Below, piece after piece: positions 1 through 50,809 of a stretch of 50,809 nt of DNA. Positions within the stretch are counted from its first letter, which is position 1. Each line of letters starts with the position of its first letter. The DNA lies in sequence record NC_136442.1; one strand, written 5' to 3'. Source of the DNA: a phage. A model generated the notes under the pieces. The model did no database searches. It was not told where the DNA came from and saw only the letters and a program-made list of their open reading frames with translations. A program made the position numbers and the translations under genes.

Positions 1-127
1 CGGCGGTATCACTATCGACTCTATCGCAGAGCTTGAGGATATTGACGGCAAAGGTACGAAAGGTTGCTTGGTTTACGAAAAAGATCCAATGAACATGAGC
101 ATTGAGATTCCAGAAGCGTTTAACATG
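1..127. repeat. terminal duplication, identical to 50683-50809 (circular closure or assembly overlap)
   Basis: Exact 127-nt identity between window start and end, read directly. Confidence 0.95.
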
Positions 128-247
128 CTTCCGGCGCAGCCAAAAGACCTGCATTTCAAGGTTCCTTGCACTTCCAAGTGTACTGGCCTTACGATTTATC
201 GTCCGTTTACGATGGTGCTCATTACCGGCTTGAAAAAAGCTGAGTAA
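1..247 (+). CDS. major capsid protein, C-terminal part (in-frame continuation of 49958..50809 across the junction; stop TAA 245-247)
   Basis: Frame continuity through the duplicated junction; position between head proteins and head-tail connector genes. Confidence 0.7.
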   Translation, partial: GGITIDSIAELEDIDGKGTKGCLVYEKDPMNMSIEIPEAFNMLPAQPKDLHFKVPCTSKCTGLTIYRPFTMVLITGLKKAE

Positions 248-258
248 TTAGATAACAT

Positions 259-287
259 GGGGAGCCTTAAGGGTTCCCCTTTTTTAT
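259..287 (+). terminator. intrinsic terminator after major capsid gene
   Basis: GGGGAGCC-TTAA-GGGTTCCCC hairpin followed by TTTTTTATTT. Confidence 0.7.
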
Positions 288-303
288 TTATGGAGTACAC
301 AAA

Positions 304-570
304 ATGAGCAAAAATTTAAAACTTAAAGTAACTGGCGTTTGCATGATTATTATGGACGGTAAGCGTTATCATCCTGGTGATGAAATTGAAATTGAATCTG
401 AACGCATTAATGATTCCGCAGTTGAATACCTGATCGCTCGCGGTGATGTGGAAGTTAAAGACAATTCCGAAATTAACGAGCAAATCAAGGCGAAAGCGGA
501 GAAGAAGCGCAAAAAAGATCCTACCGAGGGCAAGAGCCGCAAAGAGCTAGAGGACGGCGGCGAATATTAA
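304..570 (+). CDS. hypothetical protein (88 aa, lysine-rich C-terminus)
   Basis: ORF with GGAG RBS 8 nt upstream; located in head/neck module. Confidence 0.6.
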
Positions 571-616
571 TAATTGGGGCGCTTATGCGCCCTTTGTCAC
601 ATCTGGAGAAAACAAA

Positions 617-1036
617 ATGGTAGATGAATTTTACACAGACGCTGAAATCATGCAGCAAATCGTAAAGTTAGCGCCGCCAATGCAACAAGTTGATCCCGAT
701 TTAATTGTGGCATGGATTGAGCTTGCTAAAGAATTTGTTTGCAAAAAACGGTTTAAAAACTCATACCCGAAAGCGGTTGCGCTTTACACTCTTCACCTTA
801 TGACCTTAGACGGGGCAATGAAACAGGAAGGTGAAAGCGTAGAAAGCTATTCCCGCCGCGTTTCCTCGTTCACTCTGACTGGTGAGTTTAGTCAGACGTT
901 TGATCGAATTTCTTCCGATACAAGCGGAAAGCAGATCCGACAAACGCCGTGGGGCAAAATGTACGAAGTGTTAAACCGTAAGCACGGTGGCGGCTTTGGC
1001 CTTGTGACTGGATTGCGCCGGAGATGCTGCCGATGA
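617..1036 (+). CDS. head-tail connector protein (gp6-like adaptor)
   Basis: 139-aa ORF, GGAG RBS, size and position typical of siphovirus head-tail adaptor. Confidence 0.55.
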
Positions 1037-1404
1037 ACTACAATGAGATTGCAAGAATGGCTACTGCTGGGATTAAATTTTTCAGCGACGCTAACGGTAT
1101 GTTTAAGTGCATCACGCAGCAGGGAGGGGTTGAGATTATCGGCGGGGAGGAAGTTACCAAGCCGGAGATTTCAGTGATGATAAAGGGGCTTGTTAGATCT
1201 CCGAGGACTAGAGAGGTTGACGGTGAAACAATCCGAGTAACCGACAAGTTGGGGATATTCACCAATGAAACTGAGATCAAAAATGGTTATCAGATTGAAA
1301 TTGATGGCGAACGTTATGTTGTCGTTGAAGCAAGACCAGTCAGGCAGACTAACATCACGGCGGCTTATCGTCCGATATTAAGGAGGATTGCTGTGCATGG
1401 CTGA
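1033..1404 (+). CDS. putative head-tail joining / head closure protein
   Basis: ATGA start-stop overlap with upstream gene; neck module synteny. Confidence 0.5.
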
Positions 1405-1840
1405 TAATTATAAGATCAGGGAATTTCACGGTGATATAAGCAGGTGGATTGATTCAGTAAGCAGCGGCCTTGTTGATTGCGTTGAAATGTTCGCGACAAA
1501 CGTCCACGAGGATCTTGTAAATCGCTCGCCAGTTGATACGGGCCGATATAAAGCCAACTGGCAGATAACAGCAAACAAGCCGCCGCTATATGCGCTCAAC
1601 CAATACGATCGCGATGGTGGTAAAACCATTGCAGAAGGTAAGCGAGCAATATATGCAATCATGCGTGGCGGTGGCGCGGTGCGGTCAATCTATTTTTCAA
1701 ACATGCTCATTTACGCCAACGCGCTTGAATACGGGCATTCAAAACAAGCGCCGTCAGGCGTACTTGGAATCGTGGCGGTAAAGCTGCGATCTTATATGGC
1801 TAAGGCAATAAAGGATTCGAGGGCAAAAAATGCACTATGA
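1397..1840 (+). CDS. HK97 gp10-like neck/tail component
   Basis: C-terminal NMLIYANALEYGHS resembles the HK97 gp10 family signature; AGGAGG RBS upstream. Confidence 0.55.
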   Translation: MADNYKIREFHGDISRWIDSVSSGLVDCVEMFATNVHEDLVNRSPVDTGRYKANWQITANKPPLYALNQYDRDGGKTIAEGKRAIYAIMRGGGAVRSIYFSNMLIYANALEYGHSKQAPSGVLGIVAVKLRSYMAKAIKDSRAKNAL

Positions 1841-2231
1841 TTTAATGTTGGCGGCAAGAAAGGCGCTGGCGGCTGAATATGAATCACAATTTAAGATAGC
1901 CTATGAAAACGTTGATTTTGTGCCGCCTGGAGATGGTTCTATGTGGTTAAAATTTAACTACATGGAAGCAGACACGGATCGCATATCTCTTGATAGAAAA
2001 TGTGTTTCTTATATCGGTTTGGTTCAGGTTGGGATTGTTATTCCTCCTGGCGGTGGCACTGATAAAGCGCGTTTGCTGGCTAAAGAGATTGCGAGATTTT
2101 TCTATGATGGTAGAATGCTTGAAACTGGCTATATTAGCGAGGGGGCAAACGTCCACGCATTACTAAAAAGTGAAACAGGTTGGTTCTTGCCGATCCGTTT
2201 CAGTGTTAGGCTTGATACAAAGGAGGAATAA
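1830..2231 (+). CDS. putative tail terminator / tail completion protein
   Basis: 133-aa ORF immediately upstream of major tail gene; synteny. Confidence 0.5.
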   Translation: MHYDLMLAARKALAAEYESQFKIAYENVDFVPPGDGSMWLKFNYMEADTDRISLDRKCVSYIGLVQVGIVIPPGGGTDKARLLAKEIARFFYDGRMLETGYISEGANVHALLKSETGWFLPIRFSVRLDTKEE

Positions 2232-2233
2232 TC

Positions 2234-2896
2234 ATGCACTTGCCTAATGGTTCTCAAATTTTCATCGGCGTTAATATGGGTGATCCGATTCAGGCTACGG
2301 CTATTTCAAATGCTGATGATCCTGTTTTTACTACTGACAATACTCAAAATATTGAGAAGGGCGCTTATGTTCTTATTGAAACATCTTCCTGGGGAAAACT
2401 TGTTAGTCGAGTCCTTCGAGTAAAGGAAGTAACTAGCAATCAAAGTGTTACTCTTGAGGGTGTAAGCACGAAAGACACCAATGTGTTTCCTGCTGGTTCT
2501 AATACAGCAACCTTCCGAGAAGTAAAATCATGGGTAGAGATTCCTTGCGTACAGGATCTTGCGCAGGACGGCGGCGAGCAACAGTATTACACTTATCAGT
2601 GTTTGGCTGACGACCAGGAGCAGCAGTTACCGACCTATAAGAGCGCCGTTTCTCTTACCTACACTTTCGCGCATGAATATGATAATCCGATTTATCCGAT
2701 CTTACGCGAGGCTGAGGAATCCGGCGACGTAACCGCTTTGCGTATGTACGTTCCGAAAGCTAAAGAGATGCGTTGCTGGGCTGGCGTATTGTCTTTTAAT
2801 GACATTCCGCAAACCACTATGAACGAAATGGAAACTGTTTCCCTTTCCGTATCTCTGAAAGGTCGATTCACGTTCTTACCTTCTGACGTTAAGTAA
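2234..2896 (+). CDS. major tail protein
   Basis: Strong RBS AAGGAGGA, 220 aa, followed by strong terminator, immediately upstream of the G/GT chaperone and tape measure. Confidence 0.7.
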   Translation: MHLPNGSQIFIGVNMGDPIQATAISNADDPVFTTDNTQNIEKGAYVLIETSSWGKLVSRVLRVKEVTSNQSVTLEGVSTKDTNVFPAGSNTATFREVKSWVEIPCVQDLAQDGGEQQYYTYQCLADDQEQQLPTYKSAVSLTYTFAHEYDNPIYPILREAEESGDVTALRMYVPKAKEMRCWAGVLSFNDIPQTTMNEMETVSLSVSLKGRFTFLPSDVK

Positions 2897-2901
2897 AACA
2901 A

Positions 2902-2922
2902 GGGGCGTTGCGCCCCTTTTTT
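2902..2922. terminator. bidirectional intrinsic terminator after major tail gene
   Basis: GGGGCGTTGCGCCCC hairpin flanked by A-run upstream and T-run downstream. Confidence 0.8.
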
Positions 2923-2962
2923 CATTCCTGTAAAATCAATCTATCAAATAAATTAATTCCAC

Positions 2963-2981
2963 TTTTAACAAAAAGTGCTAT
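2963..2981 (-). promoter_or_regulatory. 20-nt family motif in reverse orientation (TTTTAACAAAAAGTGCTAT) abutting the RBS of the tail chaperone gene
   Basis: Motif read directly; followed immediately by AAGGAG and ATG 2996. Confidence 0.6.
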
Positions 2982-2995
2982 AAGGAGATCTTGAG

Positions 2996-3313
2996 ATGGC
3001 AAAGATGAAACTAACGTTAGGCCCACTGCCTGATTTTAAACTGCCTGTTTCTTTCGTGCTTCCAAATGGTGATGAGCAAGTTATTGTTTTCACTGTGCGC
3101 CACAAGAAGGCAAGCGAGATTCACGAACGATACACGGCAGAAAAGCCGATGAGCGACGTAGAAATGATCACCTTCCTTGCTTCCGGTTGGGATCTGGAAG
3201 ATGAATTTAACGAGGAAAACGTTGCTAAATTGCTGGATTATTACCCTTCTGCGTCATTATCGCTGACTGGTCATTATATGAAAGCACTTGCGGGGCAGCG
3301 GGTAAAAAACTAA
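2996..3313 (+). CDS. tail assembly chaperone G
   Basis: 105-aa ORF between major tail and tape measure genes, ending in a slippery heptamer. Confidence 0.75.
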   Translation: MAKMKLTLGPLPDFKLPVSFVLPNGDEQVIVFTVRHKKASEIHERYTAEKPMSDVEMITFLASGWDLEDEFNEENVAKLLDYYPSASLSLTGHYMKALAGQRVKN

Positions 3314-3630
3314 AGCGGGCGGTTTACCTGTTTTACCTCAAGCCGCCAACTGACGCACAATTAGAGGCCGTCGGCCTATCCCGTTCAGACTACGAAGGGG
3401 AGGAGCCGCCGGAGGTAATTTTTGATGAATCAATGTTTCAATCTTGGGATCTGTTTTGCGCTATGCAGACGCAATGGAGATCGACTAGCGGCAGCGTGTA
3501 TGGGTTCGACTATAACGTTTTGCCTATGCTTTTTGACATTTACAAGATTGATGATCGGGAGATGGCGCTAAATGATTTGCGCATCATGGAACAAAAGGCG
3601 CTAGAAATGATTCATTCAAACAAAACATAA
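2996..3630 (+). CDS. tail assembly chaperone G-T fusion produced by -1 frameshift at 3304-3310
   Basis: -1 frame (KKLKRAVYLF...MFQSWDLF...) contiguous with listed ORF 3433..3630; conserved G/GT arrangement upstream of tape measure. Confidence 0.65.
3304..3310 (+). other. programmed -1 ribosomal frameshift site (slippery heptamer A AAA AAC)
   Basis: X XXY YYZ heptamer at the end of G; the -1 frame is open from 3304 to 3630 with no stop. Confidence 0.7.
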
Positions 3631-3650
3631 GCGCCGCGAGGCGCTTTTTT
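3629..3650 (+). terminator. intrinsic terminator / attenuator after GT
   Basis: AAGCGCC-GCGA-GGCGCTT hairpin plus TTTTTT. Confidence 0.65.
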
Positions 3651-3669
3651 AATATCTGGAGGTTTTAAA

Positions 3670-6351
3670 ATGGCTGAAAAATACGCTGGCCTAACGCTAG
3701 GCGTTGACGTGTCGCAGGTCAACAATGCTGTTAAATCATTGCAGCAATTCAAGAAGGCAAACGACGACGCAAAAAAAAGCGTTAATGAATTTGTTGATTC
3801 TGAGGTTGTGGCCCGACAGCAAGCAAAACAGCTTGCAGAAGAACTGGCGCGCCAGAAAGCAGAATTTAAGAAAATCCAGGAGTCAATTGATCCCACCGCA
3901 TCAAAGATGGATAAGCTGAGAAAGGCAGCGACACAGCTTGATGCGCTATGGAAAAAGGGCGTTGTTCCTGATCAGACTTTTTTTGAGCTTGGGGCAATTC
4001 TTGAGACGCAGCAAAACAAGCTGATCGCAACCAAAAAAGCGATGACAGAGGAAGGCCGCGCGGCGCTTGAGGAATCAAAGAACAAGGCGCGTGCAGCGGA
4101 AGAGGCTAAAAAATTCGTCCAGGCTTTGCGTGAACAGGAAGAAGCAGCAGGAAAAAGCAAGTCTGAATTGCTGGAAATGAAAGCGGCACAGCTTGGAGTT
4201 AGCCAGGAGGCAGCACCTTACATCGCAAGGATGAAAGAGCAGGAAAAGCAGATCCAGAAACTTGGTATTTCTACAGGCCAATACAAACAAGCAATGCAGC
4301 AATTGCCAATGCAGATCACAGACGTGGTGACTTCACTTGCTTCTGGTATGCCCGTTTGGTTGGTCGCAGTCCAGCAGGGTGGACAGATCAAGGATTCTTT
4401 TGGTGGTGCATCCAATGCTTTAAAAGCGTTGCTATCTTTCCTGAATCCGGTAAACGTGGCGTTTGGTTTGCTTTCCGGCACGCTGGCAATTGCTGCATAT
4501 AATGCCCACAAAGCACAGACAGAGCTTGAGGCAATTAAAAAAACCGTTCAGGAAACAACTGGCTTGAGTGGTGAGTTTGCCGAAAAGATTGCTATAGGAA
4601 TCCAGGAGCTTTCCGACAAGACAGGCGAAAGCGCCGAAGATCTGGCAAAGGCTTACATAACAACGAAAGACGGCGCGAGCGAGGCGATTAAAAAACTGGT
4701 TGACGTTGGAATGACTTATGATGACGCAAAAAAGAAAGTCAACGAGTACAAGGGCGCGTCTAGCTTTGTCAGCTTGAATAACGAAATTGCAAACCACAAA
4801 AACAAAGTCCTTGAGCTGGGCGAGTCGTGGTATGAAGTTTTGAAAGCTAAGCGTGATTACGCTTCCCCGTCCGGCGGCCTGTTAGGTAAAGAGCTTGGAT
4901 ATGTTAATCCTATGCTTAAGTTTGCACTTAACACTTATGAAGACATTGGAAAGGTCGTAAAAGATGCGAATAAGGACATGGCGGAGCGAGCGGAGCGAAT
5001 CGACAAAGAAAACCTGTCATTAAACAGAGTGAGAGCGGCGCAAGAGGCTTTAAACAAAGCCATTGAGGATCAGAAGGGCGTGGCGCGTTCGGCTGATGAA
5101 GAACTGAAAAAGCGCGCGGCTGAAAACGTGGAGTTCAGACGCAAAGAGCTTGAGGAGATCAAGAAGCAGGAGCAGAAAAAGAAAGAGGCTAAAGGGGGAA
5201 TAGTTCGCGGCCCTACTGAGCAGCTTGATAAAGAGTTGTACGTTTTAAAAGCTCAACTGGAAACTCTTAAAGAGCATCGCACTGTTAACGATGTTATTTC
5301 TCGCCAGCGTAAATCTTTATGGAGCATCGAAAAGCAGATCGAGATCCTGGAGAATGCGCAGAGCAAGCGTAAATTGACCGGAGCGGAACAGGCGCTACTA
5401 AGCGAGCAAAAAGCCGTTCTTGAAATGGCAAGACAAAAAGCGGAGCTAGGGGATCAGATTGTTTTGCAGGAGCGCAAAAACAAACTGGAGCAAGATAGTC
5501 TTAAGTTTATCCGTGAAACGGAGGCGGCTATTGATGCGATTGGCCTTAAGCAACTTGGCTACACTGAAAAGCAGATCGAGCGTGAGCTAGAGTTACGCAA
5601 GCTGCGCACCGACTACGAGGCGCAAGGCGGAAGCGTTAGCGACGAAGTTTTTCAGCAAATGGAGACGAAACTTAAGCTGTATTACCAGGCACAAGACGAG
5701 GCGCAAGGCAACTGGTTAGCCGGAGCAAAGAACGCATGGGAGCTATTCGCGGAAGATGCAAACAATGCCTATGGCAATGTTCAGCAGATTGCAAGCGAGG
5801 CGTTAAACGGCCTTACAAACCAATTAGCGAATTTTATCGCTACTGGCAAGGCAAACTTTAAAGACTTCTCGACGGCTATCATCAAAATGATTATTCAGAT
5901 GATCACGAAAATGGTTGTCTTTAATGCGTTATCTGGCCTGATGGGTGGTCAAACCTGGACGATGGGGAGCTTGCTTAAGAATATTGGCGGATTTGCTGGC
6001 GGTGGATACACTGGCGACGGCGGGAAGTATGAGCCAGCCGGAATTGTTCATAAGGGTGAATTTGTCATGACGAAGGAGGCAACGCAGCGTATCGGAGTAG
6101 GCAACTTGTACCGCATGATGCGAGGCTATGCTAACGGCGGCGTTGTTGGTGGTTCCGGCTATACTGGCGGTGGCACTGTCACTGGTGGAGCACCTCAATT
6201 TAACATCGGTGGGATTGATGTTAGCATCAATAACGGCAATGATCCGAAGGGTATCGAAACTGGTGTTAAGATGATCTTTACTGATATGATTAGACGTTCC
6301 TGTATGCAGGGCGGGGAGGTTTACGAATTTGTTATGAGCAAGCGAGGTTGA
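3670..6351 (+). CDS. tail tape measure protein
   Basis: 893 aa, long coiled-coil-rich ORF with glycine-rich C-terminus, directly after G/GT. Confidence 0.85.
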   Translation: MAEKYAGLTLGVDVSQVNNAVKSLQQFKKANDDAKKSVNEFVDSEVVARQQAKQLAEELARQKAEFKKIQESIDPTASKMDKLRKAATQLDALWKKGVVPDQTFFELGAILETQQNKLIATKKAMTEEGRAALEESKNKARAAEEAKKFVQALREQEEAAGKSKSELLEMKAAQLGVSQEAAPYIARMKEQEKQIQKLGISTGQYKQAMQQLPMQITDVVTSLASGMPVWLVAVQQGGQIKDSFGGASNALKALLSFLNPVNVAFGLLSGTLAIAAYNAHKAQTELEAIKKTVQETTGLSGEFAEKIAIGIQELSDKTGESAEDLAKAYITTKDGASEAIKKLVDVGMTYDDAKKKVNEYKGASSFVSLNNEIANHKNKVLELGESWYEVLKAKRDYASPSGGLLGKELGYVNPMLKFALNTYEDIGKVVKDANKDMAERAERIDKENLSLNRVRAAQEALNKAIEDQKGVARSADEELKKRAAENVEFRRKELEEIKKQEQKKKEAKGGIVRGPTEQLDKELYVLKAQLETLKEHRTVNDVISRQRKSLWSIEKQIEILENAQSKRKLTGAEQALLSEQKAVLEMARQKAELGDQIVLQERKNKLEQDSLKFIRETEAAIDAIGLKQLGYTEKQIERELELRKLRTDYEAQGGSVSDEVFQQMETKLKLYYQAQDEAQGNWLAGAKNAWELFAEDANNAYGNVQQIASEALNGLTNQLANFIATGKANFKDFSTAIIKMIIQMITKMVVFNALSGLMGGQTWTMGSLLKNIGGFAGGGYTGDGGKYEPAGIVHKGEFVMTKEATQRIGVGNLYRMMRGYANGGVVGGSGYTGGGTVTGGAPQFNIGGIDVSINNGNDPKGIETGVKMIFTDMIRRSCMQGGEVYEFVMSKRG

Positions 6352-6704
6352 TAATGAGGCTGGATCAGTTTAAGTGGTGTACACAGGTTCAGAACGGCGG
6401 CGGGGCAATGACGTCATCGAATAACGATCGAGAGATTGCATTCGGTAACGGATACACACAGGTAGCATCTGGAGGTTTTAACACAATCCGGCGAGAGTTT
6501 AGCATTGTTTACGCTGGGCTTGATTACAGAGATGTTGTCAAGTTCCTGAATGAGCACAGGCTAAAGCCTTTCTTGTGGATCATGCCTGATGGAAGCCCTG
6601 GATTGTTCAGGGTGAAAAGCGGCAGCGTCGGCCTTACTCCACTGTCGCCAACCGTTCAGGAAGTAAAAGCCACTTTTACGGAGCAATTTACATCAATGCA
6701 ATAA
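6348..6704 (+). CDS. minor tail protein (lambda M-like)
   Basis: 118 aa, ATGA overlap with tape measure stop; M-L-K-I-J synteny. Confidence 0.6.
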   Translation: MIMRLDQFKWCTQVQNGGGAMTSSNNDREIAFGNGYTQVASGGFNTIRREFSIVYAGLDYRDVVKFLNEHRLKPFLWIMPDGSPGLFRVKSGSVGLTPLSPTVQEVKATFTEQFTSMQ

Positions 6705-6708
6705 TTTA

Positions 6709-6733
6709 AAGCCGCCTTTGTGCGGCTTTTTTC
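6709..6733 (+). terminator. intrinsic terminator
   Basis: AAGCCGC-CTTTGT-GCGGCTT hairpin plus TTTTTC. Confidence 0.6.
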
Positions 6734-6766
6734 TTGATGTTACAATGAGCAAAAAGGAGGTAGAAA

Positions 6767-7528
6767 ATGGCTAATAAAGAATCAGGTAGAGTTGAATTTG
6801 AGAACTGCCTACAAAGTTTGTACCCAGGAGAAATTATAACGCTTGTAGAGATTGACGGGACGAAGTTCGGGGCAAATATTTACCGATTTCACAATGAGAA
6901 CATTTCTTATACTGCCGAAGAATTAATGCAAGCGCAGCAAACCGGAATCTTGCCGCCGAAAGATATTATTTTTCAGGGTGAGGTTTACGGAGCGCGGCCT
7001 TTCGGTGTGAGCGGGATTAACTTCACAAGTAACGGCAGGGCAGATAAGCCTCAACTTATAGTGTCAAACCTTGACAGCAGGGTTAGCGCCATGATCAGAA
7101 ATTACAATGGCATGATGCAAGCAAAGGTGACTTTCTGGATTACGGCAAAGGAATTTATAGGAGAAGACGGAGCAATCAAAGATGGCGCTTACAGAAAATT
7201 GGTTTATTACATTGAGCGCCCAAGCCAGTATAATAGAGAGGTGGCGAAATTTGATCTGACGTCGCCTTACGATATGGATGGACTGATGATCCCGCCGCGC
7301 ATCACTCAAAGCGTTTGCTATTGGGCGCAAAGGGGGTGGTACAGGAGCGGAAAGGGTTGCTCTTATAACGGATCGGCAATGTTCGATAAAGACAATAAGC
7401 CAGTAACAGATCCATCGCAAGACTATTGCGCAGGAACTGTAACGGCTTGCAAATTGAGATTCGGTCAGCAAAACGAGTTGGATTTCGGCGGTTGCGCGGT
7501 GGCGTCACTGCTACGGAGGAATCAATAA
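6767..7528 (+). CDS. minor tail protein L-like
   Basis: 253 aa, strong RBS AAGGAGG, position after M-like gene. Confidence 0.65.
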   Translation: MANKESGRVEFENCLQSLYPGEIITLVEIDGTKFGANIYRFHNENISYTAEELMQAQQTGILPPKDIIFQGEVYGARPFGVSGINFTSNGRADKPQLIVSNLDSRVSAMIRNYNGMMQAKVTFWITAKEFIGEDGAIKDGAYRKLVYYIERPSQYNREVAKFDLTSPYDMDGLMIPPRITQSVCYWAQRGWYRSGKGCSYNGSAMFDKDNKPVTDPSQDYCAGTVTACKLRFGQQNELDFGGCAVASLLRRNQ

Positions 7529-8259
7529 TGATTAGTGCAAAAATTAAACTTGAAATAATGCAGCACGTTAAAGAGGAATACCCTAAAGAGGCTTGCGGCG
7601 TCATAACTCAAAAGTCACGGGTACAGAAATATCACCGCATAACCAACGTGCATGACGATCCAGAAAATCATTTTGAAATGGACGCCGTAGAATACGCTGA
7701 ATCGCTCGACAAAGGCGAATTAATCGCGGTGGTGCATTCCCATTGCGGGGATGGTGCTAGTACGATACCGAGCGCGCACGACTCATGTATGTGCGATGAA
7801 ATGGGTGTGTCGTGGATTATAGTTTCATGGCCCGAAGGTGATATGAGAATTGTCGAGCCGCAGGAAAGGCCGCTTATCGGTCGCCCGTGGTCGCTGGGGT
7901 CGTTCGATTGCTGGGGTCTTATCATGGCGTGGCATAAACAGCACGGAGTAGTATTGAATGACTTCCGAAAACCTTACGAGTGGTGGAAGTCAGAATATGG
8001 TGAAAATCTTTACCAGGATAATTATTTGAAAGAGGGATTTGTTGAAACTAACGAGCCTCCAAAACCTGGTGATATGGTGATTATGCAACTATCATCGCCA
8101 GTCTGGAATCATGCGGGGATTTATTTGGGTAACAACCAGCTATTACATCATGCGTTTGGAAAGCTATCTCGCATCGACTTGTATTCTGGATGGTATCAGG
8201 AGCACACTGTAAAAATTTGCCGACATAAGGATCTGAAATATGACATTGAAAGTAATTAA
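7528..8259 (+). CDS. tail assembly protein K-like (JAB/MPN plus NlpC/P60-like domains)
   Basis: HSHCGDG motif (JAMM-like) and Cys/His C-terminal domain; start chosen at MISAK with GGAGGA RBS and TAATG overlap. Confidence 0.7.
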   Translation: MISAKIKLEIMQHVKEEYPKEACGVITQKSRVQKYHRITNVHDDPENHFEMDAVEYAESLDKGELIAVVHSHCGDGASTIPSAHDSCMCDEMGVSWIIVSWPEGDMRIVEPQERPLIGRPWSLGSFDCWGLIMAWHKQHGVVLNDFRKPYEWWKSEYGENLYQDNYLKEGFVETNEPPKPGDMVIMQLSSPVWNHAGIYLGNNQLLHHAFGKLSRIDLYSGWYQEHTVKICRHKDLKYDIESN

Positions 8260-8836
8260 GCTATCTGGTTCCCTGGGTCGTAGATTTGGCGTCTTTCACA
8301 AAATGGCGGTTGACTCATACCCCGAAGCAATACGCGCGTTATCTTCCCAGGTTGAAGGGTTCAAGGACTACATGCAAAGCGAAGTAGGATCGCGAATGAA
8401 GTATGCTGTATTCGTTGATGGAAAAAACGTTGGTCAGCATGATGAAAAATCATGGAAGTGCGCGCGAGAGGTTCGAATAGTTCCTGTTCCAACTGGTTCT
8501 AAGTCCGGCGGCCTGTTCAATGTTGTTTTTGGTGCTGTAATTATGGCTACTGCGTTCATTACTGGCGGTGCAAGCCTGGCGGCTATGGGCGCTTTTGCAT
8601 CTTCCGCATTTATGATGGGTGGTGCTATCGCGCTTGGCGGTGTCATGCAAATGATCTCGCCGCAGCAGGGCGGAATGAAACTGCAAAGCCAATCAGCAGA
8701 AAATAAGCCTTCTTACGCTTTCGGAGGCGCAGTAAATACCACGGCGGCAGGTTATCCGGTTCCTTTGCCATATGGATATAGGACAGTAGGCGGCGCGATT
8801 TGGTCGGCTGGCAGCTACGCAGAAGATAAAGCATAA
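8240..8836 (+). CDS. tail assembly protein I-like
   Basis: 198 aa, glycine/alanine-rich hydrophobic C-terminal half, overlaps end of K. Confidence 0.65.
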   Translation: MTLKVIKLSGSLGRRFGVFHKMAVDSYPEAIRALSSQVEGFKDYMQSEVGSRMKYAVFVDGKNVGQHDEKSWKCAREVRIVPVPTGSKSGGLFNVVFGAVIMATAFITGGASLAAMGAFASSAFMMGGAIALGGVMQMISPQQGGMKLQSQSAENKPSYAFGGAVNTTAAGYPVPLPYGYRTVGGAIWSAGSYAEDKA

Positions 8837-8843
8837 AAAAATA

Positions 8844-8866
8844 CCCGCCTTGCGCGGGTTTTTTTG
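8844..8866 (+). terminator. intrinsic terminator after I
   Basis: ACCCGCC-TTGC-GCGGGT hairpin plus TTTTTTT. Confidence 0.8.
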
Positions 8867-8914
8867 TGCCTTTATAATGTGCAAACCAAGAAACAGCACA
8901 AAAGGTTAAAAGTC

Positions 8915-11900
8915 ATGGCTAAATATATGATAAGTGGCAGTAAAGGGGGCGGTCAAAAGCCCTACGTGCCAAAAGAGATGGAAGATAACCTGATCTCGAT
9001 AAACAAGATTAAAGTTTTGCTGGCTGTATCTGATGGCGAGTGCGATCCAGATTTTACGTTGCGTGATCTTTATCTTGATGATGTTCCGGTTATTGCCAGC
9101 GATGGCACTGTTAACTACGAGGGAGTTACGGCTGAATATAGGCCAGGTACGCAGACGCAAGATTACATCCAGGGTTTTACTGACACATCAAGTGAGGTTA
9201 CAGTTGCCAGAGATATTACCGGAGACAATCCTTATGTTATTTCTGTTACAAATAAAAACCTATCTGCGGTAAGAATAAAGATCCTGATGCCAGTAGGCAT
9301 TAAAACAGAGGATAATGGCGATCTTGTTGGCGTAAGGGTTGAGTATGCCGTAGATATGGCTGTTGATGGCGGTTCTTATAGCGAGGTTATGAGAGATGTA
9401 ATTGACGGCAAGACAAGATCAGGATACGACCGCAGCAGAAGGATTGATCTTCCTAAGTTTGATGAGCGCGTTTTAATCAGGGTTAAGCGACTTACCCCAG
9501 ACAGCACATCTTCAAAGGTGACTGATAAAATCAAACTGCAAAGTTACGCTGAGGTTGTGGATGCAAAATTCCGTTATCCTCTGACTGGCCTTGTATTTGT
9601 AGAATTTGACAGCGAATTGTTTCCTACACAAATCCCTAACATTTCTATAAAAAAGAAATGGAAGATTATTAATGTGCCAAGCAACTATGATCCAATATCA
9701 AGAGAATATCACGGGTCATGGGATGGGACTTTTAAGAAAGCGTGGTCAAATAATCCTGCATGGGTTCTTTATGATCTGGTGACGAATCAGCGTTATGGGC
9801 TTGACCAGCGAGAGTTAGGGATACAGATCGACAAGTGGAGCTTATACGAGGCAGGCGTTTACTGTGATCAGAAAGTTCCAGACGGTAAGGGCGGTACAGA
9901 GCCTCGCTACCTATGCGATGTGGTGATTCAGAATCAAGTTGAGGCTTATCAGCTAATCCGTGACATTTGCTCAATCTTTCGCGGAATGAGCTTTTGGAAT
10001 GGTGAGAGCTTATCAATCGTGATTGATAAGCCGCGCGATCCATCATACGTGTTTACTAATGAAAACGTCATCAACGGTGATTTTCAGTACACAACCGCAA
10101 GCGAAAAAAGCATGTACACGCAATGTAATGTGACGTTTGACGACGAACAAAACATGTATCAACAGGACGTCGAGGGGGTTTTTGATACTGAGGCGGCATT
10201 ACGATTTGGATACAATCCAACAAGCATTACAGCGATCGGGTGTACACGCAGGAGCGAAGCGAATCGTCGAGGTCGGTGGGTTTTGAAAACAAACCTTAGA
10301 AGCACTACTGTAAACTTTGCTACTGGACTGGAGGGGATGATTCCATCCATAGGTGATGTGATTGCTATCGCTGATAATTTTCAGAGCAGCAATCTAACGT
10401 TAAATCTTTCGGGCCGAGTAATGGAAGTTTCAGGCTTGCAAGTTTTCGTTCCGTTTAAAGTTGATGCGCGTCCTGGTGATTTTATTATCATCAATAAGCC
10501 GGACGGCAAGCCAGTTAAGCGAACGATCTCAAAGGTGAGCGCGGACGGAAAAACCATTGAGTTAAATATTGGCTTTGGTTTTGATGTTAAGCCAGACACT
10601 GTTTTTGCGATTGACCGTACTGACCTTGCGTTGCAGCAATACGTTGTGACCACTATCAGCAAGGGAGATGACGAAAACGAGTTTACCTATTCAATCACGG
10701 CTGTGGAGTACGATCCGAACAAATACGACGAGATTGATTATGGCGTAAACATTGATGACAGGCCTACTTCAATTGTTCAGCCTGACGTGATGGCAGCGCC
10801 GGAGAATGTTCAGATCTCATCTTATTCTCGCGTCGTGCAGGGTGTTAGCGTTGAAACTATGGTTGTTTCATGGGATAAGGTTCCTTACGCATCGCTTTAT
10901 GAAATGCAGTGGCGAAAAGGTGATGGTAACTGGCTGAATACGCCGCAGACCGCTAACAAAGAGATAGAGGTAGAAGGAATTTATTCAGGCAACTACCAAG
11001 TAAGGGTGAGATCCGTTTCTGCAAGCGGTAACACTTCCCCGTGGTCAAAGATTGCAACAGCTACCCTGACAGGTAAAGTTGGCGAGCCAGGAGCGCCGAT
11101 TAATCTTACAGCTTCTGATAATGAAGTTTTTGGCATTCGTGTCAAATGGGGCATGCCGGAAGGATCTGGCGATACGGCTTACATTGAGCTTCACCAATCG
11201 CCAGATGGAACGGTGGAAAACTCAAGTTTGCTTACGCTGATTCCATATCCTCAATATGAGTATTGGCATAGCACGTTACCAGCGGGTAAAGTTGTATGGT
11301 ATAGAATCCGTAGCGTTGACAGGATCGGCAACGTTTCAGGCTGGACTGACTTTGTTCGTGGCATGGCGTCAGATGATGTTGAATCTGTTTTAGGCGACAT
11401 TCTTGACAAGATTTTTGATACCGAAGCTGGTCAAGAAATCAAAGAGAACGCCATAGACAGTGCCAACAAAATCAAAGACCAGGCGCAATCAATCATCCAG
11501 AACGCATTGGCAAATGATTCTGATGTTAGAGTTATGAAAAAGGAGAATGGGAAACGGAAAGCTGAATTTAGGCAATCTATACAGATGATTGCTGATGAAA
11601 CAGAGGCAAGGGTAACAGCGTTAACGCAATTAAAAGCAGAATTTGATGAGGAGATAACTAGCGAAGTAACAAGACTTGATCAGGCGATCGCAACAGAATC
11701 AGAAACGCGAGCAACAGCTATAGAGGAATTAAAATCACAGATTGGTGATGATATTCAGGGGCAGTTAACGAGAGTTGAGGAAGCGATTGCAAGCGAAACA
11801 GAAGCGCGCGTTTCTGCCGATACTGCATTAACGGCAAAGTTTGGTGATCTTGAGTCAGCACTTACTGAAAAACTTGATTCATGGGCTGGCGTTGATTCCG

Positions 11901-12340
11901 TTGGTGCTCAATATTCAATGAAGCTGGGCCTAACCTATAACGGTCAGCAGTACAGCGCCGGAATGGTTATGCAGTTAACGCAATCACCGCAAGGATTAAT
12001 ATCACAGATTCTGTTTGACGCTAACAGATTCGCGATCATGACAAGTTCTAGCGGCGGGGTATATACGCTTCCTTTCGTGGTTGAGAATAACCAGGTTTTC
12101 ATCAATAGCTTACTTGTGAAAGATGGTTCAATAACTAATGCTATGATTGGAAACTTTATTCAGTCAAACAATTTTGTTCAAAATCAGCAAGGTTGGAGGC
12201 TTGATAAAAACGGAATATTTGAAAACTACGGATCAACTCCAGGAGAGGGAGCTACTAAATTCACCAACGAAGGATTGAAGGTAAAAGATGCAAACGGAGT
12301 ATTGAGGGTTGAAGTCGGAAGGATTACCGGAAGCTGGTAA
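8915..12340 (+). CDS. host specificity protein J-like (central tail fibre / tip)
   Basis: About 1140 aa, last gene of the lambda-like tail tip cluster; start chosen at MAKYMISGSK. Confidence 0.8.
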   Translation: MAKYMISGSKGGGQKPYVPKEMEDNLISINKIKVLLAVSDGECDPDFTLRDLYLDDVPVIASDGTVNYEGVTAEYRPGTQTQDYIQGFTDTSSEVTVARDITGDNPYVISVTNKNLSAVRIKILMPVGIKTEDNGDLVGVRVEYAVDMAVDGGSYSEVMRDVIDGKTRSGYDRSRRIDLPKFDERVLIRVKRLTPDSTSSKVTDKIKLQSYAEVVDAKFRYPLTGLVFVEFDSELFPTQIPNISIKKKWKIINVPSNYDPISREYHGSWDGTFKKAWSNNPAWVLYDLVTNQRYGLDQRELGIQIDKWSLYEAGVYCDQKVPDGKGGTEPRYLCDVVIQNQVEAYQLIRDICSIFRGMSFWNGESLSIVIDKPRDPSYVFTNENVINGDFQYTTASEKSMYTQCNVTFDDEQNMYQQDVEGVFDTEAALRFGYNPTSITAIGCTRRSEANRRGRWVLKTNLRSTTVNFATGLEGMIPSIGDVIAIADNFQSSNLTLNLSGRVMEVSGLQVFVPFKVDARPGDFIIINKPDGKPVKRTISKVSADGKTIELNIGFGFDVKPDTVFAIDRTDLALQQYVVTTISKGDDENEFTYSITAVEYDPNKYDEIDYGVNIDDRPTSIVQPDVMAAPENVQISSYSRVVQGVSVETMVVSWDKVPYASLYEMQWRKGDGNWLNTPQTANKEIEVEGIYSGNYQVRVRSVSASGNTSPWSKIATATLTGKVGEPGAPINLTASDNEVFGIRVKWGMPEGSGDTAYIELHQSPDGTVENSSLLTLIPYPQYEYWHSTLPAGKVVWYRIRSVDRIGNVSGWTDFVRGMASDDVESVLGDILDKIFDTEAGQEIKENAIDSANKIKDQAQSIIQNALANDSDVRVMKKENGKRKAEFRQSIQMIADETEARVTALTQLKAEFDEEITSEVTRLDQAIATESETRATAIEELKSQIGDDIQGQLTRVEEAIASETEARVSADTALTAKFGDLESALTEKLDSWAGVDSVGAQYSMKLGLTYNGQQYSAGMVMQLTQSPQGLISQILFDANRFAIMTSSSGGVYTLPFVVENNQVFINSLLVKDGSITNAMIGNFIQSNNFVQNQQGWRLDKNGIFENYGSTPGEGATKFTNEGLKVKDANGVLRVEVGRITGSW

Positions 12341-12345
12341 AAAAA

Positions 12346-12368
12346 GGGGGCATAGCCCCCTTTAATTT
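12346..12368. terminator. bidirectional terminator between J and the leftward locus
   Basis: GGGGGC-ATA-GCCCCC hairpin flanked by A-run and T-run. Confidence 0.8.
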
Positions 12369-12982
12369 TAATCATAGTGTGATGCATTTATAACCAAAAC
12401 AGATGAGGCGGTGTAAATACCAACAGGTCCAGGGGTTTGTGCAACCTGCCTGGAAAAAGAGTAGATCCCGTTACCATACGCGGCAGCTTGAGACTCAAAA
12501 ATCATAAATCCACCTAAAGCCGGATTAGGTACAGAGTTTAACGCTGTTAGTGATGGCATTATTGCGCAAGGGTAGCCCAGGTTAACATCAAACGCGATCC
12601 CGCTCACACCAACTTGCTTTGCATCAAGCGGCCTCATTTTTCCATGATAAACCATTTCACCATGAGCGTTATAAAACGCTATGCCGTGACTACCTGGAGG
12701 AGTCACCATGTTACTAAAAGCATAAACAATAACCTCCCCTTGATTATCAGATCTATCAATTCTTATTGCGTGCCTTCCGCCATTGTTAAATTGCGTAAAT
12801 GATATGTATGATTTAGCAGTCAATCTAACAAAGAAAAAACATACCCTATCAACAGGAATTGACGAAGTAAAAACGGTTCCGGTATTAGCAGATATTACGG
12901 CCCGATCAATTAGATTAACTGGAGTGAAATCTGGACTTAACCATAACGATCCGTCTGGTTTTTTTATACTCATCCCGTACAT
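12368..12982 (-). CDS. hypothetical protein, candidate receptor-binding protein (or C-terminal part of one)
   Basis: 204-aa ORF downstream of J on the opposite strand; ATG chosen after GGGGG RBS; a T5G5 run separates it from the upstream ORF in another frame. Confidence 0.5.
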   Translation of the reverse strand: MYGMSIKKPDGSLWLSPDFTPVNLIDRAVISANTGTVFTSSIPVDRVCFFFVRLTAKSYISFTQFNNGGRHAIRIDRSDNQGEVIVYAFSNMVTPPGSHGIAFYNAHGEMVYHGKMRPLDAKQVGVSGIAFDVNLGYPCAIMPSLTALNSVPNPALGGFMIFESQAAAYGNGIYSFSRQVAQTPGPVGIYTASSVLVINASHYD

Positions 12983-12984
12983 TA

Positions 12985-13263
12985 TCACCCCCAAAAAGTA
13001 TATATATATCTTGAATCAGATCCAGAAAGCCCACTCCATGTAACGGTGTCGCCACTTACCCCTAAGTTTGGCGCTCCAGGGTCGCCACCACGCCAGGAAT
13101 TCATGCCAACATATATTGCTTTCAATGATTTACCTGGTGGCCTGTTTTGGTAAGTCTTGCTACCTGATGGCTGAGTGAATTTATCAAGGAAGAAAACAGG
13201 CGTTAAAAGTCCTGTAACTTCCCTTCCTCGATCGTCATATATTGCATAACCATATTGCGCCAT
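12985..13263 (-). CDS. hypothetical protein (92 aa), possibly N-terminal part of a frameshifted receptor-binding gene
   Basis: GAGGTG RBS; ends in TGA inside a TTTTTGGGGG run just upstream of the next ORF. Confidence 0.5.
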   Translation of the reverse strand: MAQYGYAIYDDRGREVTGLLTPVFFLDKFTQPSGSKTYQNRPPGKSLKAIYVGMNSWRGGDPGAPNLGVSGDTVTWSGLSGSDSRYIYTFWG

Positions 13264-13532
13264 TAATTACACCTCAAATCAATAAATTTACTTTCATTTT
13301 GCCAACGGTTGATAAATTTAACTTCTTTATTGTCAACGCTCAACCTGTATTGCTTTTGGCTGAATCTGTTTTCGCGTACTGCATTAATTTTAACTTCATG
13401 GAATCCGTTAACAGGGAATGTTTTAACGTTAAATTTTGCCGTGCAGTCGATCTCATTGAAGTTGCCAGTAGGAGACGCTGCGCACCCGGTCAGAGCGGCT
13501 ACAGTGGCGATAACTGCGATTAATTTTTTCAT
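13263..13532 (-). CDS. lipoprotein, candidate superinfection-exclusion protein (Cor/Llp-like role)
   Basis: N-terminus MKKLIAVIATVAALTGC carries a lipobox; AAGGAG RBS 8 nt upstream of ATG at 13532. Confidence 0.6.
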   Translation of the reverse strand: MKKLIAVIATVAALTGCAASPTGNFNEIDCTAKFNVKTFPVNGFHEVKINAVRENRFSQKQYRLSVDNKEVKFINRWQNESKFIDLRCN

Positions 13533-13563
13533 CTTCAATACTCCTTAGTTGTCGTTGCCTGTA

Positions 13564-13606
13564 ACTATACACGATCCGACAAGCGGCGTTTAGCAAAAAG
13601 TGCTAC
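13564..13606 (-). promoter_or_regulatory. motif-type promoter cassette (variant GTAGCACTTTTTGCTAAAC, 18-nt spacer, TATAGT) for the lipoprotein gene
   Basis: Motif, spacing and -10-like hexamer read on the minus strand. Confidence 0.55.
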
Positions 13607-13975
13607 TTGTTATTTTTTGTTTTTCGGCGTTATCGAATTTAAGGCGGCGTAAATTTAGCGCAAATTTTAGCCAACATAAGGGCAATAAACAATCAATAAA
13701 ATAGATATATACATATAAAATCAATAGTTTATTTATTTATGTATGTATATTTGTTTTTTCTTGTTATCTGTGTTTCTTGTGGTTTTGGTTGTTTGTGGTG
13801 ATTTTTCTTTCTGAGTATCTGTATGTGCCATCATTCATGTGTATGTATATAATCCGGCGTATCTGAGAGAACAAGGGAACAAGAAAAATAACACATATTA
13901 ATCATTGACTTACGTTTCAAATTTGTTTTATTGCAATCTAAGAACGTTTAGAAAACAGAAAAAACAAAACAGCTA

Positions 13976-14003
13976 TTGACTAAATCAACCAAATGGCTAC
14001 AAT
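13976..14003 (+). promoter_or_regulatory. sigma70-type promoter TTGACT-16-TACAAT driving the exonuclease-Erf-SSB module
   Basis: Near-consensus -35 and -10 at correct spacing, 30 nt upstream of the RBS/ATG at 14034. Confidence 0.65.
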
Positions 14004-14033
14004 GCACACACAAAGCAACAAGGAGCATCAAAG

Positions 14034-15089
14034 ATGAGTGATTTTAACGCCTACACTAGCGAAGAAATGAGCAATGAGCTTTATCATGATCCTAACGCGT
14101 GGACGGCTGAATACGTCAGCGGTTCCAGCTTGGCGGAGATTTACAGCACTTGCCCGGCGTACTGGAAGTACAAGCCTCGCCAGGAAACTAAGGCACTTGT
14201 TTTCGGTACGCAGTCGCATACCAATTTTGAAAGCAAGGAGTTATTCGAAAAAACATATCGCCGCGCACCGTCGCAGGATGACTTTAAAGATCTGATCACA
14301 AGCCAAACTGCGTTAGCTGCAAAGCTGAAATCTTTTGGCCTGAAAGGTACAACGGGTAAGCAATATCCAGAATTGCTGGAAATGCTGTACAAGTGCGGTG
14401 AGGATCTCAATGTATGGTGGCTTATCGAAATGATGGCAGAATGCCAGGCCGCAGCGGACGGAGTGCAGTTAATCGACGCGAAAGATTATGATGCCTGTGT
14501 AGCGATGCGGCGCGTACTTGAGGCAATACCTGAGCATAATGCTTGCATGAATAGCCCAACCGCGCAGCGTGAAATGTCAATATTCGGGATCATCAATGGC
14601 GTAAAAGTTAAAGTGCGCCTTGATCACGTTGACGTAAACAAGGATGTAAAGGCCACAATCATTAACGGTTACGACGAAAAAGGCCGACCGATTTATGAAG
14701 AAGTCATCTATCCAGAAGCTGTGATTATCACTGACTATAAAACAACGGTTAGCGCAAATCCGGTTGACTTCCAGCGCCTGGCTTACAATCACGGCTATTA
14801 TCTCAAAATGGCTTTGCAGCATGATTTATTTAAAAAGGCGTATCCAGACGAGGAAAGGCCAGTAATTGTGAGATTGCTTGCTCAAGAGAAGAAAGAGCCT
14901 TACTTGCCGCTCGCATTCCGCATGAACATTGAGCAATTGAAGATCGGGCGTATCCAGTACATGAGCGTGATCAACAAGTTCAACGTTTGCCAACAGTTAG
15001 ATGAATGGCCTTCGTATGCAAACGGGCAGCCAGAAATTGATCTTGATACTCCTGATTGGGTGCGCGCTCAATTCAGGCAGTATCTATAA
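14034..15089 (+). CDS. PD-(D/E)XK family exonuclease (recombination exonuclease)
   Basis: RLDHVD ... ITDYKT motif pattern; adjacent to Erf and SSB. Confidence 0.65.
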   Translation: MSDFNAYTSEEMSNELYHDPNAWTAEYVSGSSLAEIYSTCPAYWKYKPRQETKALVFGTQSHTNFESKELFEKTYRRAPSQDDFKDLITSQTALAAKLKSFGLKGTTGKQYPELLEMLYKCGEDLNVWWLIEMMAECQAAADGVQLIDAKDYDACVAMRRVLEAIPEHNACMNSPTAQREMSIFGIINGVKVKVRLDHVDVNKDVKATIINGYDEKGRPIYEEVIYPEAVIITDYKTTVSANPVDFQRLAYNHGYYLKMALQHDLFKKAYPDEERPVIVRLLAQEKKEPYLPLAFRMNIEQLKIGRIQYMSVINKFNVCQQLDEWPSYANGQPEIDLDTPDWVRAQFRQYL

Positions 15090-15164
15090 CAAACTAAACA
15101 AATAGCTAAACTTTTATAATGGTTGGTGATATAATTCGCCAACCAGATAACAGGAGAATTAGAG

Positions 15165-15422
15165 ATGACAGATAAAGACAATGCCACATTATTGCATTTA
15201 GAACGATTCATTGATCGAGTAACCATTGCAATGAAAGAATTTATTAAGCCGATGAACATTAAAGAGTCGGAAGAAATGAAGACTTACATCAAGGACGTGG
15301 TTGCATCCATTGACAACGTTATCCTTGTTGCAACGATGAGCAAGGGAAACAAAGAGCGCGAGAGGTTGGTTGCTGAATCAACAGAAGAATTTATTAAAAT
15401 GCTTGAAAGCGAGAAGGAATAA
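15165..15422 (+). CDS. hypothetical acidic protein (85 aa)
   Basis: ORF with AGGAGA RBS between exonuclease and Erf genes. Confidence 0.55.
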   Translation: MTDKDNATLLHLERFIDRVTIAMKEFIKPMNIKESEEMKTYIKDVVASIDNVILVATMSKGNKERERLVAESTEEFIKMLESEKE

Positions 15423-16079
<657 letters not shown>

Positions 16080-16122
16080 TAAACGGGGCGCTTGCGCCCC
16101 TTTTGTCATAGGAGAAAACAAA

Positions 16123-16575
16123 ATGCACGTTATTACAGGTGAGATCCGAAAAGAGCCAAAAGTAAAGCAAATGCCTAACGGCAGCACGCTATATGTTGTT
16201 GAGCTTTCCGAACGATATAAAGACCGTGAAGGTAATTGGCAGTATACAAACTATGTGTTTTTCTTTAACGCGAAAACAGACGGCCTGAATGGTTGGTATG
16301 CTGAGGCGTTCCAGGTAGGCAAGGTTATTTCTGTTTCCTGCGATACATTGCGAGTTGAAACGCGAGAATACAACGGAAAGATTTACAGCACAGTGCAGCC
16401 TGGCGGATTTGCAAATCTGCTATTTAGCCAGCGCGGAGAAAGCCAGCAGCAATATCAGCAGCGAACGCAAGGAGGCTGGGGGCAACCACAACAGCAACAG
16501 CAACAAAACCATCAACAGCAACCACAGCAAAGCAATCAGCCGCCGATTGACTTTGATGATGACATCCCTTTCTGA
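16123..16575 (+). CDS. ssb: single-stranded DNA-binding protein
   Basis: OB-fold-like N-terminus, Q-rich linker, acidic C-terminal tail DFDDDIPF typical of SSB. Confidence 0.8.
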   Translation: MHVITGEIRKEPKVKQMPNGSTLYVVELSERYKDREGNWQYTNYVFFFNAKTDGLNGWYAEAFQVGKVISVSCDTLRVETREYNGKIYSTVQPGGFANLLFSQRGESQQQYQQRTQGGWGQPQQQQQQNHQQQPQQSNQPPIDFDDDIPF

Positions 16576-16584
16576 TAACAAAAA

Positions 16585-16610
16585 GCCCCGCATATGCGGG
16601 GCATATTTTA
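16585..16610. terminator. bidirectional terminator between ssb and the tail fibre gene
   Basis: GCCCCGC-ATAT-GCGGGGC hairpin flanked by A-run and T-rich tract. Confidence 0.75.
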
Positions 16611-18740
16611 TTTATCACTTAACTTTGAAATTAAATTTCTAATTTCGTTAATTTCTGATTTTAACATTTCTATTTCCTCTTGCTGTTTTTTTATTAATTC
16701 CTCTTGTCTATCTGAGTCATAGATCATCTCATTTATAGCATTTACAAGCAATGCAGTAACGCCGCTATAACTTACACCCAAGTAATCAGAGTCTGATATT
16801 TTGTAAACAGCCTCCGGTAAAACATTTTGCACATCTTGAGCTATTACCCCAGCCTCTTCTGAGTACAAAGAATGTTCATCTTCATCAATATTATTTCTCT
16901 TAAAATAAGTATAACCTTTTATTGATTTTACCTTATCTTTGGCTGATTTGATCTCTTTTAAATTTGCTTTAAGCCTGATGTCAGAAGTGCTAACCCATTG
17001 AACGCATGATGCGTAACCAGCATCGTTAAATGAGTAAATCGCCCCCCTTACATTAAATCGAGTATCACAAGATCCTGAACTATATCTAACAACATCAAGA
17101 CCAGCAACCCAATCTCCTCCCCATCTAACAGCCTTAAAAACGTTTGATGCTGCATCATCTCCTGGCAACTCAACAAGAAGGCCTGCCGCTCGATCCCTCC
17201 AGTCAACAAAGCCACCCCCAGATACTTGACCGCCAATTAGAGCATTGCCTCCGCCAATTCTAGATCCTGAAACTCTAATGCCATTTGCGTTATTATCAAT
17301 AGGCCATATGTTTAAAAGACCGTTAAGATGAAAGTTTTGAGGATCAAATGATGCAACGTTTCTACCATTACAAAAAACCTGCAATACTCCGTCGCCGCCT
17401 TGCTTAAACCCGGTGTCGCTATCACCTATAACTAACGAATTAGACCCAAGTGAATTTATAATGCCTCTACCAATTGTTATTGTATTGTAATTTATGGCGT
17501 TTCCGCTTTCGTCAAATTGATAATAGTTTGTATCTCCACCTTCTCTTGTTACCTGTATTGTTGCTTTAGCTGTACCACCTATAATTTCATTGTAGACCCT
17601 TGAGTATGAAAGCTGCACACCTTCTGCGTTCTTGTTTCTAAGGTAAAGAATGCCTGATGCTTCTCCGTTGTTGTTATCAAGATTTACCCCCAAGAATACA
17701 GGGATATGATTTGTCGCAAGCCCTAAATTGTGCCTTACTCCATCGGGAGTTGTTGCGCCTGTACCGCCAGCGCCAATAGAAAGCGCATATGTAGCGTTAT
17801 CACTATTACTTGCAACTCTCCATTCTCCATTGTTAGCAATCCTCAATTCATAGCTTGCTTGCGGATTAGTAAAGCTGTTGTAATCGCCAGGCGTTGAATG
17901 AGAAGCCGGATCATTGCTAATTACCGCTTGAACCTGCAACACTTTTCTTGCTTCAGCCTTATCAGTAAGATCATTAAGGTTTTGATCCTTATGGAGAATA
18001 TTTTCAGGATTTACTTGTTGCGCCCATTGCATAGCCTCATCTCTTGCAGATTCAGCGGCTGATTTTGCACTTTCAGCATAATTCTTGGCATTGTCAGCCT
18101 CATTTTTAGCATTAATTGCGCCATCTCTAGCCGATTCAGCCTCTGATTTAATGCTTGTAACCTCAACAACTGCAGAGTCCTTTATTTGCTGAGTCTGATC
18201 TTTAATTGATTGAGCCTCGTTTTTTATGGCGTTAGTTTCGCTTACTGCGTCATCTTTGATCTTCTGAGTTTCAGCTAGGGCAGAATCCTTTATCTGTTGA
18301 GTGTCATTTTTTAATTGCTCAGTGGCTGCGCGATCTGTTGCTACTTGTTGCGCAGACTCCTTAACTTGATTCACCAGATCCTTTAAGCCATCCAAATCAA
18401 AATCTTTAAAAAACTCTATTGCTTCTGCAATTTCTGTTTCCTTGCTCTGGTAATAACGCAAAGTTTCCGCTACATCCTGCGCAAGCCCGTCAATCGTTAA
18501 CGAGTCATGAAGCAAGATCAGGTAATTTGTTTGTTGAACTACTTCACCGCCAGTAGTAATGGCGCGAATGCTTGTATCGCTAATCACCTCTGTGATCACG
18601 GCAGCTTGCAAAGGTTGAGTAAGAAAGAAAATAGTTGCACCTGGGCGAATCAATGTTAATTGCTCGCGCCATTTTGTGTCGTAACCAGTAACATAACCTT
18701 GAGCGTCCATCGACGCTTGGCCTTGTCTGTAAATCGCCAT
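16608..18740 (-). CDS. tail fibre protein with C-terminal intramolecular chaperone (peptidase S74-like) domain
   Basis: 710 aa; central coiled-coil repeats and Gly-rich region; C-terminal chaperone-type segment ending ...[15 protein letters not shown]; start MAIYRQG after AGGAGGA RBS. Confidence 0.7.
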
Positions 18741-18757
18741 TTGTAAAATCCTCCTAA

Positions 18758-18778
18758 ATAGCACTTTTTGCTAATGAC
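18758..18778 (+). promoter_or_regulatory. 20-nt family motif (variant ATAGCACTTTTTGCTAATGAC) directly abutting the tail fibre RBS on the opposite strand
   Basis: Motif read directly; lies between the primase terminator and the tail fibre start. Confidence 0.55.
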
Positions 18779-18814
18779 AATGCAGATAATAGCATTTTCA
18801 AATGCAAAAAAAAA

Positions 18815-18840
18815 CCCCGCATAAGCGGGGCAATACTAGC
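18815..18840 (-). terminator. intrinsic terminator after primase gene
   Basis: CCCCGC-TTAT-GCGGGG hairpin followed by T9 on the minus strand. Confidence 0.8.
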
Positions 18841-18846
18841 GGAGTT

Positions 18847-19776
18847 TTATAGCAGTGATTCGGGCTTGTATAGTTTTCTTTCTACGCCCTGTTTAAAATT
18901 ATCGTTAACAGGCATCATTATGTCAAGACCTCTTTCCTCTGCTGCGATTATCACATCACGATCATCTTTCCGGCAGACTACGCGCATCCTTCTTTCTCCT
19001 TTATATCTATGCGCAACCATTTCAAGATTTGAAGGAGTAAAGCAAGCCCACACCTCTTGACCAGTTGATAAATGAACATGTTGGGAGTCAACCCAATCAA
19101 GGCACAAATAGATCGTCTTATCTGTGCTACCTGTTTTAACAACAGATCCGCGCGTGTAGTCGCGAGCTAAAAACCAATCCTTTCCATCCTCATCAATGAA
19201 AAGCACGTTACACATTTCATCATCAAGCCCGTCATCATGCACCAAGTGACAAGGTAGCGCGTGAATGTATCGACCATCCTTGACGCCGCAATCATAATGA
19301 CAACCTTCCGGCGGATATATCCCCTCATAAACGCTTAAAGGTGTGCGATCGAATTTTAATGTTTTTGCCATCACTTTTTCGCAGCATTCATGACTTGCCT
19401 GTTTCCCGAACGAGTAACCAGAAGAACGCGAAGCGCGCTTGTTTGCTCTGATCCTGTAATCCTGCGGCACTTTTCCGAGGAAGCGGCCCAAAATGTTGAT
19501 GGCCTCGCTGTAAGGTTCGCCAGTTAATTTCATTAACCAGCCGATCCCCGTGTCGTTACCGCACACGTTGCAGATCGCGCCGCCGTCGCCCTCTTCATTT
19601 AGCTTATCAGTCCATCTAAAACGATCCTTACCGCCGCAGTGTGGGCAAGGCTGATGCTTTTTGTTGAAAACATCGCTATGCAGTCCGCAAATGCTTTGTA
19701 GTGCTTCACGCCATAACCCCTTCATATATGGCAAAACGTCTTCTTTCTGATAGGTCATAAAGTTTTCAGTATTCAT
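18847..19776 (-). CDS. DNA primase (zinc-binding plus TOPRIM-like)
   Basis: CPHCGG...C zinc-finger motif and acidic DxD/E clusters; start MNTENF chosen over upstream in-frame codons. Confidence 0.55.
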   Translation of the reverse strand: MNTENFMTYQKEDVLPYMKGLWREALQSICGLHSDVFNKKHQPCPHCGGKDRFRWTDKLNEEGDGGAICNVCGNDTGIGWLMKLTGEPYSEAINILGRFLGKVPQDYRIRANKRASRSSGYSFGKQASHECCEKVMAKTLKFDRTPLSVYEGIYPPEGCHYDCGVKDGRYIHALPCHLVHDDGLDDEMCNVLFIDEDGKDWFLARDYTRGSVVKTGSTDKTIYLCLDWVDSQHVHLSTGQEVWACFTPSNLEMVAHRYKGERRMRVVCRKDDRDVIIAAEERGLDIMMPVNDNFKQGVERKLYKPESLL

Positions 19777-19788
19777 GGCAAACCCCAA

Positions 19789-19824
19789 TAAAAAAGCCCA
19801 GCAAATATTATCATTTCGCTGGGC
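19789..19824 (-). terminator. intrinsic terminator between HTH gene and primase gene
   Basis: GCCCAGC ... GCTGGGC hairpin followed by T6 on the minus strand. Confidence 0.6.
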
Positions 19825-19831
19825 CTTATCA

Positions 19832-20308
19832 TTAGCTATTCGTGCTGTTATCACCTTTGTAGAATCGTCCGCCTGGTTCGTAGTCTGAATTTTTGACTAC
19901 GCGCAACATTTCGTATTTGTCGCAACGGGTAGTAAGAGGCTTGCCGTTAGAATCAAACCGCAGATCTGGACGACAAAACGAGGCGCGGTATCCTTTGCAT
20001 CCATTATATTTGTAGTCGTTATGCACCTTTTGTGCTCCAGCGGCTGAAATCATACCACGCTTTCGCCACTGGTTAACGACTTGCTGAGATACGCGCAGAC
20101 GTCGAGCCATAGCAGGAACACCGCCGTAATACTCGATCAGAATGTCAAGGCGAGATTTTAGGCTTGCTTTTACCTCATCTCGCAGGATAAGAAATCCGGT
20201 TCGGTGTTTTCGTGGCTTTTTGTCTTTACCTCGTCGCGTTCCGTTGTTACCGTTAATAGTGCGCTTGTCGATCTCACCCGTAGACACTGCAATTCGTGCA
20301 TCTTTCAT
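19832..20308 (-). CDS. basic HTH DNA-binding protein (Cro/YdaS-like helix-turn-helix)
   Basis: GGVPAMARRLRVSQQVVNQWRKRG helix-turn-helix-like segment; arginine/lysine-rich N-terminus. Confidence 0.55.
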   Translation of the reverse strand: MKDARIAVSTGEIDKRTINGNNGTRRGKDKKPRKHRTGFLILRDEVKASLKSRLDILIEYYGGVPAMARRLRVSQQVVNQWRKRGMISAAGAQKVHNDYKYNGCKGYRASFCRPDLRFDSNGKPLTTRCDKYEMLRVVKNSDYEPGGRFYKGDNSTNS

Positions 20309-20319
20309 CTAGTCACCTC

Positions 20320-20363
20320 ATAGCATTTTTTGTTAAAACAGTTTATTGTAATGAGTCTATTAT
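20320..20363 (+). promoter_or_regulatory. motif-type promoter cassette (ATAGCATTTTTTGTTAAAAC, 18 nt, TATTAT) upstream of helicase
   Basis: Motif and spacing read directly; divergent to the HTH gene. Confidence 0.6.
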
Positions 20364-20395
20364 ATACTCCAAATGGCATTTTTTAAAGGTTTAAG

Positions 20396-22393
20396 ATGAT
20401 TCCAAATATCGAAAAACAAATATCAGCGTTAGGCGAGGCAGTAATAAAAAGCATCCAAGAGCGATTCACTGTTGGCAATATAGTGCCTTATCCTTATCAG
20501 TGCGTTGCGTATGCCGAGATCGCAAAGCGCATGAAAAACTATGAGCATCCTTTCTTTGTTAAGGCTTCTGTGTCGGCTGGCAAAACATTGATGTTTGCGA
20601 TGGTTGCGGCGCAATGCCGCAAAATGGGATTGAAAATGATGGTCCTTGCTCGCCAGGCTGAAATTGTTGATCAGGATTCGGAAGAGATCAGCAATCTTGG
20701 CGTGCCAAACTCAATCTATTGCGCCGGACTGAAAACAAAAAGCGCATACTTTCCGATCGTAGTCGGTTCTGAGGGCACTGTAGTAAACGGATTGTTTAAG
20801 TCGTTAGGTGATTATGTTCCGCACGTTATCGGTATTGATGAATGTCACCAGGTGGATTGGGAGGATCTCGCTGATGCGATAGAAAATAATGAATCTTACC
20901 AGCAGATGACCACTAAGAAGGATTTGCCTGTACTGATTGGAGAAGAACAGCAATTTGATTCCAATGGCGATCCAATGTTCGGAACAGGGCGCACACAGTA
21001 CACCGTAATAATCATGGAAATGATGCGCAGGTGTCGCGAGGCATACGGGCACGAATTGCGAATATTCGGTATGACTGGATCTGAGTTTCGCGGCGTGGTT
21101 CCAATACTGGTTGAAGATAAGAACAAAAAGGGATTCTGGCGTGAGCAGGTGACTAACATAGACACAAACTACTTAATCAAATTTGGTTCGGTAGTGCCAA
21201 CAAATTTCGGCGACGTAGGCGACCTGGGGTATGACCTTTCAGAGTTCGAAGCCAGTAGCGAGGATGGCGTTTCAGACTTTGACGCTAAAACATTGCGCAA
21301 GATGGAAGAAAAAATCCATCAAGACGCAACAATGACACAGAAAATCATGGCTAAAGTCCATGAGATATGCAAAGACAGGAACGGAGTTTTAGTTACATGC
21401 GCAGGGGAAAGGCACTGCAAGGAGGCCGCCGCCGCACTGCCTCCAGGCGTTGAATACAGGATCATAACTGGCAAGACTGGAGACAATCAGCGTAAAGAGT
21501 GGCTGAGGGAGGCATACGATGGAAAAGTAAAATACATCTTCCAGGTACAGGCGCTTACCACTGGCGTTAACGTTCCGTTTTGGGATACTTCGGTAATACT
21601 GAGAAAGATAGGATCTCTAACATTGCTTATCCAGCTTTTGGGGCGCGGTATGCGACTGCTTAAGCAATGGCACATTGAGCAGGGATTCAAGAAAAAAGAC
21701 CATCTTGTATTGGATTTTGCCGGTACTATGGATGAGTTAGGGGATTTGTATTTCGATCCAATCCTTGAGCAAGCGCAATTCCAAAAGAGATTTACAAACG
21801 GGAAAGAGCCTAAGACTTGTCCGATATGTGGAACGCTAAACAGCTTTTACGCTCGCCGATGTATGCACGTAGACGATAACGGGAAGAGATGCGAGCATTT
21901 TTGGACTTACAGAATTTGCGAGGACCAGGTAGATCCGAGAACGAAAAAGATAATCAAGCGCGGTTGCGGAACAAAAAACGACGTAGTGGCGAGAGTATGC
22001 CGTTGTTGCGATATTTCTCTTGTCGATCCTAACGAGAAGTTAAGCGGCAAGCACTACACCAAAAACGATTGGTGCAACGTTAAATCTTTCCGCGTTGATA
22101 TGACGAAAAACCAGAAAGGAATTGTTTTTTGCTATGAGCTTGAGGCCAACGGCGACACGTTCAAGGCATACGAAAGATTTTTCCCTGAGTCAGAAAGCAA
22201 CATTTGCCGGACGATATGGAGAAAAATAGCATTGCAGCACATACCGGATCGCAAGATTGCTGGTATGGTGGCGAGCTATAGAAATGCGCGTAAAATAATG
22301 TCATACGCTCATCACATCATGCCTCCTGTACGCGTAACGCATCGCAAAAACGGCAAAGGTGAGGATAACATTGCAAAACGGGAGTTTGTTTAA
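20396..22393 (+). CDS. superfamily 2 DNA helicase (DECH box) with C-terminal Cys-rich zinc-finger region
   Basis: Walker A-like SAGKT, motif II GIDECHQ, motif VI QLLGRGMR, CxxC pairs in C-terminus. Confidence 0.75.
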   Translation: MIPNIEKQISALGEAVIKSIQERFTVGNIVPYPYQCVAYAEIAKRMKNYEHPFFVKASVSAGKTLMFAMVAAQCRKMGLKMMVLARQAEIVDQDSEEISNLGVPNSIYCAGLKTKSAYFPIVVGSEGTVVNGLFKSLGDYVPHVIGIDECHQVDWEDLADAIENNESYQQMTTKKDLPVLIGEEQQFDSNGDPMFGTGRTQYTVIIMEMMRRCREAYGHELRIFGMTGSEFRGVVPILVEDKNKKGFWREQVTNIDTNYLIKFGSVVPTNFGDVGDLGYDLSEFEASSEDGVSDFDAKTLRKMEEKIHQDATMTQKIMAKVHEICKDRNGVLVTCAGERHCKEAAAALPPGVEYRIITGKTGDNQRKEWLREAYDGKVKYIFQVQALTTGVNVPFWDTSVILRKIGSLTLLIQLLGRGMRLLKQWHIEQGFKKKDHLVLDFAGTMDELGDLYFDPILEQAQFQKRFTNGKEPKTCPICGTLNSFYARRCMHVDDNGKRCEHFWTYRICEDQVDPRTKKIIKRGCGTKNDVVARVCRCCDISLVDPNEKLSGKHYTKNDWCNVKSFRVDMTKNQKGIVFCYELEANGDTFKAYERFFPESESNICRTIWRKIALQHIPDRKIAGMVASYRNARKIMSYAHHIMPPVRVTHRKNGKGEDNIAKREFV

Positions 22394-22812
22394 TGGCTAT
22401 AACTGATAAAGGCGATTATCTTGAGTTTTACGAAAGGGATCCAACCGACACGAGAAGGGAAGTTAATCACCAGATAGATAGTTTTCAGTGGTTGACTTAT
22501 GCTCATCCTTATTTGCTGGCGTGGCATACGGTAAACGAGAATGAGAAGTCTAAAGCAACGGCGATGATTGATCAGCAGTCCGGCTTGGTTAAGGGAGTAA
22601 GCGATTTCATCATCCTGATTGGTTTAAACGGAAAATACCCCTTTGCAGCGATTGAGATCAAACGAGTGAATAAATCAGGCAAGGGGAAAGCATCACCAGT
22701 CAGCGATGAACAAAAGGCTTTTTTGCGTCGCGTTCGCAGCTTAGGAGGATTCGCTGCGGTAGCCTACGGATTCAATCAGTTTAAGTTGGCTATTGAATAC
22801 ATGCTTAAATAG
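22393..22812 (+). CDS. VRR-NUC domain nuclease
   Basis: GVSDF...IEIK PD-(D/E)XK-type motif in a roughly 140-aa protein after the helicase. Confidence 0.55.
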   Translation: MAITDKGDYLEFYERDPTDTRREVNHQIDSFQWLTYAHPYLLAWHTVNENEKSKATAMIDQQSGLVKGVSDFIILIGLNGKYPFAAIEIKRVNKSGKGKASPVSDEQKAFLRRVRSLGGFAAVAYGFNQFKLAIEYMLK

Positions 22813-22852
22813 CACTTTTTGTTAAAACTGGCGCGATGGATTGCGCCATAAT
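22809..22852 (+). promoter_or_regulatory. motif-type promoter cassette (motif, hairpin spacer, CATAAT) upstream of dam
   Basis: Consensus motif 22809-22828; inverted repeat GGCGCGATGGATTGCGCC in spacer; hexamer 22847-22852. Confidence 0.6.
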
Positions 22853-22892
22853 TCAATAACACGAGATGGCTTTTAATAGCGGAGAAATGAAA

Positions 22893-23618
22893 ATGGCTAA
22901 AGATATTTTAGATAAAGACACCCATGACGCATTCGTTAGCTTTGAGCAGTTGGAGAGAGAAACGTTTATAGGGAATGCCCTTGCAACTGGAGGCCATTAC
23001 CAGGCAGTAAAGCAAAATCAATATTATAAGGTAAGCGGAAACCGATACGCTGGAAGCACTACGCCGGACGTTGTGCGAGATATGTGGAGCACGCCTCAAG
23101 AGATCGTGGAGTGGATGGAATCAGAATTTGGTGAATACGATCTCGACGCGGCAGCAAGCCAGGAAAACGCAGTTTGCGAGAAGTTCTATAGCAAGGAAAC
23201 AAACTGCTTAAAGCGTTGGTGGGGTAGCAACAAGCACGTATGGCTTAACCCGCCGTACAGCAACCCAACTCCATTTATCAAGAAAGCAATTGAGCAAATG
23301 GAGCACAACAACCAAATTGATGTTTTGTTGCCAGCAGAAAACTCTACAGCATGGTTTTATGAGGCGCAGAAAAACGCGGCTGAAATCATCTGGATCACTG
23401 GTGAGGTTTACGAAGAGGGTGGAGTAGAATACTCCCGCACCGGAAGAATTGCCTTTGTGTCTGGATTGACTGGTGAGCCTGTGCAGGGCAACAACAAGGG
23501 AAGCGTGATTTTTGTCATGCGCAAACTTAAAGAAGGCGAGGAGCAGAAAACGCGATACGTTAAGATCAGCGATATTTGCCCTTCTGTAACCGAACGTCGC
23601 GCACGCAAACGGAGCTAA
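22893..23618 (+). CDS. dam: DNA N6-adenine methyltransferase (phage Dam-like)
   Basis: DLDAAAS and NPPYS motifs; start chosen 8 nt after GGAG. Confidence 0.7.
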   Translation: MAKDILDKDTHDAFVSFEQLERETFIGNALATGGHYQAVKQNQYYKVSGNRYAGSTTPDVVRDMWSTPQEIVEWMESEFGEYDLDAAASQENAVCEKFYSKETNCLKRWWGSNKHVWLNPPYSNPTPFIKKAIEQMEHNNQIDVLLPAENSTAWFYEAQKNAAEIIWITGEVYEEGGVEYSRTGRIAFVSGLTGEPVQGNNKGSVIFVMRKLKEGEEQKTRYVKISDICPSVTERRARKRS

Positions 23619-23622
23619 CACG

Positions 23623-23880
23623 ATGAAAAAAGAGAGAAGCGTTTATTTAAATGAAACTGGCGAATGGTTGTTATTTCGCGCTATGGTGTGCGATGCACTT
23701 GATAAAAATCCTAACGTGAAAAAGATGATTGATTGCGATCCGTGGGAATTTTCAAGCGCATTAGATATGAGCTTTGAGGAGACAAAAAAACTCCCGCTTG
23801 AAAAATGGCACGAACAAATCAGAAATGACATGCAAGAGTTTGTCGATTCGTGGAATTTTCAGCACGGAATGATCCACTAA
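23623..23880 (+). CDS. hypothetical protein (85 aa)
   Basis: ORF with GGAG RBS; stop overlaps next motif. Confidence 0.55.
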   Translation: MKKERSVYLNETGEWLLFRAMVCDALDKNPNVKKMIDCDPWEFSSALDMSFEETKKLPLEKWHEQIRNDMQEFVDSWNFQHGMIH

Positions 23881-23923
23881 TAGCACTTTTTGTTAAAACG
23901 CCCGACCTAGTGTCGGGCATAAT
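23880..23923 (+). promoter_or_regulatory. motif-type promoter cassette (motif, hairpin GCCCGACCTAGTGTCGGGC, CATAAT)
   Basis: Read directly. Confidence 0.6.
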
Positions 23924-23955
23924 TATTTCAACGAAGCAAACATGAGGAAATAAAA

Positions 23956-24135
23956 ATGGTGGTATTCGATAAACGCGCTTTTAATCTTGCTCAAGAAGTA
24001 GCAAAAGGTTCAGTGGATGGCGGTTCAAAGGAAGGATTCCAGTTTGATTGGGAGATCGCAATGTTTTTACTGAAAGTTGCATACGGTCACGCACCAATTG
24101 AACAAGCGGAGGCATATTATAAGCATGAAGGTTGA
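23956..24135 (+). CDS. hypothetical protein (59 aa)
   Basis: ATG preceded by GAGGAAATAAAA; below the ORF-track size cutoff. Confidence 0.45.
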   Translation: MVVFDKRAFNLAQEVAKGSVDGGSKEGFQFDWEIAMFLLKVAYGHAPIEQAEAYYKHEG

Positions 24136-24367
24136 GCAAGGAAGAGATGCGGTATGGAATCACGCTAAAGAATGCGGTATTGCCGACGATATAAAGAAGA
24201 TCGCGCAATACTTTGATATTGCAGATGTGAGCATAATTAGCGGCGACAAGATGACTTTCCTCAAGGAAAGGCCGCGAAAAATGGTAAGAGTTCCAGCAGT
24301 TCCAACAAAAATTGATTTCAAAGAGGCAATGGCTAAAATCCGAGAGCCTCGCAAATATTATAAATGA
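24125..24367 (+). CDS. hypothetical protein (80 aa)
   Basis: ORF overlapping previous stop; start uncertain. Confidence 0.45.
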   Translation: MKVEQGRDAVWNHAKECGIADDIKKIAQYFDIADVSIISGDKMTFLKERPRKMVRVPAVPTKIDFKEAMAKIREPRKYYK

Positions 24368-24461
24368 GGATAGTTATCATGTGGCGCTTGTTTGTTCTAC
24401 CGTTACCAGTTATCATCGCTGTTACAGTTATGTACCATATAGTGATGAGATAGGTAGCAGA

Positions 24462-25577
24462 ATGAAAAATGTAAAAATTACAGATGAGAAATTCAAGATC
24501 GAACGGGCGGCAGGTAAGACATATAAACAGATCGCTCAAGAGTACGGAATGAATGTGAGAAGCGTCGAGCGTCGCGCGGCGCGTCTTGCAAAGCAAGGAC
24601 AGCTATCGACCATCGGAGCGCCTGGTTTTGGTGTTCATGGTGAGTCAGTAATGACTGACAAAGAAGGAAATATAATCCTCAAGTGGACCAAAACCAGCAA
24701 GGATAAAGAGCAATTAGAGGCATTGATGCGCGCAGCTATGGAGGCGTTTAGCGAGGAAGTGCCGCGATTAGATCCAGTTCCATTGCAGGAGCGTAATTAT
24801 AATGAAACGCTTTCATTGTATCCGATCTTTGACATGCACTTAGGCGCTATGGCCCATAAGCACGAATGCGGCGAAAATTGGGATACTGCGACGGCAGAGC
24901 GCGTTATGAATAACTTTATCGACTATGCTTTGATGTGCGCGCCGGACAGCGAAAAGGCTGTTATCCTGATTGGTGGCGATATGCTTCATAGCGATGGCCT
25001 GGAGGCTGTGACACCTGCAAGCGGTCACGTACTTGATCAAGATAGCCGATATGCAAAATTGGTTTACGTTGCAATCCGTGCAATGCGTCGCGCAATTAAT
25101 AAAATGCTGTTAAAGCATAAACATGTTGAGGTTCAGATCGTAGAGGGGAATCACGACCAATCAGGAATGATTTGGCTACGCGCAGCAATGGCGGCAGCAT
25201 ATGAGAACGAGCCGCGCGTTTACGTTGATGTTTCTCCTCGCGTTGTTCACCACACGCAATACGGAAAAACTTTCCTTGCGTACCATCACGGGCACACAGT
25301 GCGTAAACCGGAGACTTTGCTAATGATGTGCGCGTCAGATTGGCGGGAGGACTTCGGAAACTCAAAAACGATGTATGCGCACGTAGGGCACTGGCATCAC
25401 CAGACCGTGACGGAAACGTCGCTTGGGATCGTGGAGGTGCATAGCACCCTGGCGGCAAAAGACGCATACGCCGCGCGCGGTGGCTGGAGATCTCGACGCC
25501 GTGCAGCGGTTATCATTTACGACAAAGAGCATGGAGAAGTTGGGCGATTTGTTCACTATCCAGAAATGATGAATTGA
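24462..25577 (+). CDS. calcineurin-like metallophosphoesterase with N-terminal HTH-like segment
   Basis: FDMHLG, GGDMLHSD, EGNHDQ, YHHGH metallophosphatase motifs; N-terminal KTYKQIAQEYGMNVRSVERRAARL. Confidence 0.6.
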   Translation: MKNVKITDEKFKIERAAGKTYKQIAQEYGMNVRSVERRAARLAKQGQLSTIGAPGFGVHGESVMTDKEGNIILKWTKTSKDKEQLEALMRAAMEAFSEEVPRLDPVPLQERNYNETLSLYPIFDMHLGAMAHKHECGENWDTATAERVMNNFIDYALMCAPDSEKAVILIGGDMLHSDGLEAVTPASGHVLDQDSRYAKLVYVAIRAMRRAINKMLLKHKHVEVQIVEGNHDQSGMIWLRAAMAAAYENEPRVYVDVSPRVVHHTQYGKTFLAYHHGHTVRKPETLLMMCASDWREDFGNSKTMYAHVGHWHHQTVTETSLGIVEVHSTLAAKDAYAARGGWRSRRRAAVIIYDKEHGEVGRFVHYPEMMN

Positions 25578-25626
25578 TGAATTTTTATTTAAATCAATGA
25601 CAAATTAAATCAAAAACTTGCAAAGT

Positions 25627-25652
25627 GGCGGCGTTTGTCGCCTCTTTTTTTT
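25627..25652 (+). terminator. intrinsic terminator upstream of lysis cassette
   Basis: GGCGGCG-TTTG-TCGCC hairpin followed by T8. Confidence 0.65.
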
Positions 25653-25722
25653 GTTTAATTTTTTACCATGTGCGTTTATCATGCGGTCAATATATTGACT
25701 TTAATTAATATGGAGAATAAAA

Positions 25723-25938
25723 ATGAAAGATTTTATTAACGCAGCTACCGCCGGATCTGGCGGTTCATCTATCGCAAGCGCCGCTACAGGGCAGTTAACC
25801 ATTGCTATTGCCAGTTTTATTTTAATGGCTGCATTCGGTGCGTGGGGCGCTTACCTTCGCTGGCGTGATAGTAAAAAATTCCACGAGGCGATCGAAAAAG
25901 GTGATATTCAAAAAGCTATTGAGATCAGGGGCAAGTAA
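25723..25938 (+). CDS. holin (small, possibly pinholin-type)
   Basis: 71 aa, hydrophobic helix [21 protein letters not shown], charged C-terminus, directly upstream of endolysin. Confidence 0.7.
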
Positions 25939-26429
25939 TGAGCATAAAGAACAGGGTAGCGGCTGCGGCCTTTGGCGTTGCGGTTGCCTTGACTTCTCCA
26001 CTTCTTGAAGAGATCGAAGGGGTAAGATACAAGCCATACAAAGATATTGCGGGGGTATGGACGGTTTGCGCAGGAATCACCGGACCCGATGTTATCCTGG
26101 GGAAAACGTACACTAAAAAAGAGTGTGATGCTTTGTTGGCTAAGCATATCCAGGTTGCCAAAAAGGAAGTTGACAAGCAAGTTAAGGTTGACATTCCTGA
26201 TAGTATGCGTGCAGCAATGTACTCATTCACTTACAATGCAGGTGTGGGAGCTTTCAGAAATTCAACAATGCTGAAACTCATCAACCAGGGGAAATTAAAA
26301 GATGCTTGCGATCAGCTTTATCGTTGGACGTATTACCATAACCCCAAAACAGGAAGGCGCGAGAAGTCTAAAGGCTTACTTAACAGGCGCAATGTCGAAT
26401 ACAAATATTGCACAATGGATCTGAAATGA
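25938..26429 (+). CDS. endolysin, lysozyme-like with N-terminal signal-anchor-release (SAR) domain
   Basis: Catalytic-type E-x8-D-x5-T ([16 protein letters not shown]) after a weakly hydrophobic N-terminus [18 protein letters not shown]. Confidence 0.7.
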
Positions 26430-26821
26430 TGAAGAAATTTTTACTTACACCAATCGCAATGGCGGTGATCTTGTCTGGATGTTCAAGCGTTACGCCACTG
26501 ACCGGATTAATCGGCAGTAAGCCGGAAATCACAGCACAGGCTGGCGCGGAGAACGTGAAGCAGACAGTTGGCATTACAGCAAAGCAGGACGCCAGCACAA
26601 AACAGAAAACCACAATAAAGGAATCTGCGGTTGACAAGGTTGACACGTCCAGCAAGAAGGATTTCACAACATCAACCATTCAGGCCAATACCATCAAGGC
26701 AGACAAAATTCAGGTCGTGCAGGGTAATAACGGCAGATGGTACGATCCAATAATCATATGCGTGGTTGTGTTAATTGTGCTGATTTGTCTTTACTGGAGA
26801 GAAAAGAAAAAGGAGGCTTAA
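26426..26821 (+). CDS. unimolecular spanin (T1 gp11-like): lipoprotein signal plus C-terminal transmembrane helix
   Basis: Lipobox ILSGC at the N-terminus and C-terminal [15 protein letters not shown] helix in one polypeptide. Confidence 0.7.
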
Positions 26822-26840
26822 TGCCTCCTTTATTTTTATG
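26808..26840. terminator. bidirectional terminator between lysis cassette and leftward early genes
   Basis: AAGGAGGC-TTAA-TGCCTCCTT hairpin with flanking A/T runs. Confidence 0.7.
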
Positions 26841-27060
26841 CGTCGGGCCACATATGAGTTTCGTTTGTTGGCTTGTTCGATTCGTCGTACTGCCTTACTT
26901 CAATGCTGCAAGTGTCGCCATACATTCCTGCAATCTTGCGCTCATTTTCAACAGCCGATTGCTCACTCCATCCAAAATCCCTGTCATAAATTGTCGGGAT
27001 TTCAGCAGAAGATCCGTTGTCATGATTATATACGCGAACTACTAAAAACTTGCTGGACAT
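26836..27060 (-). CDS. hypothetical protein (74 aa)
   Basis: ORF downstream of a motif cassette with conserved leader and RBS. Confidence 0.55.
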   Translation of the reverse strand: MSSKFLVVRVYNHDNGSSAEIPTIYDRDFGWSEQSAVENERKIAGMYGDTCSIEVRQYDESNKPTNETHMWPDA

Positions 27061-27096
27061 AATTTTACCTTTTGGTTGTTTCGTTTCGATGAAACA

Positions 27097-27140
27097 AATA
27101 TACCCGACACTAGGCCGGGCGTTTTAACAAAAAATGCTAT
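27097..27140 (-). promoter_or_regulatory. motif-type promoter cassette (ATAGCATTTTTTGTTAAAAC, hairpin spacer, TATATT)
   Basis: Read on minus strand; hairpin GCCCGGCCTAGTGTCGGGT nearly identical to the one at 23900. Confidence 0.6.
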
Positions 27141-27331
27141 TCCATACGCTTTACCGTAACCAGTAATACACCATCATCATTGCATAAAACATGTTCAGTG
27201 GTGCTAAAAGCGCGCATATCTGAATAAAGTAGCGTAAGTAAAGCATGAATAAAATCCTCATGTGATATTGAATTTACGGCGCAGTGCTTCAAGATCTTGT
27301 CTATTAGCTTTTGCCTGGAACAATTCATCAT
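27137..27331 (-). CDS. hypothetical protein (64 aa)
   Basis: AGGGGAG RBS 7 nt upstream; stop TAG embedded in motif as for many early genes; overlaps 3' end of the upstream ORF. Confidence 0.45.
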   Translation of the reverse strand: MMNCSRQKLIDKILKHCAVNSISHEDFIHALLTLLYSDMRAFSTTEHVLCNDDGVLLVTVKRME

Positions 27332-27653
27332 CGCCCATCTCCCCTATTCTCGCCATATCCCTGATCCAGTCGTTGCGCATACCATCCAGGCTATACAATT
27401 CGAATCCGAAAGGCCGCTTTGACGATCCTTTGGACCAGTATTTTCCGCAGACCCCATCTATATAACCAGCCGTCATCATTCTTGCGCAAAATTCCTTAGA
27501 TGCAAGGCTGGCGAACATTCGCGGCGTAAGTCCGGCGGCCCTTGCGAGCCGCTCACATTCTCTATGCTGATAGATAAATTTGGCTATGTGCTGCCTGTTA
27601 AACCAGTCGTATGACTCACACCATTTATACAGATCAAGCAAAAACATAATCAT
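27258..27653 (-). CDS. hypothetical protein (131 aa)
   Basis: ATGA start-stop coupling with upstream ATPase gene. Confidence 0.55.
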   Translation of the reverse strand: MIMFLLDLYKWCESYDWFNRQHIAKFIYQHRECERLARAAGLTPRMFASLASKEFCARMMTAGYIDGVCGKYWSKGSSKRPFGFELYSLDGMRNDWIRDMARIGEMGDDELFQAKANRQDLEALRRKFNIT

Positions 27654-29230
27654 CCCAGCAGTATTGGATTGACAAAAATAACACCATTAATAACACAAAC
27701 ATAATTTCTTTCTTCCAGCATTGGCAGCAAGTGCCCTTCTATCCTCTTCATTACGCCAGCTTGACCAACGAAAGGTTTTACCTTTCTCGCTGATTCGTAC
27801 AGGGCGCGAATATTCAGAATCCCTTTATTAGCCTTGCCGTGTCTAGTGATCAATTCAATCAATTTGCCCATTTCAGCATCATCACCAGCATAACCAGAAG
27901 CATTGGCGGCGCTAATGTATGTTTTGCTCAATTCCTGAAACATGATCAGCGCCTCTTGCATTGTTTCCACGTCGATCTCTTTCGACTTCTGCGGGTATCC
28001 GGCAGGATTAAACCAGTTGCGGATAACATGCAGGACGGAAGCAAGCCTGATCACCTGTTTATCCATTTTACCCAGCGCACCGCGTAACATTGTATGAGAA
28101 TACTTTCCGCCGTCTGCAAGATGCGGTTCCATATCCTGGCGAGCAATGTTGAGCACTCGCATAGCTGAACGGCTTATTTTCAGCGATATATTTGATTCGC
28201 TCATGATGTTATGCACCAATTGATAATATTGGGCCTTCAATTCAGGATCCACCGCCTCATAGGTAGAATCACCATTTTCATCAATGAATGAGCGACGGCC
28301 TAAGAATGATTCCTCACGGACCAACAAAAAGCGCTCACTCACACCGATACCGCGCGATCCAGCGTCCATGATTCCGCTTATCGTTTCATCCTGGGCTATA
28401 ACGCTCATACATCCAAGCGCGCGAAAACTCATGTTATTGTCAGCATTAGCACGGGCAATTGATACGTGACCATTATCCCACGCCTTAAGCACTAGCTCGC
28501 TGTTAGTCTTCCTTTCGCTATTGGCATAGGTCAAGCCTAACAGGCTGTTAATACTTGTTGCTTCGTCAGATATTACGGCAAAGTTACCTTGCTTGTTGTT
28601 GATTTTCGCCAAGCCTTCTGGAGTGGTATCTGAAACAGGGAAAGTTATATCACACATCTTTTCCAGCTTCTCCTCCAGATCCTCTTTTTCCTGGTATAGA
28701 GATTCCATATCAGCGCCTGATCTTTCGCTTTTCATCTCCTTTGCAAGACCTGCCAACTTTGCCTGTATTTTCTTTCTTTCCTTGCGGCGTTGCTCGTTGA
28801 TCTTCTCAACTTCCGCAATCATCGGAGCAATAGCCATACTGTTGATCGCAGATTTACCAGTTGACGGCGGCTGGCTTGTAACGACGTAAAGCGCAGTCGG
28901 CTGATCGGTTCCGTGATAGTCAACTGTAAAGCGTCCAAGCATAGCGGCAGAAATGCAGCCGATAAAGTGCATGTAAGCCGATGATTCAGGGAATTGAACT
29001 GATCGCGCAATGCTGCGTGATAACTTGCCGACAACATCAATATCATTACCAAGAGAAATAACGGGGTAGCGATCGTGACCGCTATTTACATCCTTCACGT
29101 CGCCCCAAAAGCTGGACGACTGGCGATAGCCGTTAGCCTGAATTGATACGCGAACTGGTGAAAGGTTCTGGCTTTCAGCCATAGCGATTATTTGCTGTGG
29201 AGTTAATTTGTTCGTTTCTAATGAAAACAT
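27650..29230 (-). CDS. P-loop NTPase, putative replication helicase/primase-associated ATPase (DUF3987-like)
   Basis: Walker A-like SQPPSTGKS, 526 aa, AAGGAG RBS. Confidence 0.55.
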   Translation of the reverse strand: MFSLETNKLTPQQIIAMAESQNLSPVRVSIQANGYRQSSSFWGDVKDVNSGHDRYPVISLGNDIDVVGKLSRSIARSVQFPESSAYMHFIGCISAAMLGRFTVDYHGTDQPTALYVVTSQPPSTGKSAINSMAIAPMIAEVEKINEQRRKERKKIQAKLAGLAKEMKSERSGADMESLYQEKEDLEEKLEKMCDITFPVSDTTPEGLAKINNKQGNFAVISDEATSINSLLGLTYANSERKTNSELVLKAWDNGHVSIARANADNNMSFRALGCMSVIAQDETISGIMDAGSRGIGVSERFLLVREESFLGRRSFIDENGDSTYEAVDPELKAQYYQLVHNIMSESNISLKISRSAMRVLNIARQDMEPHLADGGKYSHTMLRGALGKMDKQVIRLASVLHVIRNWFNPAGYPQKSKEIDVETMQEALIMFQELSKTYISAANASGYAGDDAEMGKLIELITRHGKANKGILNIRALYESARKVKPFVGQAGVMKRIEGHLLPMLEERNYVCVINGVIFVNPILLG

Positions 29231-29258
29231 TCGTTAGCTTCTCCTTTGTGGGCCGTAA

Positions 29259-29302
29259 ATTTTAACGGCCCAATACTACCCCGTTTTGTCAAAAAGTGCT
29301 AT
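29259..29302 (-). promoter_or_regulatory. motif-type promoter cassette (variant ATAGCACTTTTTGACAAAAC, 18 nt, TAAAAT)
   Basis: Read on minus strand. Confidence 0.6.
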
Positions 29303-29520
29303 TTGATCCGCTCTATTGCAACCAGAAGTCGATCAGGCTGGCGGTCGCTGTAGCATTCTCCTGTAATCCCATCCTTAAACGTAAAGTAAAGCGCCTTATG
29401 ATATGAAAAACCAATCAGCCAACCTACCGCCGTTTTTTTGATGGGCCTGACTATATCGCCAGGCTTGAAAGTCTTTGTGGTAGAATGCGTTACTTTGTAA
29501 CGGTTTTCACTGTTTATCAC
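29299..29520 (-). CDS. hypothetical protein (73 aa, GTG start)
   Basis: GTGA overlap with upstream stop; GAGGGT RBS. Confidence 0.45.
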   Translation of the reverse strand: MINSENRYKVTHSTTKTFKPGDIVRPIKKTAVGWLIGFSYHKALYFTFKDGITGECYSDRQPDRLLVAIERIK

Positions 29521-29903
29521 AGATATTTACCCTCAAAAAGATAACAGCCGCCAGCAGAGAATCCGACCTCTTCACGGTACAGGTTCCAGCGATCGCCGCA
29601 CTCATCAAAAACATAACCCGCAACGCTTCCAAGCGGTCGCCCTTTCTCGATCTGGTATCGCTTGCCCTGCTTAAAGTGCTTTTTGCACGGCATGTTATGA
29701 TCTACAAACGTGCAAAGAACGGTTTTTGTGTTAATGGCGCGGTAATCATCTCGGTTTGCTGGAAGCCAGCGGCTACCCTTAACAAGCGTCTTAACCTGGA
29801 ACTCTTCCACCTCGATCACATCATCACTTCCTGCAATCTTCTGATAAACCGTTTTAAAACGGCCTTTCATCAATACGTTGGTTTCATTACAGACAACATT
29901 CAT
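29517..29903 (-). CDS. hypothetical protein (128 aa, Cys/His-containing)
   Basis: AAGGAG RBS; first gene after motif cassette. Confidence 0.6.
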   Translation of the reverse strand: MNVVCNETNVLMKGRFKTVYQKIAGSDDVIEVEEFQVKTLVKGSRWLPANRDDYRAINTKTVLCTFVDHNMPCKKHFKQGKRYQIEKGRPLGSVAGYVFDECGDRWNLYREEVGFSAGGCYLFEGKYL

Positions 29904-29932
29904 GATCAGATCTCCTTTGTTTGTTCGATGTG

Positions 29933-29976
29933 ATTATGCCAGGTTTTTACACCTGGCTTTTAACAAAAAGTGCTAT
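29933..29976 (-). promoter_or_regulatory. motif-type promoter cassette (motif, hairpin CCAGGTGTAAAAACCTGG, CATAAT)
   Basis: Read on minus strand. Confidence 0.6.
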
Positions 29977-30689
29977 TTTGAGTTTGACTCAAAGACGGCG
30001 CGAGCAAATCCGCGCGGAGTGAGGGAGCGGATCATCTTTGTGCGCGATGACTTACCGCCAGTTTTGGCCCAGCCTGGATTATCTTTGTCTTCCTCTTTCG
30101 GCAGGATTAAAGCGCGCGGAGGAATAACAAAGCCGTTGCCAGTCCAGAGGCACGTTTTCTTAAAATAGCGATCCCGTGCCGGAATAATATCAGGGAAGTC
30201 GGGATGTTTATCATCTTCCGGCAGATAGCCAGCGTAATCGCACGGATGGAACGTATAATCAGGCTTACGCCATAACGTTGACAACTTGCCAACCGGATTT
30301 TCGATCATGTAAGGAACACCGAAATAATCAGCTATATCAGCCGCAATTCTGCAAGTGTCGGCGGCCTCATCCTGGAATGATGGATTCTCAAGGCGTTTTT
30401 TGGCCCAATGGCGAGATCCGCTATTTGCAAGGTCGGTGCATGGTGGGAAGGCCATAATAAAATCAGGATTGCCCCACTCATTATTGATTGCCTTAACATA
30501 AAAAGCATCATCAATCCAGACGTTAACGTATTCGATATTCTCATGCTGTATGCGCACTGACTGGTAATCACCGTGATCGCCGCCGTCAGCATTAAAGCAA
30601 ATGCACTTATAGCCATTATCAGCCCAATCTTTAACGGCTTTACCAGATCCATCAAATAGGGAGAATATTAAACCTTTATACATCGTCAT
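29973..30689 (-). CDS. putative DNA (cytosine-5)-methyltransferase-like protein
   Basis: LFDGSG (motif I-like), PPC (motif IV-like), ENPVG (motif VI-like) in canonical order; alternative start at 30683. Confidence 0.45.
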   Translation of the reverse strand: MTMYKGLIFSLFDGSGKAVKDWADNGYKCICFNADGGDHGDYQSVRIQHENIEYVNVWIDDAFYVKAINNEWGNPDFIMAFPPCTDLANSGSRHWAKKRLENPSFQDEAADTCRIAADIADYFGVPYMIENPVGKLSTLWRKPDYTFHPCDYAGYLPEDDKHPDFPDIIPARDRYFKKTCLWTGNGFVIPPRALILPKEEDKDNPGWAKTGGKSSRTKMIRSLTPRGFARAVFESNSK

Positions 30690-30693
30690 TACC

Positions 30694-30918
30694 TCAAAAC
30701 GGAAAACAGCGCGCACAACCAGGATCGAAATCGCATCCACAATCATTAACAATCATAGTGGGATCTGCAAATATTGCGCTTGACTCAAGATCCATATCCA
30801 TATCACCTAAAGCCTCATCAAGAGTCTTAATTTTATATGCCACTTCAAGCGCCGCCTCTTTATTTAGTCCGGCATCTTCTGCCATTTGAAGGCGCTCAAA
30901 AAAACCATCTTGACTCAT
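30694..30918 (-). CDS. hypothetical acidic protein with C-terminal CGCDFDPGCARC motif
   Basis: 74-aa ORF, TGA/ATG coupling with upstream mini-gene. Confidence 0.5.
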   Translation of the reverse strand: MSQDGFFERLQMAEDAGLNKEAALEVAYKIKTLDEALGDMDMDLESSAIFADPTMIVNDCGCDFDPGCARCFPF

Positions 30919-31031
30919 CGCATAATCCCCTTAATAACAGCCAAGATAATAGCCAGGCCAGCAGCAGTAACCAAAAATCCAACCGCGCCAATAATCGAAT
31001 AAAAAAAGAAATCAATAGCTTTATCTATCAT
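30915..31031 (-). CDS. small hydrophobic membrane peptide (38 aa)
   Basis: MIDKAIDFFFYSIIGAVGFLVTAAGLAIILAVIKGIMR; GAGGTGG RBS; ATGA coupling to downstream gene; below ORF-track cutoff. Confidence 0.45.
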   Translation of the reverse strand: MIDKAIDFFFYSIIGAVGFLVTAAGLAIILAVIKGIMR

Positions 31032-31072
31032 TTTCCACCTCATTTAAAAGGCGGCAAACGCCGCCAGATTAA

Positions 31073-31300
31073 TTAAAGAGCGCGCCAACTTTGAATATAG
31101 AAAGCGTTTTCTTCCAGTAATTCTTTTACCTGATCTTTATTGTATTTGCGCACCTTGCCGCCTGGATGGATACCAATAAGATAGCCGCCTTTGCCCTCGG
31201 TAATAGTGATTTGGCTAATTCCGCAGGACTTATCAAGTTTTACAGCCACGCGGTGATGAGCGTCAATAGTTGCCATAATGTTTAAAACTTTTGCTTTCAT
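31073..31300 (-). CDS. hypothetical protein (75 aa)
   Basis: GAGGA RBS. Confidence 0.55.
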   Translation of the reverse strand: MKAKVLNIMATIDAHHRVAVKLDKSCGISQITITEGKGGYLIGIHPGGKVRKYNKDQVKELLEENAFYIQSWRAL

Positions 31301-31455
31301 TTAAATATCCTCAATTGAAATATGAATGACGTGGCGCTCTTTTTCCGTCGCCGCCGTAATGGTCATTTGCAACCGCCACCATCCAGGCATTTTTGAATAT
31401 AAAAAGCCTCATTTCTTATTTTTCAGCTTAAATTTATGAAATGGAATACCCGCCA

Positions 31456-31737
31456 TTATACGATCCCAGTTACGTTAAAACTTACAGCCTTTGTTGCGCT
31501 AAATACATAAGCATCAACAGCGCCGCCAAATACACGAATTTTACCCTGGCCGTACTGCGCATTCATATTTCGCCAAACCGTTCTATTAGAGCAGAATGCG
31601 CTACCAGTCTTAATAAGCGTATCCATCTCTTTTCTTAGATCGCGATAGTCCAGCCAGAATCTAAAGGCACGCTGTTTAATTCGCGCCGCCTTGATTTTTT
31701 CTCTTGCGCTATTGAAATCATTCTTTTCGTATGCCAT
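31456..31737 (-). CDS. hypothetical protein (93 aa)
   Basis: TAATG overlap with upstream gene. Confidence 0.5.
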   Translation of the reverse strand: MAYEKNDFNSAREKIKAARIKQRAFRFWLDYRDLRKEMDTLIKTGSAFCSNRTVWRNMNAQYGQGKIRVFGGAVDAYVFSATKAVSFNVTGIV

Positions 31738-31934
31738 TAAATGATCTCCATGTATGTTTCAAAGCCATTTAACTTGAACAGGCCGTTTTCACATTTGCGC
31801 ACGTTCCAAGTTAGCCCTGAGTGGTACGCCTCCATATCATCAAGGTCAATGGTGATTTCAGCACCTTTCTTAAACAAACCTTTTTCGTGAGACTTGTCGC
31901 GCTTAACAACTTTAACATCAACCTGATTTTCCAT
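31737..31934 (-). CDS. hypothetical protein (65 aa)
   Basis: Start MENQVDV follows cassette leader ...CATCGACAACAAGCGAGGATTTAAAG. Confidence 0.55.
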   Translation of the reverse strand: MENQVDVKVVKRDKSHEKGLFKKGAEITIDLDDMEAYHSGLTWNVRKCENGLFKLNGFETYMEII

Positions 31935-31965
31935 CTTTAAATCCTCGCTTGTTGTCGATGGGTGT

Positions 31966-32009
31966 AATATACCATTCAGGCGCACATCGTTTTTAACAAA
32001 AAGTGCTAT
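31966..32009 (-). promoter_or_regulatory. motif-type promoter cassette (motif with extra A, TATATT)
   Basis: Read on minus strand. Confidence 0.6.
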
Positions 32010-32296
32010 TCAACAACTTTTCCAGTTAAAGAGATAAGTTGCCTTGTGATCTTGTGGCGGCGATACTTACGCGCAACAACCGGAAGGTTTTCACCGCTTT
32101 GATGACCAAAGCAGATCGGCAATTCACCTTCAAGGGAGCGGAAGCCACCAAATTCAAGATCCCGCACTGGCTTAGCGCGCCAGGCTTCAATAAATCCGCG
32201 CTCGTCACGAGTGATATAGCGGTATATATTTGGGAGGGGCAATTGTATCCCCTCAAAATCAACTGTGTCGGTGTAGCTGTAAAACTTAGAACTCAT
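32006..32296 (-). CDS. hypothetical protein (96 aa from ATG 32296; frame open further upstream)
   Basis: GGAG RBS before ATG 32296; stop TAG embedded in motif. Confidence 0.5.
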   Translation of the reverse strand: MSSKFYSYTDTVDFEGIQLPLPNIYRYITRDERGFIEAWRAKPVRDLEFGGFRSLEGELPICFGHQSGENLPVVARKYRRHKITRQLISLTGKVVE

Positions 32297-32471
32297 AGTC
32301 AACAACTCCAAACTCGTTAACGATTTGCGCCTTGTAGAATCCGCCATTTTTCGCAAGGTTGTAGCAAGCGGCTACGGTTTCAAATTCGCGCGCTTCCGGC
32401 TGGCTGTTTTCGTGTTCCCAGGTAATCAGAGTAACCATTTTCAAATCCTCGCATTCGTTGTCGATGCGTGT

Positions 32472-32515
32472 AATGTACAGGAATACGAGGATTGAGTTTT
32501 AACAAAAAGTGCTAT
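32472..32515 (-). promoter_or_regulatory. motif-type promoter cassette (consensus motif, 18 nt, TACATT)
   Basis: Read on minus strand; leader ACACGCATCGACAACGAA. Confidence 0.6.
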
Positions 32516-32779
32516 TTAGTCCAGGAATTCGATTTCACGCTCTCCAGTTAACGGATCCACAAGCCAGAATCCGAGCGGTTCGCCGTGAACACCGCCATAG
32601 AATCCAAGCGCCGTCAGATCTTCACCTTTAACGAATACCAGATTCCCGCTACGGCTTACGTGAGACACGTTAACGATAACCGGAAATGTGCGATCCTTAA
32701 ATGCAGGCCGCAGGGCGTAACATCCGTTGTTGAGCAAACGTGCTTTGCGCTTAACTGGAATAGGTGCATTAATTTTCAT
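32516..32779 (-). CDS. hypothetical protein (87 aa)
   Basis: GGAG RBS; stop adjacent to motif. Confidence 0.55.
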   Translation of the reverse strand: MKINAPIPVKRKARLLNNGCYALRPAFKDRTFPVIVNVSHVSRSGNLVFVKGEDLTALGFYGGVHGEPLGFWLVDPLTGEREIEFLD

Positions 32780-32791
32780 GGTTATTACTCC

Positions 32792-33004
32792 TTATCGTAA
32801 AGATTTAAAGACGTATAGTTTACTGCGGTAACTATATATCCGCATTGTTATTTCTCGCAGTGCAATATATTCCTTCCTGTTTTCCGGCAGACTGGCGAGC
32901 AACAACAGGCAGTATTTATAAGCGCGGTCAAGATTCCTTTCCGTGCCCCTGCAATATCCCTTGTTGCGCCTGGAGCGGTACAGCCATAACAATTTCTTGA
33001 ACAT
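32792..33004 (-). CDS. hypothetical basic protein (70 aa); coding status uncertain
   Basis: ATG 2 nt after upstream stop; arginine-rich, weak RBS. Confidence 0.3.
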   Translation of the reverse strand: MFKKLLWLYRSRRNKGYCRGTERNLDRAYKYCLLLLASLPENRKEYIALREITMRIYSYRSKLYVFKSLR

Positions 33005-33005
33005 T

Positions 33006-33215
33006 TCAGATACGCCCATATAGATCACAGACTTCGTTGATAAAACAGCGTTGAGACTCTTTATCCTGCTTCTCAAACATCGCACGGCACTCATAGCGGT
33101 GATTATGTACGATGACAACAACCATATTTTCAGGTGCTGACGGGTTACGCGCGGAAGCGTCGCAGATTGAAACATCCATACCCATCTCATGTGCTTTCTT
33201 GATCACATCCAACAT
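33006..33215 (-). CDS. hypothetical protein (69 aa)
   Basis: AGGAG RBS 9 nt upstream of ATG 33215. Confidence 0.5.
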   Translation of the reverse strand: MLDVIKKAHEMGMDVSICDASARNPSAPENMVVVIVHNHRYECRAMFEKQDKESQRCFINEVCDLYGRI

Positions 33216-33469
33216 TTTTTCTTCTCCTGCAATAAGCAAACATCATTGATAAAATCAGCACGGCCCTTAATGTTGCTGATGTGGAACGTCTTTTCAGCGT
33301 ACAGGCCATCACCTTCAATCACGATCATTACGCGAGTCGGTTTATTTACGGGCGCACACGAAAAGAGTGGTCGCGCCGGAAGAAATTTAGTAGCCACATC
33401 CAGGTTAGCCCTGGCGGCCCTGCAAAACGCCTCCGCCAGATCCAAATCATTTTCGGTAATCACCGCCAT
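33203..33469 (-). CDS. hypothetical protein (88 aa)
   Basis: TAATG coupling with upstream gene. Confidence 0.5.
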   Translation of the reverse strand: MAVITENDLDLAEAFCRAARANLDVATKFLPARPLFSCAPVNKPTRVMIVIEGDGLYAEKTFHISNIKGRADFINDVCLLQEKKKCWM

Positions 33470-33741
33470 TACTTCTTGATCTCCTCACTGATAAATTTCA
33501 GCACCTGACGCAAGAAAACCTCGTTGTTGATAGTCGCTGGCAATTCTTCTTTCACTTCTTGCGGCAGATAGATATTGCCGTGCCAGGTCAAGCAATCGTA
33601 GTTGATACGATAAGAGCAAAGCCACTCGCAATCGTTATCTGCTTCCCAAATGCAGAGTTGCAGAACATCGCCAAAATCTTCAACAGTCAGATCCAGACCG
33701 TGACGCTTAGCGAAATTGAAAGTGGTTTTGCTGATGTTCAT
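33469..33741 (-). CDS. hypothetical protein (90 aa), first gene of the leftward early block
   Basis: Follows motif cassette; AGGAGA RBS. Confidence 0.6.
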   Translation of the reverse strand: MNISKTTFNFAKRHGLDLTVEDFGDVLQLCIWEADNDCEWLCSYRINYDCLTWHGNIYLPQEVKEELPATINNEVFLRQVLKFISEEIKK

Positions 33742-33775
33742 TGCTATCTCCTGAGCGGTTCGTTTCGATGTGTGT

Positions 33776-33819
33776 AATGTACCCGATCAGGTGGCCTGAG
33801 TTTTAACAAAAAGTGCTAT
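33776..33819 (-). promoter_or_regulatory. motif-type promoter cassette (consensus motif, 18 nt, TACATT)
   Basis: Read on minus strand; leader ACACACATCGAAACGAAC. Confidence 0.6.
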
Positions 33820-33850
33820 TTGACGGTTAGAGCCAGGATTGTGATCGAAA

Positions 33851-33938
33851 TAATCAGAAGTAATCATTCGTAATCAAATCACGTCAAAATGATGATTGCC
33901 TTTGCAAATTTGATGAGAAAAGTAATCACGTTTAATCA
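33851..33938. repeat. five TAATCA direct repeats phased at 10-bp intervals (33851, 33861, 33871, 33923, 33933)
   Basis: Read directly; helical phasing in a non-coding divergent region. Confidence 0.8.
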
Positions 33939-34358
33939 TTGGTTGCAGGGGAGATAGTGAAACATTCCCCTCTTGCCTCACTTTTCCGCCTGGCTGTCAG
34001 TGGTTGTTATGTTCCGTTCCCGCCTGTTCTTTTGTTGACCTTCCGCAAAATACGATAACAAAAAATAACAAACAATACCTATATAATACATTGAAAAATA
34101 AGGATTATTTATTTATATGTATCTATATATTCTCTTTTGTTATCTTGGTTATTGTGGTATTTGGTGGGGGTATATAGTTTTTGTGTATCTATATGTGTGT
34201 ATGGGTATGTAAGGGCATATATATCTATATGGCACTTTCCGCGAGAAAACTTCGATAACAATCAATGATAACATTGATTTATAAGGAAAAATAACGCCTA
34301 TATTGTTATTGTGCCACCATATAAAATTGATAAAACACGCGGGAACAAGAAAAAACAG

Positions 34359-34387
34359 TTGACACATTAAATAGCATTATTGATAAT
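34359..34387 (+). promoter_or_regulatory. consensus sigma70-type promoter TTGACA-17-GATAAT for the rightward early block
   Basis: Perfect -35, 17-nt spacer, -10 GATAAT, followed by AGGAGG RBS and ATG 34416. Confidence 0.7.
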
Positions 34388-34415
34388 GCCGACACCTAAC
34401 AACCAGGAGGCAGAA

Positions 34416-34880
34416 ATGAGCGAGCAATCATTCACTGACACGCTGCGCCGTGCAGCTATTATGCTGGCTAATGGCGAGGAAGAGACGATTAAGATTCCTG
34501 ACGCGTATTTGCAGGTCCACATGTTCGGCAAGAAGTCGGCAAGCAATCCGGCGGCCTACATTCGCCAGATCATGAGTCGAGTGCCAGAAGTCGCCGAGCG
34601 GGGGCGCGTATCCGTTACCCGTGGCGTTTACGGGCCGGAAGATGAAAACTTCGGTAGCACTTTCTACGAGGTGCGCATTGTTGAAGGCCGTCGCAAGGTT
34701 TACAACAAAGAGGCACTGGAAAGGGCAGTACGCCAGGCTAAGCGCAAAGTTGCAGAGGCGATCATTGATATGTCACCCAACCTGGCAAACTATGCGCCGG
34801 AAGAGTATGAAACATTATCAAAGGCCGTCGCTGACTTTCACGCGATGATCAAAAAAACTTTCCTGGAGGATGAGCAATGA
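34416..34880 (+). CDS. hypothetical protein (154 aa), first rightward early gene
   Basis: AGGAGG RBS 6 nt upstream; immediately downstream of the consensus promoter. Confidence 0.65.
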   Translation: MSEQSFTDTLRRAAIMLANGEEETIKIPDAYLQVHMFGKKSASNPAAYIRQIMSRVPEVAERGRVSVTRGVYGPEDENFGSTFYEVRIVEGRRKVYNKEALERAVRQAKRKVAEAIIDMSPNLANYAPEEYETLSKAVADFHAMIKKTFLEDEQ

Positions 34881-35137
34881 AAAAGGCGTTAATCGGTGTT
34901 TTGGTGGCAATGACACTCCTGACCGGATGCGAAAAGGCATCAGAATCAACGGTTGTCGTAGGCGTGGAGTCAGATTTCAAAGTCGGCCGCCTGTTCACTG
35001 TTGACGGATGCACAGCATACAGATTCTATGATAACGGTCGCGCGATCTATTACACCAATTGCAAAGGCGCAACGGATAGCACGTACAACAGCGGAAAGAA
35101 CGTAATGCACCAGCAAGTCACAACAGATATTAAATAG
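34877..35137 (+). CDS. lipoprotein (86 aa)
   Basis: Signal MKKALIGVLVAMTLLTGC with lipobox; ATGA overlap with upstream gene. Confidence 0.6.
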   Translation: MKKALIGVLVAMTLLTGCEKASESTVVVGVESDFKVGRLFTVDGCTAYRFYDNGRAIYYTNCKGATDSTYNSGKNVMHQQVTTDIK

Positions 35138-35177
35138 CACTTTTTGTTAAAACGCCAGGCGCAAAGCCTGGCATAAT
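35134..35177 (+). promoter_or_regulatory. motif-type promoter cassette (consensus motif, hairpin GCCAGGCGCAAAGCCTGGC, CATAAT)
   Basis: Read directly; leader AGCCTCATCGAAACGAGA then GAGGAA RBS. Confidence 0.65.
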
Positions 35178-35209
35178 AGCCTCATCGAAACGAGATTGAG
35201 GAAACAAAA

Positions 35210-35395
35210 ATGGCACGTCGCATCACCAAAGACCTTAAAGTTCTTAACAAAGAAAACGTAGTTAAAATCCTGGTTATCTGGGGCTACAACGAAGAAACAG
35301 CAAAGCAGAAGGTAGAGGCAGGTTATGACCTGGCTGTAAAAGCAATGCCAAACGACGACGCCAAAGGCATTGCAAACTATGTAGCTTTCTTTTAA
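35210..35395 (+). CDS. hypothetical protein (61 aa)
   Basis: ORF after cassette with RBS. Confidence 0.55.
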   Translation: MARRITKDLKVLNKENVVKILVIWGYNEETAKQKVEAGYDLAVKAMPNDDAKGIANYVAFF

Positions 35396-35410
35396 TTAGC
35401 AGGTGAATAA

Positions 35411-35596
35411 ATGAAAACGAAATTAGTCCATAAATCAGAAATCAAGATCGGCGATACTGTGATTCACAACGGAGAGCTTAGAACGGTTGGCAAAGAGTCA
35501 ATAAGCCACGATGAATTTATGGGGATTTTGTTGTTCGGTGACTCTTATCGTCTTGGTTACAAGATGGTTGAGCTTGTGGAAGAGGTAAAATTCTAA
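35411..35596 (+). CDS. hypothetical protein (61 aa)
   Basis: GGTGA RBS; stop adjacent to next motif. Confidence 0.5.
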   Translation: MKTKLVHKSEIKIGDTVIHNGELRTVGKESISHDEFMGILLFGDSYRLGYKMVELVEEVKF

Positions 35597-35640
35597 ATAG
35601 CACTTTTTGTTAAAACTCAAAAACGACAACCAGGCATAAT
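35597..35640 (+). promoter_or_regulatory. motif-type promoter cassette (consensus motif, 18 nt, CATAAT)
   Basis: Read directly; leader contains hairpin GGGGCGGCACGGCGTCGCCC. Confidence 0.6.
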
Positions 35641-35695
35641 AAATCACATGGGGCGGCACGGCGTCGCCCAGTAAAACCAATCAGGAGAAAGCATC

Positions 35696-36586
35696 ATGTT
35701 AAAACTTACTGACATTAAATTCCCGATCACCTTCGAATCTCGCGGCGTTGGTCATTTCATGTTTACCGACGAGAAGACATGCACTAAGTTTAACGAATAC
35801 GGAAGTCCAAACGCTTCAACAATGGAGATTGAACACTTCATTGAAGCGCACAATAAACACTACAACTCACTCAGAGACTACGGTTACGCAATGCCAGGCT
35901 ACACCTGTTTCCACTACAAGCCATATAAAGGCCAGGTGTTGCCAGTGCGCTCACCGGAACGCGCAGAGATTCCGATGGTCGAGATGAAAACCTGCGACTA
36001 TAAAAAATTGTGGTGCTTAAGTGTGGACAATATCAAGTATCCGATCACGTTCCGCTCCGCTGGTAATTCAACGATTCGCTACACATCGCGCGACAATGGC
36101 GTTTATAGCAGTGGTCAGAAATCAGAGCTTAAGGTGGATTTCTTTGTTAATGGTCATAATAAATACAATCCGCACAATGAAAAAGATAAGATTTACTATG
36201 TGGAAGACATTACAAAACACTTGTTTGGAGAAACTCCATTCGGCGGCGGAAAGACGTCAATTCAAAAAATAATTGGCGAGGAGATCCACAAAGCGGCTGC
36301 CGAAATGAAAGCGCCTGGAGGCTGGCGTATTGATAAGAGCGCCTTTGCAAATCAAGAAATCGTAACGCAGGGCGCGATTGAAGATATGCCAGTTGCAGCC
36401 ACGCTAAAAGGAGTCCGGCTTGATGATGGTGTGTGGTTTGAATTAACGGCTACACCAAAGACGATCGAGATTCATGATGATGTTGTTATCCTCCTGCTTC
36501 ACTACGGCGGCACTAAAAATCGGACTGTTGCAGGTGAGATCAGCATCAAGCGCGGAACGACGGTTAAGTGGAAGGTAAAGATTTGA
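35696..36586 (+). CDS. hypothetical protein (296 aa) with internal tandem duplication
   Basis: Segments DIKFPITFESRGVGH and NIKYPITFRSAGNST repeated within the protein; AGGAGA RBS. Confidence 0.65.
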   Translation: MLKLTDIKFPITFESRGVGHFMFTDEKTCTKFNEYGSPNASTMEIEHFIEAHNKHYNSLRDYGYAMPGYTCFHYKPYKGQVLPVRSPERAEIPMVEMKTCDYKKLWCLSVDNIKYPITFRSAGNSTIRYTSRDNGVYSSGQKSELKVDFFVNGHNKYNPHNEKDKIYYVEDITKHLFGETPFGGGKTSIQKIIGEEIHKAAAEMKAPGGWRIDKSAFANQEIVTQGAIEDMPVAATLKGVRLDDGVWFELTATPKTIEIHDDVVILLLHYGGTKNRTVAGEISIKRGTTVKWKVKI

Positions 36587-36662
36587 GTTTGTTCACTGCG
36601 GCGCACGTCGCCGCATGGATCGGATTGTTTGCCTACCTGTTTAGATTTTATTGAGGTGAGAG

Positions 36663-36815
36663 ATGGCTACCTGGATTTTGCTGATTCTTATGATTGATGG
36701 CGGCGTTGACCATATCGAAATGAATAGCCAGCAATCTTGCATTGAGGCACGAGAGCAGATCAAGAACAACAACAGGTTTTATGCGTACACTCACACGCTA
36801 TGTATTAAGAAATAG
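36663..36815 (+). CDS. hypothetical small hydrophobic protein (50 aa)
   Basis: GAGGTGAGAG RBS; stop TAG lies inside next motif; below ORF-track cutoff. Confidence 0.45.
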   Translation: MATWILLILMIDGGVDHIEMNSQQSCIEAREQIKNNNRFYAYTHTLCIKK

Positions 36816-36854
36816 CACTTTTTGTTAAAACTCAAATGTGGGGCCAGGTATAAT
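36812..36854 (+). promoter_or_regulatory. motif-type promoter cassette (consensus motif, TATAAT inside hairpin GGCCAGG...GGCC)
   Basis: Read directly. Confidence 0.6.
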
Positions 36855-36884
36855 GGCCTCACTTTCAACGAAGGAGATAAAACG

Positions 36885-37115
36885 ATGTACATTAAAAAGA
36901 AGATGAAATGCGTTTCCGTTAACTATGCTTGCTCTGGCATGTTCAAGCCTGGCGAAATCTATACGGCGCAAAAACTGAAATCATCAACCGGATCTTTTTA
37001 CGTGAGCAATAGTAAGGGGCATCGCATGTTCCTGAACGGCGGCGAAGGCACTAAGGTTATGGCACACGCTATGGTAATGGCTGAATTTGAGGAAGTGAAA
37101 GATGAAAACAAATAA
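36885..37115 (+). CDS. hypothetical protein (76 aa)
   Basis: AAGGAGA RBS before ATG 36885. Confidence 0.55.
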   Translation: MYIKKKMKCVSVNYACSGMFKPGEIYTAQKLKSSTGSFYVSNSKGHRMFLNGGEGTKVMAHAMVMAEFEEVKDENK

Positions 37116-37323
37116 GCGCGTCAAGCACAGGTTTACTGATAACCACGGCGACGCGATTGATGTATACAAGTTCGGAGATCGCGTGTTTATTGATGGCACG
37201 TTTGAAGGTGGGCGTAGGCCGGATTTTAGGTCGATACTTACCGTTGACCAAGTGCGCAAGCTGGCAGATAAGTTAAATGATCTGGCAGATGAAATAGAAT
37301 ACAAGCAAATCCATTTTAATTGA
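37102..37323 (+). CDS. hypothetical protein (73 aa)
   Basis: Overlaps previous gene end; GAGGAAG upstream. Confidence 0.5.
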   Translation: MKTNKRVKHRFTDNHGDAIDVYKFGDRVFIDGTFEGGRRPDFRSILTVDQVRKLADKLNDLADEIEYKQIHFN

Positions 37324-37334
37324 TAGGTTTGATA

Positions 37335-38045
37335 ATGAAAAAATACACTTTCGAACTGTGGGGCAAGAAGTACGAATTTACGACAAGCAAGCCGATTGTT
37401 ATCGTTGACCTAGACGGCACACTATCGGACGGATCGCATCGTTTGCATTTGCTGCCAACTGAAAACTTGCACCTTACGGAATCGTGGCGCGAGTTTAACA
37501 GGGCCGCCGCCGGAGATTCACCTATTAAAAGCACTATCGCGGTTATTAACGGTTTATGGGTGTCGGGATTTGCCATCGTCATCTTGACCGGACGCAGCGA
37601 CGAGGTTCGCTATGAAACCTGCAAATGGTTGAATGAGAACGGCGTGAAGTTTGACGAAATCATCATGCGCCGCCATGAGGACAACCGAAAGGATACGGTT
37701 ATTAAAGAAGAAGCCTTGCGCGCTATTGGCCTGGACAACATTGTTTGCGCCTTTGACGATTCGCCGAACGTGGTTAAGCACTTCCGCAGCTTGGGGATCA
37801 CAACCTATCAGGTCACGGAATACGACAAGCCACACGCTCACATACAATCTCACGGCGTGGAATCAATCAAGATAACGAAGCGCGCCCGATTCGTTGGCAG
37901 CAAAGATAGCCTTGTCAATGCCAGCTTTACCAGAGGAATAGCCTATGACGTTGTTTCTTATCATGACAAGAGTTTTATAGTTCATGATGATTCTGGATGC
38001 GCCTGGTCATTCAATCATAGTGACGGCGATTTTGTTAATGCGTAA
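37335..38045 (+). CDS. HAD-superfamily phosphatase (nucleotidase or polynucleotide 3-phosphatase-like)
   Basis: Motif I VIVDLDGTLSDG (DxDGT) near the N-terminus; ATG at 37335 chosen over TTG at 37320. Confidence 0.55.
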   Translation: MKKYTFELWGKKYEFTTSKPIVIVDLDGTLSDGSHRLHLLPTENLHLTESWREFNRAAAGDSPIKSTIAVINGLWVSGFAIVILTGRSDEVRYETCKWLNENGVKFDEIIMRRHEDNRKDTVIKEEALRAIGLDNIVCAFDDSPNVVKHFRSLGITTYQVTEYDKPHAHIQSHGVESIKITKRARFVGSKDSLVNASFTRGIAYDVVSYHDKSFIVHDDSGCAWSFNHSDGDFVNA

Positions 38046-38088
38046 TAGCACTTTTTGTTAAAACATCTCAACGGGCTTGCGGTATAGT
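38045..38088 (+). promoter_or_regulatory. motif-type promoter cassette (consensus motif, 18 nt, TATAGT within hairpin GGGCTT...AAGCCC)
   Basis: Read directly; leader CATCAACAACAAACGAGGA. Confidence 0.6.
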
Positions 38089-38119
38089 AAGCCCATCAAC
38101 AACAAACGAGGATTAAATC

Positions 38120-38383
38120 ATGGCTAACAAGATCGAATTTTTCAAAGCGGTAGACATTATTGATGGCGCGCCTAGCTTCTTTGCGAACCATTCTATTGAC
38201 GGCAAGGATATTGGGTACAACGTTATCCGTCGAGATGGAATATCAAAACTTAGTGACCTGGTAGGCCATATTGTGTCAATCGGGAAATGCGCATGGCCCG
38301 ATTCGCCACGAGAGCCGCGCCGCCGCGACATGATTAATCCTGAATTGCTTTACACGCTGGTAGTAGAGGGAGAAAATAAATGA
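38120..38383 (+). CDS. hypothetical protein (87 aa)
   Basis: GAGGA RBS. Confidence 0.55.
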   Translation: MANKIEFFKAVDIIDGAPSFFANHSIDGKDIGYNVIRRDGISKLSDLVGHIVSIGKCAWPDSPREPRRRDMINPELLYTLVVEGENK

Positions 38384-38565
38384 TTTGGTTACTTGCTTTT
38401 TTGGTTGTTTTTCTTTACATTTCAGGCTTGTTTACGTTCCGCGCGTTGGTGAAATATTCTGACGCGACAGACAAAGACGATAAAATCGTTCTCGCTTTCT
38501 GGTTTGTTTGGGTGTGGTTAGCAATTTACGAGATCATCAGAGACAAACAGAAATTTGAGTGGTGA
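38380..38565 (+). CDS. small membrane protein (61 aa, two hydrophobic segments)
   Basis: ATGA coupling; LLAFLVVFLYISGLF and LAFWFVWVWLAIY segments. Confidence 0.5.
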   Translation: MIWLLAFLVVFLYISGLFTFRALVKYSDATDKDDKIVLAFWFVWVWLAIYEIIRDKQKFEW

Positions 38566-38622
38566 TTCTTGCTATGGCGCATTCATGCAGTGCGCCATGT
38601 TGAGAAAACCTAAAGGGGGGAA

Positions 38623-38853
38623 ATGATGCGTAACTTTGAAAAAATCATTACCAAAAAGAAGCGTCGCGGGTACGATGAGCATGTGGAGCTTGTGAAAAGC
38701 AACGCAAGAAGCGCAACGAAGACAAGAAGCGCGGGAAAAAATTTAATGCGATTTTTCGCTATGGAGGAAACTAAATGCAATTGCCACCATTTAACGAAAA
38801 AAGCGAAGAGATTGCCAAAACTGCATGTCACCTTCGAGAGCTTGCCGACATGA
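38623..38853 (+). CDS. hypothetical basic protein (76 aa)
   Basis: Strong RBS AAAGGGGGG; overlaps start of next ORF. Confidence 0.45.
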   Translation: MMRNFEKIITKKKRRGYDEHVELVKSNARSATKTRSAGKNLMRFFAMEETKCNCHHLTKKAKRLPKLHVTFESLPT

Positions 38854-38966
38854 TAGAGCGCGGTCAGGTTATGATTGTCAATATGGCTATCAAAAGCGAG
38901 AATAGAAATTTCAAGGTTTTAAGCGAGACAACAGAAATTACTGTGTTGAAAGCAAGGGGAGAATAA
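38775..38966 (+). CDS. hypothetical protein (63 aa)
   Basis: Strong RBS GGAGGA 7 nt upstream; overlaps 3' end of the previous ORF in another frame. Confidence 0.45.
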   Translation: MQLPPFNEKSEEIAKTACHLRELADMIERGQVMIVNMAIKSENRNFKVLSETTEITVLKARGE

Positions 38967-38968
38967 TC

Positions 38969-39559
38969 ATGAAGCGAGACATTATTATCCTTAATGGGCC
39001 ACCTGGTTGTGGAAAGGACACTATTGCAGCTTACCTAACGGGCCATCGTTACCCAGCGGTTAAGGCGTCATTCAAACAGCCGATGTTCGATATTGCGTTT
39101 TCCATGCTGGGCGTGTACCGATACGATGAATTTATGGACCTGTACAACGACCGAGAACAAAAAGAAAAGCCTCAAGTTATCTTAGGCGGCAAGTCACCTC
39201 GACAATTCATGATCTGGATTAGCGAGGATGTAATGAAGCCAGTTTTTGGGGATCACTATTTCGGGCGTCGAATGGTTGAAGAGATTCACGAGATGTACCG
39301 AGATTTGGCGGTTGTGATCAGTGATGGCGGATTCCCCGAAGAAATCAAGCCGCTGGTTAAGGCGGGGCATGAGGTGCATATTTGCCGATTGCATCGCGAC
39401 GGCTTCACGTTTGCTGGCGATTCGAGAGACTACATTGACCTGAGCGGTTATCACTATCGAATCCATCACTATGATTTCCACTTGCAGGACGGTAAGCCGG
39501 AACTGGCTGTAAACGAGATCGTCAATGCTGTCAAATGGAAGCACACACAGATTAAATAG
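38969..39559 (+). CDS. P-loop nucleotide kinase (dNMP kinase-like)
   Basis: Walker A NGPPGCGKDT near the N-terminus; GGGGAGAATAATC RBS. Confidence 0.6.
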   Translation: MKRDIIILNGPPGCGKDTIAAYLTGHRYPAVKASFKQPMFDIAFSMLGVYRYDEFMDLYNDREQKEKPQVILGGKSPRQFMIWISEDVMKPVFGDHYFGRRMVEEIHEMYRDLAVVISDGGFPEEIKPLVKAGHEVHICRLHRDGFTFAGDSRDYIDLSGYHYRIHHYDFHLQDGKPELAVNEIVNAVKWKHTQIK

Positions 39560-39599
39560 CACGAATTGCTAAACGCGGGGTTATCGGCCCCGCTATAAT
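39556..39599 (+). promoter_or_regulatory. motif-type promoter cassette (variant ATAGCACGAATTGCTAAAC, hairpin CGGGGTTATCGGCCCCG, TATAAT)
   Basis: Read directly. Confidence 0.55.
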
Positions 39600-39629
39600 G
39601 CTCACATCAACAAGCAAGAGGAAATCACA

Positions 39630-40010
39630 ATGGTTAACATTCGAAAAATCCGCGTCGGCACTAAATTCTTAGTTACTTACGCAATTCCAGATAGCGGAAT
39701 GAAGAAGGGCCAGATTGTTAAGGTTGATAGCAAAAGGTTCGGAATCCCTGGTATCAATGGATATCTAATCAATAGAGATCTTGGATTCGACGGCTTCGCT
39801 ATCCGTGCGCTTGAGGGCATTGTTGCAACTCTTAAACGAATCACTAATCATCGCGGCTGCCCAATCAAGACGATTAAAGCGCCAGTAAATTACGGCAAAC
39901 TGGATAATCGTCGAATCCGCCGCCTGGCGCGTAACGCGTTAAAATTCCGTGGCGTAGGCGATGATTTCTACTATGGATACAAGAGGATTGCGCGCAATGC
40001 TGGGAAATAA
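39630..40010 (+). CDS. hypothetical protein (126 aa)
   Basis: AGAGGAAA RBS. Confidence 0.6.
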   Translation: MVNIRKIRVGTKFLVTYAIPDSGMKKGQIVKVDSKRFGIPGINGYLINRDLGFDGFAIRALEGIVATLKRITNHRGCPIKTIKAPVNYGKLDNRRIRRLARNALKFRGVGDDFYYGYKRIARNAGK

Positions 40011-40109
40011 CAATAACGCAACGAATCCTAAGCCACCTTTTGATTTTCATTCCGCAATGATTGCGGTATTATCAATGCTACTTTTTCTTTATAGCATGAG
40101 GGCGCTACT

Positions 40110-40358
40110 ATGGTTTTTAACGCATTGAAACGACTGTTTAAGCCGGAATACCGGATCGTATTTTGCCGCGACTGTTCTACTTATCATGTGCAGCGACGCA
40201 GCTTAGGCGGCAATTGGCACTATGTTACAGACGACTTTTTCGGCATCATTGCCACTGAATTTAAGTATTACAGTGATGCTTATATGTACGTCAAGAATCG
40301 CCACCGCTTACGCAAGTGTCGTTTTTCCGTGCTGATTCACGTTAATGATTGTTACTGA
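40110..40358 (+). CDS. hypothetical protein (82 aa, Cys-containing)
   Basis: GAGGG RBS; preceded by a hairpin-plus-TATTAT element without the motif. Confidence 0.5.
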   Translation: MVFNALKRLFKPEYRIVFCRDCSTYHVQRRSLGGNWHYVTDDFFGIIATEFKYYSDAYMYVKNRHRLRKCRFSVLIHVNDCY

Positions 40359-40365
40359 GGTGAAA

Positions 40366-40557
40366 ATGAAAACTGGCATTATTATTCTTTTTCTGATCCT
40401 TTTCGGCAGCTATTTAACCATTAACTATGAGGGCATTATGGCCTTTTGGGGCAACTTGATGATGTTTACCGCTGGTTCGATTGCTGGCTACTCTGACGGG
40501 AAAAAGGATGGCGTTCGCAAGATGCTGATGGGGCTTAAACAAAATAAGGGGATCTGA
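40366..40557 (+). CDS. small membrane protein (63 aa)
   Basis: GAGGTGAAA RBS; two hydrophobic segments. Confidence 0.5.
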   Translation: MKTGIIILFLILFGSYLTINYEGIMAFWGNLMMFTAGSIAGYSDGKKDGVRKMLMGLKQNKGI

Positions 40558-40558
40558 A

Positions 40559-40849
40559 ATGGCAAACAAAACTTACCGCAAACTACTGGTTAACGCTTTT
40601 GAAAATATCGCGCAGTGTAACAAGTGGAACGACTCTAAACACTCGCCAATCACAATGAAGCGCGCCGGATTCAAAAATGCTCGTTCATGGGCGCGAGCTT
40701 TCGCAGCTTGCTATATGCCGGATGGTGGACTAGGAGCGATGAACGAGTTTTTGATCAACATGATAGAGGAAGCTGCGCGAGATGATCGACCGCTGACACA
40801 GCGAGATTTTGATGATTTCGCGCGCGATGAGCTTTACTATCTGAGCTAA
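40559..40849 (+). CDS. hypothetical protein (96 aa)
   Basis: ORF ends at TAA adjacent to next motif. Confidence 0.55.
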   Translation: MANKTYRKLLVNAFENIAQCNKWNDSKHSPITMKRAGFKNARSWARAFAACYMPDGGLGAMNEFLINMIEEAARDDRPLTQRDFDDFARDELYYLS

Positions 40850-40892
40850 TAGCACTTTTTGTTAAAACTTCCGCAAGGGCATTTGGTAAAGT
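40849..40892 (+). promoter_or_regulatory. motif-type promoter cassette (consensus motif, 18 nt, TAAAGT within hairpin AGGGCA...TGCCCT)
   Basis: Read directly. Confidence 0.6.
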
Positions 40893-40924
40893 GCCCTTAT
40901 TGAAGCGAAACAGAGGAAAGCGCA

Positions 40925-41137
40925 ATGAAAATCAAAATCACCAAAATCGACACTATCAACGGCGACGGATCAATCACTCTTGAGCAATGCGGTTTGGTTG
41001 TTGGTGATGTGCTGGAAGTTGACGGACATTTCAGCGACGGATCTTATTGTGTTATTGCGCCGCGTAACAGCGAGTTTATCAAGGCTGGCGACAATATTAG
41101 TGTTAACCATGACGAATGCGAGGTAGTAGAAGAATGA
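40925..41137 (+). CDS. hypothetical protein (70 aa)
   Basis: AGAGGAAAG RBS. Confidence 0.55.
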   Translation: MKIKITKIDTINGDGSITLEQCGLVVGDVLEVDGHFSDGSYCVIAPRNSEFIKAGDNISVNHDECEVVEE

Positions 41138-41397
41138 TCACGATTAACCTGTCAGAGCAGCAAGCGCGCATTATGTTGTCTGCCTTCGGTTGGCGAGACA
41201 ATGACGGTTTACAGGCCACAGTTAAAATTTATGAGCCAGTGGCGCGTGAAGTTTTCAGCCAGCTAGAACACGCATTTGATCCTGCTGGGACTGAGCAAGC
41301 GGAAACTGCCGCATGGTTCGGAGAGAACGGATACAGAGATCAGCAAGTCGAAAACTGGAAGCGCATAAACGAGACTATGGAGGAATCAGGTTTATGA
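41134..41397 (+). CDS. hypothetical protein (87 aa)
   Basis: ATGA coupling; GAGGTAG RBS. Confidence 0.5.
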   Translation: MITINLSEQQARIMLSAFGWRDNDGLQATVKIYEPVAREVFSQLEHAFDPAGTEQAETAAWFGENGYRDQQVENWKRINETMEESGL

Positions 41398-41708
41398 TTT
41401 ACATTCACTACTACCAAATCGGAACTAACGAGAACAAAAAAGAGCATCGTTTCATCCACGATGATTTGGACAAGGCAAAGGCACAGCAACAGGTTTTAGG
41501 CGGCGTCATTCAGGCTTTTGAGCCTGTAGAAGATATTGAGTACCGCGAGCATTTAAAAGATGTTGTTATTGATGAGATCTCTTGCTTGATTGATGATATG
41601 ACAAATCACGGCCCTGGTTCCCCGTGGGAAGACGCAGGATCTGTAACGTGGGACAAGGCCAAAATTAAGACGCTAAACAACTTTCGAGAGATTCTCGACG
41701 GTTTTTAA
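41394..41708 (+). CDS. hypothetical protein (104 aa)
   Basis: GGAGGA RBS; ATGA coupling. Confidence 0.55.
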   Translation: MIYIHYYQIGTNENKKEHRFIHDDLDKAKAQQQVLGGVIQAFEPVEDIEYREHLKDVVIDEISCLIDDMTNHGPGSPWEDAGSVTWDKAKIKTLNNFREILDGF

Positions 41709-41778
41709 TTAAAAACGCATAGCCGTTAGAGCACCTCAATCGCATTCTAACGAGCTATTTTTCTGGTAAGGTGATTTA

Positions 41779-41907
41779 ATGGATGAGTACAAACAACCTT
41801 CGCAGTGGTGCAAAGAGAAGCAAGAAGAGGCACTGGAGCGCGGAGATGTGGAAGAAGCTATGAACTATTTCAAACTTGCGGAAGAATGGAAGGGGAGAGG
41901 GTACTGA
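41779..41907 (+). CDS. hypothetical small protein (42 aa)
   Basis: AAGGTGA RBS; TGATG coupling to next ORF; below ORF-track cutoff. Confidence 0.35.
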   Translation: MDEYKQPSQWCKEKQEEALERGDVEEAMNYFKLAEEWKGRGY

Positions 41908-42137
41908 TGTTCGGCATGAATGAGGCGCAATTCAACGCAGCTAAACGCCAGGCTAAAAAGTGCGGCGAGGCGATGAAAGCGGATGTGGAAAAGCGCGGGA
42001 AGTATGTTGATGAAGTAATGAAGGGCATCATTGCAGAACACTACCAGCCAATCGCGCCAATGTTGACGATCACTCAATTCATTTGGCTGTGTGGTTACTT
42101 GCGCGGACGTTGGGGGAACGCTTTCGACAGGGAATGA
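41907..42137 (+). CDS. hypothetical protein (76 aa)
   Basis: In-frame ATG inside listed ORF 41805..42137, coupled to the upstream mini-ORF. Confidence 0.5.
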   Translation: MFGMNEAQFNAAKRQAKKCGEAMKADVEKRGKYVDEVMKGIIAEHYQPIAPMLTITQFIWLCGYLRGRWGNAFDRE

Positions 42138-42286
42138 TTGACAACTCTTTCCTGATTGGTTAGCATGGCGTCGTTTACATAAGAGCGGCTTAGTCCGAAC
42201 GCGTGACGCGATAGTCACACAACAACGGCGATATGCAGGAGGTTTTTGCAATGCAAAATAATCCGTAAGACGTATCGCCTTTTTTA
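42138..42286 (+). promoter_or_regulatory. candidate structured leader or small RNA: TTGACA-17-TAGCAT promoter, nested hairpins, 5-codon mini-ORF with AGGAGG RBS, hairpin plus T6
   Basis: Elements read directly in a 150-nt non-coding gap. Confidence 0.35.
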
Positions 42287-42299
42287 ATGGAGATTCAAA

Positions 42300-42533
42300 A
42301 TGATCAAATACAAATTAACCGTTTCTTTCCGTGATACCGTTATTCATCCTTTCTACAATAGCTTTGTTAACAGCTTTACAGTAGAAGTTACAGAGGATCA
42401 GCTAGACGGTGACGAAACTTGCATTTCTATTGGAAATGTTGCTTACCCGATTCACAACATTACCAGCATTAAGCGTGAGGTTGTCGCTGATGAATTACAA
42501 AGTGAAGATGACGATCCGGCGAATGGGGCGTAA
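42300..42533 (+). CDS. hypothetical protein (77 aa)
   Basis: GGAG RBS. Confidence 0.55.
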   Translation: MIKYKLTVSFRDTVIHPFYNSFVNSFTVEVTEDQLDGDETCISIGNVAYPIHNITSIKREVVADELQSEDDDPANGA

Positions 42534-42675
42534 TTGCCAATCATGCAAACAGGAATATGAATGCGTAGTTGATGCTCTTGATGAACTGGAAGCGGTAGCA
42601 AAAGCAAAAGAGCAATCGGGCGCTAATCCTGAAACACATCAATTTTCAATTAACCTTGTGAGGACTTTACAATGA
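42523..42675 (+). CDS. hypothetical protein (50 aa, Cys-containing); start uncertain
   Basis: In-frame ATG within listed ORF 42409..42675; ATGA coupling to next gene. Confidence 0.35.
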   Translation: MGRNCQSCKQEYECVVDALDELEAVAKAKEQSGANPETHQFSINLVRTLQ

Positions 42676-42896
42676 TCGCATTATCTTTCTGCATTGGTTT
42701 TATCATGGCTATCATTATCTTTTCCGTTGTCATGCGCTTTGCTTATAAGTTCGTGATCAATAAAGGCTGGTACGCTTCTGCAATCTGGAGCGAAAAACAA
42801 AAGAAATGGCTTGTTCGTGGTCAATACCTGACAATCGGTAGCAAGATCCTTAATTCCATTCGAGCCAAAGATGGGAAAGTAAAATATACAGCTTAA
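42672..42896 (+). CDS. small membrane protein (74 aa)
   Basis: N-terminal hydrophobic helix; followed by terminator. Confidence 0.5.
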   Translation: MIALSFCIGFIMAIIIFSVVMRFAYKFVINKGWYASAIWSEKQKKWLVRGQYLTIGSKILNSIRAKDGKVKYTA

Positions 42897-42902
42897 AAAT
42901 CA

Positions 42903-42927
42903 CCCGCCGCACGGCGGGTTTTTTATT
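42903..42927 (+). terminator. intrinsic terminator closing the rightward early block
   Basis: CCCGCCG-CA-CGGCGGG hairpin plus TTTTTTATT. Confidence 0.8.
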
Positions 42928-42937
42928 GCCCGTTGTT

Positions 42938-42946
42938 TGGTATAAT
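42938..42946 (+). promoter_or_regulatory. extended -10 promoter (TGG TATAAT) upstream of terminase small subunit
   Basis: TGnTATAAT read directly, about 28 nt upstream of the RBS/ATG. Confidence 0.5.
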
Positions 42947-42974
42947 CAGGCATCTAACCAAAGGAGGATTAACA

Positions 42975-43502
42975 ATGGCTAAAAATGTTGAGCCTGCTGT
43001 AAAGGCATTAAATTTCAAAGAGTTATACAATAAAACTTATGGAGATATTGTTACGCTAAACAACCGCCACAAGTACACGCCGGAACAGGTTTTTGATATG
43101 GCGATCCGATATTTCACTTGGGCCGAAGAGAATCACATCCAGGCGGCTGAAACCGCTTCCTTTCAGGGTGACGTGTACGAGAGCAGAGTTTACAAGCCTC
43201 GCGTTTTCACGGTTAACGGATTCAGCTTGTATCTCGGCGTGACTGAGGCCGCCGTAAGCAAATGGCGTAAAGAGCCTGGATTCTGCGATGTGATGGAGTT
43301 TGTTGATAAAGTAATTTACGAGCAAAAATTCCAGCTTGCGGCAAATAACATGATTAATGCTGGGTTTATCGGTAAAGAGATCGGAGTAGAGAAGCCAGCA
43401 ACAGTGAGCGTCGAAGCGAGCGCGGCAGCTAATGCAAGCATTGACGCAGTAACTGCCGATGAGGTGAAAGAGGCTGTTATTGATATTCTGGAGCAACTTT
43501 AA
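42975..43502 (+). CDS. terS: terminase small subunit
   Basis: 175-aa ORF with AAGGAGG RBS directly upstream of the terminase large subunit, ATGA coupled. Confidence 0.65.
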   Translation: MAKNVEPAVKALNFKELYNKTYGDIVTLNNRHKYTPEQVFDMAIRYFTWAEENHIQAAETASFQGDVYESRVYKPRVFTVNGFSLYLGVTEAAVSKWRKEPGFCDVMEFVDKVIYEQKFQLAANNMINAGFIGKEIGVEKPATVSVEASAAANASIDAVTADEVKEAVIDILEQL

Positions 43503-45070
43503 TGATCATATGGGAAGATTTGACGGCGGCGCAAAAGCGAGCCATTAAAGAAATCAGCGAGCATTCATTCGAAAAGATGATCAGAATCTGGTTCCAATTG
43601 TTGCAGGGGCAAAAATTCCAGAGCAACTGGCATTTTAGCTTATTGTGCAGTGAGGTAGAGAAGATCATCAATGGAGAGTCGCAGAATGTGATTTTCAACA
43701 TTACGCCAGGTAGCGGTAAGACTGAGATTTTCTCGATCCACATGTCACCATACGCGTCATTGAAAAGCCGGAAGGTGAGAAACCTTAACCTTTCGTTTAG
43801 TGATGGCCTTGTCCAGCAAAACAGCAACCGGATAAAGGAGATTATTGGTTCTCCTGAGTGGCAAGAGCTATGGCCTGGAAAACTGGCAAAGGCGAGCGCT
43901 AAAGATCTGATAGTCACCGAAGGCGGCAAGGTTAAATTGCAAGTTAACTCACGTTCTATTGGCGGCCAGGTAACAGGTTTGCGTGGCGGCTATATGGACG
44001 ATGGTTTTACTGGTATGCTGGTTCTTGACGATCCAGACAAGCCGGATGATATGCTTTCTAAGGTAAAGCGCGAGGCTATTCACATGCGGTTAAAAAACAC
44101 AGTGCGATCGCGTCGAATGAAAGACACCACGCCAATTGTTATGGTGCAACAGCGACTACACGTTAATGATTCCACCTGGTTCATGCTTAATGGCGGGATG
44201 GGTGGTATTGAGTTTAAAGTCGTGAGCATTCCGGCGCTGGTTACGAAAGAATACCGCGAAACGCTTCCTGATTGGTTGAAGCCTGAATTTGATCGTGATG
44301 TGCTGTCAAGTAAGCCAGTGATGATAGATGGCGTCGCTCATTATTCATTTTGGCCTGCGAAGGAAAGCGCTGAGGAGTTGCTTGCATTGCGCAATGCAGA
44401 TCCTTACACGTTCTCCAGCCAATACCAACAGCAACCAATCGCGCTTGGCGGGAACGTGTTTAAAACAGAGTGGTTCCAGTATTACGGCAGCGGCGAAAAG
44501 TGCGCACTACCAAAACCGGATCGCTTTGAATACACATTTATTACTGGAGATACCGCGCAGAAGGCCGGAGAGCTTAACGACTATTCGGTTTTTTGTTATT
44601 GGGGGATGTATAAGAATCGCGTTTACTTCATTGATGGCATTCGCGGAAAGTGGGAAGCGCCGGATCTTGAATTAAATTTTATTGCCTTCGTTAACCAGTG
44701 CTGGAAGCGCAATAAGGAGTGTGGCAGCTTGCGACGTATCCACATTGAGGATAAGGCCAGCGGCACGGGTTTGATTCAGGGGGCCAAAAAGAAGATCCCG
44801 ATTGATATAAATCCCGTTCAGCGAAGCAATGACAAGGTGACGCGAGCAATGGACGCCGCGCCAGTAATGAGGGCCGGACGTGTGGCGCTGCCAGAAAATC
44901 ACCCAATGCTGCCTGAGATACTGGCAGAGGTTGCAGCATTCACTTTTGATGATTCTCATCCCCATGATGATATTGTCGATAATATAGTTGATGCTGTTAA
45001 CGTCGAAATGAACTTGGCAGATGATCCGGTGGCAAGGATGAAAAAGCTGGCTGGTCTACGCAATAAATAG
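43502..45070 (+). CDS. terL: terminase large subunit
   Basis: ATPase-type motifs (PGSGKT Walker A-like, VLDDPD Walker B-like) and C-terminal acidic nuclease-type region; 522 aa. Confidence 0.8.
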   Translation: MIIWEDLTAAQKRAIKEISEHSFEKMIRIWFQLLQGQKFQSNWHFSLLCSEVEKIINGESQNVIFNITPGSGKTEIFSIHMSPYASLKSRKVRNLNLSFSDGLVQQNSNRIKEIIGSPEWQELWPGKLAKASAKDLIVTEGGKVKLQVNSRSIGGQVTGLRGGYMDDGFTGMLVLDDPDKPDDMLSKVKREAIHMRLKNTVRSRRMKDTTPIVMVQQRLHVNDSTWFMLNGGMGGIEFKVVSIPALVTKEYRETLPDWLKPEFDRDVLSSKPVMIDGVAHYSFWPAKESAEELLALRNADPYTFSSQYQQQPIALGGNVFKTEWFQYYGSGEKCALPKPDRFEYTFITGDTAQKAGELNDYSVFCYWGMYKNRVYFIDGIRGKWEAPDLELNFIAFVNQCWKRNKECGSLRRIHIEDKASGTGLIQGAKKKIPIDINPVQRSNDKVTRAMDAAPVMRAGRVALPENHPMLPEILAEVAAFTFDDSHPHDDIVDNIVDAVNVEMNLADDPVARMKKLAGLRNK

Positions 45071-45096
45071 CACTAATTGCTAAAAAGTTATATAAT
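45067..45096 (+). promoter_or_regulatory. motif variant (ATAGCACTAATTGCTAAAAAG) with TATAAT upstream of portal
   Basis: Read directly; hexamer lies 3 nt upstream of a terminator hairpin. Confidence 0.5.
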
Positions 45097-45098
45097 CA

Positions 45099-45124
45099 AG
45101 GCTGGATTTTTCCAGCCTTTTTTA
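45099..45124 (+). terminator. intrinsic terminator between terL and portal
   Basis: AGGCTGGA-TTTT-TCCAGCCT hairpin plus TTTTTT. Confidence 0.75.
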
Positions 45125-45140
45125 TTATGGAGATTTGACG

Positions 45141-46433
45141 ATGAGTGAAAAAACAAGGCTAGTTAAGGCCGATGGGTACAACGAGATTTTCAAGGGCAGC
45201 AAGGGCAATGGGCGTGTGGAGTTGCCTTTCTTTATGCAAGGGTTCGAATACACCACGCACGCTGATTTTTACATTCGCGACGGCCTAGCAAAACGAATCA
45301 TCGACGTTGTTCCAGAAGAAATGGTGACGCCTGGATTTAATATTGACGGCGTGGAAGACGAGGAAAGTTTTAGATCTTTGTGGGATGAGAAGCGACTAAA
45401 CGATAAAATCATTGATGCGCTTTGCTGGTCGCGTCTTTTTGGTGGCGCTGCAATCGTGGCAATCGTTCAGGATGGAAGGGCATTAAAGTCACCTGTAGCG
45501 CCTGGTGCAATCCTTGAAGATGTTCGCGTTTACGATCGCTTTCAGGTTCGCGTAGAAAAGCGCGAAACTAATCCACGTAAGGTGCGATATGGTGAGCCAT
45601 TAATTTACACCATTTCACCTGGTGCGGACTTGCCAGAATATCAGGTTCACTATTCGCGAGTCTGTATTATCGACGGTGAGCGGCTACCAAATCAGCGACG
45701 TCAGTCAAATGATGGTTGGGGTGAGTCAATCCTGAATAAGCGATTGGTTGAGGCTATTTGTGATTACAACTACTGCGAAAACTTAGCAACTCAATTGTTG
45801 CGACGTAAGCAACAGGCAGTATGGAAAGCTAAAGGACTTGCCGATCTTTGTGATGATGATGATGGTGTTAACGCCGCACGTTTGCGCCTTGCTCAAGTTG
45901 ATGATGAGGGTGGCGTAGGCCGCGCGATCGGCATTGATGCGGAAGATGAGGAATATGATGTTTTAAATTCTGATATTTCCGGCGTCGATTCATTCCTGGA
46001 AAAGAAGATGGATCGCATTGTATCTCTTTCCGGCATCCATGAAATCATCCTCAAAAACAAGAACGTTGGCGGTGTTAGCGCGAGCCAAAACACGGCGCTT
46101 GAAACCTTCTACAAGCTGATCGATCGAAAGCGAAAGGAAGAATACAAACCAATCCTTGAATTTCTGATCCCGTTCCTGATTCAAGAGGAAGAATGGAGTA
46201 TTCACTTTGCGCCGTTAAGCGTTCCCAGCGAAAAGGACCAGGCCGAGATCTTGAACAAGAATATTGATTCTTTGAGCAAGGCTATTGACGGTCAATTCAT
46301 GGATACAGAGGAGGCGCGCGACACATTGCGAGCCATTGCGCCTAACGTTAAACTAAAGGACGGCAATAACATTAAATTACCTGAGCAGGACGTAGAGCCG
46401 GAGCCAGGAACAACCGAGGGTAGCAATCAATGA
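45141..46433 (+). CDS. portal protein
   Basis: 430 aa directly after terminase large; GGAG RBS 8 nt upstream; ATG chosen over TTG at 45135. Confidence 0.7.
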   Translation: MSEKTRLVKADGYNEIFKGSKGNGRVELPFFMQGFEYTTHADFYIRDGLAKRIIDVVPEEMVTPGFNIDGVEDEESFRSLWDEKRLNDKIIDALCWSRLFGGAAIVAIVQDGRALKSPVAPGAILEDVRVYDRFQVRVEKRETNPRKVRYGEPLIYTISPGADLPEYQVHYSRVCIIDGERLPNQRRQSNDGWGESILNKRLVEAICDYNYCENLATQLLRRKQQAVWKAKGLADLCDDDDGVNAARLRLAQVDDEGGVGRAIGIDAEDEEYDVLNSDISGVDSFLEKKMDRIVSLSGIHEIILKNKNVGGVSASQNTALETFYKLIDRKRKEEYKPILEFLIPFLIQEEEWSIHFAPLSVPSEKDQAEILNKNIDSLSKAIDGQFMDTEEARDTLRAIAPNVKLKDGNNIKLPEQDVEPEPGTTEGSNQ

Positions 46434-47185
46434 TAGTGAAAGGCGTCGTTAAACAATGGCGCTTTCCTGAAGCAAGCGAGCGGCAATTGCGCCGCTCAAT
46501 TCAGGAGGCGATAAGGGATCTTGTTGTGCTGATGCGCAGCAAAACAAAGGAAATGAAATTTGACGCGGACACCGAAGAAATCAACGCCGCAGAGGATGAG
46601 ATTAGTAGCTTCGCGTTAAAGCTAATAGCTGGCATCGCCGCATCACTTCCGGTTATCGGCCTTGCTGTTTATAAATTCAACGCAAAGCAATTTATTAACG
46701 TAGCGAAATCAACGGGAGGCAAGTCAAATTCCGCCGTTATCATCCTTATGGCTATTGGGGCCAATGCGAATGAGAGTTGGTATAGGACGCTATACGGTCA
46801 ATGGCATGACATGACGATCGCATCTCTTCAAAAACTATTTGGAAACATTGTGTCTGACTGGTCAACCAATATCAGATCGGCAAACTTTCGCGGAATGAGA
46901 GATAGTCAGGTTAATGAATTGGCTGGTAAGAGGTTCGCAGTTTATAGCTCTTGGGGTAAGACAAGGGCGGAAAACATCATAGGCGCTTGGAATAGTAGAC
47001 TCATGCGCCAGCGTCTGTATGATGCAAAAGTAACTCATTATTTTTGGCATGGTATGCTTGATGACAGAGAGCGATTGCAGCATGTACAATGGGAAGGTAA
47101 GCGCATTGCGCTAGATTCTGAACATGATTTTCCTGGTGAGCCTTTCGGTTGTCGTTGTTGGGCAATACCAGATTGGAACGGTTAA
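46430..47185 (+). CDS. head morphogenesis protein (SPP1 gp7-like minor head protein)
   Basis: 251 aa, ATGA coupled to portal, conserved position. Confidence 0.6.
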   Translation: MIVKGVVKQWRFPEASERQLRRSIQEAIRDLVVLMRSKTKEMKFDADTEEINAAEDEISSFALKLIAGIAASLPVIGLAVYKFNAKQFINVAKSTGGKSNSAVIILMAIGANANESWYRTLYGQWHDMTIASLQKLFGNIVSDWSTNIRSANFRGMRDSQVNELAGKRFAVYSSWGKTRAENIIGAWNSRLMRQRLYDAKVTHYFWHGMLDDRERLQHVQWEGKRIALDSEHDFPGEPFGCRCWAIPDWNG

Positions 47186-47195
47186 GAGGTATTAA

Positions 47196-48311
47196 ATGAA
47201 AGCAAAACAAAGATTTGATAGCGCCAAAGTAAAGGCGCACTTTGATGATAACGGGTTTTTAGTTGATCGCCCTATCGTGGCGCGAATTGGTTTACAAGTC
47301 TATCAGACTCCTTTCGGTGAGCGCAGAGAATTTCGTCCTGCGTCCGAAGTATTCAAGGCCGACTCGCTCGCCACCTTTGCAGGTAAGCCGGTCACGGTTG
47401 GTCACGTCACGGTAACGCCAGAAAACGCAGAAAAGGTTGTGGTTGGTTCTTGTGCTGGCGCTGGTGTGCCGAACGGGATCGGCGTAGAGGTTCCGTTAAG
47501 CATTTACTCAAAACGAGCAATCGAAAGCGCGAAGAAGCGAGACACGGCGGAAATTTCAGTTGGTTATACATCGGTTGATATTGATAAACCAGGCTGGGGC
47601 AATAATAAAACTGGTGAGTACGTTTTCGATGAGGATGTTAGCGAAGACTGGAAACCTGATTCTCCTGATTGGGTTAAGTTTGATGCAATCCAGACTGAAA
47701 TCAAGGTAAACCACATCGCGTTAGTTTTCCGAGGTCGAGCTGGCATTGCAAAATTAAACCTTGATAGCCAGCAAGATTTTCCGTATAGTGACGATGTTAT
47801 TAACAACAAAGAGGATCAAATCATGACTGTAAAAATTAAACTGGATGGCGCTGTAGAGTTTGACGTGCCAAAAGCAGTTGCGGATCACATTGAATCACTG
47901 AAAGCTGATGCCAAAGCACAGAAAGAAAAGGCGGACGGCCTGGAAGCTGAGCGAGATGCACTGCAAACCAAAGTAGATGGCATTCAGGATCAGATTGATG
48001 CCGCAGTCAAGAAAGCCAAAGAAGATGCCGCGCAACATGCTCAATTAGTAGCAGACGCTAAAGAGTTAGGCATCAAGTGCGACGGCCTGGATGCGAAAGC
48101 AATCAAGGTTGCATACATCAAAGAAGTTATGGGCAATGACGTTTCCGATAAAACTGATGCCTATATCGAAACAGCTTTCGACATCGCCAAAAACTCTGAT
48201 AAAATGGCGGCACAGCGTAAGAGTATTAAAGGTGACTCTTTCGCTAATGAAAAACAGGATGACGCAGGTTCTAAGCTGAATCCTAACGCTCGTTTTGAGA
48301 AACTGAAATAA
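47196..48311 (+). CDS. putative prohead scaffold/core protein (coiled-coil C-terminus)
   Basis: 371 aa; alanine/lysine/glutamate-rich coiled-coil segment after residue 210; position between morphogenesis and head proteins. Confidence 0.5.
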   Translation: MKAKQRFDSAKVKAHFDDNGFLVDRPIVARIGLQVYQTPFGERREFRPASEVFKADSLATFAGKPVTVGHVTVTPENAEKVVVGSCAGAGVPNGIGVEVPLSIYSKRAIESAKKRDTAEISVGYTSVDIDKPGWGNNKTGEYVFDEDVSEDWKPDSPDWVKFDAIQTEIKVNHIALVFRGRAGIAKLNLDSQQDFPYSDDVINNKEDQIMTVKIKLDGAVEFDVPKAVADHIESLKADAKAQKEKADGLEAERDALQTKVDGIQDQIDAAVKKAKEDAAQHAQLVADAKELGIKCDGLDAKAIKVAYIKEVMGNDVSDKTDAYIETAFDIAKNSDKMAAQRKSIKGDSFANEKQDDAGSKLNPNARFEKLK

Positions 48312-48323
48312 GGAGTAATTAAA

Positions 48324-48803
48324 ATGGCTAAAATTGGAGCAAGTTATTTTGACACTATGGCGATCGCACTACCTGGCATGGTTGCCGACACTTCTAAATA
48401 CAACATTGACGGCGCTTGCGTCGTTAGTGAAGGTGGGGAAATTCTTGTTGGTACTGCCGTGCAGGTTGTCGCAGTGCAAGCGGTTGAAGGTCATAAACTT
48501 ATTAAGCGCATGGAAACAGGAAAATATCCTTACGGTGTGGCAATTCGTTCTCACTGGCAAACTGTTAACTCTCAAGGACAGATGGTTTATGAAGAAGGAA
48601 GCGCAATCAACGTAATGACATCTGGCAGAGTTTGGATTCGTTCAAGGTCCAGCGCAGCACCAGTCTTCGGCACTGCCGTTAAACTTGATGTTGATGGTCA
48701 TGAAAAATCAGACGGTTCAATCACTACTAACTGGACATACGCTGGCGGATTTGTCAAATATAAAGATATTAATCTTGTAGAAGTTCAGTTGCAGCAACTG
48801 TAA
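48324..48803 (+). CDS. head structural protein (paralogue of 48863 gene N-terminal domain)
   Basis: Shares YNIDGACV, PYG(V/I)A(I/F)RS, GRVW, AGGFVK segments with the next ORF; AAGGAG RBS. Confidence 0.55.
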   Translation: MAKIGASYFDTMAIALPGMVADTSKYNIDGACVVSEGGEILVGTAVQVVAVQAVEGHKLIKRMETGKYPYGVAIRSHWQTVNSQGQMVYEEGSAINVMTSGRVWIRSRSSAAPVFGTAVKLDVDGHEKSDGSITTNWTYAGGFVKYKDINLVEVQLQQL

Positions 48804-48862
48804 TTAGAGTTTAATATTGGGACCATCCAAAAGGATGGTCCTTTTTTTATGGAGAAATTATT

Positions 48863-49876
48863 ATGGCTTATGAAAATTTAATGATGCACTATGCATGTCC
48901 TGGCAATCTCTCTGATACTTCAACCTATAACATTGATGGCGCTTGTGTTGCTCAAGGTGATATTGAGTTTGGATCAGCGGTTCGGGTTGTCGGAATAGTG
49001 GATGGAATGAGGGTTGTGACGGCGCTTTCTGATGGTGAAACTCCTTACGGCATCGCTTTTCGTTCCCAATATGAGCACCTGAGCGGTAAAATTCTCGACG
49101 GAGAGGTGTGTAACGTCGTTTCTCAAGGTCGGGTGTGGGCGCTTACTTCTCTTAGTGAAGCCCCGAAATCATTCTCAAAACTAAGAATCGGTGTTGGAGG
49201 AGTAGTAACTGGCGTAGATGATTATGTTGGTTGGACCTTTGCTGGTGGCTTTGTTAAGCATGAAGACGGTCACATTATTGAGGTTCAGGTGAAGCAAAAT
49301 GCTCTAATCGTTCCACCCCCTCCGCCTCCTGTGGTGCTGGTAGAGTCTGCAACAATTAACACTGACAAGGAGAGTCCGCAGCCAAACAATGCTCCTGTAA
49401 AATGCAGTATCACAGTAGAGCCTGGCAACGCCACAGATAAAACTGGTGTTTGGTCTGTTGATGCTGTAAACATTGCGACTATTGATGCCGATACAGGTAT
49501 TCTAACTCCTGTTGGTAGTGATGCATTCGGTAGTGTAAACGTAAATTGGACTGCTAACGATGGAAGCAAGACTAAGGCCACGATTGTTTATCAATTCGAA
49601 AAAGCTGTTGTTAGCGTCGCTAGTGCAACCGTAAGCCTTGAGAAAAATTCTGCAATTGTTGGTGAAGCCGTTCAGGCGAGCGTTGTCGTTGCTCCAGAGG
49701 GTGCTACAAATAAATCCGGTTCTTGGTCTTTGTCAAGTGGTGATTTTGCATCTGTAGATCCTGGTACTGGACTAGTAACTACTATCGCCGCTGGCGAGGT
49801 TGATGTTATCTGGACCGCTGCTGATGGTTCTGGCGTTAAAGGTCAGCAAAGACTAACCATCACCGATCCTGAATAA
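48863..49876 (+). CDS. head structural protein with proline linker and two C-terminal Ig-like (Big_2-like) repeats
   Basis: N-terminal domain paralogous to the previous ORF; PPPPPP linker; two similar roughly 80-aa beta-rich repeats. Confidence 0.55.
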   Translation: MAYENLMMHYACPGNLSDTSTYNIDGACVAQGDIEFGSAVRVVGIVDGMRVVTALSDGETPYGIAFRSQYEHLSGKILDGEVCNVVSQGRVWALTSLSEAPKSFSKLRIGVGGVVTGVDDYVGWTFAGGFVKHEDGHIIEVQVKQNALIVPPPPPPVVLVESATINTDKESPQPNNAPVKCSITVEPGNATDKTGVWSVDAVNIATIDADTGILTPVGSDAFGSVNVNWTANDGSKTKATIVYQFEKAVVSVASATVSLEKNSAIVGEAVQASVVVAPEGATNKSGSWSLSSGDFASVDPGTGLVTTIAAGEVDVIWTAADGSGVKGQQRLTITDPE

Positions 49877-49888
49877 CATAAAAACGCT

Positions 49889-49916
49889 TTGACGCTTTAA
49901 CAAAAAGTGCTATCAT
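49889..49916 (+). promoter_or_regulatory. sigma70-type promoter TTGACG-16-TATCAT upstream of major capsid gene
   Basis: Read directly; spacer is formed by the family motif in reverse orientation. Confidence 0.5.
49895..49913 (-). promoter_or_regulatory. 20-nt family motif, reverse orientation (CTTTAACAAAAAGTGCTAT)
   Basis: Read directly. Confidence 0.6.
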
Positions 49917-49919
49917 CTA

Positions 49920-49945
49920 GGCCGTTACATTTAACGGCCTTTTAT
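49920..49945 (+). terminator. terminator-like hairpin immediately upstream of the capsid RBS
   Basis: GGCCGTTACATTTAACGGCC plus TTTTAT. Confidence 0.55.
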
Positions 49946-49957
49946 GGAGGAAACAAA

Positions 49958-50809
49958 ATGGCTAAAAAATATGATGAATTAGATGCTACTATTGTAGCAA
50001 ATCATTTGCAGATTCAGGGTGTTAAGTCCGACGCTTCTGATATGGGTATTTGGACCGCTCAAGAGCTACACAAGATCCGCTCTAACGCATACGAGAAAGA
50101 GTATCCGGCAGGTTCCGCGCTTCGCGTATTCCCTGTAACAAACGAGCTTTCTGATACTGACAAGACTTTCGAATATCAGACTTTTGATAAGGTTGGCTAC
50201 GCGAAAATTATCGCCGACTACACCGATGATCTGCCGACTGTGGACGCGTTGATGACTTCTGAGTTTGGCAAAGTGTTCCGCCTGGGTAACGCTTATCTGA
50301 TCTCCATTGATGAGATTAAAGCAGGTCAGCGAACTGGCAAGAGCCTGTCAACTCGCAAGGCTAACGCTGCGCAAAATGCACATGATCAGTTGATTAACTT
50401 CCTGGTGTTCAAGGGTTCCAAGCCTCACAAGATCGTTTCCGTTTTCGATCATCCTAACCTTACGAAAATTGTTTCTAAAGGCTGGATGAGCAATGACGGC
50501 AATACCAAGTTCCCGCAGGTAGCAAGCGATGAACTGGAGGCTGCAATCGAAACGATCGAGGAAGTGACCAAAGGCCAGCACCGCGCGACCAACATCCTGA
50601 TCCCGCCGTCCATGCGTAAAGTCCTAACGGTTCGAATGGAAAATACCACTGAAAGTTATCTTGAATACTTTCAGAAGCAAAACGGCGGTATCACTATCGA
50701 CTCTATCGCAGAGCTTGAGGATATTGACGGCAAAGGTACGAAAGGTTGCTTGGTTTACGAAAAAGATCCAATGAACATGAGCATTGAGATTCCAGAAGCG
50801 TTTAACATG
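49958..50809 (+). CDS. major capsid protein, N-terminal 284 codons (continues at 1..247)
   Basis: GGAGG RBS; ORF runs to the window end and continues in frame through the duplicated junction. Confidence 0.7.
   Translation, partial: MAKKYDELDATIVANHLQIQGVKSDASDMGIWTAQELHKIRSNAYEKEYPAGSALRVFPVTNELSDTDKTFEYQTFDKVGYAKIIADYTDDLPTVDALMTSEFGKVFRLGNAYLISIDEIKAGQRTGKSLSTRKANAAQNAHDQLINFLVFKGSKPHKIVSVFDHPNLTKIVSKGWMSNDGNTKFPQVASDELEAAIETIEEVTKGQHRATNILIPPSMRKVLTVRMENTTESYLEYFQKQNGGITIDSIAELEDIDGKGTKGCLVYEKDPMNMSIEIPEAFNM
50683..50809. repeat. terminal duplication, identical to 1-127
   Basis: Exact identity read directly. Confidence 0.95.

What the first reader, a model, noticed from the sequence alone, without database searches (positions are those of the whole stretch)
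42138..42290. Candidate small RNA or leader-peptide attenuator in a non-coding gap
Between two early genes lies a 150-nt stretch with a TTGACA-17-TAGCAT promoter-like element (42138-42166), an internal hairpin GTGACGCGATAGTCAC, a 5-codon mini-ORF (ATG CAA AAT AAT CCG TAA) preceded by a perfect AGGAGG, a nested TTTTGC/GCAAAA hairpin, and a closing stem GGCGATA...TATCGCC followed by TTTTTT (to 42286). This could be a small regulatory RNA or an attenuator controlling read-through into 42300..42533.
Basis: seen in the sequence. Interest (0 to 1): 0.45.

Follow-up and report, generated by a model that had tools for sequence, protein, structure and literature searches.

The report
Conserved leader RNA in T1-like phages
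A promoter, a folded non-coding RNA of about 113 nt and a terminator sit ahead of three small genes in this T1-like coliphage; the RNA fold is conserved across most of the phage family and matches no Rfam family, while the 5-codon mini-ORF inside it is a lineage-specific accident.

Summary
The window is a Warwickvirus-like member of the Drexlerviridae (T1 family).

Comparison with relatives changes the interpretation:
- **Conserved module.** The promoter, a 14-nt 5' leader (CGUnnACAnAAGAG), two hairpins (H1, and H2 = GTGAC...GTCAC) and a last hairpin carrying a CCGUAA motif recur in T1, TLS, Rtp, the Klebsiella Weberviruses, Ec_L1 and others. The module occurs once per genome, always a short distance upstream of the terminase genes.
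- **RNA structure.** The stems show abundant compensatory changes, and the U·G pairs fit only the + strand. This is a real structured RNA. It has no Rfam match and no covariance-model similarity to HK022 put RNA.
- **Terminator.** In this lineage the last hairpin is lengthened and followed by U6, making an intrinsic terminator. The product would be an RNA of about 113 nt.
- **Mini-ORF.** The AGGAGG, the nested hairpin and the mini-ORF lie in an apical insertion of about 23 nt. The insertion is absent from 16 of 21 related leaders. One 98%-identical phage has ACG in place of the ATG.

The leader-peptide model is therefore rejected. The best reading is a cis-acting structured leader/attenuator, possibly nut- or put-like. 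A trans-acting sRNA remains a live rival. The function has not been tested.

The parts
42138..42166 (+). Sigma-70-type promoter: -35 TTGACA (42138-42143), 17-nt spacer containing the conserved CTGATTGG, -10 TAGCAT (42161-42166). The -35 starts one base after the stop codon of the upstream gene.
   Evidence: 10 of 12 positions, the best site in 40000-44000. TTGAC is present in 17 of 19 phages that were retrieved by homology rather than by pattern. The distance from the -10 to the conserved CGT is constant: 6 nt in relatives, 5 nt here.
42172..42185 (+). Conserved 5' leader CGUUUACAUAAGAG (family consensus CGUnnACAnAAGAG). The predicted transcription start lies at about 42172-42174. CGUU (42172-42175) can pair with AACG (42198-42201) to form helix P1.
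   Evidence: C1, G2, U3, A6, C7, A10, G12 and A13 are invariant in 32 family-wide sequences. The motif occurs once in the window. P1 is 92% paired but does not vary, so it gives no covariation evidence.
42186..42197 (+). Hairpin H1: CGG(C) / (U)CCG with loop UUAGU. In this phage the fourth pair is a C·U mismatch.
   Evidence: Across the family the stem sequence changes while pairing is kept: CGGC/GCCG, GCGG/CCGC, GCUC/GAGC, GCGC/GCGC, GCCC/GGGU, GCCAC/GUGGC. All 4 pairs show changes on both sides. The loop varies from 3 to 8 nt.
42203..42218 (+).
   Evidence: 100% paired with 4 of 5 pairs compensatory in 21 Tempevirinae leaders. 4 of 5 pairs are compensatory family-wide. RNAalifold predicts 4 of the 5 pairs independently.
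42172..42221 (+). Core of the RNA family (leader + P1 + H1 + H2), as matched by the covariance model R1 built here.
   Evidence: 58.7 bits, E = 9e-12. It is the only significant match in the window; the next best has E = 0.43.
42219..42226 (+). A/C-rich single-stranded linker ACAACAAC. It is partly complementary to the U-tract.
   Evidence: Conserved in Tempevirinae. Inverted repeat I1 is 85% complementary.
42227..42279 (+). Terminator hairpin: a 9-bp basal stem, GGCGAUAUG (42227-42235) paired with CGUAUCGCC (42271-42279). The conserved motif CCGUAAGA (42263-42270) sits on the 3' side of the loop. This is the lengthened form of the family's last hairpin.
   Evidence: 97.9% paired, with 6 of 9 pairs compensatory. 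A U·G pair is present in 15 of 21 sequences, which fits only the + strand. Hairpin energy -21.1 kcal/mol, z = -3.07. Other genera have a short form: a 5-bp stem, a loop ending in CCGUAA, and no U-tract.
42237..42262 (+). Lineage-specific apical insertion holding AGGAGG (42237-42242) and the nested hairpin UUUUGC-AAU-GCAAAA (42244-42258). The mini-ORF (42251-42268) starts inside it and ends in the conserved CCGUAAGA motif.
   Evidence: The insertion is absent in 16 of 21 aligned leaders, where the loop is TTTTTA or similar. Pocis76 and L160 carry different hairpins without an ATG. FritzSarasin has ACG in place of ATG.
42280..42285 (+). U6 tract, the predicted 3' end of an RNA of about 113 nt.
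   Evidence: A U-rich tract follows the hairpin in 20 of 21 Tempevirinae leaders but not in Pocis76. DNA homology with Hanriverviruses ends at 42284-42288, a mosaic joint.
42289..42302 (+). Shine-Dalgarno GGAG and ATG of the first downstream gene (42300-42533). It can only be reached by read-through of the terminator.

Best explanation
The gap encodes the Warwickvirus version of a structured leader RNA that is conserved across most of the Drexlerviridae (T1 family).

Proposed mechanism:
1. Host sigma-70 RNA polymerase starts at about 42173 from the promoter at 42138-42166.
2. The nascent RNA folds into a conserved core: a 14-nt leader, P1, H1 and H2 (42172-42221).
3. The RNA then forms a long hairpin carrying the conserved CCGUAAGA motif. 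In this lineage that hairpin is followed by U6 and acts as an intrinsic terminator.
4. Most transcripts therefore end at about 42285 as a non-coding RNA of about 113 nt.
5. Only polymerases that read through express the three small genes at 42300-42896. The element is thus a promoter-proximal transcription attenuator.
6. I infer that the conserved core is a recognition module that sets the amount of read-through. It would do this by binding a phage or host factor, or the transcribing polymerase itself (nut-like or put-like).

The mini-ORF plays no part.

Shown here: the promoter geometry, the RNA structure, the strand, the terminator anatomy, the distribution across the family, and the non-conservation of the mini-ORF.
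Inferred: that termination is partial and regulated, and what binds the core.
For: **Conservation and context**
- The window is 99% identical to phage atuna. Its relative FritzSarasin is classified as Warwickvirus, Tempevirinae, Drexlerviridae.
- The same module lies downstream of the T1p59 homologue, and upstream of the small genes that precede terS, in T1, TLS/Sazh, Rtp, KP36/KOX1, Ec_L1 and Henu7. Jk06 has a weaker version.
- It occurs once per genome in the window and in T1.

**RNA structure**
- On the structure-agnostic MAFFT alignment of 32 family-wide sequences, 90.8% of cells are paired. The covariation score is 0.565 against 0.188 in shuffles (0 of 500 reach it) and at most 0.105 for slid partners. 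H1 has 4 of 4 compensatory pairs and H2 has 4 of 5.
- In 21 Tempevirinae leaders, H2 is 100% paired and the terminator stem 97.9% paired, with 6 of 9 pairs compensatory.
- RNAalifold finds both helices on its own.
- The U·G and G·U pairs would be A·C mismatches on the other strand, so the RNA is the + strand.

**Leader position**
- The core starts at the predicted +1 in every genus, at a fixed distance from the -10.
- The last hairpin always lies just upstream of the first ribosome-binding site, or of an inserted tRNA gene.

**Attenuator**
- The hairpin has 9 bp followed by U6, with z = -3.07.
- There is no room for another promoter before 42300.
- U-rich tracts also follow the leader hairpin in Henuseptimavirus and in part of Webervirus.

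**Independence from the downstream gene**
- Near-identical leaders precede different first genes in vojen and JakobBernoulli.
- DNA homology stops at the U-tract.
Against: - There are no transcript data; the library holds no transcriptome for this phage group.
- In T1, TLS, Ec_L1 and others the last hairpin has no U-tract, so attenuation is not the family-wide function of the RNA.
- No alternative antiterminator pairing is statistically supported. The H2 loop GCGAUA is perfectly complementary to the terminator 3' strand here, but across relatives the pairing is no better than shuffles (81.7% against 79.8%).
- No candidate binding protein was identified. The neighbouring genes match only families of unknown function.
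- terS has its own extended -10 promoter just after the next terminator. The late genes therefore do not obviously depend on read-through from this unit.
- The promoter, 5' conserved single strand and U-tailed terminator equally fit a trans-acting sRNA.
Confidence: 0.4

Rival explanations
1. It is a trans-acting small RNA gene. The terminated RNA of about 113 nt is the functional product. It would base-pair with host or phage mRNAs through its conserved single-stranded 5' region, or sponge a protein, probably with the help of Hfq or ProQ. Read-through into the downstream genes would be incidental.
For: - It has its own conserved promoter and a strong U6-tailed intrinsic terminator.
- It has an invariant 5' single-stranded stretch, as in 5'-seed sRNAs.
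- It has an AAC-AAC linker next to the terminator.
- The same RNA sits in front of different genes, with a recombination joint at the U-tract.
- In Rtp, L184, L182 and Jk06 the RNA is followed by a tRNA gene. RNase P processing there would release it as a discrete RNA.
Against: - In most genera (T1, TLS, Ec_L1, many Weberviruses) no U-tailed terminator follows, and the RNA runs straight into an mRNA.
- Part of the 5' 'seed' (CGU) is predicted to be paired in P1.
- No complementary site beyond chance was found in the phage genome (5 matches, 4.4 expected).
- Host targets could not be searched with these tools.
Confidence: 0.25
2. It is a processive antitermination element of the put or nut kind. 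The folded core stays bound to the polymerase that made it, alone or with a phage factor, and makes that polymerase resistant to terminators. The affected terminators would be the leader terminator, the one at 42902 and the many others in the late region.
For: - Like HK022 putL, it starts at the first bases of a sigma-70 transcript and consists of two stem-loops with conserved internal-loop bases.
- It lies at the head of a co-directional region rich in strong intrinsic terminators, at 42902, 45098, 48819, 259, 2900, 3629, 6708, 8843 and 12343. T1 carries 11 annotated terminators between 8322 and 29628.
- The TLS re-annotation found only three intergenic sigma-70 promoters.
- H2 combines a semi-conserved loop with a freely covarying stem, the signature of a protein-binding hairpin such as boxB.
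Against: - The covariance model of the core does not match HK022 putL or putR, even at E = 10 with filters off.
- No boxA-like sequence lies on the + strand.
- No -10-like pause element is conserved in the early transcribed region (read by eye from the sequences).
- terS has its own conserved extended -10 promoter directly after the 42902 terminator: TGGTATAAT here, TGGTAAAAT in T1, TGATATACT in KP36. Antitermination is therefore not required to explain late expression.
- There is only one copy per genome.
Confidence: 0.15
3. It is a structural 5' UTR with no switching function. The hairpins would protect the mRNA or tRNA precursor from RNases, or tune translation of the first gene. The terminator would be a leaky insulator that also ends the upstream early operon.
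For: - The element always spans exactly from +1 to the first ribosome-binding site.
- The last hairpin sits a fixed 9-10 nt before the SD (…AACCAUUCAGGAG) in many genera.
- There is no terminator between the upstream gene and this hairpin.
Against: - The 5' end is a conserved 14-nt stretch and not a protective terminal hairpin.
- Invariant internal-loop and loop nucleotides (ACAnAAGAG, CCGUAA, the H2 loop) across genera that are only 31-47% identical in the adjacent protein point to specific recognition and not to generic stability.
- The first downstream gene is not conserved.
Confidence: 0.15
4. It is a leader-peptide (ribosome-mediated) attenuator. Translation of MQNNP from the AGGAGG-ATG inside the terminator hairpin would melt the 3' strand and allow read-through.
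For: - AGGAGG lies 8 nt upstream of the ATG.
- The stop codon at 42266-42268 lies 2 nt before the terminator 3' strand, so a terminating ribosome would cover that strand (inference).
- JLBYU41 keeps a similar ORF, MQYNP.
Against: - The insertion carrying the SD and ATG is absent in 16 of 21 Tempevirinae leaders and in all other genera.
- The ATG is ACG in FritzSarasin.
- Pocis76 and L160 have unrelated apical hairpins without an ATG.
- Part of the SD (GGA) and the ATG are base-paired in the predicted fold.
- Only 34 nt separate the ATG from the end of the U-tract.
Confidence: 0.03

Closest known systems
HK022 put RNAs (putL, putR): cis-acting, factor-independent antiterminator RNAs
   Same: - A structured RNA made of two stem-loops with conserved bulges.
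- It begins at the first nucleotides of a sigma-70 phage transcript, as putL does, and lies upstream of terminators.
- There is a superficial 5' resemblance, AUAGACGAACGG in putL against GUAGACAGACGAGG in T1.
   Different: - There is no detectable homology: model R1 does not hit putL or putR at E up to 10.
- The core is about 50 nt against about 70 nt for put.
- There is one copy per genome and not two.
- No antitermination activity has been shown.
- The host phages are virulent siphoviruses and not lambdoid.
Lambda PR'-6S RNA-tR' leader (Q-dependent late antitermination)
   Same: A strong host-type promoter is followed by a short terminated non-coding transcript in front of further co-directional phage genes that lead to the packaging genes.
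   Different: - Conservation here is in RNA helices (covariation), whereas lambda relies on DNA sites.
- No conserved -10-like pause element or Q-binding-site equivalent was recognised.
- No Q-family protein was found among the ten neighbouring ORFs scanned.
- Three small genes, another terminator and a separate promoter lie between this leader and terS.
Lambda-type nut sites (boxA plus boxB hairpin bound by N)
   Same: A conserved linear sequence is followed by a hairpin whose stem covaries while the loop is semi-conserved (H2), and it lies near a promoter.
   Different: No boxA consensus is present on the + strand, no N-like protein was identified, and the loops are not GNRA-like pentaloops.
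Enterobacterial Hfq-dependent sRNAs with a 5' seed (for example RybB or OmrA/B; named from my own knowledge)
   Same: Own promoter, a conserved 5' single-stranded region, internal hairpins and a Rho-independent terminator with a U6 tail. The size is about 110 nt.
   Different: The terminator and U-tail are missing in most genera of the family, where the RNA is a 5' UTR. No targets are known.
Leader-peptide attenuators (trp, his, pyrBI)
   Same: A short ORF lies close to a terminator in a 5' leader.
   Different: The ORF is not conserved. It sits inside the terminator loop and not upstream of competing 1:2 / 2:3 / 3:4 structures. It has no meaningful regulatory codons and no related biosynthetic genes downstream.
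Type III toxin-antitoxin loci (ToxIN): promoter, antitoxin RNA, terminator, then the protein gene
   Same: The order is the same: promoter, structured non-coding RNA, leaky terminator, protein gene(s).
   Different: There are no tandem repeats. The downstream proteins are 61-77 aa and match no toxin family.

Membership tests
Intrinsic (Rho-independent) terminator | A stable G+C-rich stem immediately followed by a run of U | tested here: met
   A 9-bp stem at 42227-42235 / 42271-42279 is followed directly by U6 at 42280-42285. Hairpin energy is -21.1 kcal/mol, z = -3.07. The stem covaries. The simple scanner missed it because the 'loop' is 35 nt with nested helices.
Sigma-70 promoter | -35 and -10 hexamers with a 16-18-nt spacer, conserved in position among relatives | tested here: met
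   TTGACA-17-TAGCAT. TTGAC is present in 17 of 19 homology-retrieved relatives. The -10-like hexamer sits at a fixed distance from the conserved RNA start, often with an extended TGn. Promoter activity was not tested.
Leader-peptide transcription attenuator | A leader ORF with SD and start codon conserved among relatives | tested here: not met
   The insertion is absent in 16 of 21 Tempevirinae leaders and in all other genera. The ATG is ACG in FritzSarasin.
Leader-peptide transcription attenuator | Mutually exclusive antiterminator and terminator helices whose choice depends on ribosome position | tested here: not met
   The ORF lies inside the terminator loop. The only candidate competing pairing, the H2 loop with the terminator 3' strand, is not supported across relatives.
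HK022 put RNA | Sequence and structure homology to putL or putR | tested here: not met
   Model R1, searched with filters off on the HK022 immunity region (L315), gave no hit at putL (about 4240-4310, minus strand) or putR (about 5460-5530) with E up to 10.
HK022 put RNA | A promoter-proximal two-stem-loop RNA acting in cis | tested here: inconclusive
   The position at +1 and the two covarying hairpins are met. Action in cis was not tested.
HK022 put RNA | Factor-independent suppression of downstream terminators through the beta' zinc-binding domain | not testable with these tools
   This needs in vitro transcription or rpoC mutants.
Lambda Q / PR' late leader | A sigma-dependent pause element (-10-like) in the initially transcribed region, and a Q gene nearby | tested here: not met
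   By eye, positions +1 to +14 vary at the key -10 positions (TTTACA, TAGACA, TGAACA). There is no Q-family Pfam hit in ten flanking ORFs. The rest of the genome was not scanned.
Known Rfam families (riboswitches, ribozymes, sRNAs) | A match to a curated covariance model | tested here: not met
   No family reached the gathering score in the whole window. At E up to 10, the only matches in the gap or in the T1 copy were chance snoRNA hits.
Hfq-type trans-acting sRNA | A discrete transcript with its own promoter and a U-tailed terminator | tested here: inconclusive
   The anatomy is met in this phage. It is not conserved in T1, TLS or Ec_L1. There are no transcript data.
Hfq-type trans-acting sRNA | A conserved seed with complementary targets | tested here: inconclusive
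   The 5' region is conserved. There is no excess of complementary sites in the phage genome. The host genome could not be searched for short matches.
Type III TA antitoxin RNA | Tandem direct repeats of the RNA unit | tested here: not met
   No tandem repeats in 42000-42400.

The most novel reading that the evidence does not exclude
The conserved core (leader-P1-H1-H2) could be an RNA-based processive antitermination device shared by most of the T1 family. It would work either alone, like put, or loaded by a small phage protein, like nut. Polymerases started at this one promoter would then run through the many intrinsic terminators of the packaging and morphogenesis region, which would time late gene expression in a classical phage whose late regulation has never been explained. 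It would be the first such element in a virulent phage family, and it is unrelated in sequence to put.
Probability: 0.15. Interest if true: 0.8.

Novelty: new variant of a known kind. Interest (0 to 1): 0.55.

Why it matters
T1 and its relatives, which include the BASEL collection phages and the Klebsiella Weberviruses considered for therapy, are among the most isolated coliphages. Their transcriptional programme is nevertheless almost unknown.

This is a structured RNA that occurs once per genome and is conserved across most genera examined. It has clear covariation, sits at the first bases of a conserved host-type promoter, matches no Rfam family and is unannotated in the GenBank records inspected. 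In two of them a hypothetical CDS is annotated over it.

That makes it a concrete and genetically tractable handle on how these phages regulate the genes that precede packaging. If it is an antitermination or attenuation RNA, it adds a new family to a very short list (put, nut, EAR). If it is a trans-acting sRNA, it would be a conserved phage sRNA in a virulent family.

The case also shows that a perfect SD with a mini-ORF inside a hairpin can be an evolutionary accident.

Tried and rejected
- **Leader peptide:** rejected by comparison with relatives.
- **Known RNA family:** Rfam at gathering score and at E up to 10, on the window and on T1, gave nothing. There is no tRNA or tmRNA.
- **put homology:** I located HK022 PL/putL and putR, but model R1 does not match them.
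- **Pseudoknot or antiterminator pairing** between the H2 loop GCGAUA and the terminator 3' strand UAUCGC: perfect in the window but not better than shuffles across 21 relatives. I leave it open.
- **Second copies** in the genome, which would be expected for put- or nut-like pairs: none in the window or in T1.
- **In-phage targets** for the 5' region: not above chance.
- **Bacterial chromosomal copies:** a genome-contig scan with CGTAGACANAAGAGGC returned only chance matches (23 bits or less, against 33-69 bits for real copies).
- **Type III TA-like repeats:** none.
- **Function of neighbouring genes:** Pfam and PHROGs gave only unknown-function families (DUF7299, DUF7180, phrog_303, phrog_2919, phrog_5976) and terS.
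- **Unspecific pattern:** the IMG/VR scan with GCCGAACGNGTNNCGCG returned too many hits to be useful and was not examined.
- **Non-Drexlerviridae IMG/VR contigs** with a perfect promoter followed by CGTAAACAAAAGAG score only 14-16 bits with R1 and are probably an effect of pattern selection.
- **Literature:** I found no transcriptome, TSS map or sRNA report for Drexlerviridae. The TLS re-annotation does not appear to list this promoter: TTGACG occurs only once in its supplement, in a different promoter, though I did not read the full table.
Full report
**What is there**

The window is a complete, circularly permuted genome of a T1-like siphovirus. It is 99% identical to Escherichia phage atuna. 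Its relative FritzSarasin is classified as Warwickvirus, Tempevirinae, Drexlerviridae.

The finding lies in a 162-nt gap. Upstream is a 76-aa gene (41907-42137), a homologue of T1 gp59 that occurs in 834 phage records. Downstream is a 77-aa gene (42300-42533). Two further small genes follow. Then come a strong terminator at 42902-42925 and the terminase genes at 42933 and 43502.

- TTGACA 42138-42143, a 17-nt spacer and TAGCAT 42161-42166, the best sigma-70-like site of the neighbourhood;
- hairpin GTGAC-GCGATA-GTCAC at 42203-42218;
- AGGAGG at 42237-42242;
- mini-ORF at 42251-42268;
- nested hairpin at 42244-42258;
- a 9-bp closing stem at 42227-42235 / 42271-42279, followed by T6 at 42280-42285.

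Energy statistics alone are modest. The whole RNA has z = -1.94, the core z = -0.71 and the terminator hairpin z = -3.07. Promoter-like hexamers are as common as in shuffled sequence. The question therefore had to be settled by comparison with relatives.

**Comparison within Tempevirinae**

The gap is conserved at the DNA level in 130 phage records. In Hanriverviruses the similarity stops at 42284-42288, exactly at the end of the T-tract.

I aligned 21 distinct leaders from Warwickvirus, Hanrivervirus, Henuseptimavirus, Hafnia phage Pocis76, BabyEgg and IMG/VR contigs (alignment A2). Pair counts on it show:
- The hairpin at 42203-42218 (H2) is paired in 100% of cells, and 4 of its 5 pairs change on both sides (GUGAC/GUCAC, GUGGC/GCCAC, GUAGC/GCUAC, GCCAG/CUGGC).
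- The closing stem is 97.9% paired, with 6 of 9 compensatory pairs.
- One pair is U·G in 15 sequences and C-G in 6. That is tolerable only if the + strand is the RNA.
- Slid-partner controls collapse to 26-48% pairing.

RNAalifold independently predicts most of H2 (4 of its 5 pairs) and the whole closing stem; 10 of its 13 pairs have compensatory changes.

**The mini-ORF is an accident of one lineage**

In the same alignment, the AGGAGG, the TTTTGC/GCAAAA hairpin and the ATG all fall in an apical insertion (GCAGG-[AGGTTTTTGCAATGCAAAATAAT]-CCGTAAG). In aalborv, vojen, egaa, JakobBernoulli and others the corresponding loop is TTTTTA.

- 16 of the 21 leaders lack the insertion.
- Pocis76 and contig L160 have unrelated 5-bp apical hairpins at the same place, without an ATG.
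- FritzSarasin, 98% identical to the window, reads AACG where the window reads AATG.
- Only JLBYU41 keeps a comparable ORF (MQYNP).
- In the predicted fold the GGA of the SD and the start codon are base-paired.
- The ATG is 34 nt from the end of the T-tract.

The leader-peptide reading is therefore not supported.

**The element is found across most of the family**

I followed the gp59 homologue into distant genera and scanned IMG/VR with a promoter-plus-leader pattern. The same module appears in T1 itself (7588-7755, between genes 58 and 57), TLS/Sazh, Rtp, the Klebsiella Weberviruses (KP36, KOX1), Ec_L1 and Henu7, and in a degenerate form in Jk06. Pantoea phage AAS23 keeps only the 3' part (the last hairpin); its core is not detected by R1.

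The module consists of, in order:
- TTGAC, then 9-10 nt, then CTGAyyGG and a -10-like hexamer, often with an extended TGn;
- 6 nt, then CGUnnACAnAAGAG;
- a 3-5-bp G+C-rich hairpin H1 whose loop varies from 3 to 8 nt;
- AAnG(n);
- a 5-bp hairpin H2 with the semi-conserved loop (G/A)CG(A/G)(U/A)(A/U).

The 5' CGU can pair with the ACG that follows H1. This helix (P1) is invariant, so it is uninformative.

H1 occurs as CGGC/GCCG, GCGG/CCGC, GCUC/GAGC, GCGC/GCGC, GCCC/GGGU and GCCAC/GUGGC.

On a structure-agnostic MAFFT alignment of 32 family-wide sequences (A3), 90.8% of cells pair. The covariation score is 0.565, against 0.188 in shuffles (0 of 500) and at most 0.105 for slid partners. All four H1 pairs and four of five H2 pairs change on both sides. 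The model-fitted alignment of 79 matches agrees.

A covariance model of this core (R1) finds exactly one copy in the window (42172-42221, 58.7 bits, E = 9e-12) and one copy in T1.

**The last hairpin**

Downstream of the core, most genera have further hairpins. They end with a 5-bp stem whose loop ends in CCGUAA, followed by AACCAUUCAGGAG and the start codon, with no U-tract. The stem covaries: GCGGG/CCCGC, GGGGG/CCCCC, GAGGG/CCCUC, GUGGG/CCCAC, GCCGG/CCGGC, GCCGC/GCGGC.

In Warwick-, Hanriver- and Henuseptimaviruses the same motif (CCGUAAGA) sits on the 3' side of a lengthened 9-bp hairpin that is followed by a U-tract. The window's terminator is thus a lineage-specific elaboration of a conserved hairpin.

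In part of Webervirus, H2 itself is followed by UUUUAUU.

In Rtp, L184, L182 and Jk06 a tRNA gene (Arg-TCT, Ser-GCT or Arg-CCT) is inserted right after the last hairpin.

**What it is not**

- No Rfam family matches the window's copy or T1's copy.
- HK022 putL and putR were located in the HK022 immunity region. They share position (+1 of a sigma-70 transcript) and a two-stem-loop layout with this element, but R1 does not detect them even at E = 10.
- There are no tandem repeats, so it is not a type III antitoxin.
- No bacterial chromosomal copies turned up in a capped scan.
- The neighbouring proteins have no known function.
- Of the eight GenBank records whose annotation I inspected for this group, none annotates the RNA. 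Two place a hypothetical CDS over it (bas07_0089 and egaa_61).
- The TLS re-annotation reports only three intergenic sigma-70 promoters. This one does not appear among them, judging from a term search of its supplement and not from a full reading.
- I found no transcriptome for the group.

**How it most likely works**

Shown:
- a conserved host-type promoter;
- a + strand RNA whose conserved part begins at the predicted start;
- two covarying hairpins with invariant unpaired bases;
- in this phage, a canonical intrinsic terminator 14 nt before the next gene.

Inferred: most transcripts end at about 42285 as an RNA of about 113 nt, and expression of 42300-42896 depends on read-through. The element would then be a promoter-proximal attenuator, with the conserved core as the recognition module.

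Near-identical leaders precede different first genes in vojen and JakobBernoulli, and a recombination joint lies at the U-tract. Both argue that the RNA serves the transcription unit and not one particular gene.

A nut- or put-like action on the polymerase is attractive because the co-directional late region is studded with strong terminators. That argument is weakened by a conserved extended -10 promoter immediately after the 42902 terminator, in front of terS: TGGTATAAT here, TGGTAAAAT in T1 and TGATATACT in KP36.

A trans-acting sRNA is the main rival. The window's version has its own promoter, a conserved 5' single strand, an AAC-AAC linker and a U6-tailed terminator. However, the terminator is absent in most genera, and no target sites above chance exist in the phage genome.

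The H2 loop GCGAUA is identical to part of the terminator 5' strand and could compete for the 3' strand. Across relatives this pairing is no better than chance.

**Verdict**

The real finding is larger than the one reported: a previously undescribed structured leader RNA, present once per genome and conserved in most genera of the T1 family examined, of unknown function.

My confidence that it is a genuine conserved structured RNA made from its own promoter is high, about 0.85. My confidence in the specific cis-attenuator mechanism is about 0.4.

Noticed in passing
window 42902-42946: A strong bidirectional terminator (ACCCGCCG-CACG-GCGGGT followed by T6) is followed directly by an extended -10 promoter, TGGTATAAT (42938-42946), in front of terS. 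The same terminator-then-TGn-promoter arrangement precedes terS in T1 (TGGTAAAAT) and KP36 (TGATATACT).
   Followed up: partly
window 41907-42137: The upstream 76-aa gene (T1 gp59 family, phrog_303; 834 phage records) is homologous to ORF4 of lambdoid phage mEp021. That GenBank record describes ORF4 as encoding peptides toxic to E. coli, including 'Ipe', an inducer of pleiotropic effects.
   Followed up: no
L023 1295-1371; L184 1198-1275; L182 1233-1320; L022 1403-1478: In Rtp, Jk06 and two IMG/VR relatives a tRNA gene (Arg-TCT, Arg-TCT, Ser-GCT, Arg-CCT) is inserted immediately after the last hairpin of the leader RNA. The same promoter and leader therefore drive a tRNA.
   Followed up: partly
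L006 646-753 (JakobBernoulli bas07_0089); L005 696-998 (egaa_61): GenBank records annotate a 35-aa 'hypothetical protein', or a 5'-extended CDS, over the structured RNA. Given the covariation pattern, these are probably mis-annotations.
   Followed up: no
(records MG065641-MG065681): Twenty records named 'Campylobacter phage' with host C. jejuni carry this Drexlerviridae coliphage-type region at 77-83% identity. The host assignment looks doubtful for a T1-like enterobacterial phage group.
   Followed up: no
L034 about 6841-6933 (also L105, L111); L043 1837-1908 (also L126, L139): Unrelated IMG/VR contigs carry a perfect TTGACA-17-TATAAT promoter followed 5 nt later by CGTAAACAAAAGAG and a G+C-rich hairpin. 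They score only 14-16 bits with R1. This may be an effect of pattern selection or a more widespread start-of-transcript motif.
   Followed up: partly
window 42208-42213 and 42228-42233: The H2 loop GCGATA is repeated exactly in the 5' strand of the terminator stem, 20 nt downstream. Both copies are complementary to TATCGC at 42273-42278. Conservation of this three-way relation is inconclusive.
   Followed up: yes
window 42490-42675: A 61-aa CxxC-containing protein (phrog_2919, T1 gp56 family) overlaps the end of gene 42300-42533 by 44 nt in another frame. In the genera examined it is conserved within the few genes downstream of the leader, directly after it in some, which makes it a candidate partner of the RNA.
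   Followed up: no
window 42138-42166 and relatives: The promoter spacer contains a conserved CTGAyyGG just upstream of the -10 in nearly all genera. It is shifted 7 nt in Rtp. Only part of it is explained by an extended -10 TGn, so it may be a protein-binding site.
   Followed up: no

Follow-up and report, generated by a model that had tools for sequence, protein, structure and literature searches.

The head-morphogenesis block of the T1-like coliphage vB_Eco_Sip (genus Warwickvirus) contains two adjacent open reading frames, ORF A (159 aa; 48324..48803) and ORF B (337 aa; 48863-49876), that appear to carry the same domain, which raises the question of how the two proteins are related, what they do in the head, and what the repeats at the C-terminus of B contribute. 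The window analyzed here (NC_136442.1; 50,809 nucleotides) is the complete genome of this phage. The block is canonical, with genes for the large terminase (43502-45070), the portal (45135-46433; PF06381), a MuF-like protein (46430-47185) and, directly 5' of the pair, a prohead protease/scaffold of the DUF2213/Pa193_gp24 family (47196..48311; Pfam PF09979, E 6.9e-25; PHROG 530 'head maturation protease', E 6e-110). The pair is followed by the major capsid protein (MCP) gene, the first 284 codons of which are in the window (49958..50809); the gene overruns the window end and resumes at 128-247 after removal of a 127-nt terminal duplication, and the joined ORF of 323 aa is identical to the MCP of phage NorthRox. 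All features from the protease gene onwards are on the plus strand. The region encoding A and B is 99.9% identical to that of NorthRox and 98.8% identical to that of vB_EcoS-95, both of which are classified in Drexlerviridae, Tempevirinae, Warwickvirus. The order protease-A-B-MCP, with the small paralogue first, is found in every T1-like locus examined, including 50 of 50 scorable IMG/VR loci and three Logan/NCBI contigs.

The first-pass annotation of this DNA, made from the letters alone, described a shared domain of about 150 aa with four common motifs, and the alignment of the two proteins bears this out: A and B are 39% identical over 147 residues (BLASTP, E 2e-29), much more than chance would give, and all four motifs are present, namely, YNIDGACV at residues 26-33 of A and 22-29 of B, PYGvAiRS in one and PYGiAfRS in the other, GRVW, and AGGFVK. 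A DNA-level repeat search within the region detected only short, diverged matches at the conserved motifs; the A/B duplication is thus old and visible at the protein level only. Beyond the shared domain (B residues 1-147; 48863..49303), B continues with a run of six prolines at residues 151-156 (49313..49330), read directly in the sequence and followed by VV, and with two similar beta-rich repeats, both assigned to the Big_2 family. The linker and the two repeats are thus as originally noted, except for the repeat size, which is nearer 90 aa than the 80 aa first given.

Both proteins match the Pfam family PF22758 (Phage_cement, titled 'Structural cement protein (E217 gp24/Pam3 gp6)') above the gathering threshold of 27 bits, A with 98.8 bits and B with 58.2 bits, and both also match PF23982 (XM1 gp53 minor capsid protein); the NCBIfam search yielded no meaningful family for either. 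When compared with PDB sequences using phmmer, A matched the 158-aa 'cement protein II / decoration protein' of entries 9KMG, 9KMH, and 9KZJ (E 4e-76), whereas B residues 1-247 matched the 255-aa 'BIG2 domain-containing protein' of 9KZJ (E 5.6e-129), where 9KZJ is the capsid of phage T1, and the T1-like phage FCWL1 is represented by its capsid (9KMG) and its portal vertex (9KMH). A literature search on the PDB entries led to the T1 paper only. In global alignment, A is 75.5% identical to T1 gp49, and B residues 1-247 are 77.7% identical to T1 gp48, with the identity reaching 86.4% for B residues 1-147. In a tree of the cement domains, A falls into the T1 subclade of the A clade, and B into that of the B clade. 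A is the orthologue of T1 gp49, and B that of gp48. The GenBank record of T1 (AY216660) already labels gp49 'capsid decoration protein' and gp48 'IgG-domain-containing decoration protein' and places a rho-independent terminator between the two genes, so that the cement pair is a known system, solved in T1, and its identification here adds little in itself. The practical value is that the A and B genes in hundreds of T1-like genomes, the labels of which include 'hypothetical', 'scaffolding' and 'HtjA', can now be given their correct names.

Structure prediction, which the first-pass annotation had proposed as a check along with pairwise alignment, agrees with the sequence comparisons in that the folds of the shared domain match the T1 cement chains. 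The AlphaFold2 model of A (pLDDT 89.8) was similar to chain 9KZJ_I with a TM score of 0.88, and that of B (pLDDT 88.5) matched 9KZJ_H with a TMt of 0.88 and a Foldseek E of 6e-19; the N-domains of both models superpose on the T1 chains and hence are predicted to adopt the beta-tulip fold. Residues 1-12 of A are disordered in the model, with pLDDT below 50. Both repeats of B are modelled as beta-sandwiches with pLDDT above 90, and the proline linker has a lower pLDDT of about 72. More distant matches of the A model are cement proteins from Pam3, XM1, Borrelia BB1, and TW1, and for the Ig domains of B, Foldseek retrieved the Ig domain of the T5 tail tube protein pb6 and Big_2-CBM56.

The cryo-EM structure of the T1 capsid (PDB 9KZJ; Chen et al. 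2025, Viruses 17:351; PMC11945409) shows what such proteins do. The T=7 shell consists of 415 copies of the MCP gp47 and is clamped by 80 gp49 homotrimers and 60 heterotrimers, each with one gp48 and two gp49 subunits; the N-domains of both proteins have the beta-tulip fold, as in lambda gpD and TW1 gp56 (PMC11945409). The N-terminus of gp49 is extended and lies embedded in the inside face of the capsid, in contact with the A-domains of two MCPs, and gp48 is confined to the outside, with its C-terminal Ig domain appearing as a weak protruding density that, according to the authors, 'may assist adsorption' (PMC11945409). By orthology, A would be the general trimeric clamp at the threefold and quasi-threefold sites of the expanded shell, with its N-terminal arm (codons 1-13, MAKIGASYFDTMA, 48324..48362) threading to the inner surface as in gp49, and of the 140 trimers, 60 would contain a B in place of the third A subunit. 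Each head would then be expected to carry A and B at about 360 and 60 copies, respectively, a 6:1 ratio. This A2B arrangement is carried over from T1, whose proteins are 76-86% identical to those of vB_Eco_Sip, the MCPs of the two phages being only about 76% (75.5%) identical. Given the 60 copies, a figure legend of the T1 paper in which two of the six trimers surrounding a hexon are heterotrimers (PMC11945409), and the five gp29 chains in the FCWL1 portal-vertex entry, the 60 sites of B could correspond to the five trimers ringing each vertex.

Direct evidence from virions comes from a near-identical pair. LC-MS/MS of vB_EcoS-95 virions detected gp67 (17.1 kDa, 7 peptides) and gp68 (34.9 kDa, 12 peptides) (PMC6340994), and these proteins are 97.5% identical to A and 99.4% identical to B, respectively; absence from virions, which the first-pass annotation named as a possible refutation, is thus not what is observed. 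Along with PF22758, the T1 orthology, and the position of the T1 proteins in the cryo-EM map, this accords with the original view of A and B as paralogous head proteins. We have high confidence that a T1-like T=7 capsid carries A and B as its two paralogous cement proteins, which would form A3 and A2B trimers, with B displaying Ig domains. The original observation is confirmed and its interpretation, that is, paralogy, location in the head, and Ig-like decoration, is supported, so that the reading was essentially right.

Other accounts of the pair are conceivable. Public records, many of them in GenBank, name these genes 'hypothetical', 'SbcC-like scaffolding protein', 'zonula occludens toxin', 'HtjA', 'preneck appendage' and, for B orthologues, 'capsid fiber protein', and taken at face value, some of these labels would make A and B scaffolding proteins, toxins, or neck appendages rather than virion components as proposed here. 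We attach practically no credence to this possibility: it draws on annotations of matching sequences only, the scaffold, toxin, and neck names are backed by neither Pfam nor NCBIfam, the orthologues of A and B in vB_EcoS-95 were detected by mass spectrometry in mature virions, and the published T1 and FCWL1 structures, in which the orthologues are modelled in the capsids, refute it. The label 'capsid fiber protein', together with the fact that the Ig-bearing decoration proteins of T4 and T5 are monomers at hexamer centres, could instead suggest that A and B act independently, with B forming homotrimeric head fibres at separate sites or sitting at hexamer centres like Hoc and pb10. This too is very improbable because in the T1 cryo-EM model the N-domain of gp48, to which that of B is 86% identical, sits in a trimer with two gp49 subunits; Pfam and PDB sequence searches show no sequence shared between B and the capsid-binding domains of Hoc or pb10, and A and B are always swapped as one cassette (see below), as expected of co-assembling partners.

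Among the known cement systems, T1 gp49/gp48 and their FCWL1 equivalents (9KMG, 9KMH) are the same in gene order, including the terminator and the promoter with its hairpin; T1 also has the same proline linker and the same first Ig domain, and the predicted folds superpose (TM 0.88). The differences from T1 are that B has 337 aa, with a second Big_2 domain, compared to 255 aa in gp48, that the MCP and protease are only 75.5% and 62% identical, respectively, with the phage belonging to another genus, and that residues 1-13 of A are of the Warwickvirus rather than the T1 type. The A model also resembles the Pam3 (8HDT_G, TM 0.65) and XM1 (7KMX_a, TM 0.60) cement proteins, but the sequences of the E217, Pam3, and XM1 myophage proteins are only 16-18% identical to the pair. 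Lambda gpD and TW1 gp56 likewise act as trimers that clamp a T=7 HK97-fold shell at its threefold and quasi-threefold positions, as A and B would here, but there is no detectable sequence similarity, and gpD and gp56 form only homotrimers and carry no Ig domains; the Foldseek match of the A model to TW1 5WK1_K is weak (E 0.05, TM 0.50), and gpD is not among the best 50 matches. According to the T1 paper, gpD and gp56 insert no arm to the inner surface (PMC11945409).

The two genes are separated by a hairpin resembling an intrinsic terminator (48819..48849; scan match), with a 10-bp GC-rich stem GGGACCATCC/GGATGGTCC, an AAAA loop, and a run of seven T's (folding energy -18.6 kcal/mol). A GC hairpin is present at the same position in all T1-like loci for which the spacer was inspected, with about a dozen unrelated stems; the T-run behind it counts five or more residues in most of them, and one type that recurs has a shorter T-rich tail (TTTTATAT) instead. 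Conservation of the hairpin despite unrelated stems amounts to covariation-type support for a real terminator, and the corresponding element of T1 is annotated as rho-independent between the gp49 and gp48 genes (AY216660). The Shine-Dalgarno sequence of B, GGAG, is weaker than that of A, AAGGAG. Judging from these signals, the terminator and the weaker Shine-Dalgarno sequence probably reduce the expression of B relative to A and would lower its output towards the 6:1 ratio.

The cement domains split cleanly into two clades in a neighbour-joining tree, with all A sequences separated from all B sequences in 200 of 200 bootstrap replicates and with largely congruent A and B subtrees. This topology implies that the duplication predates the diversification of the family, so that the A/B duplication is ancient and family-wide rather than specific to this phage. 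To assess the variation of the pair, we surveyed 56 T1-like head modules from IMG/VR, of which 50 were scorable, and added several phage and metagenome loci. In the scorable modules, A is 157-172 aa long; B lacks Ig domains in 25 of the 50, has a single one in 23, and carries two in 2, with the Ig-less forms being 143-173 aa long. The presence of Ig-less B in half of the surveyed relatives indicates that the core role does not require the Ig domains. The paralogue pair is the conserved core, and the Ig domains are optional additions. The origin proposed in the first-pass annotation, duplication followed by acquisition of Ig-like domains, fits both this distribution and the A|B split.

The two repeats of B, at residues about 158-247 (49334..49603) and 248-337 (49604..49873), are 42% identical to each other (E 6e-16) and match PF02368 (Big_2) with 53.1 bits over two stretches, against a cut-off of 22.8, the best stretch being 252-324. 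The first repeat, Ig1, aligns with residues 158-247 of T1 gp48 and is the counterpart of its single Ig domain; it is 73% identical to Ig1 of phages Chapo and AV106. The second, Ig2, is missing from T1 gp48 but present in 13 close Warwickvirus records and in Tunavirus AV106 (70%), and it is 46% identical to Big_2 domains of HK578-like and T5-like phages. Beyond the two modules in the survey, two-Ig B proteins were found in the clade of vB_Eco_Sip, in AV106, and on two contigs (L009 and L010), and in a search of 5.8 billion proteins, six clusters were of the two-Ig form (336-346 aa), compared with dozens of the one-Ig form. The Ig2 domains all group together in one clade (48 of 50 bootstrap replicates), the topology of which matches the N-domain tree. 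The two-Ig form is thus rare but old, and the 255-aa, T1-type B proteins most likely lost Ig2. Origin of Ig2 by a recent internal duplication of Ig1 was considered and rejected given the 42% identity between Ig1 and Ig2, which sets them roughly as far from each other as Ig2 is from the HK578-like and T5-like domains, and given the single old Ig2 clade.

The proline linker, which is retained in the T1-type B proteins as shown by alignment, would keep the two Big_2 domains of B, or the one of T1, at a distance from the shell, where they would form a flexible appendage on the head surface. The Ig domains would most likely provide weak, reversible adhesion to cell-surface or environmental glycans, a reading that the analogy with T4 Hoc and T5 pb10 makes plausible. 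Like B, Hoc and pb10 combine a capsid anchor with one to three flexible Ig-like domains on the head; assembly does not depend on them, and a role in surface or mucus adherence has been proposed or demonstrated. Their anchors, however, are unrelated, Pfam and PDB sequence searches having linked them by no homology, and they are monomers at hexamer centres, whereas the anchor of B is a cement paralogue occupying one position of a heterotrimer; the resemblance is functional only. A literature search on Drexlerviridae decoration proteins with Ig-like domains produced no match.

The alternative, distinctly less probable in our view although far from negligible, is that the Ig domains are not adhesive but neutral or structural, for example, providing steric or colloidal protection of the vertices, or are labile passengers, with B being a position-specific cement only. 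In line with this, 25 of the 50 surveyed modules have Ig-less B, the number of Ig domains is 0, 1, or 2 among phages with near-identical capsid proteins, T1 appears to have lost Ig2, and no binding partner of these domains has been reported, the T1 paper stating only that the C-terminus 'may assist' adsorption (PMC11945409). Yet the domains are intact, in frame, and visibly conserved in many lineages, with invariant W, A, N, and D positions, Ig2 persists across deep branches, and surface-binding or sensing roles are documented for T4 Hoc and T5 pb10 (PMC10385173, PMC5292684, PMC9271167), all of which speaks against this alternative.

The region is also mosaic. Compared with phage FritzSarasin of the same genus, the protease and MCP of vB_Eco_Sip are 98.9% and 99.1% identical at the amino acid level, but A is only 55% and the cement domain of B only 30% identical; compared with Tunavirus AV106, Chapo, and T1, in contrast, the protease (62%) and MCP (76-77%) are less similar than A (76-81%) and the B cement domain (84-86%). 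At the DNA level, identity to AV106 is 86% in the body of A, 82% in the N-domain of B, and 73% in Ig1, against 65-70% in the flanks. A three-way DNA alignment shows that the left junction is sharp: identity to FritzSarasin is 100% up to and including codon 13 of A (position 48362), the left edge of the exchanged cassette, and from there on the sequence is of the AV106/T1 type. The right junction lies at about 49872-49913, between the B stop codon and the spacer of the promoter 5' of the MCP gene; BLAST identity to FritzSarasin resumes at 49872, yet the -35 region still follows AV106. Recent transfer from a Tunavirus accounts for the cassette only in part because its DNA is only 82-86% identical to AV106, and Ig1 only 73%; this modest identity implies that the donor was T1-like but unsampled, or else that the event is old.

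The exchange is recurrent. In five independent phage pairs, the MCPs are 97-99% identical but the cassettes are unrelated (47-69% in the A body and 29-54% in the B N-domain); in all five, A residues 1-13 are 92-100% identical, and the sequences become similar again no more than 5 nt from the B stop codon. Thus, a cassette consisting of the A body and B has been swapped repeatedly between phages with near-identical MCPs, with A residues 1-13 left behind. The simplest explanation of this pattern would be homologous crossover where DNA conservation is highest, in the stretch encoding ALPG...YNIDGAC and in the promoter region, although the same pattern would be expected if the inward-threading arm has to match the resident MCP. 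That A and B always travel together is expected for subunits of one heterotrimer. It is possible, if doubtful at this point, that the cassette, comprising the A body, the terminator, and all of B, is a self-contained exchangeable surface module in which, should selection and not a recombination hotspot be behind the pattern, the arm would be a capsid-specific 'plug', the number of Ig domains would be tuned by swaps, and the 6:1 ratio would be set by the terminator. These swaps offer a tractable case for how decoration proteins remain compatible with diverging capsids. What the analysis adds to the known T1 system, namely, a B with two Ig domains, a terminator found across the family, and cassette exchange that recurs, is modest, but the variable Ig number, the terminator, and the swaps with a fixed right edge and a retained A arm could inform the engineering of T1-like phages for display or adhesion.

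Just 5' of the MCP gene (49889..49939), a sigma-70-like promoter is followed by a GC hairpin with a T-run. The promoter (TTGACG-16-TATCAT, TG-extended; 49889-49916) has 10 of 12 matches in the promoter scan, and the hairpin (49920-49939) starts 3 nt 3' of it; this layout is kept in 10 loci with differing stems. Such a promoter would restore high expression for the MCP gene. Given that its expected transcription start falls inside the 5' arm of the hairpin, transcripts from this promoter could escape a terminator that stops upstream read-through, a speculation drawn from the arrangement of the two elements.

When positions 48363-49871 were compared with the T1-like head-module loci L002, L004 and L012-L067, at least five swaps of a cement cassette were detected between phages whose major capsid proteins (MCPs) are 97-99% identical. 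The exchanged unit encompasses the gene for the small cement protein A (the T1 gp49 orthologue) from codon 14 onwards, the terminator-like hairpin that follows it, and the entire gene for B, the cement paralogue of A that in this phage carries two Ig-like domains (the T1 gp48 orthologue). The boundaries are the same in every exchange: residues 1-13 of A stay with the backbone, and the divergent stretch ends on the right at the B stop codon.

In half of the surveyed T1-like phages, the gene after A encodes a B paralogue of just 143-173 aa that lacks the Ig domain (IMG/VR contigs L035-L049 and L053-L061), so conservation of the second cement paralogue does not depend on the presence of a surface domain. 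The orthologues of A and B are cement or decoration proteins, as established by the solved structures of T1 and FCWL1. Public records name them inconsistently (for example, MN850634, OK272483 and OR525699), the labels including 'putative zonula occludens toxin', 'SbcC-like scaffolding protein', 'HtjA', 'preneck appendage protein', 'capsid fiber protein' and 'hypothetical'.

Just ahead of the MCP ribosome-binding site, at 49889-49939, a sigma-70-like promoter (TTGACG-16-TATCAT) is followed, after a gap of 3 nt, by a GC hairpin with a T-run. This promoter-then-hairpin order is retained in 10 T1-like loci, with stems that differ in sequence. Because the predicted transcription start falls within the 5' arm of the hairpin, RNA initiated at this promoter might escape termination, so that the hairpin might halt read-through from upstream yet spare the promoter-derived RNA.

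In the head module (47196-48311 and 304-1404 of the window, as well as loci L009-L011), several Pfam families take their names from two Pseudomonas myophages, E217 and Pa193: the Pa193_gp24 protease, E217 gp24 cement and E217_gp27. Judging from these common families, the head modules of T1-like siphophages and E217-like myophages appear to be related.

The MCP gene is interrupted by the ends of the record (49958-50809, with the remainder at 128-247); when rejoined, it encodes a protein of 323 aa identical to the MCP of NorthRox, a close Warwickvirus relative. Positions 1-127 exactly duplicate positions 50683-50809, and such a 127-nt terminal duplication is typical of a k=127 overlap in a circularly assembled contig.

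What the first reader, a model, noticed from the sequence alone, without database searches (positions are those of the whole stretch)
49889..49957. Promoters whose predicted start sites fall inside terminator hairpins (capsid and portal genes)
Upstream of the capsid gene, TTGACG-16-TATCAT (49889-49916) predicts initiation near 49923, inside the 5' arm of the terminator-like hairpin 49920-49939 plus T-run. Upstream of the portal gene, TATAAT at 45091-45096 is followed 3 nt later by hairpin 45099-45118 plus T6. Transcripts arriving from upstream would terminate, whereas transcripts initiated here lack the full stem and should read through. This is a compact insulator arrangement. Similarly, the terminators at 2902-2922 and 8844-8866 contain TTGCGC in their loops, positioned 17 nt upstream of TAAAAT (2931-2936) and TATAAT (8873-8878).
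Basis: partly seen in the sequence, partly recalled or inferred. Interest (0 to 1): 0.5.

Follow-up and report, generated by a model that had tools for sequence, protein, structure and literature searches.

The report
Promoters fused to one-way terminators
In this T1-like phage and its whole family, the head genes are preceded by a host-type promoter placed right against a terminator hairpin, so RNA arriving from upstream should stop there while RNA started locally lacks half the hairpin and should carry on; this is a compact, conserved variant of known promoter/terminator cassettes, but nobody has measured it.

Summary
The window is a complete T1-like (Drexlerviridae) genome. All four sites are as described. 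The "-10, then 0-4 nt, then hairpin" layout occurs at four head-module junctions, not two: portal, gene 48863, capsid, and gene 304 just after the capsid gene.

All four are present in T1. Three are conserved across the 80 related loci; the gene-48863 unit occurs only in some clades. The -10 keeps A-11 and T-7, three units keep TTG at 16-17 nt, and the capsid stem covaries. Control hairpins hp576 and hp3629 lack this. The two "-35 in the terminator loop" sites are also conserved.

The capsid promoter's "spacer" is an inverted copy of the published 21-nt Drexlerviridae repeat of unknown function. That repeat turns out to be the upstream element (-50 to -33) of an extended -10 promoter family.

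The insulator interpretation fits: a start at the canonical distance removes 2-6 nt of the 5' arm, and folding energy falls from about -15 to about -2 or -3 kcal/mol. It is untested, because no start-site or 3'-end mapping exists. The U-tract is missing in some clades.

Composite promoter/terminator units (T4-type PeSLs, ribosomal operon concatenation) and starting inside a hairpin (T4 gene e) are known. This is a new variant, of moderate interest.

The parts
49873..49885 (+). A-rich tract (ATAACATAAAAAC) upstream of the capsid -35. It overlaps the stop codon of gene 48863-49876 and may act as an UP-like element.
   Evidence: cATAAcAyAAAAAc is conserved upstream of the -35 in the T1/TLS-like clades, although the upstream gene's 3' end differs. 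The UP-like function is inferred.
49889..49894 (+). Capsid promoter -35 (TTGACG).
   Evidence: TTG-type -35 in 33/36 distinct related sequences, always with a 16-nt spacer.
49896..49913 (-). Inverted copy of the Drexlerviridae direct repeat (ATAGCACTTTTTGTTAAA on the minus strand). It forms the spacer, the TGn and the first half of the -10 of the capsid promoter.
   Evidence: Present at this position in all clades, including the 52-54% clade. Listed as DR7 (negative strand) in TLS Supplementary Table S1.
49911..49916 (+). Capsid promoter -10 (TATCAT), preceded by TG at 49908-49909 (extended -10). Predicted +1 at 49923-49924.
   Evidence: TATCAT, TATTAT or TATATT in 36/36 relatives that have the hairpin. 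The +1 is inferred from the canonical -10 to +1 distance.
49920..49945 (+). Hairpin GGCCGTTA-CATT-TAACGGCC (49920-39) plus TTTTAT. Proposed terminator for transcripts coming from gene 48863-49876.
   Evidence: About -14.5 kcal/mol in incoming RNA, against -2 to -4 from the predicted +1. 6 of 9 pairs show compensatory changes. Annotated as terminator T35 in TLS. U-tract length varies among clades.
45067..45084 (+). Forward DR (ATAGCACTAATTGCTAAA) at the end of terL; the terL stop TAG is at 45068-70. Its TAGCAC lies 17 nt upstream of the portal -10.
   Evidence: Present in the window-like clades, absent in the T1 and TLS clades.
45091..45096 (+). Portal promoter -10 (TATAAT). Predicted +1 at 45103-45104.
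   Evidence: TATAAT, CATAAT, TAAAAT or TACAAT 0-4 nt before the hairpin core in 50/50 distinct relatives. The -35 is not conserved, except TTGAAA-17 in the distant clade.
45098..45128 (+). Hairpin AAGGCTGG-ATTTTT-CCAGCCTT (45098-45119) plus TTTTATTAT. Proposed terL terminator.
   Evidence: -16.8 kcal/mol in incoming RNA, against 0 to -3.7 from +1. Its orthologue is annotated as a rho-independent terminator in T1 (10545-73) and in TLS (T30).
48789..48817 (+). Promoter TTGCAG-17-TAATAT inside and just after the end of gene 48324-48803. Predicted +1 at 48824-48825.
   Evidence: TTGCAT/TTGCAG/TTGATG/TTGCAC-17-TAATAT/TAACAT, 1-2 nt before the hairpin, in the window, T1, L064, L032 and L031 clades..
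48819..48850 (+). Hairpin GGGACCATCC-AAAA-GGATGGTCCT plus T7. Proposed terminator of the portal-to-48803 unit.
   Evidence: -18.1 kcal/mol in incoming RNA. T1 orthologue annotated as a terminator at 14235-67.
230..258 (+). Promoter TTGAAA-17-TAACAT overlapping the last codons and stop (245-247) of the capsid gene. Predicted +1 at 264-265.
   Evidence: TTG-type -35 in 33/35 relatives and a 17-nt spacer in 34/35. The TTG falls in different codons in different clades.
259..291 (+). Hairpin GGGGAGCC-TTA-AGGGTTCCCC (the scanner's 9-pair stem; folds a GGGGAGCCU/GGGUUCCCC stem with loop UAA) plus T-rich tail. Proposed capsid-gene terminator.
   Evidence: -16.1 kcal/mol in incoming RNA, against about -4 from +1. 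6-9 T in the next 9 nt in all 35 relatives. Annotated as a terminator in T1 (16107-37) and in TLS (T36A).
2900..2936 (+). Class-B unit: major-tail-gene terminator hairpin 2900-2918. TTGCGC (2908-13) in its loop and 3' arm serves as -35, the T-run lies in the spacer, and TAAAAT (2931-36) is the -10.
   Evidence: TTGCGC/TTGCGT/TTGTGC, 16-17 nt, then TAAAAT/TACAAT/TAGAAT/TAATAT/CATAAT is conserved in all clades.
8843..8878 (+). Class-B unit: hairpin 8843-8859 with TTGCGC (8850-55) as -35, a 17-nt T-rich spacer, and TATAAT (8873-78).
   Evidence: Conserved across about 70 loci upstream of the J-like tail gene.

Best explanation
The four head-module junctions (before the portal gene, gene 48863, the capsid gene and gene 304) are composite units. 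In each, a host sigma-70 promoter is fused to the intrinsic terminator of the upstream gene. The -10 hexamer lies 0-4 nt before the GC-rich 5' arm of the hairpin.

Proposed mechanism:
- RNA polymerase arriving from upstream transcribes the whole hairpin and U-tract and terminates.
- Polymerase that binds the local promoter starts about 7 nt after the -10, which is inside the 5' arm. Its RNA lacks 2-6 nt of that arm. Any residual apical stem is weak and no longer abuts the U-tract, so this polymerase continues into the gene.
- The U-tract then becomes the U-rich leader just before the Shine-Dalgarno sequence.

Each head gene block would thus be expressed at a level set by its own promoter. The capsid gene would be a monocistronic unit bracketed by two such junctions.

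The same logic runs through the genome in two other registers:
- the -35 inside the terminator loop (hp2900, hp8843);
- the hairpin inside the DR-type early promoters.

Shown here: sequence, geometry, conservation, covariation and folding energies. Inferred: start positions, termination efficiency, and that sigma-70 holoenzyme uses these promoters during infection.
For: - Elements are at the stated coordinates.
- Family-wide conservation of the -10 (A-11 and T-7 kept), of the TTG -35 at a fixed 16- or 17-nt spacer, and of a 0-5 nt distance between -10 and hairpin. This holds at the portal, capsid and gene-304 junctions; the gene-48863 unit occurs in a subset of clades. It is absent at control hairpins hp576 and hp3629.
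- At hp259 the -35 TTG moves between codons while keeping its register to the hairpin.
- Within the window alone, enrichment has P of about 1e-4 to 1.5e-3.
- The capsid hairpin has compensatory changes in 6 of 9 pairs, so the full hairpin forms in RNA. Only incoming transcripts can contain it.
- Mean folding energy falls from -12.8 to -15.9 kcal/mol (incoming RNA) to -2.1 to -3.4 from the predicted +1.
- In the distant clade the capsid junction has the canonical order: terminator, then the same promoter, with no downstream hairpin.
- Orthologous hairpins are annotated as rho-independent terminators in T1 and TLS. T1 itself has all four units.
- Of 53 DR promoters in three genomes, 33 carry an embedded hairpin and none has a complete hairpin downstream of its predicted +1.
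- Functional precedents exist: PeSL cassettes with demonstrated promoter and terminator activity, terminator-promoter overlaps in ribosomal operons, and T4 late promoters that start inside an inhibitory hairpin.
Against: - No start-site or 3'-end mapping exists for any T1-like phage.
- The U-tract is weak or missing after the capsid hairpin in several clades (0-4 T in 9 nt in 13 of 36 sequences; L048 has AAAAAGGAG). It is missing after the portal hairpin in the distant clade (14 of 50). The hairpin is kept there, so it must have another or additional role.
- The portal promoter has no recognisable -35 in this phage or in T1.
- For gene 48863, a start at 48823-24 would leave a 5-6-bp stem of -6 to -9 kcal/mol.
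- The published TLS annotation, which used strict criteria, called none of these promoters.
- Placing the promoter upstream of the terminator exposes it to occlusion by incoming polymerases, so 'insulation' is not complete.
Confidence: 0.6

Rival explanations
1. There are no functional promoters at these junctions. The hairpins are partial terminators or RNA-stability and processing elements. They would protect the 3' ends of upstream mRNAs, or serve as 5' stabilisers after RNase E cuts the AU-rich segment just upstream. Downstream genes would be expressed by read-through. The -10-like hexamers would be AU-rich RNA features or stop-codon-rich spacers.
For: - Hairpins persist without a U-tract in some clades.
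- A/T-rich tracts before terminators are common: 8 of 12 late hairpins have some -10-like hexamer, against 10-21% background.
- T1 and TLS annotators called terminators but no promoters here.
- The portal unit lacks a -35.
- Hairpins such as hp576 and hp3629 clearly exist without promoters.
Against: - TTG is conserved at exactly 16 or 17 nt from the hexamer in three units (33/36, 33/35, 11/24), against 0/15 and 0/21 at the controls.
- TGn and an upstream A-tract are present at the capsid promoter.
- The -35 shifts codon position at hp259.
- The hexamers vary only in ways that keep A-11 and T-7.
- Strong terminators directly before the most abundant protein's gene would otherwise starve it of transcripts.
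Confidence: 0.2
2. A promoter-proximal attenuator under antitermination control, as in lambda pR'-tR' with Q. Transcripts from these promoters would contain the hairpin and stop after about 30 nt unless a phage factor makes polymerase terminator-resistant. That factor would load at the promoter, for example on the DR between -35 and -10 of the capsid promoter. This would give late timing.
For: - The DR lies between -35 and -10 of the capsid promoter in every clade. From my own knowledge, this is where the Q-binding element lies in lambda pR'.
- Many terminators lie in series through the late region.
- The mechanism of late timing in T1-like phages is unknown.
Against: - With the -10 only 0-4 nt from the hairpin, a sigma-70 start cannot lie upstream of the stem, so the local transcript cannot contain this terminator.
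- The other three units have no DR in the spacer.
- I did not search for a Q-like protein, and none is annotated.
Confidence: 0.07
3. Chance or compositional coincidence: AT-rich intergenic DNA next to GC-rich hairpins happens to resemble promoters.
For: Consensus scans find as many promoter-like sites in shuffled sequence as in the real sequence for most of the window.
Against: The position-specific enrichment, the conservation across 52-99% capsid identity with control hairpins lacking it, and the presence of the units in T1 and TLS.
Confidence: 0.03

Closest known systems
PeSL (promoter-early stem-loop) cassettes of T4-type phages RB49, phi1, PST and nt-1 (Arbiol et al. 2010, PMC2839356; Comeau et al. 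2014, PMC4122927)
   Same: Both are short intergenic composite units bounded by an upstream stop codon and a downstream SD/ATG. Both combine a sigma-70-type promoter with a stem-loop that terminates incoming transcription. PeSL promoter and terminator activities were shown experimentally. The early DR-hairpin-(-10) units here match the PeSL layout, with the stem-loop between the upstream element and the -10 or overlapping the -10. Like PeSLs, they are repeated next to small ORFan genes.
   Different: There is no sequence relationship, and the phage family is different. In the four head-gene units the stem-loop lies downstream of the -10, across the start site. This position is not among those described for PeSLs. 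These units are unique sequences next to conserved core genes, not repeated recombination cassettes.
T4 genes e, soc, 49 and I-TevI: late promoters located in the DNA that encodes the 5' strand of an RNA structure (Uzan and Miller 2010 review, PMC3014915)
   Same: The principle is identical. Long transcripts from upstream contain the complete hairpin and are affected by it. Transcripts from the embedded promoter lack the 5' strand and escape.
   Different: In T4 the hairpin sequesters the SD or AUG and blocks translation, and the promoter is a gp55-dependent late promoter. Here the SD lies 6-12 nt downstream of the hairpin and is not sequestered. The hairpin plus U-tract looks like a transcription terminator, and the promoter is sigma-70 type.
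[quoted passage not shown] 2019, PMC6735719)
   Same: The terminator of one unit physically overlaps the promoter of the next. The overlap is conserved and has regulatory consequences, with upstream polymerase load reducing downstream initiation ('promoter exclusion').
   Different: This is a cellular rather than a phage context. I could not retrieve the exact register of -10, hairpin and start site in those cases. A start inside the 5' arm is not described in the text I read.
T1 'transcriptons' (Roberts, Martin and Kropinski 2004, as summarised in the TLS paper PMC11447400)
   Same: Same phage family and same hairpins. [quoted passage not shown]
   Different: I could not read the original paper. 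The T1 RefSeq record has no promoter features. The 2024 TLS re-analysis found only three sigma-70 promoters, none of them at these junctions, and could not confirm transcriptons. The abutting -10/hairpin register is not described in any text I could read.
Drexlerviridae 21-nt direct repeat aaATAGCACnnnTTGnTAAAA (TLS paper, PMC11447400)
   Same: 49896-49913 (inverted) and 45067-45084 (forward) are copies of it. TLS DR7 is the orthologue of the capsid copy.
   Different: The paper leaves its function open, suggesting a stoperator, an enhancer site or an UP element. Here 45 of 63 copies in three genomes have a TAnnnT hexamer exactly 22 nt after TTGnTA, with G at -14 and a conserved CATC at the predicted +1. 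The DR therefore behaves as the upstream element of an extended -10 promoter family.

Membership tests
Intrinsic (Rho-independent) terminator | GC-rich stem-loop of about 5-10 bp with a short loop | tested here: met
   All four hairpins have 8-10 bp and fold at -14.5 to -18.1 kcal/mol in incoming RNA.
Intrinsic (Rho-independent) terminator | U-tract immediately 3' of the stem | tested here: inconclusive
   In the window: T6-T7 at hp45098, hp48819 and hp259, but only TTTTAT at hp49920. Across relatives the U-tract is always present at hp259, absent in the distant clade at the portal junction, and variable (0-8 T in 9 nt) at the capsid junction.
Intrinsic (Rho-independent) terminator | Measured termination of transcription | not testable with these tools
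   No Term-seq or in vitro data were found. Orthologues are annotated as terminators by prediction only.
Sigma-70 promoter | -10 hexamer with A at position 2 and T at position 6, conserved in relatives | tested here: met
   50/50, 24/26, 36/36 and 35/35 distinct related sequences at the four junctions.
Sigma-70 promoter | -35 hexamer (TTGnnn) 16-18 nt upstream, or a TGn extended -10 | tested here: met
   Met for the capsid unit (TTGACG-16 plus TGn), gene 304 (TTGAAA-17) and gene 48863 (TTGCAG-17). Not met for the portal unit in this phage, which has TAGCAC and no TG. It is met there only in the distant clade (TTGAAA-17).
Sigma-70 promoter | Mapped transcription start or reporter activity | not testable with these tools
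   No data were found. The +1 positions are predicted from the canonical 7-nt distance.
PeSL-type composite promoter-terminator cassette | Sigma-70-like promoter and stem-loop together in one short intergenic unit between a stop codon and the SD/ATG | tested here: met
PeSL-type composite promoter-terminator cassette | Stem-loop positioned between -35 and -10 or overlapping the -10 | tested here: not met
   In the four head units the stem-loop starts 0-4 nt after the -10. The feature is met by the DR-type early units (33 of 53) and approximately by hp2900 and hp8843.
PeSL-type composite promoter-terminator cassette | Repeated, sequence-conserved cassette flanking ORFans and acting as a recombination substrate | tested here: not met
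   The four head units differ in sequence and flank core genes. Only the DR units are repeated (20 copies). Recombination was not tested.
T4 gene-e-type start-inside-hairpin control | [quoted passage not shown] | tested here: inconclusive
   Met by prediction: +1 falls 2-6 nt into the GC core. The start was not measured.
T4 gene-e-type start-inside-hairpin control | The structure sequesters the SD or start codon | tested here: not met
   The SD begins 6-12 nt downstream of the hairpin and is unpaired in the folds.
Lambda Q / pR'-tR' type antitermination unit | The terminator is fully contained in the transcript from the regulated promoter | tested here: not met
   The -10-to-hairpin distance of 0-4 nt places +1 inside the stem.
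Lambda Q / pR'-tR' type antitermination unit | Q-like antiterminator gene and a promoter-proximal sigma-dependent pause element | not tested
   I did not search the proteins. No such annotation appears in the vB_EcoS-95, T1 or TLS records.
Drexlerviridae 21-nt direct repeat | Match to aaATAGCACnnnTTGnTAAAA | tested here: met
   49896-49913 (minus strand, 0 mismatches) and 45067-45084 (plus strand, 0 mismatches).
Drexlerviridae 21-nt direct repeat | Oriented in the direction of transcription, upstream of a start codon (as stated for TLS) | tested here: not met
   The capsid copy is inverted relative to the capsid gene in the window, T1 and TLS. The portal copy is forward.

The most novel reading that the evidence does not exclude
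Drexlerviridae use a family-wide grammar of 'origin-selective' terminators. Every stable intergenic hairpin is placed in register with a promoter (before, inside or just after it), so that it acts only on incoming polymerases.

The 21-nt DR would be the binding site of one still-unidentified factor, phage-encoded or host. That factor would work as an upstream activator at about 15 early promoters, with the site centred near -41. It would work as an operator inside the spacer of the capsid promoter and in the 5'-UTRs of late tail and terminase genes. It would also drive an antisense promoter facing the tail promoter. One protein would then set the early-to-late switch in a phage family that has no known sigma factor, RNA polymerase or late activator.
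Probability: 0.2. Interest if true: 0.7.

Novelty: new variant of a known kind. Interest (0 to 1): 0.5.

Why it matters
T1 is one of the seven classical T phages, and Drexlerviridae are among the coliphages most often isolated. Yet their transcription programme is essentially unmapped.

- **Annotation puzzle.** Annotators see strong terminators directly in front of essential, highly expressed genes and find almost no promoters. One paper doubts that such a gene is transcribed at all. The 2024 TLS paper found three promoters genome-wide.
- **What this reading supplies.** It gives late promoters for four head-gene units and two tail units. It explains why the terminators do not silence the genes behind them.
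- **Open question.** It turns the open question about the 21-nt repeat into a concrete, testable promoter model: DR at -50 to -33, G at -14, the -10 hexamer 22 nt after TTGnTA, and CATC at +1.
- **Engineering.** A promoter whose -10 abuts a terminator is a roughly 60-nt insulating part. It would reset transcription between genes, which is useful for compact synthetic operons.

Tried and rejected
- **Generic scans.** Overall promoter-like counts did not exceed shuffles, and the capsid hairpin was not listed as a terminator, so these scans could not decide the question. I moved to junction-by-junction comparison.
- **First crude scan of all terminator-like hairpins in the 81 loci.** It dropped the capsid hairpin, because fixed hairpin boundaries and a T-count threshold made it noisy.
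- **First automated junction analysis.** The MFE hairpins absorbed the -10 into A-U pairing with the U-tract and hid the portal -10. I redid it with GC-closed perfect-stem cores.
- **RNAalifold on the portal and hp259 hairpins.** MAFFT misaligned stems of different lengths, so the compensatory counts there are unreliable. Only the capsid alignment is used as covariation evidence. For the others I rely on the lists of distinct, fully paired stems.
- **Literature for start-site or 3'-end data in T1-like phages.** Nothing found.
- **A search for the repeat sequence itself.** It returned only unrelated papers.
- **The original T1 genome paper.** Not held, so I cannot exclude that it already describes promoters abutting terminators.
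- **Hairpin as a 5' stabiliser of the local transcript.** Rejected, because +1 falls inside the stem.
- **Hairpin as a palindromic protein operator.** Rejected, because the four hairpins in one genome are unrelated in sequence and the capsid stem covaries.
- **Hairpin as an SD-sequestering structure.** Rejected, because the SD is outside the hairpin.
- **DR as a canonical UP element.** Rejected, because its T- and A-tracts are about 8 nt out of the UP register (my own reasoning from the positions).
- **TTGnTA of the DR as a normal -35.** Rejected, because a 22-nt spacer is outside the sigma-70 range.
Full report
**What the window is.** The window is a complete, circularly permuted genome of a T1-like siphophage (Drexlerviridae). 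It is 99.8% identical to Escherichia phage NorthRox and 97-99% identical to vB_EcoS-95, mar001J1 and swan01 (annotation of vB_EcoS-95). Its first and last 127 nt are identical. The capsid gene therefore runs 49958-50682 and continues at 1-247.

**Checking the observation.**
- Capsid: TTGACG 49889-94, 16 nt, TATCAT 49911-16 preceded by TG. The hairpin GGCCGTTA/TAACGGCC lies at 49920-39, followed by TTTTAT, GGAGG and the ATG at 49958.
- Portal: TATAAT 45091-96, hairpin 45098-45119, T-run, GGAG, and the ATG at 45141.
- Tail sites: TTGCGC in the loop and 3' arm of the hairpins at 2900-18 and 8843-59 lies 17 nt before TAAAAT (2931-36) and TATAAT (8873-78).

- TTGCAG-17-TAATAT (48789-48817) lies 1 nt before the strong hairpin at 48819-42.
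- TTGAAA-17-TAACAT (230-258) lies directly against the hairpin at 259-279. This hairpin follows the capsid stop codon (245-247).

**Is it more than chance?** Within the window, the full pattern is TTG, 16-18 nt, a -10-like hexamer with A2 and T6, ending 0-4 nt before the GC core. It occurs at 3 of 12 late-strand hairpins. The background rate is 0.7% of all positions, or 1.4% of positions preceded by AT-rich sequence, giving P of about 1e-4 to 1.5e-3.

The stronger test is comparative. I fetched 80 Drexlerviridae loci around the capsid gene, with capsid identity from 52 to 99%, including T1 and TLS. I anchored each junction on the downstream start codon. Counts below are among distinct sequences that have the hairpin.

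| Junction | -10-like hexamer 0-5 nt before the GC core | -35 and spacer |
|---|---|---|
| portal | 50/50 (TATAAT, CATAAT, TAAAAT, TACAAT) | not conserved, except TTGAAA-17 in the distant clade |
| capsid | 36/36 | TTG in 33/36, spacer 16 nt in all |
| gene 304 | 35/35 | TTG in 33/35, spacer 17 nt in 34/35 |
| gene 48863 | 24/26 | TTG in 11/24 |
| control hp576 | 15/56, at scattered distances | no TTG |
| control hp3629 | 21/43, at scattered distances | no TTG |

At hp259 the -35 TTG lies in `ggc TTG aaa` in the window clade. In clades whose capsid protein ends earlier it lies in `ctT Gtt`. The promoter keeps its register to the hairpin, not to the protein.

T1 itself has all four units. The two "-35 in the loop" units are also conserved in every clade examined.

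**The hairpins.** They are 8-10 bp and fold at -14.5 to -18.1 kcal/mol in RNA that includes them fully. The capsid hairpin has compensatory double changes at 6 of 9 pairs. The other stems differ between clades while remaining paired, although the automatic alignments for them are poor.

Pairing is therefore under selection, so the complete hairpin must form in some RNA. Given where the -10 lies, that can only be RNA coming from upstream. The T1 and TLS records and tables annotate the orthologous hairpins as rho-independent terminators. In TLS this includes T35, directly before the capsid gene.

**How it most likely works.** Sigma-70 holoenzyme normally starts about 7 nt after the last base of the -10; this is established knowledge, not measured here. 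That places +1 at 45103-04, 48824-25, 49923-24 and 264-265, which is 2-6 nt into the GC core of the 5' arm in every relative.

RNAs starting there fold at 0 to about -6 kcal/mol. The family means are -2.1 to -3.4, against -12.8 to -15.9 for incoming RNA. Whatever apical stem remains is separated from the U-tract by the unpaired remainder of the 3' arm. I infer, from the established requirement that the stem abut the U-tract, that this should abolish intrinsic termination.

Incoming polymerases would therefore terminate, while locally initiated polymerases would continue. The U-tract would become a U-rich leader immediately before the SD; the string TTTTTATGGAG recurs at these junctions. The capsid gene would be a monocistronic unit bracketed by two such junctions.

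In the most distant clade the capsid junction has the ordinary order. A GGGGCTTCGGCCCC+T5 terminator comes first, then the same promoter, with no hairpin after it. This is what one expects if the hairpin is the upstream gene's terminator and can sit on either side of the promoter.

**What argues for caution.**
- Nothing has been measured. I found no start-site or 3'-end mapping for any T1-like phage.
- The U-tract after the capsid hairpin is weak or absent in several clades (AAAAAGGAG in L048). The portal hairpin of the distant clade is followed by AAATCACAC. The hairpins are retained in both cases. Termination is therefore not their only role everywhere. Protection of upstream 3' ends or RNA processing are the obvious alternatives.
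- The portal promoter has no real -35 in this phage or in T1.
- A promoter upstream of its neighbour's terminator is exposed to occlusion by incoming polymerases, so the units are not perfect insulators. In the Salmonella tufB-secE overlap, such load reduces downstream initiation.

**The repeat inside the capsid promoter.** The 18 nt between the capsid -35 and -10 (49896-49913) are an inverted copy of a motif present 20 times in the window, against 0.65 expected. It is the 21-nt direct repeat aaATAGCACnnnTTGnTAAAA reported for TLS, T1, Rtp and Rogue1. The TLS authors leave its function open and list it as a question for the field.

In the window, T1 and TLS together there are 63 copies.
- In 45 of them the best TAnnnT hexamer lies exactly 22 nt after TTGnTA; in 51 it lies at 21-23 nt.
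- Information peaks fall at G(-14), T(-12), A(-11) and T(-7).
- A conserved CATC(G/A)A sits where +1 is expected.

The repeat is therefore the upstream element, at about -50 to -33, of an extended -10 promoter family that serves the early and middle genes. The TLS analysis searched spacers of 15-19 nt and found only three promoters.

Read backwards, the repeat ends in GTGCTAT. At the capsid promoter this supplies TGn and the first half of the -10. This inverted copy is present in all clades, including the distant one, and it is TLS DR7. Whether a protein binds the repeat is unknown.

**A genome-wide rule.** Of 53 repeat-type promoters in the three genomes, 33 carry a hairpin of at most -7 kcal/mol inside the promoter. 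In 31 it overlaps the -10, with the hexamer often in the loop, as at 36838-62, 38073-94 and 40875-98. In 2 it lies between the repeat and the -10. None has a complete hairpin downstream of its own predicted start.

Three registers of one idea thus coexist:
- class A: hairpin inside the promoter (early units);
- class B: -35 in the hairpin loop (hp2900, hp8843);
- class C: -10 abutting the hairpin (four head units).

In each register, only incoming transcripts contain the whole terminator.

**Comparison with what is known.**
- Composite promoter/terminator cassettes are established in T4-type phages. In PeSLs the stem-loop is most often between -35 and -10 or overlapping the -10, and promoter and terminator activities were demonstrated.
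- Conserved terminator-promoter overlaps link ribosomal operons in enterobacteria.
- Starting transcription inside a hairpin, so that the local RNA lacks the 5' strand, is the classical T4 gene e / soc / 49 / I-TevI mechanism. There it relieves translational repression.
- T1's late region was described in 2004 as 'transcriptons' flanked by terminators. I could not read that paper.

The class-C register, and its use to make a terminator selective for the origin of the transcript, is not described in any text I could read on T1-like phages. One annotation paper is openly puzzled by a terminator in front of a gene.

I therefore rate this as a new variant of a known kind. The principle is not new, and the members are not homologous to PeSLs.

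**Verdict.**
- Observation: confirmed and extended.
- Interpretation: partly supported. The geometry, conservation and energetics fit, but the function is unmeasured and the U-tract is not universal.
- Confidence in the one-way-terminator model: about 0.6.
- Interest: 0.5. It is not a new principle. It does resolve a standing annotation puzzle in a classical phage family, and it makes the published open question about the 21-nt repeat directly testable.

Noticed in passing
window 13589-13606, 20320-20337, 22809-22826, 23880-23897, 29285-29302, 29959-29976, 31992-32009, 32498-32515, 33802-33819, 35134-35151, 35597-35614, 36812-36829, 38045-38062, 39556-39573, 40849-40866; also L161 (T1) and L162 (TLS): The published 21-nt repeat of unknown function is followed 21-22 nt after TTGnTA (21 nt at 13589 and 36812, 22 nt at the rest) by a TAnnnT hexamer, with G at -14. 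A conserved CATC(G/A)A lies at the predicted start. It looks like the upstream element (-50 to -33) of an extended -10 promoter family that serves the early and middle genes. Across the window, T1 and TLS, 45 of 63 copies have the hexamer at exactly 22 nt.
   Followed up: yes
window 2931-2981 (minus strand): The inverted repeat at 2964-2981 lies in the 5'-UTR of gene 2996. On the minus strand it has a TAnnnT hexamer 22 nt away: TAGATT at 2943-2938 here, and TAGCAT, TAAGAT, TAGAGT or TAGGAT in the other clades I checked. This would be an antisense promoter starting near 2931, face to face with the sense tail promoter (-10 at 2931-36). It would produce an RNA of about 35 nt ending at the bidirectional hairpin 2918-2900. 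It could act by promoter competition.
   Followed up: partly
window 8893-8911; T1 (L161) 25021 and 8362; TLS (L162) 24908: Repeat-like sequences (ACAGCACAAAAGGTTAAAA; ATAGCAC... in other clades) lie within the 5'-UTR of late genes, directly against or overlapping the Shine-Dalgarno sequence. The genes are the J-like tail gene and, in T1, the small terminase gene. In these cases the motif would be transcribed, which hints at a roadblock or an RNA-level role.
   Followed up: partly
window 18758-18775: A repeat copy (ATAGCACTTTTTGCTAAT on the plus strand) lies inverted immediately before the SD of the minus-strand tail-fibre gene (16608-18764). This is the same arrangement as at gene 2996, but there is no -10-like hexamer at 22 nt on the plus strand. 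Its role is unexplained.
   Followed up: no
window 1-127 and 50683-50809: There is an exact 127-nt terminal duplication. The window is a whole circularly permuted genome opened inside the capsid gene. The gene is 49958-50682 plus 1-247 (972 nt, 323 aa).
   Followed up: yes
window 45120-45132, 48843-48854, 49940-49950, 280-295: The terminator U-tract runs straight into the ribosome-binding site; the string TTTT(T)(T)ATGGAG recurs. In locally initiated transcripts the U-tract would therefore be a U-rich leader just upstream of the SD, possibly a translational enhancer.
   Followed up: no
window 576-593: The hairpin between genes 304 and 617 has no conserved -10 before it. In this phage it has a poor U-tract (TTGTCACA), whereas T1 and TLS have T6-7 at the same place. 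It served as an internal control, but its own function here (partial terminator or RNA stabiliser) is open.
   Followed up: partly
window 34100-34260: There is a TG/TA-rich, low-complexity stretch with a long imperfect hairpin (34177-34216). It lies in the divergent intergenic region between the leftward (ending at 33741) and rightward (from 34380) early gene blocks. It could be an origin or other cis site.
   Followed up: no
window 16024-16100: A near-consensus TTGACA-18-TAAAAT (16024-16053) lies inside gene 15426-16079. ATCACA-17-AATAAT ends at 16080, 4 nt before hairpin 16085-16100. This may be another promoter-then-hairpin unit in the recombination module. I did not check it in relatives.
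   Followed up: no
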